The notes: a model not told the origin generated them from the letters alone. Counted from the first letter of the stretch, positions 1-64,000 are shown. The stretch: DNA of 64,000 nucleotides from Cycas panzhihuaensis (GCA_023213395.1 CM041465.1:110057741-110121740); one strand, 5' to 3'. A program made the numbers and translations.

Positions 1-1106
1 ACAATTGATTGCATTTTTAGTGTAACTAAAAGTATGATGAAATATAAAGTAAAAGTTTTATTATTTAATTATATAAATTAAATTTTATGAAGAAATCTTG
101 AATTAAAATGACTTAATTAATTAAAAAAATGAGTCTATAAGGGGTGAAAACTTAAGCACATATCTAAAAATAATAAATAAGTGATAATCTTAAATATAAA
201 ATCAAGAGAAAAAGATTGAAACAAGAAAATATTTTAAGAAGAAAAGGCGTGTCTTAATGGTCTTAAAGGTGGGATTATGTAGTTATAGTTTCAGTCATCA
301 GTAACTAAAACATAATTGTATAATCATAATCATCCAATATAAATAATTTACAAGATATATGATACCACATTTTACTAAAACTAAATATTATCTAATACAA
401 CACAAAATGACTTCAAATTAATAGATTAAATATAGATTAAACAAGATACTTATTCATGAAATACATGAAGATCAATTAAGGGCCAAGTTTTGGTAAAATA
501 TTTGTCCCCCTTAGCAACTAAATCTCCTACTTTAAGATAAAAGAAGGATGGTGAGAGGTGATAATAACTCACAATAAAGGTTTTCTCAAAAGGTGAAGGA
601 TTTGAATGAGGTATGTGGATGATTGAAAACTAGTCTAAAAAACATTACCAAAGTTAAACTAAAATGAATCTTGACTTCACTAAAATGATAAACTAAAGAT
701 ATTATCAAAATACCTATCAAATGGATAAGGATTAAAAAGTACAATATCATAAGATTGTCCATAGCCAAGATGGGGTTTAGTATCCTTTTTCACTTGAAAC
801 AACTGCTAATAACATCTATAAACTAGGCAGGGCTTATACTTACTCAATTGAGAATAACACTAAAAATGTCCATAAACTACATGGAGTTTAGTAACTTAAA
901 TCATCATAGTTTATCTCTCATTAACCAAATATACAAGGAAAGTTCCTTTGCTAGAGCATAGAGGATGGACTGTCATAGTTTTTGGTCTCATTAACATATG
1001 ACTTTTCAAAGCCTAAGTCTACCATAGTTTGAGCTTATTAGTAGGTGATTTTTTGGAGTCTTACATTACAGTTATAGCTTATTAATGGGTAAAAAGGGTT
1101 TAGAGC

Positions 1107-2499
1107 TAAAAGCATGCCTACGGGAGATCACTATAGATGGGGTACTCTAGACAAATTCTAAGGTTATAACAAAGGTTTAGAGATCTCAAGGAAATATAGA
1201 TCACCCTCAAAGGGATGCCTACACATTAGAACATAGGTTCAAGGACCTCCAAATCATGTGTTATTCTCCTATTTCCCTTAGATACCTCTCTTGATTTGAA
1301 TAAGATAACAAGGTATCTTTGGGCTACCAAATAGCATAAATAGAGCTCTTCTATACTTAGAGGGAGAAAAGAGGAGCCATATCTCTTTTTGGAAAAGGAG
1401 ATAAGCAAAGAAGAAGTAGAGTGATAATGAAATGAGAGGCAATTCTAACAAGCCTACTTAGAATTTAGAAGTTTGTCATCAAAGGGGTAGGTTTTTTAGT
1501 GTTGAGATCACAATAAGGAGGCAATGTTATAACCATCCAAAAGCAACTAAGTCGCAAACTCTTCTTTTATAACAAGAATACTAGGATGGTGAGGGCATGT
1601 AAAGAAAGAAGAGTAGGAGAAAGTTGCAGATATCTTATGGCGACTGAGTTACAAGTTTTTCTTGGGCTTCCAAAAAGAATGAAATATTATTTTGAGTTTA
1701 TGGTTTCTATGTTGTTAGGATATGGTTTGGTCTCTTTTGTGTATTTAGAGTAAAGTTCTAGTCTTGTGCAAGGATGATTGCTGCCAAAGAAATGAAATAT
1801 ATAAAAGACTAAAATAAGTATATAAAACAAATATGCAACTTCCCCTTCTTGGTCCCCTCATTCTCTTTTACCTCTAGATGAGTGCAATGAGGCTAAAATA
1901 TGGAAGGAGGAAAGGGAAAGGTGTAATTACATGAGTACACCTTCTCTTAGGTAAGAGGGGGATTGACTTCCTTTAGGTAATGAAGGATCTAATAGATATT
2001 CCTGAAATGCATGCAAATGATATGCTCCTTTCTTCTCTTCCATTTTATGGCATGCAACTAAGGAAAACTTGCAATAAGAAAAACTTTAAATTCTTTTTTT
2101 TATTTTATGGAACAAAAGTTATAATGGGACAGAAAGAGAAGAGAGGAAAAGTGTGAAAGGAAGAGTTCACCTGGTTACATTGTTTAGTATCACGTTTTAT
2201 TGCACCTCTAGTTGCCACTCCTCGTAATGCACTCCCACAAGTTGTTAATTATCTTCGCTTCTATTATTTATTGTAAGAGTTATTGGAGCTAGAGGTAGGG
2301 GCTTCCTTACCTTCCCCTAACCTCTAAGTAGGGCTTACTTACCTTTCCTAACTATGGAAAAATGCAAGGAAGAAACAAAAAATAAAATGAAAACAAAACT
2401 TAAACTGAGCAGAATGTTACCTTTTGCAATATGTTGCCTTGATTAGTAAAGAAAGTCTCTAACCTGTAATGCAAGAAAAATGACGCTTCCCACAAGAAA

Positions 2500-2589
<90 letters not shown>

Positions 2590-4427
2590 TGTATGTATGT
2601 ATGTATATGTATATGTATATGTGTATATGTATCTTGGTAAAATAAAGTCAGTGTATCTATTTGTAAGCCAAAAAAAAGAAAGAAATACAATATTTTATAT
2701 TCCTTATTTACTATTTTTGTATGCAACAATCAAAACAAATATATAAGGGAGAGGATAAGGGTATTGCCTCGTGATGGAAAGCTCCTCTATATGGTGATGA
2801 ATCCTTATGAACTATGAGTAGCTCATTTGGCTAGGTGTTGCAAATGAATACAAGGTTAATGGATGTTTGTATAGGCCTCACAATGGATAAAATCCCAAAA
2901 CTAATGGTGGAAATGTTAGGAAAGATGCCTCAAAGTATGAGGGAGGGGATTACCCAAGTGAGAGGCAAGTTTAGGAGTTATAACTCTAGCCTATAAACCT
3001 CATCAAAAGCTCCCTTGGCTTGGTTTAGCCTCCCTATTTTCACAGGCTAGCAGATTTTGTCTATGAGGAAGGGATTGGTAATAAAATGGAGGTGTTACCT
3101 CCTTGTTTTGAGTAAAAATGACTCTAAAACTAAATAAAATCAATCCAAACCCATAGATTTAGAGTTGCATACATGAGAAAGCAAGGTAGAGCCATCAAAT
3201 GGGAGATTCTAATAAGGAGAAACCAACAAAAGTAGATTTTTCATACAAACTTGGCAATTATAGATGAAGAGCAACTATTGAAAGGAAGAAACTTGTAAAT
3301 TTTATGGAAGAGAAGAGGAATTCTTTGGTCATTTGACTACTTGGAGGATCCTCCTAGCTTCCCTTATATTGATCTTCCTTTGCCTAAGCTACTCTTGGGC
3401 TATTTTTTTTGTTGTGGATGAAGCTTGTGAATTTTGTGTATTGGAGAGAGTGGAAGAGAGTTGGAGAGTAGATGCTTAGAGAGAGCTTGATTCATGCCAA
3501 AGGTTCCTAAAATGAGTTTGAATTTCAGTTTTTGTTTGTCTAGTGAGGCCTCAAGACCATTGGGGCCCAATTTAGGCTAGTCCTAAGGTGAGATCATGTG
3601 TTTCCTAGCAATTAATTGTGAGAATTAGCCATTTCTGGTTGTGGATTAATTGTATAATAATCACCCCATGAAAATAATTGAGACATCACTAATATATTCA
3701 TGGTCCCACGAATATAATAGCAGGGCACAAATATCAAAGTTGTGCAGACAGAAATTATAGTGGGGTAGCAACAAAATTATAAAAATAATAAAAACCAGTG
3801 AGTATCAATAAGAAAGGGGGGGAGAACTCCATAGAAAAGACCTATAATGCCTCCCTAAAGGTCTAAACATCAATCTAGGGCCATCCTATACACTAACAAC
3901 TAACAAAAATGCATAATAGAGTCATCAAACTAGGGTCAGAACCTTGTGGGGATGATGACAACCAAGGTGCCAAAGTATGGATGGTGATTAGGTAGTGAAT
4001 CCTAGTGAGATACATAAGGAAATCTCATAATATACAAGCATTGGGGTGCGTCTATCTGCTAAAATTCCCCAACAAACTATCCTAGACAGATTAAGTGATA
4101 GATAAAGTAAAGAGAGGAGGGGGAGGATGTGACCAAATGAGCATTGAATGAGTTAAGGAGTGTGTGAGCTAGGCTATGGAGTCCCATGAGCACCTATAAC
4201 TGGGAGGAATATCACCTAGGAGCTATCATGCCATTAGACTAGAGTCCTAGTCATCATGGGTAGAAATTTCATGCATAGGCAAGTTAATTAAACAAGTAAA
4301 TCAACCACCCAGGCAACCATACAAACATCACATATTACAATAACTATAGAAATTATGATAGAGTGCAAGAGATAAAATATATACCTATATGATGGTATCC
4401 CAATCCATTCTCACTAGGTAGTAAACA
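1107..4427 (-). repeat. 3' LTR of element A
   Basis: 1107-1425 aligns with 16983-17302 and 1427-4415 aligns with 31405-34295. The - strand start TGTTTAC resembles the TGTTTCC start of element B's LTR. Confidence 0.9.
2504..2631. repeat. Compound microsatellite (TA)n-(TGTA)n-(TATATG)n inside the LTR
   Basis: Directly visible. Confidence 0.98.
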
Positions 4428-4440
4428 CTACCTCCTTAGT
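4428..4440 (-). other. Polypurine tract of element A
   Basis: - strand reads actaaggaggtag immediately before the LTR-start TG. Confidence 0.6.
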
Positions 4441-5046
4441 AGTAGAACCTCATCACTTAGAAGCATTACATGATGGCAAATATTGTGAATAGAATCTCAT
4501 TAGTAATAGTATATAAAGCATATATGTTGGTAACCAAGGTGAGTAGCAAGTGTCATAATAGATCAAATGGATGGAAAACATATGTTTAAGCGAGGAAGAG
4601 GAGGTATGGCTTGGTTGATCCTTATGGTATAGAGCCCTAGACCTAAAACATATAAGAGATGATAGAAAGGTGACCTAGGAGTTACCCATGATAACACCTA
4701 GGTAGGTTGTATAACCCTAAAAAATAGGATGGGACTAGAATCCCTATAGAAAAAAATAGAGTAGTAGTGAGGGAGAAGGAGATGAGGGGATGCCCCATCA
4801 CCTTCACATATAAGGTCAACATAATATAAACACAATCTAGGAATAATATAAAGATCATCTAGAAAGATATAAACATAATCTATAAGCATGTAAAAACTGT
4901 ACCATGAGTGATACGAGAGCCAAGTAGAGAGACAAACCTTCAGTCACCATAGTTTAACCTCTTTAGTGGCCTACTTTCAGAGGTATAAGAGTGGTCAAAA
5001 TAAGGAAAGGATGATAATCCAAAGGTTTATATGAGGAGCCAACCTG

Positions 5047-5476
5047 TTAGGTTATGAGGGAAGGATCATCTAAGAGAGGGAGATGATGCTCAAGAATGAG
5101 GAAAACTAGGCTATCAGCTTCAACATTTTGGTCATGAGGGATATGCCAGATGTCCATCATAGGGAGAGGATAAAAGTGACCTAATAGTCAAGGTGAGGGA
5201 CCTCAATCGAGGATAGAGGACTTAGTAGACTTGAGTTAGTTACAACACCATGATTTAAGAGTCATAAAACAAGATAATGGGGTTGTGGTAGAAGTGAATC
5301 ATATCGGTGAGTGCCTATATAATGATAATATATTCTGCTTCATTATTCATGGCCTCAGGTAGGTACATCCCAAAATGTATGAGGTCATGCTTGAAAGGAT
5401 CATAGATGATCCAAGAAGTTGCAAAGGGTCCCAAGTTGTCACAACTACCATTGTCAATGTAGATGAGGAGGGCCAT
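5047..5476 (-). pseudogene. Stand-alone archaeal-type RNase H (aRH) ORF of element A, decayed
   Basis: Manual translation: MALLIYIDNGSCDNLGPFATSWIIYDP...EAMNNEAEYIIII*AL...LFYDS*IMV...(frameshift)...IWHIPHDQNVEADSL. This matches the aRH/RVT_3 motifs DG.SRGNPG, TNNEAEY, DSQL, HIPR..N..AD.L. Confidence 0.85.
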
Positions 5477-6653
5477 TGCATAGGAGAAGAGATAGAACTT
5501 GTGAAAAAAAGTAGATAAGGAGTGTACAAAGTAAAAGAAAGGTGGAGAAGTAGGGCTTAATTACTCAAAACAACTCAAAAAGGTGATCATAATAAGATAG
5601 GAGAGCCCTATGAGTAGTCTACTAGGCTAAGGGAAGGCTTGCCCTATGGAAGGAGAAGAGTCATTAGGGGCTAAGCCTACTACAAGGTTGCAAAGTTGGT
5701 ACTGAACCAACAAGGGGGCTATAATAGGGGAAAACTCTCATTAGGAGCTCCAATGAGCTAAAATAATTACAAAAATAGACCCAACATACCAAATGAGTCT
5801 GTAGAGTATAAACACTAATAGTGTTTTAGGCAACCAGGAAAAGAGGGGAAAAGGGCTCATGTAGGAGACAAAAAGGGCATCATAAATATGTGAAACAACT
5901 AGAAAAATGGGTGCTTAGAAGGGTAATTGAGTCAAAGCTCTGAATGGATTGTGGATAAGATTAAAACAATGATCACAATGGTTCTTCTATGATGAGAAAA
6001 GGGTTTAGTGCCCTCGGTAGCCCTACTAATAAAATGGGTAGATGTGTGAAAATGGGATTCACTTTCATGCCCTCACCATCATATTTGGAGAGAGACCCTC
6101 TTGCTACCTTGGTTCACCCTTAGTCATACATGTCACAGAGGAGATCTAGTTGTTGGATCATCATGCAAAGATAGTCTATAGGACCAAATTTGCATGATGG
6201 TAGCGATCAGGATAGACTCGATATGTCGATCTAGACCTAGTCTTAGTATTTTGTTATTTTATTTTATGACTTTTAATGGCTAGGTAGAGCTCCTTATGGG
6301 ATTTTCAGGGTTGTTAAGACCCTAATTTAGGATCTGAAAGAGGATGGACAAGGGTATTAGGGAGCCCTAGTCTTAGTGGACCAGTCTTGGTCCAACAAAC
6401 TGAATTTTCTTTTTTAGTTTATTTCTTATTTTTTGAATTTTAAATAGGGCTAACTCTACCCTATGAACTTGTTCATAGTGCCATGAACATTGTAGTGGGG
6501 CACTTGGTACCCTCGTGGGGCTTGCTGATATATTTATAGTACTACAAAAATATTAGCACGATAAGAATGGGATGAAGAAAAAAAGAAAACTCATTTAAAT
6601 TTTAATTCCTACCTGATTTCTATTATATTTTGTTGATCTGGGAGAGATCTTAA

Positions 6654-7806
6654 TTGATAGGAGGGGTGAGAGACCGACCAATGTTATCTTGTTTGGATGT
6701 TTGGTACCTCATTATCACAGTGGATAACTGTGAGAATAAGGGCTCCCCGATGATAGGTTTTGTCACACTGATAGATCTATGTAAGCAAGCCATCTTGAGG
6801 AGATGTAGGCTACTGAAGCTCATCCAGACGTTGTAGTATACCTCAAACTAGGGTCTAGTACTAAACATCATATCACATTAGGACCAAAGGAGACATATCT
6901 TCCACCTTCCACTAGTACAAGATATTACGATCATACTTGCGGATGTTAGGTGGATCCTGAGAATGTTAGCAAGTGGTGTGATGGTAGTGTTGGGGATACT
7001 ACCCAATATGGATGTCGTGCACCACAAGGAAACTTTATTTTTCACTAGTAGGGGATATTAGTCTTAGAGAGGGATTTCGCTTTGAGTGATAGTTATGTCT
7101 AGCATTCCTCATATGATGAAGTTGATTATTTTAGCTATTCTATTCTAGATTTTCCAAAAACATAATTACAAGGAGATTCCCAATGGATGGATGACTACCA
7201 TTTGGAGGTGTGAGGTGAGGGATCATTTCAATTAGGTTGCACTAATAGTGGCTAACCTCATAGCTCAGTTGGATCAGATTCGAGTGGTGGGACAAGGAGG
7301 ACTTTCTTTCTACTCATTGCTTTAGTGTTGGTCATTCAACCACTTTAGGGGAGTGGCACCAGCAATAGGACCACAACTGATTGTAGCTACTGTCCCTATG
7401 ATCCACAGATAGCAGACATGCTTTTAAAGTGTAGGAGAGTTATCCCATGTTAGATGATCAGTAGCTACCACATCTCTAGATCTCCTCATAGTTGACGAGT
7501 ATACATAGGATCCCTATCACACCATATACTGGGTGAGTGACACAAAGGAGGGAGGGGCAGGAGGGGCCTCAATAGAGGAGGTAGGAGAAGAGGAGAATGA
7601 TGGAGTAGCTACTAACGGCTCTGAGGAGGATGAAACACCAACAGTTGTAGAAAATGCAGTCTTAGCCACTAGAGGAGTAGGGATCCTTGGGGTCAAGGAG
7701 ATAGAGGGAGGTAATATGCCTACTACTCTAGGAGAGATAGGAGTAGGGGAGGCAGTAACTGCAAGAGAGGGTGCAGTAGTTGGAGAGGTCCTAATGATCC
7801 AAGGAG
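6654..7806 (+). pseudogene. Antisense plant mobile domain (PMD, PF10536-like) exon with an acidic Gly/Glu-rich tail, element A
   Basis: One frame links ORFs 6654 and 7533 through stops: ..ISH*DQRRHIFHLPLVQDITIILADVRWIL..HFN*VALIVANL..LL*CWSFNHF..HR*..LDLL..YT*DPY. These correspond to PMD motifs W..T.TFHLP.GE.TITL.DV..IL, W..A.LA.L, LLQ.W, RW, LD.L...W.PY. Confidence 0.78.
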
Positions 7807-7950
7807 GTAAGATCTCCCATTTTCCTTAGCTTAGAACTTAATTTAGTTATCTCTTTTTATGGTTTTTATTTATTATGTTTTATGCATCATAAATATTGGT
7901 GGATTTGTTATGTATCCTACACTAACATCTTTGATATATGTGGCTAGTAG
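7807..7950 (+). other. Putative spliceosomal intron in the antisense PMD gene
   Basis: G|GTAAGA donor, AT-rich body, CTAAC at 7922-7926, TAG|G acceptor. The phase-1 join gives an open frame (GGDDMEGLVIQVV...). Confidence 0.68.
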
Positions 7951-8555
7951 GTGGAGATGATATGGAGGGGTTGGTCATACAGGTGGTTGTTAAGCTCTTC
8001 TTGCATATATACAAGGAGGGACAACCTCCTATCATTGGTGATGAGCGGTCAAGGTCAATAATATAACACACAATGGCATTTTCTCCCCTCACATGGGTGT
8101 AAGATATATGGGCTGTGAAGGCCCAAGAGTAACACGTGAGGGAGGACCAGCTTCAAGGTGAGAGAGATCAGCTCCTAGGAGAGAGGGACTAGCTATAAGC
8201 CTTGGTGTAGGTGTTAGAGATCTAAGGAGGATCTCAGGATTCTAGAGATGATGTGAGGACCACCATGCTTAAGGAGAGGCTTTATGGGATGTAGAGATAG
8301 CAAGACCAGCTATTGCATGAGAGGGATTGATTATTAGGTAATAGGGACCAACTATAGGAGAGGTTTGATTGTCTAGTCGATCAAATGGATGCCTAGTCCT
8401 TATTCACTAGGATAAACACATTGGCACCATCCCAGAGGAGGGTGAGGTATAAGGGGAGTGAGGCTAAGACCTCACAGCAAAGAAGGAGGAGGATCCTAGA
8501 AGGGATGTGGTCTCTAAGCAAGGGCTTAGGTAGGCTAGGAGAGGACACACCATGA
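7951..8555 (+). pseudogene. Downstream exon of the antisense gene, coiled-coil-like (ERDQL heptads)
   Basis: After one frameshift: REDQLQGERDQLLGERD*L...QDQLLHERD*LLGNRDQL*ERFD. Confidence 0.6.
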
Positions 8556-9349
8556 GAGAATGGAAACCCCATAAGACCATTGTACTCATGGGTTTTTGAG
8601 AGAGGAAAGCTTCAGACCTCTAGGCGGTCCCTTATTACATACAGATGCATGATTGTATATACCCCTCATAATGATTTTGGCTTTCTTAGGCACATGGTGC
8701 CAACAATTTATACCATCACTCATTTTAGACATATATATACATGGGCCACATTGGTACCCTATTTTGACATATTATGCTTATTTTTTTGATTATGGATGTA
8801 GAGATCATTGTATAAATTGATTCATATTTTGCTTTAACATGTACATATATATGTTTTACTTGGATGCTCTCTTTTATGCAACATGCACTCGCACCAGGCA
8901 CACATGATCACCCTATGCAGTAGGTGACCTCATATGAAACTAGGGCAAAGGGATCATGCATGTCCCTCAAATGGGACATGGGGATCCTACTAAGAAAGTG
9001 ACGAGGTGGGCATGAATACCCCAATAAATAATCAAAGTGGAGATATGGACTATCCCCAAGGGCTTTCCAAGTAGTAGCTCATGCTCGAAAGCAAAACTAA
9101 GGTGTGTCCTTGGATGAAATCTTAACCATAGGTGTGGTGATAAATTGATATAACTAAGAAATTACTACTATATAGATAAAAGGGGGTGCTTTGTTGTTGA
9201 AAGGGGGATAAGAAGCTCCTTTAGAAAGGGGCGTGGCTTCCTTGTCAATACACTAAGTGACCCAAGACCTAAACATACACCATGCCCCCAATACATAGGT
9301 GTGGTGAAGCATTTGGGAGGTAGTTTAGGCTCATTTTAGAGTAAAGGAA

Positions 9350-12150
9350 GGATGTCCATTCTACATGTTATTTATAGCTTTGTCAAATTCAATCCCTTCT
9401 AATGTCACCATCCTATATACGCCATTGTCGAGGTTCTCAAGAATAATGAAGGGACCTAGTCATTTGGGGTTGAACTTGGATAGTTGATCATAGAGGTATT
9501 CTAGTTTAAAGATTTAATCCCTAGGGTTTAGAGGGTGAGGACGTAGATATTTATCATACATACTTCTTTCCCTAGCCTTGGAAGTGAGGTTTCCTTGGTA
9601 CATAGCTAAGCATTTCTTATCTAGAGCTTCAAGGTCTAGGACATGAGCCTAGCAACATAACTCCTCATTAATGAGATCCCTAAGGGAAACTCTTAAGGAG
9701 GTCATCTCGACTTCTAGGGGGAGGATCACTTCATTCTTGTAAACGAAGGAGAATAGGGTCATCCTAGTTGTAGTACAAATAGAAGTACGATAGGACCACA
9801 GGGCAAAATGAAACTAAAGATACCAATCCTTTTGGGAGTGGACCACTGCCTTCTTTAAAATATTGATAAGAGTCTTGTTAAATGACTTAATTTGGCCATT
9901 GGCCTAGGGTAGTGAGGAGATGAGATCTTGTGAGATATCTTGAATTTCTCACAGAGTTTGTCCATCTCATTATTGTGAAAAGGAGTTCCATTATCTATGA
10001 TTAGGATATATGTGACTCTGAATTAATAGATAATGGGCTAGTAAACAAAAGTGGCAATGGTATTGCTAGTAGTGGATGATAGTAGGATTGCTTTATCCCA
10101 TTTGGTAAAGTATTCTATTGCCATCAAGATGAATTTATGTTGAGAGGATGAAGGTGGAGTGATGGCCCCAATGAGGTCTAATCCCCATTAGGAGAAAGGC
10201 CATGGGGAGATAATAGGATTGAGGACCTTGAAAAGCAAACAGATCATGTTGGTATGCTCTTGGCACTTGTAATAACATTACACATAAGCATTGGTATCCT
10301 TGAAGAGGGATGGCCAATAACAACCCATATGGAGGATCCTTTAGGCCATGTATTGGCCCCCCAAAATGGCCTCCACAAATGCCACTATGACACTTATGGA
10401 GGATTTGGTTTTCTTTGTTAGGGTTACATAATAGAAGAGGACTCCATTGAAGGATCTCTTATATAACACTTCCTCTATGAGGAAGTGTTATCTGGTAGTA
10501 GCTCTAATGTGCGACTTTACTTTGTTACTAGATTGAGAAGGATATTACTACTTGGTGAGATATTATATAATATGTTCATACCATTCACTATTTTCTAGTA
10601 GATGGGGAGATGAATCTTAGAGGGCCAGGATGAACTCATTAGGTAATGAATCATTAACTAGGAGGTTTGAGGGATTGAGAATGGGGGAATCAGCTAGTTA
10701 CTCGATAACCACCATTCCCTTCTTCGATTTCCTATTGATAATCTTGAGGTTCTACTCTTAGAGGAGGATGGCCCATTTTCCTATCCTCCCAATCAAGTTG
10801 GATTGGGTTAATAGGTACCTCAATAAATCAGATTGGATGATTATGTAGGTGGTGTTTCCTAGGATGTAATGCCTAAACTTCTTGGCTATATGGACTAAGT
10901 CTAGACATTCCTTTTCAGTAGGAGGGTAGTTTAGCGCAGCTGACACTAGTATGGAACTAATGAAATATATAGATCTCTTGGTCCCAAAGTCATCTTCTTA
11001 CATGCCTCCTAAGTACTCATTGATGGCTAAGGTATATAAGATAAATGGGCGATCAAAGAGAGGGTATGCCAAAATAAGGGTAGAGACTAAGGCTATTTTG
11101 AGCTCCTGGAATGCCTCCCAAGCCTTAGAGGACCATATAAATAAGGGCCCCTTTTTAAAAAGGTTAGTTAGGGGTTTGGCATTTATGGTGAAGTCTTCTA
11201 AGAAATGCCTCAAGAAACCTAATCTACCTAAAAATGACTTAATTTAATGTTGTATTTTTTGAGGGGATATGTCAAGGATGGATTTGACCTTATTAAGGTC
11301 AATTTGGATCCCTTGTTTAGATATAAGGAAACCTAAGAGCTTATCGGTAGTCATGGAAAACATGCATTTAAGTGAGTTTAGGCTAATATGGTATTTGTAG
11401 CACCTTGTAAAGATAGCACACAAGTTTACAGGGTGTTTGGTCCTCTTACGGGAGAGGCCCATCATGTCGTCCATGAAGACCTCGAGGGTTTTATTTATGA
11501 GGTCATGGAAGATGAACTATATTACCTTTTGATAAGTGGAACCTACATTCTTTAATTCAAAAGGGCATTGCCTTGTAGGTAAATGTGCCCCATAGGGTAG
11601 TGAAAGCCATCTTGTGATGGACTTGAGGGGACATTTGGATCTAGTTCTATCTGGAGAAATTGTATATTAAAGACATGACTTTAAAACCTATCATTCGATC
11701 AATGATTTGATCAATGAATGACAAGGAGAATTTATCTTTGGGACATGCATTGTTTATGTCCTAGAAGTTGACAGAAATTCAAATTATCCTATTTTTCTTG
11801 GCAACTGAAATGATATTGGATACTTATTTAGGATAATTGATGGAAGTAATTAGCCCTACATCTACAAGCTTCTCTACTTCCATCTGTATGGTGATAGAGA
11901 GTTTATGATAGAGATGACATTATTTTTGCTGCATAGGGTAGGCACCCAGAATGGTTGTAAGGTTATGAGTAATAATGGAGGAGTTTATTCCTTTCTGTTT
12001 GAGTAGTCGCACATGAAGACGTCATAGAACTCTTGAAATAGGAGGACGTACTCCTCCATTTCTTTAGGTGTACACTCTGCTACTACTTTGATGACCTTAC
12101 CAAGGGTGAGGACGATGCCCTTAATTTCCCCTATGCACATGGTATTCCCC
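9350..12150 (-). pseudogene. pol: RT-RNase H-integrase of element A
   Basis: VFMDD at 11466-11477; ORFs 10758, 10998 and 11244 carry RT/RH motifs (LNYPPTEKECL, KFRHYILG); integrase core and a KF.PKW.GPF motif near 9450-9480. Confidence 0.93.
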
Positions 12151-12912
12151 TTATCAAAGTGAAAAAGAGAGGAGGAGTGTCAGACTAATTCGGGTCAGCT
12201 AGAGGAAACCTCAAGACTAGACACTTCTGGAAATTAAGCCTATGGTGTCTAGAAGGGAGGTTGGATATGGAGCCCACTAAATGCTCTAATTGAGCCTCAT
12301 CATTCTCAAAGCAATCAATCCCATGGATAGTCTTACTCAACGAGGATGAGGGATGGGGTGAAGGAGGAGTGACAGGCCTATAATGATTAATACACCATTC
12401 TACATAATCTGAGGACTTCTTAGAGGAGTCAGAGGGTATCCTCCTATGTCACTATGTCCTATTACATTGAGAAGGAGGTTAACTAGGACTTGGATCATAA
12501 GTTGTAGAGTTATCATATGAAAAAGGAGACTCCCTATCTTTGTCATCTAGATAGGATGACAAAATTTAGGGGGTGGATAAAGATGAGGTAGGGCAAGAGC
12601 TCATACAAGTAGTGGGAGAAAGTATGTATGGCTCCTAGGATATAGTGGAAGTATCATGATCCACTAAAAGAGTTCTAGGTTAGGGCTCAAGACTAGAAAG
12701 AAGATGAGAGGAACAGCCCCTACAGATGCCAAGGAGAGATATGGGATGAGGAGTTCCTCACACTCATCATTGGACTCGTGGTCACTCATGATAGTGAGGT
12801 GCCCATAACTTCTAACATCAATGTGGGAAAAACAAATTAGATTTAAAGAGGAAAGGAGAGGTTCTCCCTCTACTTTAAGAATGCTAGGGATATCAATTGA
12901 GTAGGTGGTAGA

Positions 12913-13549
12913 TGTTGGGTATTGTGACAACAATCGTTTAAGGCTAAAATTTTGGCATGTTTTTAGCACAGTTTCCCCCCCTAATCTTTCTCGAGGGGTT
13001 CCAAGGGGGGCGGAAGCCCCCCATTACCGGGGGGTGCAGGAGGAGTGGAATACCCCGCGCTAAGAGGGGGTTAAGGGGAGATAGCCCCCGACCTAAAAAA
13101 TTAGCCTTGTAAACCTTATTAAAATGTAAAGAGAATCAGGGTCATTTGATACAAATACCCTAGATTCTATGGTTGAGATTTTGGATGTCCCTCTCATGTA
13201 GCCCATTTTAGGGCTTTTCTTATTATGTTGTATGTAATGTAATGTACTGTGATGAGGGCAGTGGCTGGTTGTTATTCCTGAGAGCACTCTGCTATTGAGA
13301 TGTACTGTTTCTCCATTCTACAGTAAAAAGATCGATACCTTTCCTGTGTGGATGTTTCCCTAGCACACTGCTAGGTTTTACTACATTATATTAGGTGCAT
13401 ATGTGATGTTTAGCTTGTATATTTATGTCATTGCATTATCTCTGATTGTAGAACTTGCATGTTAAATCTTAGTTTTGATTCTTGTAACTAGTTACAAAAT
13501 AGTTTTGATCTTGTGGTGGTTTAAGGTTTGGGACCTTGTATTCTCAACA
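12913..13549. mobile_element. Solo LTR (637 bp, probably copia type) inserted in the PR-RT spacer of A
   Basis: TGTTGG...CTCAACA termini; perfect 5-bp TSD gtaga at 12908-12912 and 13550-13554; no internal domain. Confidence 0.9.
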
Positions 13550-13659
13550 GTAGAGTGGGTGAATGAATCCTTATTACCCTTTGTTGGCTTGCAAGCCACC
13601 TAACATAGTTGATGAGATGACTGGATAGGAGGTGGTTCCCAAAAAATAACTTTCATTCA

Positions 13660-14030
13660 TCCTTCATGGATGAATTTGAGTTGGCCCCAGTAGGATAAAC
13701 ATACAGCTCTAATTTGATCAAGCAATAGGCATCCTAATTAAAGGTTGTAGTCCACATTGACATCGAGGACTATTATATCAGTGAGGACAATTTTGTCCTT
13801 AAGGGTAAGAGGAATGGAAACCAATTCCAAAAGCATCTTTCTGCTACCATCGCAGCTTTAACATCACCATGGGACTAGTTTGAGGGTTGTTATACCCAAT
13901 TCTTGCATTGTGTGTAAGGGCATAGCATTAACAGAAAAACTATTATCTACAACTATCCTTATAAAGGTACACTTAGGAGTGTCTATGGAAATGGTGAAGG
14001 GGTAGTTCCATTGACACTCCCTTTTACTTA
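13660..14030 (-). pseudogene. Aspartic protease region of element A
   Basis: IVVDNSFSVNAMP...VDYNL*LGCLLLDQI; aligns with DNGS.VNAM...YNLLLG.PWL in B and D. Confidence 0.75.
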
Positions 14031-14689
14031 TGAGTGGGAGATCTTTACAGTTAAAAGTAATAAGGGGCTCTTAGTTTTGGGCAACACCCAAAGCATTGAT
14101 AGGAATATCAGTTTGCCCCAAAGCTTCAAGAAGAAGGGTGCGTTACTCAGGGCAACTCTATAAGATATCCATCATGGATATTCTTGTAGGCATAATATGG
14201 ATCTCATTAACTATAAAGAATGACTTCTCATTCCCGATAGGTTTGGGAAGCACCCTTCAAAAGTCATAGTGCCTAGGGTGAATGGGAATGGTCTTAGGTA
14301 CAATAGGGATCTTAGAGGGTGGATTATCTACAAGAAGGTTTTGTTAGAAAGTGAAGGCCCCATCGGCCTCCCTATCCACTTGAGACCTTGTGATCAGGTA
14401 CAAATGGGTGGTCTCAAGCATCTAAATAATTCTCATCCCCTTATTTTAGGGTTAAAAAGATGAGGAAGAATGGGGACAAGAACCACTAGAAGAAGATAAA
14501 TCTCTTATCCCCTTCTCCTTTATTTATTTAGGAATAGGGTTAGGGGATCATCCTATGTTCCTTATCCCTCTATCTTGAGTGGATTGATCCCATTCCCTAT
14601 ATTTATTTAGGGAAAGGATCATGATGAATGGGTTGGTCTAAGTTATGCCTAAATGCCTATTTAGGAGAAGAATCACATCGTGGAGTAAG

Positions 14690-16830
14690 CTTTGGGTGTT
14701 ATACCCAACACTATAAATCTTCATAAAGGTACTCACCATGGACGGAGTAATATTTCTCCTTAGAGGAGTGTTTAGTTCTCCTAGCTTGAGAAGTTTAGGT
14801 ATTTTTTCCTTTGAGTGGCATAGCTTAAGATGCCTGATGGATAGGCTTATGAGAATTCGAGGGAAATTGGGAAGGTTGGAGCTTAATCTCTTCTATTGTA
14901 CGTTTAAATGAATGTATGGTAGATATTAAGGAGTCTAAGGTCCTCTCCATTGTGTGGGTAGGGGGCTTTGGAGGTTGTTGGGGTCATTGGTAGCATGATG
15001 AAGGAGGTGCCTTGCATCGTTGCAATGACCTAAGAGGCTTTTTAAGACCTACTTAAATCTCAATAGCCTCGAGCACCAAGCATTTTACTATGGCATACTT
15101 ACATGTTGTTGCCTCCATTTTAAGGACTTTGATGTAGAATTTAGGATGGATAGTATTCATAAATATATCCATCTTCAATTCCTTGGGCAATATGGCCTTT
15201 ATAGAATGGAGGAGGTCATGAAAACTCCTCACAAAGTCATGATTCATTTCATCATGACCATGCTTCAGGGAGAGTAGGTCCTTGATCCCACTCTCGAAAG
15301 GGAAATCTATGTCAAAGTAGTTAACAAACTCATCCATAAGCTATTGGAAGGAGTGGATAGAATGGGTATGGAGATAGTAAAACCATTTAAGGATTTATCG
15401 ATACAAAGAGTGAGGAAATAACTTCATCAAGATGTGGTCATAAGCCCAATAGTCAATGCATGCCATGGAGAAATTCTTGACATGCTTAGTTAGGTCTTGC
15501 AATGAAGTACCATTGAATTTGGGCACCTTAGGAGGGTAAGGCATCAAGTTTATCTTGAGCACCTCAATCGATAGTGGGGTTGACCTATAGTCAACAAAAA
15601 TATGAACCCTCAATTGAGCTATAGGGTTAACTAAAGGCATGGAAGGAGATAGATACATATACCCAATTTGTCCTTGAGGAGTTTGAGAATATGAGGAATA
15701 CATATTCCCACCTACTTAGTAAGAAGGATTCATTCCCATTTGAGGGAAGCTCTGATAGGATGGGGGTGAGTGAGATAGGCCCACTCCACCTTGAGGGTAT
15801 GTCCCTTTTTTGGAGGACATATGAGAATAAGGGTCTTAAGGAGGGATGGATCCCCCTCAAGAAGGTATCATATATAGAGTTGAACATGAAGATGAAGAAA
15901 GTAGGTGAGGTATGGGGTTTTGCCCATATAGGCCACCTATAGGAGGTGTAACTCCATAAGGGTATAGTGAATCTACCCTACACACTGGAAGAGAGTTTTC
16001 CCTTCCATACCTCTAAAGTTGGGATATACACCCTGGAGGCATGTAAAGGGAAGGGTCCATTAGTTGTGGATGAGGATGCACAGGGATGGGTCCTATATGG
16101 CCTAAAGGTTGGGGATATGAGGGTCCCCTCGATTATATGAGACGAGCATGAACCACAATCAGTTAATGTGTGGTTGCCTAATTTGGGAGGCACATGGTTA
16201 ACCCAATTTGGGATTTGAGTGTGCCCTAAATAGCCCCTTAGATATGGGGGACATGTGAAGAAGCAGAAACAATAAGAGAAAGTCCTATCATGGCTATGGA
16301 TAGTGGTTGAGATGAAATATAAGGTGCAAATATGGAAGAGGATGGCACCATACTATGAAGGATGCTCTCTAGCCACTTCGAAGGAAGTTAGGCATTCATA
16401 GCTTGAAAGCATTACTATAATGCATCTACTACATCTATAGGGGGGGTCTTGCTTGTTCATATGAGGTGGATAACTCCTTGTGTGGAGCAGGACCTATAGG
16501 TTGGTCCTCATAGGGATTGTCACCAGAGTGATAGTATTCCATAGAGGTAGATGCACCTACATCATGTGTAGAGAACTAGTGAAAATTTAGGTGCTCTTAG
16601 TCACTGTGATAGAAAATAGTATTGCCCCCCTCTTGGGTAGGATCTTGGAGGGAGGTTAAAGTTTAACCTTAGGTTTTAGAGATGTAGGTATGGTATGCTC
16701 ACTCTAATGGGTATCCCTCCATTGTTGATTTAGAATCAAATAAGGGGATGGAGGAATATGAAGACTCGTTCGAGATAGGGGGAAAACCTTGCAAGTGACA
16801 AGAGAAACATCATATTCACATCTCGCCTAA
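14690..16830 (-). pseudogene. gag: gag (retrotrans_gag) with a long N-terminal Pro/Ser-rich extension, element A
   Basis: ORFs 15053 and 15395 (PKFNGTSLQDLTKHVKNF..ILMKLFPHSL); homologous to B 25940-27700 and D 58200-60000. Confidence 0.8.
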
Positions 16831-16963
16831 AAGTCATGAAAGAATGAGCAAAAATACAATGATGGAAGCGTTAGGGGTTACCCAACGAACCTAGGAGGTA
16901 TGGAAAGAAAAGAAGGAGGCTAACGCTAATACAAAGGGAGCTATGGTTCTCTGTTATTGGCAA

Positions 16964-16981
16964 TCCCTAATATGGTCACCA
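16964..16981 (-). other. Primer binding site of A (TGGCGACCA type, probably tRNA-Arg)
   Basis: - strand tggtgaccatattaggga next to the LTR end; equivalent sites at 25779 and 57997. Confidence 0.7.
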
Positions 16982-16982
16982 A

Positions 16983-17303
16983 TGGAAGCATGCCTATGGG
17001 GGGTCACTATAGATGAGGTACTCCAGATAAATAATAAGGTTACAAAAGGGGTCCAGAGATCCTAAGGAAAGATAAATCACCCTCAAAGGGGCATCCACAT
17101 GTCAGAATGTAGGTTTGAGGACCTGCAACTCATGCATTATCCTCCTCTTTCCCTTAAATACCTCTCTCAATTTGAGTAGGGAAATGAGGCATCTTTGAGC
17201 TACCAAATAGATTAAATAGATCTGTCTTATCCTTAAAGGGAGAGAAGGGGAGCTAGATCTCCTTTTAGAAAAGGAGACAAGTAAAGAAGGAGTGGTATGA
17301 TAT
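16983..17303 (-). repeat. 5' LTR of A, U5-side piece (interrupted by element B)
   Basis: Aligns with 1107-1425. Confidence 0.88.
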
Positions 17304-17334
17304 TGTTTCCCAGATACTAGGAATAGGTATGGAC

Positions 17335-17544
17335 TGTTAAAAAATAATGCACATTAGTCAACTTATAAGATTCATATTTTACAATATTATTAGTGGCAGT
17401 TGGTTTCCATTATACTCGTGAATTTATGAGTATTTAAATACTTTATATTTTATATTTTTGAGTAATTTGGAAGTGAAAGGTATCTCACGATACCGTTGTC
17501 AATCCTGGTGTTGTCGCTAGTTGATAGAATTTCAGAATCCTACA
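17335..17544 (+). repeat. 5' LTR of copia-1
   Basis: Ungapped match to 22932-23141 with 19 mismatches. Confidence 0.97.
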
Positions 17545-17556
17545 TGGGATCAGAGC
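17545..17556 (+). other. PBS (tRNA-iMet) of copia-1
   Basis: tgggatcagagc vs canonical tggtatcagagc. Confidence 0.9.
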
Positions 17557-18034
17557 AAGGTTCAAAAATCTTAGTGGAATATGCGAAATCTGATGTAAGA
17601 TTGATAGCCATCGATACTGCCCATGTTTTTCTACTTCGGCCCAATCAAAGGTACTTATCATCAACAAACTCTGTTTATTTCTTATTTTATTTTCTTATCT
17701 ATATCTCTTGATTCTGCTAAAATTACTTCAAAATTTTTATATCAACTATTCGACTGTGTTTGTATTCAATTTTTTCTCTGCCTTGAAGTCACTTAGCTTG
17801 TATTTCCATATTTATCAGTCTTCCATAGGCCTGTAGGCATCTGTGCAGACATGAATGTTTGGTGTCTATTGTAACGACTGCTATTTTTTTGTTAATTAAA
17901 CTTCCATACAGTCTTTACGCTAATAATTACTGTACATATCTTCTGCATCGCCTTTAATCAGTATTCGCTCTTTGAGAAACCCTTGAAGTCACTATCCTTT
18001 ATCTCACAGATGTGTCTCGCTTTTATGGGTCGTG

Positions 18035-18240
18035 ATTCCACTTTATTCTTACTTCTGTTGTTAATTCCTCGAACTTGGAGAAAGGGTCTCTGTTTGTTGA
18101 TCCTGGTATTCCTGCTATTAATTCCTCGAACTATTTGTTATTCCACTTTGTTCTTATTTTTGCTATTAATTCCTCAAACTTGGAGAAAGGGTCTCTTTTT
18201 GTCGATCCTAGTATTCCTGTTGTTAATTCCTCGAACTCTT
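18035..18240 (+). repeat. Tandem repeat (105-bp dimer, core ttaattcctcgaact x4) in the copia-1 5' UTR
   Basis: Core at 18061, 18118, 18166 and 18223. Confidence 0.9.
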
Positions 18241-18834
18241 GACCTCAGGATGTATTAATCGATTCTATTTTGTTCTTCATACCTGCATCATTGTAACTCA
18301 TTTCATTCATGCCTATCGATGTATTAATTGATTCCCGTATCGATTCGTTATTTCAATTACGTGCTTTGATTATTGCACTGTGAATCGCCTTGATTATGAT
18401 GACTTTTGCTTTGTCACTTTTGCCTTTTATTATTATAACTTATGAATCTTTTACGTTGTTAATCGCCTTGATTACGTCAATTTTGCATTGTCATTTTTGG
18501 CTTTTATCATTATAACTTGTGAGTCTTGGACATATTTCTTCCATTATATTGATTTTCCTTTTTGACTAAGTATTACTTTGAAGGGTATTATTAATCTAAG
18601 TTGCATCTTACTTTTTAAACCTTGAAATATTTTGAATATTGATTTCTTGATTTGTCTTTAAATATTGACTTGGCTTTATATTTTAAATATTGATTCCTTG
18701 ATTTGTCTTTTTAAACCTTGGAATATTTTGAATAGTGATCCCTACAATTTTTGCCCATCCTCCTCTTAGCCATAGTATCTTTCCTTCTTCCTAGACAATC
18801 ATTGACTACTTTTTGGGCTTGGAAGCAAGAAACC

Positions 18835-21800
18835 ATGGTTGTGTATCAAATTGGACAATCAGTACCTAAATTCAATGGATCTGATTATTTGCCTTGGTCA
18901 AGGCAAGTTCAAGTTATCTTACAATCAAAGGGTTTGTGGAACATTATCTCTCATGGACTTACTCTACCTCAACCAACCCCACCCAACACGAAATTAACAC
19001 CTAATCAGGAACTGGAAAAGGAAGAGCTGTTAAAGAAAGACAATGATGCACTTTCACTTATTTACTTGTCTGTAGATGAACATATTTTTCCTTGCATATA
19101 TGGAGCTACTACCTCTCATGAAGCTTGGAATATCTTAAAGACTGGTTATGAAGGATCTATACCTTAAAGACTTTAAAATCTGAGATTAAACTATGAAAAT
19201 TTAAGGATGATGCCTTTATATTCAATCAATGAATTCATTACAAAGATGTAAGATCTAGTCAATCAAATGGTTTATTTAGGTGAATAGATTTCTGAACAGA
19301 GAATGGTTGAGAAAATATTGAGAAGTGTGAGTGAAATCAGTAAATTTGAAAACATTACAACTATCATTGAAGTTACTAAGGACTTTCCTACTTTAAAGAT
19401 TGATCAATTGTTGTCTATATTACTCAATGTGGAAGAGAAATATAAAAGTAAGGCTACAAATGAAGAATTAGATCAAGCCTTTGCGTCAACTTCTAACTTA
19501 AGGTTGAATCAATCTCAAGAAGCAAATGTTCAATGAAATCGTCAGTTCACAAGAGGAAAATCAAGAGGATCCTACCAAGGAAGAAGTTGGAATGTGTCAG
19601 GTACAAATCAAGGAAGAGGTTGGAATTCTATAGGGTCAAGTCATGGAAGAGGTTAGAATTCTATAGGGCCAAGTCAAGGAAGAGGTTGGAACTCTTTACC
19701 TTTAGGTAGTGGTGCGTCTCAAGGAAGGGGTAGAGGTTATGGTCCACAATGCTATCAATGTGGGAAATTTGGACACTGGGCTAGAAACTGTTTTTCAACA
19801 AACATGATTACAGATACCTAAGATAATTCTCCTAAAGGTGAGAGTTTATTCTACATTAGTTTAATGGAAAATTCCTTGATAAATGATGAATGGTTTATTG
19901 ACTCTGGATCCTCAACACATATGACTTATAATACTGAATCCTTTTCAAAAATTAATAAGGATCAGAAAGGGAAAGTTATATTTGGAGATGACAATACCCA
20001 AGAAGTTGAGGGAAGGGGAATAGTCTCTATTAAAATAAATGATGGAGAAAACAAGGATATTCACAATGTTTTACTTGTTCCAGGATTAAATAAAAATATG
20101 TTGTCAGTTGGGCAAATGATGGAACAAAGATACAGGTTAGTATTTGATGATGGGGAATGCAAGATTTATGATAAGAAAAGAAATTTTTCGTTGATTGCTA
20201 AGGGGAAAATGACTGAAGATAGATTGTTTAAATTAGCTCTATGTCCCCAAAATGCTGCTTTGAATGCATCAGTTAATGATGATAGTATTCTTTGGCATCT
20301 TCATTATGGACACTTGAACTATGGAAAACTTATCAACCTGAGAGAGAAAGGCATGGTTAGTGGTCTCACTTTTATTCAAAGCAACAATGATGTTTGTGAA
20401 GGATGTATTTTTGGAAAACATCATAGAAACAATTTTCTTGAATCTAGTTTTCAATCTCAAGCTCCATTGGAATTAGTTCATGTTGATTTATGTGGACCCA
20501 TGAAGAATGCATCACATGGAAAAGCAAGATATTTCATGATTTTGGTTGATGATTTCACAAGAAAGATTTGGGTTTACTTTCTTAAAGAAAAATTAGAAAC
20601 ATTCTTGAAATTTGTAGAATTCAGAGCTATGTCTGAAAGATAAAGTGGATTCAGAATAAAAGTTCCTCATTCAGATAATGGGGGAGAATTTATCTCTAAT
20701 GACTTTAAGGATTTCTGCAACAAATTCAGAATAAGAGGACAGTTTATAACTCCTTATACTCCCCAGCAAAATGGTGTGGCTAAAAGGAAAATAAGGACAA
20801 GCTATTAAATGGCAAGAAGTATGCTAAAAGGTAAAAAATTAAATGACTCTTTTTGGGGTGAAGCAATAAATACTGCCGTGTATTTACTAAATAGAAGTCC
20901 AACCAAGGCATTGAAGGATATGACTCCAGAAGAAGCATGGGTAGGTAAGAGGCCTGATGTAAGCAATTTAAGAGTGTTTGGTTATGTTGCTTATGCCCAT
21001 ATTCCTTATCAGAAAAGAACAAAATTGGAAAGCAAAAGCATTAAGTGTATCTTTATAGGCTATTCAGGTGAGCAAAAGGCCTATACACTTTATGATCCAA
21101 TTGCAAAGGTTTTCTTTATGAGTAGAGATGTTATTTTTGATGAACATGGTGAATATAAGGGTGAGGATGATAAAGGTAAGGAAATTTTAATTGAGATTAG
21201 TACCTCAGAAAGGAAGACAGATACAAACTCGATTGAAGATTCAAGCTCAAGTCAACAACAAGGATAGGATCCAAAATGGCTTACGAGAAGCCATAACCCT
21301 AAGAATATTTTAGATTATGACTTTAACAAAAGATTCATAAGATCACAAGCTAAGGTAAACTATGCTCTAATGTCTCAAGTGATGTAGAAAGATGAACCTC
21401 AAACTTTTGAGGAAGCTACAAAAAGTAATGAGTGGACTCAAGCAATGGAAGCAGAAATTGATGCCATAAATTGGAACAAGACATGGGATGTGGTTGAATT
21501 ACTACCAGGTAAGAATGTTATTAGAACCAAATGGATATATAAGACTAAAGACAAAGTGGATGGTACTATTGATAAGTATAAAGCAAGACTAGTCGCAAAG
21601 GGCTATGCTCAACAACAAGATGTAAATTATGAAGAAACCTTTGCTCCAATTACTAAGATGACTACCATTAGGTGTATCTTATCTCCTGCTACTCATCTTG
21701 GTTGGAAGATCTATCAAATGGATGTAAAATCATCCTTTCTCAATGGTTTTTTTGATGAAGAAATTTATGTCCCTCAACCTCAAGGTTTTGAAGTTAAGGG

Positions 21801-22930
21801 ACATGAACATTTGGTGTGTAGACTCAAAAAGGCTTTATATGGACTAAAACAAGCACCACAAGCTTGGTATGCAAGGATTAACAAATATCTTTAGGATAAA
21901 GGTTTCCAAAGAAGTAATTCAGATTTAAATATTTACATTAAGACTTCCAATGACTCTATTTTGATTGTAGCAGTGTATGTTGATTATTTAATTTACACTG
22001 GTAACAATGATGAGTTACTTCAAGAATTTAAAAGAGATATGAATTCTGAATTTGAGATGACAGACTTGGGATAATTACATTATTTCCTTGGAATTGAAGT
22101 ATGGCAGGATAATAATGGAATATATATGTCTCAAAGCAAATATTCTATGAATATCTTAAGGAAATTCAACATGAACAATTGTAATTCCTGTGCCACTCCC
22201 ATTGAAGTTGGATTAAAGCTAAGCAAGCATGAAGAATCTATATCAGTTGACCCCACTCTATATTGTCAGCTAATTAGAAACCTCATGTACCTTACTAATA
22301 CAAGACCAGACATAACATATGCTGTTAACCTAACCTCAAGGTTCATGGCAAATCCTAAGCAAGAACATTGGAATGATACTAAGAGAATTCTCAGGTACAT
22401 TAAGGGAACAATTGATCGTGTTCTCCTTTACAACTCTTCAAATAAATGCATCCTGATTGGCTATTCTAATGCAGATTGGGCTAATGATATGGAAGATAGG
22501 AAATCTATCACAGGTTATATTTTCAACATTGGTTCAGGTGAAATATCTTGGAATACAAAGAAATAACCCACTATGTCATTATCCATAATAGAAGGTAATA
22601 TATATAAAATTGGCGACAAGTCGAGAAGCTATTTAGATTAGAAGACTACTTAAAGATCTACATCAAGTGTAAAGCGATCCTACGAGAATTCATTGTGACA
22701 ATCAAAGCATAATACAAATGTCAAAGAATCTAGTATTACATGCAATAACAAATCATATTAAGATTAAACATCACTACATTCGAGAGCTAGTTCAAGAAGG
22801 ACAGATTGAACTTGTACATTGCAGAACAGAAGATCAAATTACTGATATATTTACAAAGGCTCTACCAAGGATCAAGCATTACAAGCTTAAGGAAGGATTA
22901 GGAATTTTCCAAAATGTGCATTATGGGGGA
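18835..22930 (+). pseudogene. copia-1 gag-pol polyprotein, inactivated
   Basis: Single frame from ATG 18835 to about 22600, then a frameshift. Motifs: PKFNGSDY..W, CYQCGKFGHWARNC (19750-19791), WFIDSG, LELVHVDLCGP, YKARLVAKGY, QMDVKS.FLNG, YVDY (dead YVDD), QITDIFTKAL. Many in-frame stops. Confidence 0.96.
19576..19734 (+). repeat. In-frame 33-bp repeat (QGRGWNSIGSS-like) in copia-1 Gag
   Basis: Units start at 19576, 19609, 19642 and 19675, with a partial unit at 19720. Confidence 0.92.
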
Positions 22931-22931
22931 G

Positions 22932-23141
22932 TGTTAGAAAATAATGCACATTAGTTGGCTTACAAGATTCATATTTTACAATATTATTAGTGGTAGTCAG
23001 TTTCCGTTATACTCATGAATTTATGAGTATTTAAATACTTTGTATTTTATATTTTTGAGTAATTTGGAAGTGAAAGGTATCTCACGATACCATTGTTGAT
23101 CTTGGTGTTATCACTGGTTGATAAAATTTCAGAATCCTACA
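22932..23141 (+). repeat. 3' LTR of copia-1 (preceded by PPT gggggag at 22925-22931)
   Basis: Matches 17335-17544. Confidence 0.97.
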
Positions 23142-23146
23142 TGGAC

Positions 23147-25778
23147 AGATTGGCTCAGGTAAGCATAGGTATGCTTCCTCCTTTTCACCTTTATTATTTC
23201 TTTGGAAAGTTAGATAGAAGCATCGCCTCATTGCATGGTTACCTGTCACATTCAAGTGATCACCTTGCACCTATTGCTTGATCATGCTACTTGTCATCTT
23301 TTCAGCCTATGATGACTCGTGGGACCTACCTCTCCTTAAGGCAAGCATCCCCATGGTGCTCTACAACCCTCTGCACCACCTCCATCTCACCTCAAGCCTC
23401 ACCTAACTCGTGTGACCCACTCACACCTTGATTTTGCTTATTTTCGTAGCATTTCTAGGAATCCCAACTCTTGATGTCCCATTTGGTCTAGCCTACATGT
23501 CACCTGGACTGTCCCCAACCACTTGGACAAGAGGTCCAGCCCCTCCTAGACTTAGCACATCTCCATTTAGGGCTCCCATAACCTTTTCCATTGCTATTTT
23601 AGCATTTTGGTCTCGCACCGCTGTAAACTTAGTGGTACCATAAAGTTTACTATGGTACCGCAAAGTTTACCGTGGTGCAACTGTTACACTCTATTTTTTA
23701 ATCTGCCATGGCAGTTCTCACTTTTTTTACAAAACTTCCACGTGGATAAGTCACCAACTCAGCCCTACTTGAACCCTAATCACTCAATTAGGGTTAGGAT
23801 AGGTATATATCATGAAAAGTACCTCATTTTACCTCTCTTAGCTCTCCAACAACACTTCCTACTCTTGCAATCCTACTCTCTCCTTCTTCTCTTTTTATAA
23901 GTACACCTGCGATGCTAGGTTTTCTGTCATTCCAGCCTAGGATTCGCTTGTAGTAGCTCTAGTATGTCATAGAGGACTCTCCATCAAGCATCTTTAAGTG
24001 AGATCTCCATGCTTATTCCTTAGGTTTCTTCAAATAAGTTCCTCCTGCAACACCACCTTGTAAAGTACATTGGGAACCTTGCAGGATCTGCCTTCTTCCA
24101 CTATTTGTAGGGGTAGATCCAACCCCAACACAGCCTAGCAGGTACCTTGTACTCAATTTTATATTTTAGTGCTTATTTGTTCCATTAAAAGCTTGTCTAA
24201 AAGGATTTTGTCCTCTCTTTTTTATGTTTTTACTGCAAAAGAGAGTATTTTTTCCTATTTTTGGCTTCGATACCTTGAGGTTTCTCCCATTCTCTGCTGG
24301 TTTCTCTTAAGAAAGTTATGGGAAAGGGTCCACAAGGACTGGGTGAAGGGAGTTAAGGCAGGATCCATTGCATTGAGCCTACTCCCGAAGGGCAAACCCT
24401 TTCCCATCCTTCCTCTCTTATGCCTGTGCAAACCCCTTCCCATCCTTCCTCTCTTATGCATGTGCTTCTCTTGGGCAAACTGGGAGTCTGTGAGACCTAG
24501 CCTGCATTGGTTATCAGCGTACGTAGCCCTTGTTGCACTAGTTCTAGGTCAGCACGCTCTCCCTTTGGGCCCTCTTTAAGTCCCAAACATTGTCCCAACT
24601 CTGTCCGGACCCTTAACAAGGCCAGTGTAGTAATTCGCTACCCATAACATCTTCGTTATGCAGGCGACTCTTCCACATCATATAGCATTCACTCATCTTC
24701 CTGCTTATTCCCCATAGGTTTCCTTAAAACCATTGTACTTTTATATCCTGAGGCTGCTAGAGGTCCACTTGCGGGAGGGTTGGCCATCCTGAGGCCAATA
24801 TCTCTTTCTTCTTAGCATACATTGTCTTTCTTTAAAGGAATGGAGAGTTGATTTGAATAGTAGATTCACTAACTTAAGGTACAAAACTCTAGTGTTTATT
24901 TTATATCATTGTATGTACATTGTCTTGCATCTTGGTAGCCCCTTCTTGGAAGGGAAAACACTTTTGCGATTGTAGGTTTTCTGGTAGTGTTTGTGAAGGG
25001 AAAGAACGCACTAATCTGGGTAAGCCCTTGCTCTTCTTTCCCCTTTCATCTCCTACTTTCTTGTATGGTCTTAGGCTGTCTTTGCTTTCCTAATAAGTCA
25101 CATAAAGGTAAAAGGGTAACAAACCAATTTATTTGCATTTGCTTTGCATATGTGTGCCACATGATTTCTTTTATAGGAAAAGGGACATAATAGGAATTGC
25201 ACCTCCTCCTTCCTTCCTGCTTCAACCGAAGGCACCCCTTAGTTGGACATCGCCTTAGCATGCATGCTTGAGTGCTCATAAAATGCTTTCTTTCTTTTCT
25301 TTTCCTTGACTTTTGTTACTAAAAGGAAAAGAGAGAGAGGGAGTGTAGTTCTTGATCCCCTTCAACTTATATAGTGATAAGGACTCTCCTTTCACTATTA
25401 CCCCTTTTTCCATTTAGACTCACCTTAGGCTAGTTGGCCTAAGTAGGACCTACCTGTACTTGTCTTATACCCCTTTGCCTATTGCACCTTATCCTACATT
25501 CCTTCACTACAGGAACTCTCTCCTTTTATTAAGTCTCTCCTTCTCCCTTCTGTCCATCCAAGGGTGGGAGGACCTCATCCTTTGGGATTGCCCAAGATAC
25601 TCTCTCGTATGTATCTTGTCCATTGAGCCTGAAATGGGTCCCAAAATCGTACTCCAGTGCACGAATGCCCTATGTGGTGTTCTCTTCTACTTGTAGGACC
25701 TTACCCACATTCTGGCATTAGTCGTTGACCATCTTAACCCCTATTAAGTGTAGTGACCATCCCATAGATGTGATTCCA
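23147..25778 (+). repeat. 5' LTR of element B (continues from 17304-17334)
   Basis: Its 3' part (25314-25778) is repeated at 30901-31400; its start is homologous to element D's LTR start; followed by the PBS. Confidence 0.85.
24392..24463. repeat. 36-bp tandem duplication in B's LTR
   Basis: gcaaaccc(t/c)ttcccatccttcctctcttatgc(c/a)tgt twice. Confidence 0.92.
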
Positions 25779-25798
25779 CTCGCGACCATACTAGGGAC
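25779..25798 (+). other. PBS of element B
   Basis: ctcgcgaccatactagggac directly after the LTR end; homologous to the PBS of A and D. Confidence 0.7.
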
Positions 25799-25939
25799 CT
25801 ACTAGTAAGGGAGTTAGTCTTTATCTCTTCCTGTTGGTACTACTACCTCTTAGTGGCTTTCTCCTTTTATCCCTTTGTTGGGCAGCCTTGAATGCATACC
25901 TTACATTCCTCTGTCTCTTCTAACACGTTGGCGAATCTT

Positions 25940-28900
25940 GCATATGATGCTTCTCACATCGCCTACGAGGCTTACCCCCCTTGTTAGAAGATCCCACATA
26001 CCACCTCCTTCCATCATCAGACTCTAATTCGAAAGTGGAAGGATATCCTTTGGATTGGGCATAGCATGCCTTTGCTTTCGGAGCCCATGAGTTCCCTACA
26101 TATTTCCCAGGGTCCACCCAAGAGGGTGACAACCCTATCTACTACTCAAGTGATTAACAACACCCACATGATGCCCATCCCTCCACTCACAAAGTGGAGG
26201 GTCCATCTTCTCTTAGGATTTATCACCCAGGTGGTGATTCTTACGACTAGCGTCCTAGGGGGTCCACTTCGTTAGAGGTCCCTTCTACCTCTTACGACCA
26301 AGTGGATACCCCTCCCATCGATGTGGTTGAAGCCCACAAAGAGTGCTTTCATGCTGCTCACCTTCAACCATGTCCTAAGTGGTTTGAAGATGCCTTGCGT
26401 GGTGGGGCACCTTCCTTATCTGCATCTACCCCTCTGCCTTCATCCACGTCTATCCCACCTATGACAAGCAATATGTTTGTCCCACCGCATCAGTCCCGTC
26501 CAATTCTTACATCCGCTCTAGGGATGTCTGTTGCGCCTTCTACTTCTCATCACAGTCCCAACTCTTCTGGGACCTCTTATGGTATGTCTTTCTCCCAGCT
26601 TGGGGTTAGCATACCTCTCCCTAGCCAAGAGAATATGCCACCTTCTAATGTGGCACACATATTCCTTATTAGAACCAGAGGACCTACTAATGCCTCTACT
26701 ACTAGTCTTATGGGACCTATCTTCACATGCGCCTAAACTCAGTCTAGTGGGCCTTCTCTTTACGTACCTACAGGCTATATATCTCAGCCTTAGGTGCATG
26801 GTAAAGTGAACCACATTCCTATTTATGGGGTGGACCCTTCACACCCGTATGGGGTCATGCCACCCACAGGTGGCTAATATGGGCAGAATCTGGTCCCTCA
26901 CATCTCGTTTCCACCATCTTGCATAGCACCTTACATTGTGCCTTCTCAAGGAGGTCTAACTCCCTTTTAAGGAGCCTTTCCTTAAGTCCCTTTTCAATAA
27001 GGGGCATTTCCTCAAGGAGGAATGGGTCCTCTACCCCCATCTGCTCCTTATTCATTGCCTTCTTTATCTTTCGTCAATCCTATGATCCAGGCAAGGGAAC
27101 ATCCCTTCATGGATTATAGATCGACACCCTTGTCTATTAAGGCGCTAATGACCAACTTACTGCCTCATCCCCCTGAAGTTCCTAGTTTGATGGAACTTCA
27201 TCGCAGGATCTGGTAGAGCATGTTCATAGTTTCTCTATAGCATGCATAGGCTATTGGGCCTACGATCACATCTTGATGAAACTATTTCTACAATCTCTTC
27301 AAGACGATGCCCTAAACTGGTTTTATCGCCTACCCTCTCATTCCATCTTCTCATTCCAGCAACTCGTGGATGAGTTCATCAACTATTTTGATGTAGCTCA
27401 TCCATTTAAGAGTAGAATGAAATCTCTGCTCTTGCTTAAATAAGGTCATGATCAGATGAATCATGACTTTGTGAAGCGATTCCATGACCTCCTCCATTCC
27501 ACTAAGGCTACTTTGCTTGAGGAATTGAAGAGGGACATCTTTATCAATGCACTTCACCCAAAAGTCCATGTGGAAGTCCTTAAGATGGGGGAAGCCACAT
27601 GTGATTCCTCCATCATGAAATGCTTAGCACTTGAAGCTATTAAGATCCGGGCTGGACTTAAGAATCCCCTAAAGTCCTCACAGTGACATGAGGCACCTCT
27701 ACCAACCAAAGAAACCAAAACCCAACAATCCACTAGGTCTTCTTCCCACTTAATTGAGAAGACCCTGGATCCTCTTACCTTTGCCATACATTCATTCAAA
27801 CATACAATGAAGGAACTCAAGATTTAAGCTCCTTCATCACCCACATCTAACAAACCAATCCAACAAGCTTCCCAAGCTGCTCCTCCTAAGGGCAACAACA
27901 CCCAGTCCTCTCAAATGAGGAGACCTGATCCCTCACTTGAGAAGAAGTGGTGCTCCGTTCATGGAGAATGCTTCCATAATGATTCACGTTGCTGGGTTCA
28001 ACATCTTAGGGATGCCTCGCAACACAACCCATCTCCCAAACAGGCCTCAAAACCCAACCTTGACCAACCAGTCCATAGAGATCCATTTCCCTAGCATGGG
28101 GAATGAGATCACAACTCTCAACAAAAGAATAACCAGAACCAAGGGAGGTCTCCTAACTCCCGCCCTTCACACGGTAAAAGGAAGGGTGCATGAGGTTCGT
28201 CTCCTTCTTCACATTCCCTAGATCATCATACCCCTTCACCTTCGCGATCTCAAAACAAGGGAAAGAAGGTGATCTAGATGCTTGAGGCCACCCCTCTATA
28301 TGTATTAACTCAGTCTTAAGCCACCAAAGAGGCAACCGGTGCCTCCTCATCTATCCCACATCCTGATCCTCTTCCAGAAACCTCTCTTCTAGAAGTTCCT
28401 TTGCTTACCAAAACCATTCCCATTTGCCCAGGTTGCTACGACTTTAGGAGAGCCCTTCCTCAACCTATGGTGGAAGGAAGGCCCTTTTTCGTTGTCGATG
28501 AGCTTCATACTATGGCCACTGGGATGTCCATTATGGATGCCTTGAGAAGTTATCCTAAACAACAGACATTCCTTTTGGATACTTTAGGATTGGGTGATGC
28601 ATTTGTCCATGCTTTGGGTATTGCTCAAAGTCGTAAGCCTATCATTTCTTTCAATCCTAATGACCTTCCCCTTGCTTGTGAAAGGGAGTGCCAGTGGAAC
28701 TTCCCTTTTACCATTACTATTGATACACCTGATTGCACTTTATGAAGGACTATTTTCGACAATGGTTCTTTCGTTAATGCCATGACCTTGTATGTCATGT
28801 AAGAGCTTGGCATTTATGCCTTAGAACCTATTCCATGGCGATGCTAAGGCTATGATGGTAGCAAGAAGACTCCTTTAGGATCTGTTTCGATCCTTCTTAC

Positions 28901-30900
28901 TCTCAAGAACAAGACTGTCCTTACTAATATTATAGTCCTTGGTGTAGATATCGACTACAATCTTCTTTTGGGTCAACCATGGCTCAATCAAATGGAAGCC
29001 ATGTGTTCGACCCGCTGGGGGCAACTCAAGTTCATCCACGATGGGCGAATAAGGCCCGTGTCCCATGAATGCCCACTTATTAAATAATCCCATCAAACTA
29101 GTCAAGCGAGCCATGGTCGAGTGAAGGGGAATAAAGGCCTTCTACCTATGCCTTAGCTTGTTCTATTAGCATCCCCGATTCATCTCATTCAGAAGAAGAT
29201 CATGCATCCTCTTCTTATGGCCTTACCTGTTTCGCTCCTGTTGGTGTTGGAAGCTATAGGTACATTGCCATATTTACTGACGACGAGTCATATGGTGAGG
29301 ATGAGGACCTCCCTCACTCTGTTTCTTTTCTTTGCACTAGTAGGGGGCACTCTCCTGGCTCTAGGTCCTAACCTAGAAGCTTTCTCATTGGAGAGACCAA
29401 TCACCCCCTTATATCGCATGTTATTGCTTGTATTGATCCATCAATCCTTGAGTCTTCCCCTTCATCGTCCCCTAAAGGTGATGAATCCAGGGAACCTCCT
29501 TTCATCCCTTACAAGGGGCCCCTTCCCGACTCTTCCGTAGAGTCTCTTAGGGATGTTGGGTAGCCTATCAACCATCATGGTCCTGTTGCTCCCACTTCAT
29601 TTTGCACCTTGTCTATTCAAAGTAAGGTCATCCACGGGGTAGATTACTTCGAAGATAATGAGACTCTACTCGAGGACTTAGCGGGCTCTGTGCCTAACCT
29701 TCCTTCTGGTCACCATAGACTTGGCCACTAGAGGTCTTAGTGATTGGGTCCACCCTTGCTGACCCAATCCCATCTCCTCCCGTTGACCTTACCCCCCTCC
29801 ATTTCAAGGAGGGGAATGCCATGTGCATGGGGACAACCCAGGACATAGTCCTCATCCCAGGTAAGGTCATTAAGGTGGGAGGAAAATGTTCTCCTGATGA
29901 AGTAAGGGAGTATTCCCTTTTGCTGTAGGAGTTCTAAGATGTTTTTACGTGGGATTACTCTAACATAAAAGGAGTCGACCCCTCCATCATCACCCACAAC
30001 CTTACCACCATTCCTGGTGCTCGCCCCATGCGCTAGAAACAATGCCCACTCCATCCCAAACTCTTAGCCACCATTAAAATGGAGGTTGAGAAACTCCTAG
30101 ATGCAGGACTAATTGCTTCCATTGACTACCCTAAATGGGTATCTAACATTGTCCCCATTTCTAAAAAGAATGGGACCATCCAGATATGCATTGACTTCCG
30201 TGACATTAATAATGCATATCCTAAAGACAACTTTCCACTTTTATTCATCGATCAGATCATCGTTTGAACCACTAGTTTTGAAGTCATGTCCTTGATGAAT
30301 GACTTCTCTGGTTACAATCAAATTCAAATCTCTCCCGAAGGCTACCATAAGATGGCCTTCACCACCCCATGAGGTACCTTCACCTATAAGGCGATGCCCT
30401 TTAGATTGAAGAATATAGGTGCCACTTATCAAAGGGCGATGCATTTCATCTTTCACGACCTTATCAACAAGATGTTGGAGGTCTTTATGGATGATATGAT
30501 GGGTCTCTCGTGTGTTAGAGCACATCACCCTTCATATTTATGGGCCATCTTTGCATGATGCTGCAAATACCATGTAAGTCTCAACCAGCTCAAATGCATG
30601 TTCACTGTCACTTCTAGCAAGCTCCTTGGTTTCCTCATGTTGAAACAAGGAATTCAAAATGACCCTGATAAAGTCAAGGTAGTCCTTGACATGCCACAAC
30701 CTAGAACTCAACAACAAATTGAGTCATTTTTAGGTAGGCTCAGGTTCCTTAGGTGTTTTTTGGTGAACTTCACCATGAACGCCAAACCTCTTACTAACCT
30801 ATTAAAGAAGGGAGCCCTATTTATTTAGTCGGTTAAGGCCCAACAAGCTTTCAAAGGACTTAAGGAAGCTCTTGCTTCTGCTTTGATGTTAGCGCCCCCT
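25940..30900 (+). pseudogene. gag-PR-RT of element B, truncated before RNase H
   Basis: Gag core 27110-27700; KWCSVHGECFHNDSRC knuckle at about 27945; FDNGSFVNAM at about 28755; CIDFRDINNAYPKDNFPL; VFMDD at 30484-30495. Confidence 0.92.
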
Positions 30901-31400
30901 TGTTATTAAAAAGAAAAGAGAGAGTGGGAGTGTAGTTCTTGATCCCCTTCAGGTTATATAGCGGTAAGGACTCTCCTTTCACTATTACCCCTTTTTCCAT
31001 TTAGACTCACCTTAGGCTAGTTAGCCTAAGGAGGACCTACCTGCACTTATCTTGTACCCCTTTACCTATTGCACCTCATCCTATGTTCCTTCACTACAGG
31101 AACTCTCTCCTTTTGTTGAGTCTCTCCTTCTCTCTTCCAACCATCTAAGGGTGGGAAGGCCTCATCCTTTGGGACTGCCCAAGATACTCTCTCGCACGTA
31201 TCTTATCCCTTGAGCCCAAAAGCAAAAGCTACTCTAAGAAAATTAGGCACTATTCGTGGGTCCCAAACTTGCGCTATGCCATACGGACGCCCTGTGTGGT
31301 GTTCTCTTCTGCTTGTAGGACCTTACCCATATTTTAGCATTAGTCATTGACCATCTTAACCCCTACTAAGTGTAGTGACCATCTCGCAGATGTGATTCCA
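30901..31400 (+). repeat. Truncated 3' LTR of element B
   Basis: Aligns with 25314-25778. Confidence 0.9.
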
Positions 31401-32478
31401 AATGCTAGAATGAGAGGTAGTTCTAACAAGCATGCTTGAAATCTAGAAGTTTGTCATCAAAGAGGTAAGGTTTTGAGTATTGAGATAACAAGAAGGAGGT
31501 AATATTACAACCATCCAAAAGCAACTAAATTGTAAACTCTTCTTTGATAACAAGAAGAGTGGGATGGTGCAAAAGTACGAAGAAAGAAGAGTGGAAGAAA
31601 GCCATGGGTATCTTATGGTGATTGAGTTACAAGTTCTTCTTGGGATACTAAAAAGAACCAAACAATCTTTTAAGTTTATGGTTTCTATGTTGTTAGGATA
31701 TAGTTTAGTCTCTTTTGGGTATTTGGAGCTGAGTTTTAGTCTCGTATAAGGAAGGTTATTGCCAAAGAAATGAAATATACAAAAGACTAAAATAAGTATA
31801 TAATACAAATATGCAACTTCTCCTTCTTAGTCCCCCCACTCTCTTTTACCTATAGATGAGTGCAATGAGGCTAAAATATAGAAGGAGGAAAGGGAATAGT
31901 GTAATGCAAGGTGTTTCCTTACATGAGTATACCTCCTCTTAGGTAGGACAAGGATTGACTTCCTTTAGGTAATGAAGGATCTAATAAATATTCTTGAAAT
32001 CCATGCAAATGATATACTCCTTTCTTCTCTTCTATTTTACAACATGCAACCGAGGAGAACTTCCAACAAGAAAAAAAATTAATTCTTTTTTTATTTTGTG
32101 GAACAAAAGGTAGAATTAAGGAGAAAGGGAGGAGAGGAAGAGTGCACCTAGTTACAATGTTCAGTGTTGTATTTTATTGTGCCTCTAGTTGCCATTCCTC
32201 ATAATATGCTCCCACAAGTTGTTGATTATCTTTGCTTCTATTGTTTACTATAAGAGTTATTAGAGTTGGAGGGAGAGGCTTCCTTACCATCCCCTAACCT
32301 CCAAGTGGGGCTTACCTACCTTCCCTAACTATGAAATAATGTAGGGAAGAAATAGAAAACAAAATAGAAACAAAACTTGAAATGAGCATAATGTTACCTT
32401 TTGCAATATGTCACCTTGATTAGTAAAGAAAGTATCCAACCTATAATACAAGACAAACAACACTTTCCACAAGTAATA

Positions 32479-32509
<31 letters not shown>

Positions 32510-34300
32510 TGGTAAAACAAAGTTAGTATGTCCATTTGTGAGCCGAAAAAAGGAAACAAATACAGTGTTGTATGTTTCTTATTTACTATTTTTGTATGCA
32601 ACAATTGAAGCAAATGTAGAAGGGAGAGGATAAGGGTGTTGCCTTGAGATAGGAAGCTCCTCTATATTGTGATGAATCCCTATGAGCTATGGGTAGCTCA
32701 CTTGGCTTGGTGTTACAAATGAATACAAAGTCAATGGATGTTTGTATAGGCCTCACAATGGATAAATCCCAAAACTAGTGGTGGAAACGCAGGGAAAGAT
32801 GCCTCAAAGCATATGGGAGGGAATTTCCCAAGTGAGAGGTACCTTTAGAAGTCAAAACTCTAGCCTATTAACCTCCTCACAAGCTCCCTTGGTTTGGTTT
32901 GGCCTTTCTATTTTCATAGGCTAGTGGATTTTATCTATGAGGAAGCGGTTGGTAACAAAATGGAGGTGTTGCCTCCTTGTTTTGAGTGAAAATGACTCTA
33001 AACCAAAATAAAATTAATCCAAACCTATAGATCTAGAGTTTCATACATTAAACGGCAAGGTAGAACCATCAAATAGGAAGTTCTAATAAGGAAAAACCAA
33101 GAAAAATAGACTTTTCATATAAACTTGGTAATTGTAGATGAAGAGAAACTTTTGGAAGGAAGAAACTTACGAATTTTGTGGATGAAAAGAGGAATTCTTT
33201 GGTTGTTTGATTTCTTAAAGGGTCATCCTAGCTTCCCTTGGCTTGGTCTTCCTTTGCCTTAACTACTCTTGGGCTATGTTTTTTGCTATGGAAGAAACCT
33301 ATGAAGTTTGTGTATTAGAGAGAGTGAAAAAGAGTTGGAGAGTAGAATTTGAGAGTAGATACTTGAAGAGAGCTTGATTCATGCCAAGGATGCCCAAAAT
33401 GAGTTTGAATTTGGGTTTTTGTTTGTCTAGTGAGGCCTCGAGACCATTGGGGCCCAATCTGCACTTATCTTGAGGTGAGATCATGCACTACCCAATAATT
33501 AATATGAGAATTAACTATTTCTAGCTATGGCTTAACTGTATAATAGTTGCCCCATGAAAATATTTACAGCACTACTAATATATTTGCGGTCCTACAAATA
33601 TATTAACGAGGCACAACTATCAAAGTGGTGCAGACAAAAATTACTATGGGGTAGTAGAATTACAAAAATAATAAAAAATAGTGAGTATCAATGAGAAAGG
33701 GAGGAGAATTCTGTATAAGTCCTCCCTAGAGGTCTGCACATCAATATGAAGCCATCCTATACACTAATAACTAATAAAAATGCATGATAGAGTCATCAAA
33801 CCATGTCAGAACCTCATGGGGATGATGACAACCAAGGTGCTAGAGTATGGATAGGGATTAAGTAGTGAATCCTAGTGAGATACATTGGGAAATCTCATAA
33901 TGTACAAGTAATGGGGTGCATCCATCTACTAAAACTCTGCAACAAACTATCCTGGATAGATCAAGTGATAGATAAAATGAAGAGACAAAGAGGAGGATGT
34001 GACCAAACAAGCATGGAACAAGCCAAGGAGCATGTGAGTTAGGCTACAGAGGCTCATGAGTACTAGTAATTAGGAGGGAGATCACTTGGGAGCTATCATG
34101 CCATTGGACTAGAGTCCTAGTCCTCATAGGTAGAAATGTCACACACAAGAAAGCTAATCAAGGAAGTCAATCAAGCACGCAGGCAGCCATACAAACATCA
34201 CATATCATAATAACTGTAGAAATTATAATAGAGTACAAGAGATAAAATATATACCTAATTATACCTACACGATGGTGTCTTAATCTATTCCCAGTGGTCA
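31401..34300 (-). repeat. 5' LTR of A, main piece
   Basis: Collinear with 1427-4415. Confidence 0.9.
32479..32505. repeat. (TG)n microsatellite
   Basis: Directly visible. Confidence 0.97.
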
Positions 34301-35009
34301 AGATCATTTTGATAAACATGAGAAGGATTAAAATAGATGTTAAGATATCATAAGATACCATATTTAGGTCATTAAAAGGCATATAAATTAAGGTCAATGA
34401 TAATCCTAGTTAATGAAATATATAATATTTCTTTCATTTATAAACAATCTATCTAGGAGTGGTTGTTAAAGAAAGACAAAACTAACCTGGATAGATGAAA
34501 TAGAGACAAGAAATTTTTTTGTCCAAAAAGCAAAGAAAAGACTCCCCTTTTTTACAAGAAAAATGATAAGGTTTAATTTCATTTTCATAGGTGGGAGCTA
34601 AAAACCCAATGACTTAAAAGGCCTACTTTCTAGATTTTAGATATGTTCAGAGACCATTTAGATGAGAGATTAGCTCTAAGAGGCGAGGATTAAGGAGATG
34701 CATCAAGGGGCTAGATATCTAGTGAGTCCTCTTTGTAATTTTTTTTAAACTAGATTTTTTGGTAAAAATGCAATGACACATGGGCTAGAAACATGACAGC
34801 TTAACTAAAATTATGACCAAAGAATCAAAAACATAATTTTGTAATTTGGAACAAAAATTAGAAGATCATGTTTTTTATAAAGAAATTATATTTTGAATTA
34901 TTTATCGCATTTTTCATTGTGTTATTATATTTTTTATTTTGAATAAAAAAGGGCAATTTTTCAAAAGTAAAAATTATGATCTAACTTGATTATTTTTACT
35001 ATGGTGTAG

Positions 35010-36296
35010 CCTTTAAAGAGGGTAGAGACTTAATAAAATAAGGTATTAGTGATTGGTGAGTTGATTAGCCAACTTACTAAGGAGGATTAAGCTCTATTGA
35101 GGACATGTGGGTTATCTCAAGCGAGTGGGTCAAGCCAACTGGTTATGGAATATAAGATTTTTCCCAACTTTATCAACTATAGATCCTAAGAAGGAATGTA
35201 TTTAGGGTACAATCTATTTGAGATACTCATATCACTCTTAGATACATAAGGATGATTTTATAAGTAAGTTGGCATGGAGAGAGGTTCAAACTTAATAGGG
35301 TGATCGATGATGAGTCTCAAAAGACCTATAATTAGTATCTCATTGGCTTCACCAATTAGTTTAGTCCTCATAGGATATTGATTGAGGCAATGAGGACAAT
35401 AGATGGGATACATGTAATACAGAATTTCATCACCTTAATCATTATATTCAATATTATGAGGATCCAAAACTTCATGGGGATCCCTGCATAGTGGGTTGGG
35501 GTAATCAAGAGATATGAGAAGGGGTCTAGGATGAAATGGGAGTAGTATATAGTAGATAGCATATGCTTTCATTTATCTAGGATTAGAAGGTAGGGTCATG
35601 GATGTTTTTCCTATAGTTCTATCATGATGTGTTAGTTGTATGACCACATCTCATTAATAAGGCTAGGTGGAGTACTAGGAGAGATGACTATTATAGATTT
35701 AGGGATGAATATATGGCATGTGAGAGCCCAAATCCATAATAGAATCACTATAGCAGAGAGGAGTACATAGATTCCTCTACTAAGTTGAATGACTAAAAGA
35801 CAGTTAGTAAAGGACCCATATGAGGGGTTATTAATATGGAGTGATAATGAGGTTGATATGGTTGAGAGAGTAATAGTAGAGGAGGCTCCTATTATAGCTA
35901 GAAGGAGATGGAGAGGAGGTAGAGGAGGAGGTGATAGATGATAGAATATAGTTTATTGAGGTAGGAGAGGAGAGAGAGATGAGACATCAACCAATATAGG
36001 TGGGAGAGGAGAGAGAGATAATCCATCAATAAGTGGAGGTGGAAGAGGAGGTAGAGATGTTCTCCAAGCAATAGGTAGAGCACAAGGTGGTGACAGAGGA
36101 GGCTCCATACAAAGTATGGAGTTAGGTTCAATAGATGGTTAAGGAAGAGCAGGAGATGGGAGTAGAGGAGGAGAGGGAGAGGCTCCTCAAGATGCTCCCC
36201 AAGATCCTTAAGGAGAGGCGACCTTATAATCAATATAGTAGATGGTGGTAGAGTCATCGAGAGGAGAAGAGCTAGAAGGAGGAGGACAACCAATAG
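35010..36296 (+). pseudogene. Antisense PMD-like exon plus Glu/Arg/Gly-rich linker, element C
   Basis: ALLRTCGL..DPRRNVFRV..HITLRYIRMIL..GIPA*WVGVIKRYE..KWE*YIVDSI..GHGCFSYSSIMMC*LYDHI..KDPY..WSD aligns block by block with 6654-7550. Confidence 0.68.
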
Positions 36297-36395
36297 GTAT
36301 GTTAGTATATATTTTGGATATGATTGATTTTTTCCCCTTAATTATCTACCTTTTCTATAGAAGACTAATCATGATTTATATGGTTTTATGGATAG
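36297..36395 (+). other. Putative intron in C's antisense gene
   Basis: G|GTATGT donor, CTAAT at 36365-36369, TAG acceptor; phase 1, same relative position as 7807-7950. Confidence 0.55.
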
Positions 36396-36840
36396 ATGAG
36401 AAGATATTGACTCTCTTAGAGATCTATAGGATATTGGATCCAATCTTTCCTTATGCATCTATATTGGAAGAGCCTATGGCGTGGAACATCATTAACTACA
36501 CACTATTGGGAAATTAGATTGAGAACTTTAGTCCTCCATTATAGGATTGAGAAATGATGGAAAACATGTTGATGGAGTTGAAGCTCTATGAGTCAAAGCT
36601 CAAGGTAGTAGAGGACAAGTAGCATCATCTATGGAGGATGATGTTAATGCAGACTGACACTCAAGTTACTCCTTCAGAGAGTACTAGAGTGCAACAGGGG
36701 AGACAGTTTCCATCGAGGAGAGAGTCAACATATGGGTAGACTCCAAGTAGAGGGGAGAGGGCAGAGCCAAGAGAACAAGAGTGAGATCATAGAGATGAGT
36801 ATATTTTATATATGGAGACCAGATATGAGGGAGATATAAC
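36396..36840 (+). pseudogene. Downstream exon of C's antisense gene (helical/charged)
   Basis: DEKILTLLEIYR...EMMENMLMELKLYESKLKVVEDK...; same frame continues through stops. Confidence 0.45.
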
Positions 36841-37588
36841 ACATTTTGCTAGCCTCAGATGTTGTATCATGAGTCACATAGTGACATATATATTGTATAT
36901 TGACCATGTTCTATATATATTTGTATATTGATTATTTCAGTTATGATTTGTGTAACATATGTGATTTGATCATTGTCTCTAAACCCATTCCCCCTTTTTT
37001 ATCCCTCTTTTTCATATTATGCATAATATGCATTCATCAACATGAATGTCCATTAAAGCATATGATTTTTTTTTATGTCTTTTGTCATTTTTATTTTTTT
37101 GGTTTTTTTATTAAATATATACATGATAGTTTATACTTATTTCAAAGTACAAGGGGTCTTGAAGAAGAAAAAATATAAGAGATAATGAAAGAAAGAAAAT
37201 AAATTAATGGATGAAAGGAAGTTAATTATAAATATAAAACCATTTTGGAAACAAGTAGTAATAGGTTTATAAAAATGAAAGATGGAATAGCATAAGTCTT
37301 TTGAAAAGAAAAACTTATATAATTCACACCATACTCAAGATAGATTATATAAACATAAATCAAAATCCATATTTATATAATATATCTTTAAAAAACATGT
37401 TGTTTATGATGTGAAAGACTAATTTCACATGGGTCTATTTTTTCTAATACTTCATTTTATCTTTAAACCTATCAATTTAACCTTCATACTACTCATACTT
37501 ATACCTTCAAAACCTATATTTTATACTCTTTATGAAGTGGAAGTTTATACTTATTCTAGAGTAGGATGCCCCTAATATAAGATGAAAG

Positions 37589-37993
37589 TTATCCAAGATA
37601 GTCAACTAGGATAAAAGAACCTAAAGCGTCAGATTTAACATTGAGAGCTGAGTAAACAAATTGGATAGTAACTCAAGAAAATAAGGACACCAATGATGAA
37701 GCTTGATGGTAAATGGAAAGGAACTATGAAGAGTAGATTTGATATATCAAAACTAATTGATAAGCCACAATCTGTGAATTAGAGTAAATGGTAATAGGAT
37801 TATAATAGGATTATACAATATTAAAAAAATCTCCTATAATAGCAAGGTATTTAGCTTCATTATTGGTTGCTCTAGGGAGAACCAAACTGGCAGATAAAAG
37901 GACATTCCTTGATGGGTTATAAATCACCCAAGTTACAATAGACAATCCTGAGTTATCTCTACTACCTCTATTAGTGAAAATATTTAATACCAT
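37589..37993 (-). pseudogene. Stand-alone aRH ORF of element C
   Basis: 135 codons: MVLNIFTNRGSRDNSGLS..ATNNEAKYLAIIG..NPITIYSNSQIV..QL..LNVKSDALG; homologous to 5047-5476. Confidence 0.87.
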
Positions 37994-39017
37994 TGAAAAA
38001 TAAGACCAATATTTACAAACAGTATGATCAATAAAGGGAAAATATAGGAATCAACAAGTAAGGAGATGGTAATAAATGAAAATAGATTAGTTTTTACTAC
38101 AAGAGGAAAGAGGAAAAATCATAATTAGGATAAGAATAGTCAATTATAAAAGGGTGTCAAGTATGATTTGATCACAATTAAGGCTATGATAAACCCATAC
38201 AACTAGACTTGAACATCCTAAATGACTCATCTAAATAAACCTAACCTATTAGGAGTATAAGAGGGAACGAAGTCATCATGTGACTTGACCTACATTATAA
38301 GATGATAATGATAATATATATATATATATATATTATTCTTTTTTTTATTTTTACTTTCACTTTTTTTTTTTTTTAATATTTACAAGAGAAAGAGCAGCAT
38401 AACCATCTAATTATGAAGTAGCTCCTCTTAGTGCAATAAGGATTTTTCCTTTTTAATGAAACTAAGATGAAATAAAAGAAACTAAACTCTTTAAAGGTTA
38501 AACCATGAGAAAATGGAGGAGATCTAAATCATGATATCTCCAAATATAAGGGAATTTGGCAGAATAAGTATTCACCTCAAAAGTGTAAATAGAGAAAACC
38601 AATTATAACAAAAAGAAAAGAAAAATAATTGATAAATGACGAAAAAGGAATCCCCAAGGTAAAAACTAATATATAAAGGATGACCTAAGCAATTGTTATA
38701 GCAAATAAAGCTAACAAAATAAATCGTTTCTCAAGAACAACTATGAATGGCAAAATTAGGGGCCTAAATTCCCTATTGAGTGTGGAGATTAAAAGAGAAG
38801 GTGATAGATAACTATAAAAGAGAAATACTTACAACTAATGCATATGCCAAAAAGGGCAATAGCTTTGCATGATTATAAGATCACCACTTTATGAAAGTAA
38901 AAGAAAATTGAAGAAATGTGAAGAGTAGTTAAACAAGAGAATTATCTATAGTTTTAGCTTATTAGACAATAAAAAAATTTAGAGTCATAGTTTATCCTCA
39001 TTATGGAAACATTCCAT

Positions 39018-39340
39018 TAGGGATAAGACATCCTCAAATATTAAGAGTTAATAAGATTCTTAAATTCCAAGCCTTACATCATAGACATTTGGTAAGAACC
39101 ATTATTTAGATCTTTAATGAGTAAGTAAGGTCTAGTCCATTTGGGAGAAAACTTTTATTGTTTATCATTGAGATATTCTAGTTTCAAACATTATCACCAA
39201 TATAGAATTTCCTAGGTCTAAGATATCTATCATGAGTAGCTTAAGTACTATATATATAAGCCATATTATTTTGTAGTACCTATAAATGAGTCTCATCTAC
39301 TTTTCAAGTTCTAAGAGACGTGCCTCCCTTTGGAACTCTT
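39018..39340 (-). pseudogene. Integrase C-terminus (GPY/F) of element C
   Basis: KFSPKWTRPYLLIKDLNNGSYQM...LINS*YLRMSYP*. Confidence 0.82.
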
Positions 39341-39795
39341 TGAAGAGAAAATATAACCGCAGAAGCAATGTAATAACAGAATTTTAAACCATGCAAAGAA
39401 CAAATAGCATAAACAAATCAAGTACTCAACAAAGAACACTAGGAGATTTAGGTGTAAGCATAGACCTTTTATTAATTTGAGCAATAGATAAATAATTACA
39501 GAGATGAATAAACCCTAACTCTCCTCATTGACTCATCCATATCATATCATGTTACATGTGCTGTTACATAAGAATATATAGACATAATATTATAAGATAC
39601 CACCTTGCAGTTTTACAATATAATGGGTATAAACCACAAGCCAACAAAGACCCTCATAAGACACCCAAACTTTTTTCTTGGGGGCTCCCTCCCTTAAACC
39701 CAGATTTGAAGTCGTTTAGCCCATAGCCCACAAAGAGTCTTAAGTGTAGCACCTATACCCATGTAATACTTGCAAAGTATTCAACATATCTAACA
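39341..39795 (-). repeat. 3' LTR of copia-2
   Basis: TG...CA, 455 bp; adjacent decayed PPT at 39796-39807. Confidence 0.92.
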
Positions 39796-39879
39796 ATCTA
39801 CTACTTGTTGAATACTTTACAAGAAACCTGCATACACAACTATTGAAAGTCGAAATTGCGAACACCTATTACAATTCTA

Positions 39880-42800
39880 TACCATCTAAATTTTTCTATG
39901 CTAATAATCTTGGTCAATGAGTCTACAACCTTCTGTTGTGTAGCAATCTTCTACAAATTCACCTTGTGATCTTAAACTATTTCCCTCACAAAATGGAACT
40001 ACATATCAATATGCTTTGACCAAGCATGAAGAATTAGATTCTTTGCTAAGTAGATTGTAATATGACTATTATAATCTATCCTCATGGCATCCTGATTAAA
40101 TCCAATATCTATACATAATCTTTATAACTAAACAACTTCCTTACATGCATGAGTAACTACTATATACTCTGCTTCTATGCTAGAAAGTACCACAACTTGT
40201 CGTCTTTTACTCATCTAGCTAATTCTGCCACCACAAAGGGTAAAAACACACCTGCTTATAGATATTTTGTTGTTAAGATCTCCAACCTAATCAACATCAA
40301 CAAAACCTCTTAGGTTCACTATTCTACTCTCCATGGGATCTCCTTGATAGCAAATTCCATAATCTAATGTACCTTGTATATACCTAAAAATTCTATTCAC
40401 AGCCACCTAATGCTCCTTGCTTGGGTTTGACATATACCTACTAACTACTCCCACTGTATGGGCAATGTTTGGTAAAGTGCAAACCATCACATATATCAGG
40501 CTACCAATAACACTAGCATAAGGGACAGATTCCATGTATTCAACTTCTTGGTGAGTCTTTGGGAATTGTTCAGCCGATAGTTTTAAACCAATAGAAAGAG
40601 GAATATTAACTAGTTTACTAACCTGCAACTTAAACTATTGTAATATTGTCTCAATGTACCATCTTTGGATAAGCCAAATCTTCCTATTTGTCCTATCCCT
40701 TTTAATCTCAATGCCTAAAATAAAACATACAGTACCAAGATCCTTCATCTCAAAATGAGATGCTAGTTGGTATTTCATAAGTTAATTGGTTTCTTTATTG
40801 TTTCTAACAAAAAGGATATCATTAATATATAAAGCCAAAATAACAAAAATGATCACCAACCTATTTATAATAAACATAATGATATACTTTACTATGCACA
40901 AAGACATTCACTAATATATGTGAATCAAACTTCTGATACCACATCCTTGGTGATTGTTTAAATCCATATAATGACTTCTTGAACCTGCACACCATATTCT
41001 CCTTTCCTGTAACTTCAAACCCTTTAGGCTATAATATATAAATTTCTTCCTTAAGGTCACCATGATGAAATGCTATTTTCACATCCATTTGATCCACCTC
41101 AAGGTCATAGGAAGTTGCTACAGCCAACAAAAATCTAATTGAAATAACTTTTGCAACAAGAGAAAACACCTCACCAAAATCTATTCCCTTGACCTAGGAA
41201 TAGCCCTTTGCTACTTAGTGAGCCTTCTACTTTTCTACAGTACCATCTACCCAGAACTTCTTCTTAAAGATCCATTTGTTATCAACAAGTTTTCTGCCAC
41301 CAAGTAGATCCACCAAATCCCACTTATTATTTTTATCTAAGGCCATCATTTCTTCTTGCATGGACTTCATCCAAAGTTGGATCTCTTTTGACTCTAGAGT
41401 CTCTTGAATAGTACCTGGATCATCATCTATAGCAGATAAAATAAAAGAGGAGTAATGAAAGCCTTCAAGAATATACCTGTCAGGCTATCTTCACTCATGA
41501 GTTGATCTCCTTAATATATGGGGTTCTTGAGGTTGAACTACCTCTATAGTTGGTTCTTTCTCTTTACCTAACTCATATTCTAATGTAGAATACTCATCCC
41601 TTACTTTAAATTATATCTTCTTAGAGTGTTCCTCCCCTGGTTCTTCAACTTGCTTTAGAGACTTAAACTCCTCTCTAAAGACAACATTATGACTATATAT
41701 AACATTTTATATTTCAAGGTTATAAAGCTTATATCCTTTAACACCATCATTATAGCTAATGAAAATAGTTTTTTTTGCTTTGAAATCAAGCTTAGTTCTT
41801 TGTTGTTTAGGAACATGTATAAAAGCTTCACAACCAAAATCTCTAAGATGACCAAGAGATGGTTTCTTACCAGACTGCACTTCTTTAGGTGTTTTGTATA
41901 CTAAGGCAGTTGTTGGTGATTTATTTATCAGGTAGCTTGCAATCATCACAGCCTCCACCTATAATTTCTTCTCTAATCTAGTAGCACTGGGCATACTCCT
42001 TGATCTCTTCAGCAAGGTCCTATTCATCCTTTTAGCAACTCCGTACTGCTATGGTATATAGGGAATTATCTTTTGCCTTCTATCCCACACTGCTTATAGA
42101 ACTGCTCAAACTCCTTTGAGCAAAACTCTCCTCCATTATAAATCCTAAGTACCTTAATCCACTTGTCATTCTAATTCTTGACTAAGGCCTTGAATTCTTT
42201 GAATTTATTGAAGACTTTAGATTTCTGCTTGAGAAAGTATAGCCATGTCTTTCATGAAAAATCATCTATGAATGACACAAAGTATTTAGACCCACCTAAT
42301 GAGGGTACATCAACAAGTCCAAAAACATCATTGTACACCAATTTTAGAATACCCTTTGCTCTTTTCAAGCTTAAAGGAAAACTGACTCAATTCTATTTTC
42401 CATACACACAATGCTCACAGAAATCAAAATCAAAGGAGCCATTAATTTTAGAGATGTCTTCTGCCATATCTTTGGAGAATAAATCATGGAGGCCTCTCTC
42501 TCCAATATGGCCCAATCTCTGATGCCACAACATAGCTTTACCAATAAGTGATATTTGAGTCCCACCTTCATTATTACTATATTATGTAATAGCTAAACTA
42601 CAACTTCTAGCACGCACTGTACTTACATCAAGCTTGTATAATGTTCTAAATCAGACCCCTCTTACTAACACCAACACTCCTTGAACTATTCTATAATTAT
42701 ATTTATTGAAGATCACTTTTATTCCTACATCACCTAATTGACTGATAGATAATAGACTCATCCAAACCAGGAATATGACTCATATCAAAGATAGTTTTAT

Positions 42801-43803
42801 CCTTTCCATCCCCAAATCAAACCTTTACCCTTCTACAACCCACAATTTTATATGGGTAATGATCCCTAAAAAGTGCTTCACCTCTATCAATCCTTGTGTA
42901 TTCATAAAACCAATCCCTATGGGAAGTAATATAAAGCAAAGTACCAGAGTCAATTAACTAAGACTCAATATTTGACAACTTACCTAAGTTTACCAAATAA
43001 ACATCGTCATTAGCTTCATCAGAGGCTTTTGTTACCATGAAAGAAGTAGCTTCAAGTGACTTTCCTTTGTCAACCTTAATTGGATATTGGCTCTTCATAT
43101 AGCAAGCCCTTCCATATCTCTAGCATACCAAAGGTCCTCTGTCTAGGGATTTGGATTTTGGTCATCTGTTCTTAGGACTTTATTGGTTGCAATCCAATAT
43201 TTGACCTCTCACTGCTAATGCTTCTTTTGAATAACCCTCAAAAAAATTTTGCCTTATCTCTTTTGACAGCACAACATCAATAATATCATCAAATTTTAGG
43301 ATGGTAGTAGTTATGCTACTAATCATCATCACAAGATTATCCTATGAATCAAGAAGCAAATATAGCAGGGTAATACACTTGTCTTCTTCATACATTATTA
43401 TCTAAACTGAAACAAGTTGGCTCACCATGGTGTTAAATGTAGTGAGATAATCTGTAACTACATCTCTATTACTCATCCTAACTGAATGCAGCTTTTTCCA
43501 TAGAAATAACTTATTAACTAGGGACTTTGTCTGATACAAAACCTCTAACTTTCTCCAAAGATCTTTGGCCATGGACTCTATAGCAACATTTAATAATACC
43601 GTGTCTAAAAGATGTAACCTTATTGAACTGATTGCCTTTTGGTTAAGCTTCTTCTAGTCTTCATCACCCACAATCGTAGGCTTTATTCCTACTACAATGA
43701 TCCATTGATCCTTCTTGATGAGGATATCTTCCATCTTTAGCTTCCATAGCTCAAAGTTTTGGCCATTAAACTTTTCAATCTCTATCTTTATAGTGCTTGC
43801 CAT
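39880..43803 (-). pseudogene. copia-2 gag-pol, first copy
   Basis: Starts MASTIKIEIEKFNGQNFELWKLKMEDIL. ORFs 41707 (integrase) and 40407 (RT: VPYASVIGSLIY..VGVVSRYMSNP). Confidence 0.93.
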
Positions 43804-43885
43804 GATCTTTGTACTCAAGTTCACCGAGCAAGGCTTCCACTTAATGGATTCTCACAGAACTAAAACCCTTAGCTCTAATACTAAA

Positions 43886-44284
43886 TGAAGAGAAAATATA
43901 ACTATAGTAGCAAGGTAATAATAGAACTTTAAATCATGCAAAGAACAAATAGCATAAATAAATCAAGCACTCAATAAAGAACACTAAGAGATTCAGGTAT
44001 AAGCATAGACCTTTTATTAATCTAATCAACAACTAAAGAATTATAGAGATGAATAAAACTCAACTCTCCGCATCAACTCATCCACACCATATCATGCTAC
44101 ATGTGCCATTACATAAGAATATATAGACATAATATTATAATATATTGCCTTGTGATTTTTTAATATAATAAGCATAAACCATAGGCCGATAAAGACCCCA
44201 ATAAGACATACAAAATTTTTTCTTGGGGGCAGGTGTAATTCCTATACCCATGTAATACTTGCAAAGAGTTCAACATATTTAATA
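43886..44284 (-). repeat. Shared middle LTR of the copia-2 tandem
   Basis: Decayed iMet PBS on one side (43872-43884) and PPT (atatcccacttg) on the other; ~60-bp internal deletion relative to 39341-39795. Confidence 0.92.
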
Positions 44285-44369
44285 ATATCCCACTTGTTGA
44301 ACACTTTATAAGAAACTTGTATACACAACCATTGAATACCGAAATCATAAATACCCATTATAATTTTAT

Positions 44370-46610
44370 ACCATCTAAATTTTTATGTGATAATAATCTT
44401 GGTCAATGAGTCTGTAGCATTCTCTTATGTAGCAATCTTCTACAAATCCACCTTGTGACCTTAAACCATTTCCCTCATAAAATGGAACTGCATATCAATA
44501 TGCTTTAGCCGAGCATGACAAATAGGATTCTTTGCCAGGTAGATTATACTTTGACTATCACAATCTACCCTCACAACATCCTGCTTAAAGACAATATATA
44601 TGCATAATCTTTACAACCAAACCACTTCCTTGCATGCATGAGTAGCTACCATATACTCTGCTTCTATGCTACAAAGTACCACAACTTACTATCTTTTACT
44701 CATCTAGCTAACTACGTAACCATAAAGGGTAAAAACATACCCTCTTATAGATCTTCTATTGTCAAGATCTCTAGCCCAACCAGTATCAATAAAACCTCTC
44801 AAGTTTACTATTCTACTCTTTATGGGATCTCCTTAATAGAAAATTCCATAGTCTGATGTACCTCACAGATACCTAAAAATCCTTTTCATGGCCACCCAAT
44901 ACTCCCTGCCTAGATTTGATATATACCTACTAACTACTCCTATTACATGGGCAATGTCTAGTCGAGTGTAAACCATGGCATACACATATGCTACCAATAG
45001 TACTAGCATAAGGGACAAATGCCATGTATTCATCTTCTTGGTGAGTCTTTGGGCATTACTTAGTTGATAGTTTTAAACCAACAAAAATAGGAATATTAAC
45101 TGGTTTACTATCCTACAACCTAAACCACTGTAATATTGTCTCAATGTACCATCTTTGGCTAAGCCAAATCTTTCTATTTATCCTATCCATTCTAATCTCA
45201 ATGCCTAAAATAAAATATGCAACACCAAGATCCTTCATCTCAAAATTAGATGTCAATCATCCTTTGACAAGTTGATTCATTTCTTTATTATTTCTAATTA
45301 AAAGTGTATCATCAACATATAAAGCTAAAATAATAAAATGATCATCAACCTACTTATAATAAATATAATAATCTACTTTGTTATGCATAAAGATAATCAC
45401 CAACATATGTAAATCAAAATTATGATATCACATCCTTGGTGATTGTTATAAGATGTATAATAACTTCTTCAACTTGTACACCATATTCTCCTTTCCTGCA
45501 ACTTCAAACCCTTTAAGATGCAACATATAAATTTCTTCCTCGAAGTCACCATGAAGAAATCCAGTCTTCACATCTTTTTGATTCATCTTAAGGTTATATG
45601 TAGCTTTTGCATCCAATAAAAATATAATTGAAGTAACTTTTGCAACAAGAAAAACCACCTCACCAAAATATATTTCCTTAACCTAGGAATAGCCTTTTAT
45701 TACCAAGCGAGCCTTGTACTTTTCCACAATACCATCTACCTAGAACTTCTTCTTGAAGATCCATTTGTTATCAATAGGTTTTCTACCATCAGGTAAATCC
45801 ACCAAATCCCATATGTTATTTTTGTTTAAGTCCATCATTTCTTCTTGTATGGCCTTCATCTAGAGTTAGCTCTCTTTTGACTTTAGAGCCTCCCAAATAG
45901 TACCTAGATCATCATCTATAGCAGATAAAATAAAAGAGGGATGAAAGTCTTCAGGAATTTACATATCAGGATATCTTTTCTCATAAGTTGATCTCCTCAA
46001 GGTGTGGGTTTCTTGAGGTTGAGCTACCTCTATAGTTGGTTCTTCCTCTTCAACTAACTCACATTCTGATGTAGAACCTTCATCCCTTACTTTAAATTGT
46101 ACCTTGCTAGAGTGTTCCTTCTTTGGTTCTTCATCCTATTTTAGAGACTTGAACTACTCTCTAAAGACAACATCATGACTATATATAACCTTTTATATTT
46201 AAATGTTATAAAGCTTTTATCCTTTAATAACATCACCATATCCAATGAAAATAGTCTTTTATACTTTGAAATCAATTTTAGTCCTTTACTATTTAGGAAC
46301 ATGCATAAAAGCTTCACAACTAAAAACTCTAAGATGACCAAGAGACGGTTTCTTACCAAACCACATTTTCTTAGGTGTTTTGTATATTAAGGCAGTTGTT
46401 GGTGATCTATTTATCAGGTATCTTGCAATCATCATAGCCTCTACCTAGAATTTCTTCTCTAATCTAGTAGAACTAAGCATACTCCTCTATCTCTCTAGCA
46501 AGGTCCTATTCATCCTTTCAGCAACTCCGTACTACTATGGCATATAGGGAATTATCATTTGCCTTGCTATCACATACTACTTACAGAACTCCTCAAACTC
46601 CTTTGAGCAA
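44370..46610 (-). pseudogene. copia-2 second copy (part of INT, RT, RH)
   Basis: Collinear with 39880-42125. Confidence 0.92.
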
Positions 46611-46709
46611 AGGGGCTCATGTGCAATGGCTATACCCCATAAAGGGGCTTGGGTATAACACCTATACCCATATAACACTTAGAAAGTGTTTAATATATCT
46701 AACACTATT

Positions 46710-49400
46710 CATTAGTAAATTCTTTTTATAAGATATGTAAAGAGACAATCTCAACTTCTAATAGGAGAATAGCCTCTACAACATAAATTAGAGAGAATGT
46801 AATCATACTTGTAGCATTTCTAATCAAAGTCCTATATGCCCACAATGCCAAAAATAGTTAGGTATACCAATCTCTATGTGAAGTCACCATGGTCTTAGTT
46901 AAGGTTTTATTAAATGTCTCTACTTGGCCATTTACTTATGGATAATAAGGGGCAGATAGACTATGTGTAATATGGAACTTATCACATAGCTTATTGACAT
47001 AGGAATTATAAAACAAAGACCCATTATCAGTGATGGTGATATCAAGTACCCCAAATCTACAAATAACATATTAAAGAATAAACATAGCGATAATCTTTCC
47101 TATAACAGAAACTAATAGAATGGCTCCACTCCATTTGGTGAAATATTCATTTATAGTAATAATGAATTTATGGCCATTAGATAAAGCTAGAAAGATTTGA
47201 CTAATGAGATTAAAGCCCCATTTAGAGAGGGTCCAAGAAGAAATAATAGATTTTAGATCTTGGGTAAGTTTATGAATTAACTTCAAATGGGATTGGCATT
47301 TTTTACACTTTTACACATAAGGATGTGTATCTTTAAATAAAGTAGGTTAGCAATTACCCATACAGAGGATATGTTGGGCAGCAAATTGGCCACCAAAATG
47401 ACCACTACGTATTGTATCATGGTACTCTGTTAAGACCACAAGAGCCTCATCAGTAGAGAGACACCTCAATATAATCCCATTAAAGGAATGTTTATAGAGT
47501 ATGACATTAAGTAATAAGTATTGTTGAGTAGTAGCCCAAATTCATCCTCTCTTCTTTGATGTAGAAGAAGATACGAGGGTTTGATTAAGAAGATAATATT
47601 TAATCTCTCTTTACTAAGTATCATCAGAAGAGATAGTCTAGATATGGATGGCATGTTCATTAGGAAGTGTGTCATTAATAGGTTAAATAATTAGGTTCAA
47701 CAATGGAGAATTAGCCATGATCTCTATAATGACCATACTTTTCTTGGATTTCTAATAAATAATTTGAAAGTCAAACTCTTCTAATAATGGGGACCATTTA
47801 CCTATTCACCTAGTAAGGTTTATTTTAGTTAATAGATATCTGATGGGATCAAATTAAATGATAAGGACATTATTTCCAAGAAGGTACCAACACAATTTCT
47901 TAATGGCAAATACTAAAGAAAGATATTCTTTCTTTATGGGGGTAGTGAAGTTTAGCTGCTACTAAAGTTCTACTAATAAAGTAAATTACTCATTCTTTAG
48001 TAAAGTCATCTTCTTGTGCCAACATGCGTGTTAATGATTCTTCTATAGAAGAATATTATAGAATGAATGGTTTATTAAACATTAAGGGAGTAATCATAAC
48101 GACTAAGATTAATGCTTGATTTAATATATTAAAGGACCCCTGAACTTGAGGGCTCCATTATAATTTGACATCTTTCTTTAAAAGATTGGTAAGAGGATTA
48201 GCATCTAGGATGAAGTAAGTAATGAAATGTCTCAAAAAACCTAGCCTACTTGAGAAAGATTTGATTTATTTTTGGGTCTTTAGGGGAGGTATTTCAACAA
48301 TTACCTTTACTTTATCAGGATCTACTCTTATTCCATCATGGGAGATAGTATTACTTAGTATCTTTCATGAGGTCACCACAAAAACATATTTGGATGGATT
48401 TAAGCATAAATGATATTTTCTATACCTTTCAAAAATCATCCTTAGATTATGCATATGGTCTTACCATCTATGAGAGAGAGTAAGTGTGTCACCTAGATAG
48501 ATAGCTATAATATTGCCAATTAAATTATGAAAAATAAAGACCATCATTCTTTGATACATAGCCCTAGTATTCTTTAACCTGAAAGGCATGACTTTATAAA
48601 TGAAAGTACCCTAAGGAGTAGTAAAAGAAGTTTTATGATGGTCCCAAAATGTAATAGAGATTTTATTATATCCATAGAAACTATCCATAAGGGGCATAAC
48701 TTTGAAACCAGTTATTTCATCCTAAATTTGATCAAGAAAGGGAAGAAGAAATTTGTTTTTAAGATAAGTATCATTAATATCCTAAAAGTCAATATAAATT
48801 TAAATCAAACCATTCTGCTTGGCAACGGGGACTATATTTAAAACCAATTGAGAGTAATCAACACTTTTAATTTATCTAACTTTTAACAGCATTTCAACCT
48901 ATTGCTTAATCGTGGTGGAAATATATGGATGAATATGCCTTTGTTTTTGGCACTTAAGTTTGATACTATAGATAATAGTGATATCATATTCAATAATATT
49001 AGAATCAAGACCCTATATATCATTGTAAACCCAAGTAAAAACTAAACAAAACTCTTAAAAGAGATCCTTAAATAAGGAGATTTATTCAATAAAATAATTG
49101 GCTCTAACCTTAATAATTTTAGGAGTATGCCCTAACTCTAAGTCATATTAATGGTTTCTTCTATGGGCATGGTATTACTATCTTCAAAATAAGGAGGATT
49201 AGGTTCTATGAGAGAAACCAATTCCTTAGATTGAGAGTGATCGATTAATGGTAAATCAGGTTATATCAACTTTGGAAAACCTAACTTATAGTAGAAAGAG
49301 GGGAAAGTAGGAGTTGATCTTTCTAAATATCCAAGGATTGCCACATTATTTTTAAAATAATCTAAATAAAAAGGTCTATGAGGACAAGATTTTTTATAGG
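46710..49400 (-). pseudogene. pol: RT-RH-integrase of element C
   Basis: ORF 47071 (WGFNLI...NGHKFIITINEYFTKW); FTTP*GTF.YKVMPF.LKN; YLGD at the YxDD site. Confidence 0.88.
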
Positions 49401-50998
49401 TTAAAAGAAAAAGAAAACAACTTAGGAAGTTGGGAATCATCAAAGAAAGAGTTTGATGAGTTGGTACAAACTCAATAATTGAAGGAACTTTGGAAAAAGC
49501 AATAGGTTTATCAATAAATTTTAAAGTTGAGGTAAAAGATTTCTCAAACTCATGATGGTAAAGAGAGTGACTTTGGTTAAGAAAAGCCACATGGATAAGA
49601 GATGATAAAGAATTATCAATAGGGTCATGAGGGGGAAAGGAAATAATTAAAACCAAATTCACCTCTTGAACTCTATTAGATATAATTTGATTTCTTTAAG
49701 ACATAGTATGCAATGGAATAACTTCATCATCCACTACTAAATCAAGGTGCCTATGCAATGATATTTTATTCTCGTACTTATTCAATGATATGGTTAAAAG
49801 AGAGGATTAAGAGAAAAGATTTGTTGTATGAGTAGGCACATTATGTAAATGTGAAACTATATGATCTATTAAGGTAATCGTAATAACAGAGGAAACCAAA
49901 GTATTAGTCATCGAAGGTAAGCATAAAACTTATGAAAATGACCTTCACTAGAGAGTGAAAAGTTTGAATCAGTTATTTGACTCATGGTTGTTTCCTCATA
50001 AAGTGCAATAGAATGTGATATTATCTCTTCATAAGGAGAGGAAGGGGAAAAAAAGATTAATAGGTAGGACCCATAAGATTGAGAACTGATGAAGAACATG
50101 GTTTAATAGGAATGATTTGAACCAAATCAATGCCTTTTACTTCTCCCTAAGGAGGGGGAGTTTCAATGGTGAAATATTACCCTAGGTTTAAAGATTGAAA
50201 GAAGTATTCTAAAGAGTTATATAATTCACCAGGTTCAAAGAAATCCTCAATGAGTGATGTTAGAAATATTTACCTAATATTAACTTATGAGTAATGTAAT
50301 TAATATTAAAGTCAACATTGTATTCCAAAAGGTTTGGTGAAATTAACAACTATCCATTTCAACAAACTCCTACCTTCTTTATTCTAGAATCTTTTAAGCA
50401 TGTGAGCTTGGGAGGTTACCATGGTTGCATAGGGTAGGCTATTTGAATTTACAAAGAGAGGATGAGATCCTTGGCCATCTCCTTTGTATTCTGTTTATTA
50501 TTATTATAATAAAACTTATATTATTTCAAGGTGGTTTTTCTTCCTCTAAAGGGGTTTTCCACTTACCAAATACTTTGTGCAGATATGTGATTGTGTATTG
50601 TTAGTAATTTAAATATTATACATATAAATTCTTAATGTAACCCTCTCTCCAACGTGGTATCAAAGCAAGTCTGAAGAGTCACTTATGTGCTAAGAGAGTG
50701 TGATGAAAGAAGGGTACGCTTATAAACTATGTAATCAAAAAATAGAGGAGAACACTAAATAAAAGCAAGTAGCTATGAAGAAGTACACAACCATAAAAAA
50801 AGAGATGAATTACAAAGAACATACAAAAGATAATTCATAGATGAGTAAGTGATTACACAAAATAATATGAGATAGAAATGAAAAAGCCTACATATAGGGT
50901 AAAATAAAGAGAAATACAGGCAGACCTCAAAAGCCAAACAAAGAATAATTGCAGGAGTAAAAAATTTCTTTGGAATCTTGAAGACCATGCTAAAAGTA

Positions 50999-51193
50999 GA
51001 TGTGGGTAGAGTATGAATCCTCACCATTCAGGTTGATAAGTACATTTATGGAGCTTCTAGAATTATTATGACTGCAAGTACTAGAAAATTAGATTTTGTT
51101 AAAATCCTAGGCACAGATGAAGTCATCAACTATACAAAGTAGAGCTATAACCAAATCCCTAAGAAATTCAACTTTTTGTTTGACACTATTGGG
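50999..51193 (+). pseudogene. Captured host gene fragment: NADPH quinone/alkenal-one oxidoreductase (MDR superfamily, AOR / enone-reductase-like)
   Basis: 65 codons: DVGRV*ILTIQVDKYIYGASRIIMTASTRKLDFVKILGTDEVINYTK*SYNQIPKKFNFLFDTIG. Family pattern (from memory): GAGGVG.L.IQLAKH.FGAS.VAATAST.KL...SLGAD..IDYTK......KFD...D.IG. Confidence 0.85.
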
Positions 51194-51814
51194 TGATTTA
51201 TGTGCACCCTCCTTTACATGACTATGAAATGCCATTTACCATTGAAGTTTATATCTATGTAGTGGTGATCATGCATCTTTCTTACATGTTATAATAGATG
51301 AGAGATTTGCAACTATATGATCTCCTTGCACTGTGGAAAGGCCTTTGCACCCTTACTCCATGTTAAAGACATAGATCCAAACAAAGCATTTATAGTTGTA
51401 CCCTCATTAGATGTAAATTCATCGACAAAGAAGTAAATACAATCATACATAATCAAAGAGATGCCTTCACACAGATCTGTTCATCACTGCAACACTATGA
51501 TCTACACAAAAAAAAATTGGTGAAATCACACAAAGCTAATTATTTATAGTTAATATGTATTTTTTTATATTTGGGTGAATGCAAAACTTTATTTAAATCT
51601 TCTATAATGTTTCTTTACATTTGCAAAAAATATTTAAATCTTTTCTATTTTAATTTTAGATCCATTATTTTATTCTATATTTTATTTATTTTTTTCTAAT
51701 GTTTCAATTAAATTAAATTAAATTGAACTTTGCTTTTGGGTCTATCAGCCCCCTTCTTGCTAGCCCCTAGTCTTATAAGATGCCCATGTCACCCTAACCT
51801 TATTAAGAAAAAGA

Positions 51815-51965
51815 GCTAATAGACTTTAGATATTAGACACCCTAACCTTACTTAGACTTTAGACATTATTAGATCTTTAGACATTAGACATTATTAGCTC
51901 TTTATACATTAGATATTATTAGCTCATAGATAGTATTAACTCATTATTAGCTCAATATTATTATA
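51815..51965. repeat. Degenerate minisatellite (ttagacatta / ttattagctc units)
   Basis: Directly visible short-unit array. Confidence 0.8.
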
Positions 51966-51974
51966 GATAAGTAT

Positions 51975-54640
51975 GTCATATGTTTACTAGATACTATCTA
52001 TGATGTTTGTAAAGCCTATGTAATAAGTAAGCAATATATGGATTCTTTTCCATATCAAACATTGTTTTGAGCAAAAGTTTCTCTCAAACTTATTCACTCA
52101 AATATTCGTGGCCCCCTCTAAGTATCATCATACTCTAGAAGCAAATATTATATTACTTTATCGATGACTTCTCTAGTAAATGTTTGGTATATATGCTTAA
52201 GATTAGAAGTTAAATATTTGACATATTTATGGAATTTAAAATATTAGTTAAAAGCTAATCTAACTCCAAAATTAAAATCTTTAGATCTAATAATACTAAA
52301 GAGTATCTAAGTAATAAATTTACTTTATATTGTAAAAAACATGGAATTAGATTTCAACATTTTGTTCCCTACAGTCCTCAACAAAACAATGTTGTAGAAT
52401 GTAAAAATTGTACTCTTGTTGAAATGACCAGATATATGATATATGCAAAAGGTCTTGATCTTAATTTATGGGCTAAAGTAATAACCAGTTCTAACTATTT
52501 ATTAAACCAAGTAAATCCCTATAGAATATAATATCTGAAAAAAAATAGTTTAGCCAGAAATCATCTGTAAAACATCATAAAGTCTTTGGAAGTATTACTT
52601 AGTTACATATTCCCAAGGAAAAATGAAATAAACTTGATCCCAAAGTGCTAAATTTATCTTCATTAAATATAGCAAAGAAAGTAAAGCTTACCAATTACTA
52701 GATCCTATCACACACAAAATCTCAATTTTATGTGATGTTATTTTTTATAAAGAATGGTCCTTATTAAAAATAAACCTTATAGAACTTCCTATTTAGAGCT
52801 TATTAACTAATACTTATCTAAAAGATCCCTAAAAAATACAAGTAGATAGTAAATCAATTGATAGTCTATCTTCACAAGTCTAGAACAAGACCTTAAGTGA
52901 ATCTAGTATATCTAATCCTTCTAATCAACCATCTACTTCTAATTAATCAAATTATTTTGATCAACATTCTATTTCTAATTCTTTAAGAAACAAAGAGCTA
53001 GTTTAAGCTAAGAAAACCCTTTTGGCTATTGGTTCTGATGTTGGTAATCCATCAGATACTCTAGAAGAACTAGATTATAAAAATTATAAGTTAATTTTAC
53101 ATTAATAACTAAACTAATAGCCAGTAATGACCCTAAAACTTATAAAGAAGTGTGTCATAATCTTATATGGCAACAAGCCATGGAAGTTGAATATGATGCT
53201 CTTTAGAAACATTTAACTTGAGAATTAGTATTATTACCTCCTAATAAGAATTTAGTATACTGCAAATAGGTTTATTGAATAAAATATAATTCAAAAGGAT
53301 TAATCAAGAAACATAAAGCTTATTTAGTAGACAAAGGTTTTTCTTAGATTAACAATACTGATTACAATGAAAGCTTTACTCCTATTTCTGAAATAAATAG
53401 AATCAAAATTATCATTGCTCTAGTAGCCAAGTTTGGCTATCAAATACATCAAATAGATGTAAAGACCACTTTCTTAAATGGTGATCTCAGAGAAGAAATA
53501 TATATGCCTCAACTACCTAGTTTTATATCTAATCCTAATCTTATTTGCAAACTTAGAAATTATTATACGGTCCTAAACAAGCCCTTAGGGTTTAGTATAT
53601 TAAGATTAATAATTATCTTTTTTAAAATAGATATACTAAATGTGTTAACAATCTTAACCTCTATTTCAAATGAGAAAATAATAATATTACCATTTTAATC
53701 CTTTATATAGATGATATTATAATAACTAGATCGTTACTTTCTCATATTCATTAGTTAAAATCAATTCTAATGAGTAAATTTGAAATGATAGACTTAGGGC
53801 TTTTATATTATTTTCTAAGCCTATAAATCTATCAATCAAAATAAAAAATAATTATTTCTCAACCTAAATACATTATTGATTTAATAAAAAGATTTAATAT
53901 AGAAAATATAAAGCTAGCCCCTATTCCTCTATAATTAGGTATAAAATTGATAACTAATTCTCAATCTCCACCTTATGGTTCTTCTTTATATTATCAATTA
54001 AGAGGTAGTCTTATCTACTTAATCTATACTTGCCTAGATATCTCCTATGCTATTACCTTACGTTCTAGGTGCATGCAAAAACCCCATGAGTCTTATTAGA
54101 AAGCAACAAAATGAATTCTAAAATATATTCAAGGTATGATTTCTCATGATTTGACTTATAACTTTTGTAATAATAACCTTAAGTTAATAGGTTATACAGA
54201 TTCATACTAGGAAAGAGACTTTGATGATAAAAAATCTACAGCTGGTTATGTCATCTTTCTTTATGCTTCACCGATTATATGGTCTAGTAAGAAGATGTAA
54301 TAATTAGTATTATCTACAAAGGAAGATGAATATTGAGCATTAGTAGAAGCCAATAAAAAATCACTCTAGATTGAATCTCTATTAAATGAGATTGATTTGA
54401 TTCTTAACTCTTCCATTCAAATTAATATTAACAATCAAGGTGCAATATCTATAATTACTAATCCCATTGTACATTCTAGAACTATGTATATAGAATTACA
54501 TTAACATTTCATTCATAATTTTATAAATGACAATAATATTAATCTATTTTATTATCCTATAGATTTATAGATTATTAACATCTTAACTAAGCCATTGACT
54601 GAAGTTAAGTTCGTAAAGCTATGAGAATTGTAAAAGATTA
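51975..54640 (+). pseudogene. copia-3 pol (GAG-pre-integrase, INT, RT, RH), heavily decayed
   Basis: VCKAYVISKQ..SFP, LIHSNIRGP, IDDFS, QNNVVECKN.TLVEM, QIDVKTTFLNGDL.EEIYM, LYIDD, NILTKPL. Confidence 0.9.
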
Positions 54641-54797
54641 ATGAAGTCTTCATCAAAGGAGGATTGGCATGTTGAAGCCTTCATCATCTTCTTCTTTATT
54701 TCTCTCCATCTTCTATATATCTTTTATTATACAAAAGTTAACATTAAAAGGGGATGTTAGAAATATTTACCTAATGTTAACTTATGTGTAATGTAAT

Positions 54798-57700
54798 TCT
54801 TTCCTAACTACCGGGAATGGACATGGACGACTCGACTCAGGTAATCGCTTGTATGCTTCTATCCTAACTTTTGTTGACTTCAAGATGCTATGAGGTTGTC
54901 GATAGATGTGCATTACATATTGATTGATTGATTGTATAATCATTATGTATCACTTACCTAGTTACTTAGGTTGCATCTTAATACTATAGCCTATGATGAC
55001 TCAGGGTACATATCCCATGGCATCTTACGACCCTCCGCCATGTCTCTAAATGTTTCCAAGCACCCTTGGCTCCTACAACTCGTACCTCATCATTTCTTAG
55101 TATGACGTGACCCCTAGCAACCTATTTAGGCCTGGTTATCACCCTGGTTCGCTACTTGCCTCCTTTTGGAGCGCTTTTTCCACCTTTTTCTTGTGTATTG
55201 TGGTCCCTATAGGCCCTACGACCCTTGTTACCACCTTCACATAGAATTATTACCCTTTTAGGGTCTAGTACCCCCCCTTTTAAGGAGCCTCCCAGGCTCC
55301 CCTTTTGTTTTTCCCTAGTATTAAGTGCACAACTGTAAACTCTGCGGTACTATTGTAAACTTTATGATACCATGAAGTTTATTGCAATGTGACTATTCAA
55401 ATTAGTTTTTTGGTCTAGCCATAGCTAATTTCACATTAAATAAAAAATTAATGTATTGCATTGAGCTATTTCCCACCCAGGGTAAGCCCTAATCGCCTGT
55501 TAAGCTAGTGTTGGGTTTAAAAACTCAAAATTTCCCTCATTTCTCCTCTTCTTCCTCCTCATCTCAAAGAAAAAATTCTAAAAAAGAAGGTTCTAACTTG
55601 TTGTATATGCCTCCTACTTCTGCCATCATCTCATCTAAAGAAAAATCCTGAGTTGCAAGTCTTTAGTAGCGAGATTTAAGATAGACCCTCATCATAGGTG
55701 TTCCACCAAGCCTTGAGCACCAAGTTTGTTACAGGTTATGCTTCCTCTTTATGTTGTTGTAGGAGCCCTTTACTAGTCTTCCAAGAGGAACCTCTTCTCT
55801 AAGTAGCATACAAGGTAGATTTTCCTTAGATCTACCCATACCAAGTACCTATAGGCTTGAATAGCCCTCTTCTCCTTAAGGATAAAGATTTCTTTGCTTG
55901 CTTTTCTATTTGTTGTATGAAGCTACCCTTTATTTCTTCATTCTAGAAGGTAAACCCTCCCCTTTACTGGCTTGTTCCCCTTCCATCTTAAAGTTTCCCT
56001 CATGTCCATTCAAGGAGGTGGAGAGAAAAGTGACCAGTGGAGAGAGAAAGGAGTTTTAGGCAGGGTTCTGTGCCCTTTCACCATCTCCTCAAGGCATCCC
56101 TTTACTCTCCACTTCTTTTCTTCTCCTAATACCTCCCTTGTTCACCCAGAAACTTTTGGGGTAGGGAATCTCGTTGATTGTAGCATTAGTAGCACCTTGT
56201 TACGCTTACAACTAGCCATCAAAGTTCCCATAAAACCTAGTTTAGTAGTAGCTCTCTTGTTTCTTATAGCCTTAGCCTTACTTTTACAAATCTTACAAAA
56301 GTTACACATTATAACTTTTGCAACTTTTACAACCTTTTTACAACACTTTTTTTCATATATAAAGCTTATTGCCTTCTCTACCATTAGATGATCTTGGCCC
56401 TCTTTGGTCAACCACTTGAGCTTAGGAACATGGAGACATCGCATTCATAGGGTCAACCATGCCGAGGCTACCCTTCCTTCCTCCTTTCTCTCCCTTTTTC
56501 CCGCAACCATTAGATTACTATATATGTATGATAAAATAGAACTAATATCACATATTTTTCTTATTTAAAAGACATTTCTCAAGATTACTTTCTTCATTTC
56601 TTTCTTTTGAAAAAGCATATGTACATATACACACTTGCTCCCATGCACATCTAGTGCCCCTTAGGGAAAGGGCAAACCATTTGTCATGCAATTTTCGTTC
56701 ACTTTAGAGTAGACAAAAGCCTTCATCGCAAATACATATACTTTTCTCATTGTTATTATAATACTTTAAAATTTCAATATAAGCAATTCTTTGTTTCCCT
56801 TTAGTTCTCTTGCATTTAGATATTGGGGAAGGTAAGGAAGCCCCACTAGTGTTTCTTTTTCCATATCACTCGTGATAAGGTGTGTTAAGTGGATGAGCAT
56901 GGATTATGAAGAAAGTAAAGAGGCCTCTACACTGACCATCACATTCCCAAGTGTACTACTTTTATCCTATCCTCTTGTTCACCCCTTTTTTCCCCTTTTT
57001 ACTCCCAAACGAAGGGAAAGAAAGGTTAAAGAAAAGGGATAGTTTGTATTTTATTATTTATTGCTTATCTTGATTGACCACATAGGGGAAGGGTAATTGT
57101 TTTATATAAATAGGCAATGCTCTCCACTAGTTACATCATTACCCCCCCTCTCCCTTAACTCAAGCTCCTACTTTTACTAGGGTTTGAGTGTGATTGGTTG
57201 TGAGTCCTTCTACCTACATCCTATCTTCTCCTGCATTCTATCATGTTGACTTATATTAGCACTTGCATCATTTTCCTTTGCTTCCTACTTACCTACTTCC
57301 TTTTATATTTATAAAAGATAAGGAGAGGGAGGTTAGGATTTAGGAAAAGAGAGAGAGTTGTTGCTTTATTTACTTTCTTTTTTTTTACACTAAACATAAA
57401 TAATGTCAACTCTTACCCCTTTATTACTTCATTATATGATAAAAAAATAAAGAAATAAAATACATTGCTTCATCCCCTACATCTAGTTATCTGTTTTAAG
57501 TGTCGGTACCTTAGGGACACCCTCCCCTTTAGGTCTTATTCCCCCCTTTGGTAAGGCCTCACTTTACCTTACCTCCGATTAGAGGTTGGCTTTTTATCCC
57601 AACTCCCCTTTTTTCCATTCACACTACTAGCTACTTGCTGCTTGTATGTAAGTCTTTCCTCTTTTAGTTAGGACCTACCTCACATGTTCCCTATCCTAGG

Positions 57701-57996
57701 GAAGGGTATATCCCATCTATATCTTCTTTCCTTGGCTACCCAGGATAGGAGGCTCTTTCTTGAGGCTACTTGGCAAATTAGGGAAGTCCCTCTCTTATCC
57801 ATCCTGAATCAATAAGGTTCTTACCTTGAGGGGGAGTTTGTGTATCATTTGTAGGTCCTCAAACCTGCGTTGTAATGCATGGATGCCCTTTATGGGTAAT
57901 CATTTCTCTTAGTCATGTAGATCCTTTAACCATGAGATTACTAATTGTATTAGCTTGATCTCTTCAAATTTGGTGACCCCTAGAGGTGTACTTCCA
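54798..57996 (+). repeat. 5' LTR of element D (~3.2 kb)
   Basis: Start tctttcc...actcaggtaa resembles B's LTR start; ends cttcca before the PBS. Partner LTR is outside the window. Confidence 0.78.
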
Positions 57997-58194
57997 CTAA
58001 CGACCATGTTGGGGACTCATCAATAAGGGGTATATCCTATTCCCTTATTGATGAGTCATATACCTCTGAAATATCAAGGGAAGACTTGTATATAATGCCA
58101 CCTCTCCTTTGGTATCCCTCCTTGATTCATTGGGCATCCCCTAACACCTATCGTTTTATCACCTGTCTTTCTTATAAATCAAGGGAAGACTTGT

Positions 58195-61100
58195 ATATGA
58201 TGATTCTCTAGTCATTTACGAGGTCTCCTTCCTTTGTTGGAGGACTCTCCTTATTATCCTCTTCCATTGTTAGATTCTAAATTGACCATGGATTTCCTTT
58301 GGATTAGGCATATCACACCTATGTTTTTGAGTCCCATCAATCATCCATTAACTTCCAGGGTCCCACCCAAGAGGGTGAAGATCCTATCTTCTACTCGGGT
58401 AATCGAGAGCACTTGTAGATATATCCCCTTTCCACTCACAAAGTGGAAGCATCTTTTCCTATGGGATATCACCTTCCTGGTGAAAATGCCCATGAGGACC
58501 ATCCTATGGGGTCTACTTTATATGAGGATCATTTGACCTCGTATGAGTAGGTGGATATCCCTCCCATGAATGTGGTGGAAGTTCTCAATCAGTGCTTCCA
58601 ATCAGCTCACCTCCAACCATATCCCAAATGGTTAGATAGCATTTTACGAAGCATAGAACTCCCCTCCTCCACATCCACACCTTCGCATTCATCCCATTTG
58701 ACTCCCATACCATAATGGGGGCATCCCTCATTATGTCCTCTTTTTCTTATGGCCCACCTTCCTTAGGGGTTACTCAAGGCATACCCACTTCCAAACTTAG
58801 GTTGAGTATGTCTCCTTTTATCCAAGCGACTGCACCCTAACCAACCGTAGTCCATCTTCCTCCTATTAGATCTAGGGAACCTATATATCCTTCTACTTCT
58901 AGCCATGTAAGGTAAATCCCCATGGCCTCTGATACTCAACTTCAAGATTCCTCCCTCTACGTGCCACCGCGATATACTTCCCAACCATGGGGGTATGGTA
59001 AGGGGAATCCTCTCCCTGTTTATGGGGTAGATCCCTTACATTCATATGGTGTTTCACCACTTATAGGTGGCCAATATCACCAAAATCTAGTCCCACACCC
59101 TTCTATCTCATCTTCTTATGTTTCTTCTTATGTGGTGTCTTTGCAAGGAGGGAAAGCCCCTACCAAAGGCACCCTCTCTCAAGCCGCCTTTCAATAAGGG
59201 ATATACCCTCAAGGGGGGATGGGTCCTTCTTACCCATCCACTCCTTTTCCAATCCCTTCATATTTGGGATTAGTCCCCTCCCACCAAATAGGAGAAAGTT
59301 TGTATTCCCATTTAATCCAAGTTTACCAAGGAGGATTTGGACATCCTTGCCCACCTCTGCCTTCATCCTTCGTTGACCCTATGGTCTAATCAAGGGCATG
59401 TCCCTTCATGGACTATAGATCAACTCCTTTATCCATTGAGGCGTTAAGGACTAACTTACTGCCTCACCCTCCTGAGGTACCCAAGTTTAATGGGACCTCC
59501 TCTCAAGACCCAACAGAGCATGTTAGAAGCTTTTCTATGGTATGCATCAACTATTGGGCATATGATCACATTCTACTAAAATTTTTCCCATGCTCTCTAT
59601 AAGACAATACCCTCAAATTGTTCTATTACCTTCCTACACACTCCATCCACTCATTCTAGTAACTCGTCAACAAATTCGTCAATTATTTTGATATTGCCCA
59701 TCCCTTTAGGAGTGGAATGAAGGTTCTCTTATCCCTCAAGCAAGGTCATGATGAAAGGAATCGTGACTTCATGAGGCATTTCCATGATCTTTTCCACTTC
59801 ATGAAGGAAACATTGCCTAAGTTAAAGAGATCTTTTTGTTAATGGTCTTCACCCCAAAATCCATATTGAAGTCCTCAAGATGGGGGCAATGACATGTGAC
59901 TTAGCCATAGCCAAATGATTGGTGCTTGAGGCTATTGAGATCCAAGTAGATCTCAAGAAGCCTCTTAGGTCATCACAATGATGTGAGATACCTCCTCCAT
60001 CCCATGATACCAAAACCCAACAACCTATTTGGTCTTCATCTCATTCGACATAGAAGACCTTAGACCTCTTGACTTCTATTATATGTACTTTTGAATATAC
60101 AATGAAGGAACTTAAAGTCCAAGTGCCTTCATCACTTACTTCCCATAAACCTGTCCATCAAGCCTCTCAAGTTATACCTCCTAAGAATGGTAATACCTAA
60201 GCTTCTCAAACAAGAAAGTTAGACTCTTTCTTGGAAAAGAAGTGGTTATTCCATTTATGTATAATGCTTTCATGAGGATTTACAATATAGAGAATAGCCT
60301 CCAAAACTGCCCCACATTGTGACTCCTCCCCTAAATGGGTGTCTAGACCCAATCTAGACCAACCCATTTATAAGGATCCATTCCCCAAATACAGGGAACA
60401 TGATCACCACACCCAGCAAAAGGGAAATTGAAATAGGGGAAGATCCCCTAACCCTCACCCTATGTAAGCTAAAGGGAAAGGGGTAAAGAACTCTTCTTCC
60501 CCTTCTGATTATCATCACCAAACTCCTTCTCCCTCTTAATCTCAAAACAAGGAAAAGAGAGTTATCCAAATGCTTGAGACTATGCCATTGTATGCCTTAA
60601 CCCGGTCCCAAGTGGCTAAAGAAGCAATTGGTGCTTCTTCCTCTTATCATCTTGATCTTCCTTTAGAGAACCCTCCTTCAAAGATCTTATTGCTTCCCAA
60701 GACTATGCCCATGCGCCCTAGTCATTATGATTTCTAAAGGACACTTCCCCAACCTATTGTGAAGGGGAAGCCCTTCTTTATCATCCACGTGCTTCGCACC
60801 GTGGCTGCAAGGATGTCCATGATGGATGTCTTGAGAAGCTATCCAGAGGAATGCACTCTTCTCCTAGAGACTTTAAATTAGTTGACATTTTCGTTCATGC
60901 CTTGGGTATTGCCCCAAGTCGTGAACCTGTTATTCGATCTTAAAAATCTCCCTCCAACTGATGAAAAGGAATGTCAATGGCACTACCCCTTCATCATATC
61001 CATAGACACACCTAAATGTACCCTTCAAAGAACTATTATAGACAACAATTCTTTCATCAACGCTATGCCCTTACGAATCATGCAAGAGTTAGGCATATTA

Positions 61101-64000
61101 GCTCTCAAATTGGTCTTGTGGCATTGTCAAGGCTATGATAGTAGCAAAAAGACACCCTTGGGATCTGTTTCCATTCCTCTTACCCTTGAGGATAAAACCA
61201 TCCTCACCGGCATCATAGTCCTCAATGTAGATGTGGATTAAAACCTTTTATTGGGACATCCATGACTTGATCAAATAGGAGCTGTGTACTCATCCCATTG
61301 GAGGCAACTTAAATTCATCCATAAAGGGAAAATGAAGGTTGTTTCCTAGGAACCTTCTCCCACCAAACAATCCCATCAACCATGTCAAGCAGTTCGTGAT
61401 CAAGCAGAGGCTGAAAAGGGCCCATCTGCCCATACTTCCCCCTGTTATATCATCATTCCTAGTTCATCTTATTCAGAAGAAGGCCCCTCATCTTCTTCCC
61501 CTAACCTTATCTATTTTGCCCCTATTGGTGTAGGGAGTTATGGGTACCTTGCCATGCTAAATGACAATGAGTCTGATGGTAAGGATGAGGACCTCCCTTA
61601 TCCCATATCCATCTTGAACATAAGTAGGGGGCACTCCTTTTTCTCTAGGTCCCAACTTAAAACCTCTTCGATTGAGGAGCTTAGTCCTCCTCCCGAATCA
61701 CATATCATTACTCTCGTCTCTTGTGTGACTCCCCATATCTCTTCATCTCCCACCTCATCACCTTCCTCAAGTGATAAGGTGAGGGAACCTCTTGTCACCT
61801 ATCATAAGAGGTCACCCTCTGACTCTTCTGAAGAATCTCTTGAATATGTTGAGTGGTGGGTTGAATGCTATGGTCTCATCATTCCTCCTGCTCCTCACCC
61901 CTCTTCTTCTTCAAGTGTAACTATCCATGGGATAGATTACTTTGAGAATATTGAGACCCTGTTAGAGCATCTAATGAGCCCCATGCCTAATCTCCCTTCT
62001 GGTCACCATAAACTTGGTTACCAGAAGATTTTAGCCATTGGGCCACCCTTAGCTGACCCAAATCCACCTTCATCTTCTTCGCCCCCTCCTATTGACCAAT
62101 CCCCCTTTCACTTTGAAGAAGGGAATGCCATGTGCATGGGGAAAACCAAGGACATCGTCCTTGCCCCCAACAACATCATCAAGGATATGTGTTGATTTCC
62201 ATGACATTAACAATGCATATCCTAAAGACAACTTTCCTCTACCCTTTATCGATCAAATAATTGATCGAACTGATTAATTTGAAGTCATGTCCTTGATGGA
62301 CAACTTCTCTAAGTATAACCAGATCTAGATCTCTCCCAAAGACTACCACAAAATGGCCTTCACCACTCATTGGGGTACCTTCGCTTACAAAGTGATGCCC
62401 TTTGTACTTAAGAATGCAGGTGTTACTTGCCAGAGGGTAATGCAGTTTGTCTTCCATGACCTTATAAACAAAACCCTTAAGGTTTTCATGGATGACATAA
62501 TAGGTCTTTCATACATAAGCGCCCACCATCCTAGTGATTTACGAGCCATCTTAATAAGGTGCCATAAATACTAGGTGAGCTTAAACCCTCTTAAATGTGT
62601 ATTTGCCATAACAACTGGCAAACTCCTCGGTTACCTTGTCTTGAAACAAGGAATCCAAATTAATCCTAACAAAGTCAAGGCCATCCTTGACATGCCTCCT
62701 CCTAAGACTCAATGGAAAATCAAGTCGTTATTGGGTAGATTAGGCTTCCTTAGGTATTTCTTTGTGAACTTTACTATAAATGCTAAACTCCTCACTAACT
62801 TATTAAAGAAGGGGGCCCAATTCATTTGGTCTCCAAAGGCCCAAGAAGCTTTCAAAGAGCTCAAAAGAACCTTGGCTCCTACCCCGATCTTGACACCTCC
62901 TCTCTTCAATCAACCTTTCATAATGTATACCTTAGCTACTAATGAGTTCTTAGGGGCTATGCTCAACCAAGAGGATGACTCAGGAACTAAGAGAGCCATC
63001 TACATTATCAGTCATACCTTAGTTACTATTAAGCTCAACTACTCCCCTGCCAAGAAGGAATGCCTTTCCTTGGTTCACACCACTAAGAAGTTTAGATACT
63101 ACTTGCTAGAAGACACCACTTAAGTGATCATTCAATCTGATCCCTTGAGATACCTCTTAACCCGATCCAACTTGGCAAGTAGGACTAGCAAGTGGGCCAT
63201 CCTTCTCTAAGAATTCGATCTCCAAATCATTAATAGGAAATCGAAGAAGGAGATGGTGGTTTCTGAACAACTGGTTGACGCCCCCATCCCCAACTCTTTG
63301 CACATACTTATTGATTATTCCTTACTGGATGAGCCTATCTTGTCTATTCAAGACTTGTCCTCCCATCCATTGACTAATAGTGAATGGTATGAGGGTATCG
63401 TATGATACCTCACCAAATAGTAGTATCATCCTGATGCTACTAATAAGGTAAGGTCACACATTAGGGCTACTACTAGGTAATGCTTCCTCATGGAAGGGGC
63501 ATTGTATAAAAGATCCTTTGATGGGGTCATCCTTCACTGTGTCAACCTTGACGAAGCAAACTAGATACTTCACAAGTGTCATAATAAGATTTGTGGAGGC
63601 CACTTTGGGGGCCAATACATGGCCTGGAGGATCCTTCACATAAGATACTATTAGTCATCCCTCTTCAAGGATGCCCATACCTATGCCTTGCGATGCCATA
63701 GGTGTTAAGAGCATGCCAACATCATTTGTTTGCCTTCCGAGGCCATACACCCTATTATCTCTCCATGGCCTTTCTCCCAATGGGGATTAGACTTCATTGG
63801 GGCCATAACCTCTCCTTCTTCATCATAGCACAAGTTTATCTTGATTACGATAGAATACTTTACTAAATGGGCTGAAGTAGTCCCTTTATCTTCCACTTCT
63901 GATAAGATAATAGAAAATTTTAACTACCAATACATTATCTGTCAATTTGGGGTTCCTAATATCTTGATCACAGATAACTGAACTCCCTTTTGTAATAAGG
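58195..64000 (+). pseudogene. gag-pol of element D
   Basis: ORFs 59408 (gag), 60882 (IIDNNSFINAMP), 62353 (VFMDD), 62575 (RT/RH); integrase H..ICGGHFG and WPFSQWGLDFIG. Confidence 0.94.

What the first reader, a model, noticed from the sequence alone, without database searches (positions are those of the whole stretch)
5047..8555. Candidate accessory system: stand-alone aRH head-to-head with an antisense spliced PMD/coiled-coil gene
Seen: downstream of pol, element A encodes an archaeal-type RNase H with its own ATG (5476, leftward) and a PMD gene (rightward from about 6650) across a ~1.2 kb spacer. The spacer contains an LTR-type palindrome cassette. The diverged element C has both genes too. 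Established: Tat elements carry aRH, PMD occurs in gypsy extra ORFs, and host PMD proteins (MAIN/MAIL1) act in silencing and transcription control. Inference: a separately transcribed two-gene cassette, possibly an R-loop-removing nuclease plus a chromatin or anti-silencing factor, functionally reminiscent of VANC in VANDAL transposons. The components are known separately; I do not recognise this combined architecture as described, but cannot search the literature.
Basis: partly seen in the sequence, partly recalled or inferred. Interest (0 to 1): 0.8.

Follow-up and report, generated by a model that had tools for sequence, protein, structure and literature searches.

The report
Tat retrotransposon with solo RNase H
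This is a dead copy of a known kind of plant jumping gene, likely from a gymnosperm, that keeps its RNA-cutting enzyme as a separate gene, likely to replace the crippled one in its copying machinery, back-to-back with a likely spliced accessory gene; the two-gene set is published, but the back-to-back order and a short DNA palindrome shared with the element's end repeats were not found in print.

Summary
Both genes are real but decayed. Element A (minus strand) carries an archaeal-type RNase H (5476-5047) with its own ATG, unchanged in related copies, and an antisense PMD gene (~6681-8555) with an in-frame GT-AG intron and a heptad-repeat exon. A ~40-nt palindrome in the spacer matches the one in both LTRs and nothing else in 64 kb.

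The combination is published: Tat lineage III / 'structure 3, post-integrase' has a solo aRH ORF after integrase and an antisense 3' PMD gene (PMC4408406, PMC10508981, PMC13468544). Element C has both genes but tail-to-tail, not head-to-head, so a fixed divergent cassette is not conserved. The native RNase H in Pol lacks its first catalytic Asp in A and D, so the solo aRH most likely serves reverse transcription, not R-loop removal. The VANC analogy for PMD has a published structural basis but is untested here.

Not found in print: A's pol-PMD-aRH order, the intron, the LTR-type palindrome. The scan had no note on this architecture; two notes describe a VANC-fold gene in another retrotransposon. 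Verdict: new variant of a known kind.

The parts
1107..4951 (-). 3' LTR of element A (~3.85 kb)
   Evidence: Matches 16986-17305 (79%) and 31409-34257 (82%) in register; inner end placed next to the purine tract; LTR pair differs by 12-16% transitions and 4-5% transversions
3666..3725 (.). Palindrome / half-site cluster in the 3' LTR
   Evidence: Three half-sites; same cluster at 33552-33611 in the 5' LTR
4952..4967 (-). Likely polypurine tract region
   Evidence: Purine run just before the LTR; joints and loose ends of many related contigs fall at 4967-4985
5047..5476 (-). Stand-alone archaeal-type RNase H (aRH), decayed; frame change near 5165
   Evidence: ATG unchanged in relatives; codon periodicity p=0.004
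5477..6680 (.). Non-coding spacer; pyrimidine-rich leader upstream of the aRH ATG
   Evidence: No codon periodicity, p=0.75; leader printed; relatives tile it
6461..6561 (.). LTR-type palindrome cluster in the spacer (five half-site-like motifs)
   Evidence: Only non-LTR match to the LTR 40-mer in 64 kb; beats 100 of 100 shuffles for both LTR queries
6681..7806 (+). Exon 1 of the antisense accessory gene: PMD domain plus acidic Gly/Glu-rich linker, decayed; start between 6681 and ~6750
   Evidence: PF10536 E=3e-4; 13 stops vs 47 and 22 in other frames; relatives at 38-49% identity
7807..7950 (+). Predicted intron, 144 nt, GT-AG, phase 1
   Evidence: no codon periodicity, p=0.68; no RNA evidence
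7951..8555 (+). Predicted exon 2: heptad-repeat, coiled-coil-like, decayed
   Evidence: In frame after splicing; periodicity p=0.008 and autocorrelation peaks at 21 and 42 nt; no stop depletion
9330..14100 (-). pol of A (PR, RT, native RNase H lacking its first Asp, integrase with GPY/F tail); no aRH inside
16964..16981 (-). Likely primer-binding site (begins TGG next to the LTR end); tRNA not identified
16986..17305 (-). 5' LTR of A, inner part; split by nested insertions 17306-31400
31409..34295 (-). 5' LTR of A, continued; cut off where element C begins
35022..36800 (+). PMD gene of element C with predicted phase-1 intron 36297-36395
37583..37993 (-). Stand-alone aRH of element C, ~1 kb after its pol, tail-to-tail with its PMD gene
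   Evidence: PF13456 E=1.7e-6; C's integrase continues across the 39341-46700 insertion to ~39044

Best explanation
Element A is an old, dead Ty3/gypsy retrotransposon with the Tat 'post-integrase' layout, likely from a gymnosperm, whose RNase H sits as a separate gene that would supply, in trans, the RNA-cutting step of reverse transcription that its crippled built-in RNase H likely cannot. Shown: the aRH is a separate ORF 3.85 kb past the end of pol, with an antisense gene in between and a conserved ATG; the native RNase H has Leu at the first catalytic Asp in A and D. Inferred: the aRH protein is made from its own short mRNA and acts on the element's RNA:DNA intermediate. The PMD/coiled-coil gene is a second, independently placed accessory gene, likely a nuclear regulator of the element. 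In the A family both genes would be transcribed outward from the spacer, and the copied LTR palindrome likely marks a promoter or protein-binding site there.
For: Layout matches structure 3 (PMC10508981, whole text; PMC13468544, passages) and lineage III with antisense PMD (PMC4408406 section 6). Archaeal-type aRH. ATG unchanged in 261 laid contigs of 4 runs. Only two aRH loci in the window, neither in a pol. YTLA aligns to TDA of CaMV and Ty3 RNase H (weak E-values 0.1-0.5), and the codon is TTA, not one transition from an Asp codon. PMC10508981 reports the same degeneration for all aRH-bearing Tat structures. 7 of 7 predicted coding segments show codon periodicity at p<0.01; 0 of 5 non-coding segments reach p<0.5. 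Relatives at >=80% cover 30 of 30 bins of 4400-10500 in two runs, and listed pieces cross the aRH/spacer, spacer/PMD and 3' gap/pol borders, so A's order is likely a family trait.
Against: No transcript, start site or protein is shown. No RT tree was built, so lineage rests on layout. No contig spans both genes (32 of about 29,000 pieces listed). Pfam support for A's own copies is below cut-off. A is ~19.7 kb, above the 12.7-17.3 kb given for TatIII. The aRH-typical Arg reads His in A, and C's aRH has lost three of four acidic residues, though both copies are decayed. An AG after a T-run 22 nt upstream of the ATG (5499-5498) is also unvaried in relatives, so a spliced mRNA from the LTR remains possible. 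How a free RNase H would enter the particle is unexplained, as PMC10508981 itself notes.
Confidence: 0.72

Rival explanations
1. The two genes form a coupled anti-silencing cassette: aRH removes R-loops at family loci and PMD acts like VANC, both from one bidirectional promoter.
For: Head-to-head order in A and its relatives; LTR-type palindrome in the spacer; PMD-C resembles VANC DUF1985 and MAIL2 sits on a palindromic motif (bioRxiv 2024.09.27.615353, passages); VANC targets are repeated motifs (PMC5735166, abstract and section titles).
Against: C has the genes tail-to-tail; the crippled native RNase H already explains aRH; PMD genes also occur in lineages IV and V, where aRH lies inside Pol; no DUF1985 hit in Pfam scans at E<=1; nothing here bears on R-loops.
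Confidence: 0.12
2. aRH is made from a spliced subgenomic RNA that starts in the 5' LTR, as retroviral env is, and the spacer palindrome serves only the PMD gene.
For: Long pyrimidine tracts precede the ATG in A and C; the AG at 5499-5498 is unvaried and cover drops just upstream of it; the palindrome lies 120 nt from the PMD start but 985 nt from the aRH start; C's aRH follows pol in tandem and no strong palindrome was listed in its upstream gap.
Against: The candidate acceptor is AAG in A and GAG in a minority of relatives, not the usual CAG or TAG (consensus recalled); such an intron would exceed 10 kb; no donor was identified.
Confidence: 0.3
3. aRH is a last exon spliced onto pol, giving a Pol-aRH fusion, and the ATG is a decay artefact.
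For: PMC4408406 describes lineage III aRH as the C-terminus of Pol; CAG is depleted in this DNA (O/E 0.48), so CAG|TGG could decay to CAATGG.
Against: No relative variant at >=12% restores an AG at the ATG position, and most relatives have C or T at -1; both A and C begin with Met at the domain's N-terminus; no strong donor near the pol end.
Confidence: 0.05
4. A's order is a one-off rearrangement or captured piece in this single copy.
For: C and the text of PMC4408406 suggest aRH directly after integrase; no contig spans both genes.
Against: Other copies, 8-20% different, cross each border, several joints place aRH ends next to the purine tract, and one contig (depth 14.8, 46 nt on the short side) joins 6038 to 6616, a shorter head-to-head spacer.
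Confidence: 0.08

Closest known systems
Tat 'structure 3' / post-integrase elements, clusters Tat H (conifers) and Tat I (Cycas, Ginkgo) (PMC10508981; PMC13468544)
   Same: Solo aRH ORF after integrase; native RNase H degenerate.
   Different: Neither paper mentions PMD or eORFs in the passages or supplement searched; gene order relative to an accessory gene, introns and promoters are not described.
Tat lineage III (PMC4408406) = TatIII of REXdb (PMC6317226)
   Same: aRH after integrase plus an antisense 3' eORF with PMD; protease at the 5' end of pol.
   Different: There aRH is called the C-terminus of Pol and lineage III's eORF a single PMD without coiled coil. Here aRH is a separate gene, in A beyond the PMD gene, and the PMD gene has a predicted intron and heptad exon. 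Figure 2B could not be seen, so the drawn order is unknown to me.
PMD-CC eORFs of Ogre (lineages IV, V) and antisense genes of Retand/Grande (PMC4408406; PMC7264820; PMC11963269)
   Same: Antisense accessory gene between pol and the 3' LTR; Grande gene23 has its own promoter.
   Different: In those lineages aRH lies inside Pol; Retand carries TRP28, not PMD.
VANC of VANDAL transposons and host PMD-C proteins MAIN/MAIL1/MAIL2 (PMC5735166; PMC5418596; bioRxiv 2024.09.27.615353)
   Same: Element-encoded accessory protein plus a repeated motif in the element's non-coding DNA; PMD-C reported structurally similar to DUF1985; MAIL2 motif palindromic.
   Different: VANDAL is a DNA transposon; gypsy PMDs are clade PMD-A; no DUF1985 hit here; binding and anti-silencing untested.

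Membership tests
Tat structure 3 / TatIII | Ty3/gypsy domain order PR-RT-RH-INT between LTRs | tested here: met
Tat structure 3 / TatIII | Additional RNase H of archaeal type | tested here: met
   Profile of A+C hits 4e19, 3hst, 4h8k, 3u3g at E<=1.2e-8; C hits PF13456 above cut-off
Tat structure 3 / TatIII | aRH downstream of integrase, none inside Pol | tested here: met
   Only two aRH loci in six frames of the window (two-sequence profile, limited reach); none seen by eye in pol of A, B, C, D
Tat structure 3 / TatIII | aRH in a separate ORF | tested here: met
   3.85 kb from pol in A, ~1 kb in C; ATG unvaried in relatives
Tat structure 3 / TatIII | Native RNase H catalytically degenerate | tested here: met
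   First Asp replaced by Leu in A and D; no Asp at that place in C, where the frame is broken
Tat structure 3 / TatIII | aRH keeps DEDD core and the conserved Arg | tested here: inconclusive
   A keeps four acidic residues by alignment and eye, but has His at the Arg position; C has lost three; both decayed
Tat structure 3 / TatIII | Antisense 3' eORF with PMD | tested here: met
   A's own Pfam score is below cut-off
Tat structure 3 / TatIII | RT/INT phylogeny in Tat H or I | not testable with these tools
   No reference Tat sequences held; no host genome
Tat structure 3 / TatIII | tRNA-Arg PBS (64%) and 5-bp TSD (92%) | not tested
   TGG-initiated site present, tRNA not matched; outer end of the 5' LTR is missing, so no TSD
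Tat structure 3 / TatIII | Length 12.7-17.3 kb (descriptive range of 39 elements) | tested here: not met
   About 19.7 kb without nested inserts; a sample range, not a defining limit
VANC-type anti-silencing system | DUF1985 domain or fold | tested here: inconclusive
   No DUF1985 hit at E<=1; model of relative P0006 unusable, pLDDT 36
VANC-type anti-silencing system | Repeated family-specific motif in non-coding parts of the element | tested here: met
   Half-site clusters in both LTRs and the spacer only
VANC-type anti-silencing system | Protein binds the motif and lowers silencing marks | not testable with these tools
   Needs binding and methylation assays
VANC-type anti-silencing system | Encoded by a VANDAL (Mutator-like) DNA transposon | tested here: not met
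   Host element is an LTR retrotransposon

The most novel reading that the evidence does not exclude
The A family copied its LTR palindrome into the spacer to build a two-way internal promoter; the element's own PMD/coiled-coil protein binds that palindrome as a dimer in both LTRs and the spacer, keeps them free of silencing, and so switches on genomic RNA, itself and the solo RNase H together: a VANC-like self-activating circuit in a gymnosperm retrotransposon.
Probability: 0.15. Interest if true: 0.75.

Novelty: new variant of a known kind. Interest (0 to 1): 0.4.

Why it matters
Two recent papers leave open whether post-integrase aRH is part of Pol or its own gene, and how it could work from a separate ORF. 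Element A speaks to the first point: an antisense gene lies between pol and aRH, and the ATG is conserved. It also offers a concrete candidate target, the shared palindrome, for gypsy PMD proteins, whose function is unknown. That makes the proposed PMD anti-silencing role testable with one short DNA probe.

Tried and rejected
No RNA holder listed for 4900-9400; the one possible RNA run touched 4 of 30 bins; neither bears on expression. No host genome is held. Word-indexed protein searches with aRH found nothing twice (11 and 31 candidates), probably because the copies are decayed; the PMD searches gave 7 and 6 hits, mostly short fragments, and no full-length PMD-CC of this family. P0005 was dropped as a repeat-driven hit. 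Locus searches found no relative in metagenome contigs or viral contigs, so gene order could not be read in intact copies. The fold of P0006 failed (pLDDT 36), so no fold search was run. The protein atlas gave no answer. Exon 2 of A matches neither C's exon 2 nor P0006. One search used the wrong frame and one search was an uninformative 11-base scan. I considered the aRH ATG a decayed splice acceptor and rejected it. A TATA-like CTATAAATA inside the spacer palindrome was not counted, since decay of the half-site could produce it. Depth differences between genes were not used. dN/dS was not possible: no DNA of intact copies. Steinbauerova 2011 (PMID 22544262) is not held and may describe eORF introns; REXdb's element table and FASTA were not among the supplements searched; figures were not visible.

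Full report
SETTING. The window is a nest of decayed LTR retrotransposons in DNA depleted of CG (O/E 0.19) and CAG/CTG (0.48), as expected for a heavily methylated plant genome (established knowledge). No host genome is held. Self-comparison and six-frame reading give this map. Element A lies on the minus strand: 5' LTR (34295-31409 plus 17305-16986, split by nested elements), gag, pol ending near 9330, the accessory region, a purine tract near 4960 and a 3.85-kb 3' LTR (4951-1107). Its LTRs differ by 16-21%, so it is old. Element C, also minus strand, has 42-47% amino-acid identity to A in pol, and its integrase continues across a later insertion to about 39044. The host is inferred to be a gymnosperm only because the published layout is reported from conifers, Cycas and Ginkgo.

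THE aRH GENE. The frame from 5476 leftward reads as an RNase H with 4 stops in 103 codons and a frame change near 5165. Pfam is weak for A (E=0.11) and above cut-off for C (PF13456, E=1.7e-6). The A+C profile matches archaeal-type RNase H structures at E=2.6e-10 to 1.2e-8. I tested whether CAATGG could be a decayed splice acceptor. Across 56, 63, 64 and 78 contigs from four DNA runs, 17 variant rows were listed and none lies on the ATG; the base before it is C in 27-42 contigs per run and T in 6-12. The ATG is therefore a family trait. Only contigs at least 80% alike are laid, which biases towards sameness.

THE PMD GENE. The + strand frame from 6681 has 13 stops in 375 codons against 47 and 22 in the other frames and hits PF10536 below cut-off. 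A search of 1.84 billion representatives gave 7 hits, of which P0006 is a clear PMD (E=4e-24). A profile of nine outside relatives finds A and, independently, C (E=5.6e-20). Both genes have a T-rich GT-AG intron of phase 1 after a low-complexity linker, and both keep frame. Codon periodicity is present in 7 of 7 predicted coding segments and absent from 5 of 5 non-coding ones. Exon 2 is the weakest part: it has a 21-nt repeat but no stop depletion and no detectable homologue. Splicing is predicted, not observed.

THE SPACER. A 40-nt palindrome from either LTR, scanned over the whole window, finds only the LTR copies and 6461-6561 in the spacer. The spacer scores 36-39; the best of 100 shuffled windows was 20 for one query and 31 for the other. 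A, C and the window hold no other strong copy. The motif is built of repeated half-sites. Its function is not shown.

GENE ORDER. In A the order is pol, PMD (antisense), spacer, aRH, purine tract, so the two genes diverge. In C it is pol, 1-kb gap, aRH, 0.8-kb gap, PMD (antisense), so they converge. It is probably not unique to this copy: contigs of other copies cover 30 of 30 bins in runs X1 and X4, listed pieces cross the borders, and one contig joins 6038 to 6616. No piece spans both genes, and only 32 of about 29,000 pieces and 15 of 468 joints were shown. Several joints link 4967 to 9319-9321 with sides of only 19-23 nt, a weak hint that some relatives lack both genes.

MECHANISM. The native RNase H in Pol reads YTLA where CaMV and Ty3 read TDA, in both A and D (weak alignments), with a TTA codon in A, so the loss likely predates decay. 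PMC10508981 reports this degeneration for all aRH-bearing Tat structures. The simplest job for the solo aRH is therefore RNA removal during reverse transcription, in trans (inferred, 0.72 for the whole reading). Whether its mRNA starts in the spacer or is spliced from the LTR transcript is open: a pyrimidine tract and an unvaried but non-canonical AG lie just upstream. The PMD gene is likely a nuclear regulator. That rests on other work: MAIN/MAIL proteins oppose Polycomb silencing at DNA motifs, MAIL2's motif is palindromic and PMD-C resembles VANC's DUF1985. My fold attempt failed. Nothing here bears on R-loops.

WHAT IS KNOWN. PMC4408406 (section 6, passages, two supplements) describes gymnosperm lineage III with aRH after integrase and an antisense 3' PMD eORF. 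PMC6317226 (passages, one supplement row) lists TatIII. PMC10508981 (whole text, supplement searched) describes aRH in a separate ORF in conifers, Cycas and Ginkgo and asks how it could function; its text says 'upstream of pol', whereas PMC13468544 (passages) calls the same structure post-integrase and notes conflicting reports on whether aRH is part of pol. PMC7264820 and PMC11963269 (passages) cover antisense genes with their own promoter. PMC5418596 and PMC9289625 (passages) cover gypsy PMDs; PMC5735166 was seen as abstract and outline only. Eight searches showed no paper describing the pol-PMD-aRH order, the intron or an LTR motif copied into the spacer; subscription papers and figures were out of reach.

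VERDICT. A real feature and a new variant of a known kind. The parts and their co-occurrence are published, and the coupled-cassette idea is weakened by element C. What remains of interest is the clear separation of aRH from pol and the shared palindrome as a candidate PMD target. Interest 0.4.

Noticed in passing
window 4967 / 9319-9321: Contigs in two runs join the sequence after the pol stop directly to the purine-tract region, suggesting related elements with neither aRH nor PMD there (sides only 19-23 nt).
   Followed up: partly
window 4975-5008 and 58040-58071: A ~34-nt motif just upstream of A's purine tract resembles one just after the primer site of element D, where it forms one arm of a hairpin (58014-58057); a possible shared cis signal.
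   Followed up: no
window 16986-34295: A's 5' LTR is split by gypsy element B (about 17306-31400, with a deletion from pol into its 3' LTR), which holds a copia element (17331-23144); element C begins at about 34295 and is split by another insertion (39341-46700).
   Followed up: partly
window 61350-62195 and 29157-29800: Elements D and B share a ~250-aa stretch between protease and RT with no Pfam hit; A has a longer, more decayed version.
   Followed up: no
window 34827-34875: A different 49-nt imperfect palindrome lies about 150 nt upstream of C's PMD gene, a position like that of A's palindrome; C's LTRs were not found, so no comparison.
   Followed up: partly
proteins P0006, P0008, P0009: P0008 joins an N-terminal stretch shared with P0009 (which resembles, from recall, a host RNA-binding domain) to an intact PMD plus short helical tail: possibly a host exon spliced to a retrotransposon PMD gene.
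   Followed up: no
window 6707-6741 and 6159-6199: Two further hairpins, one overlapping the PMD start region, one mid-spacer.
   Followed up: no
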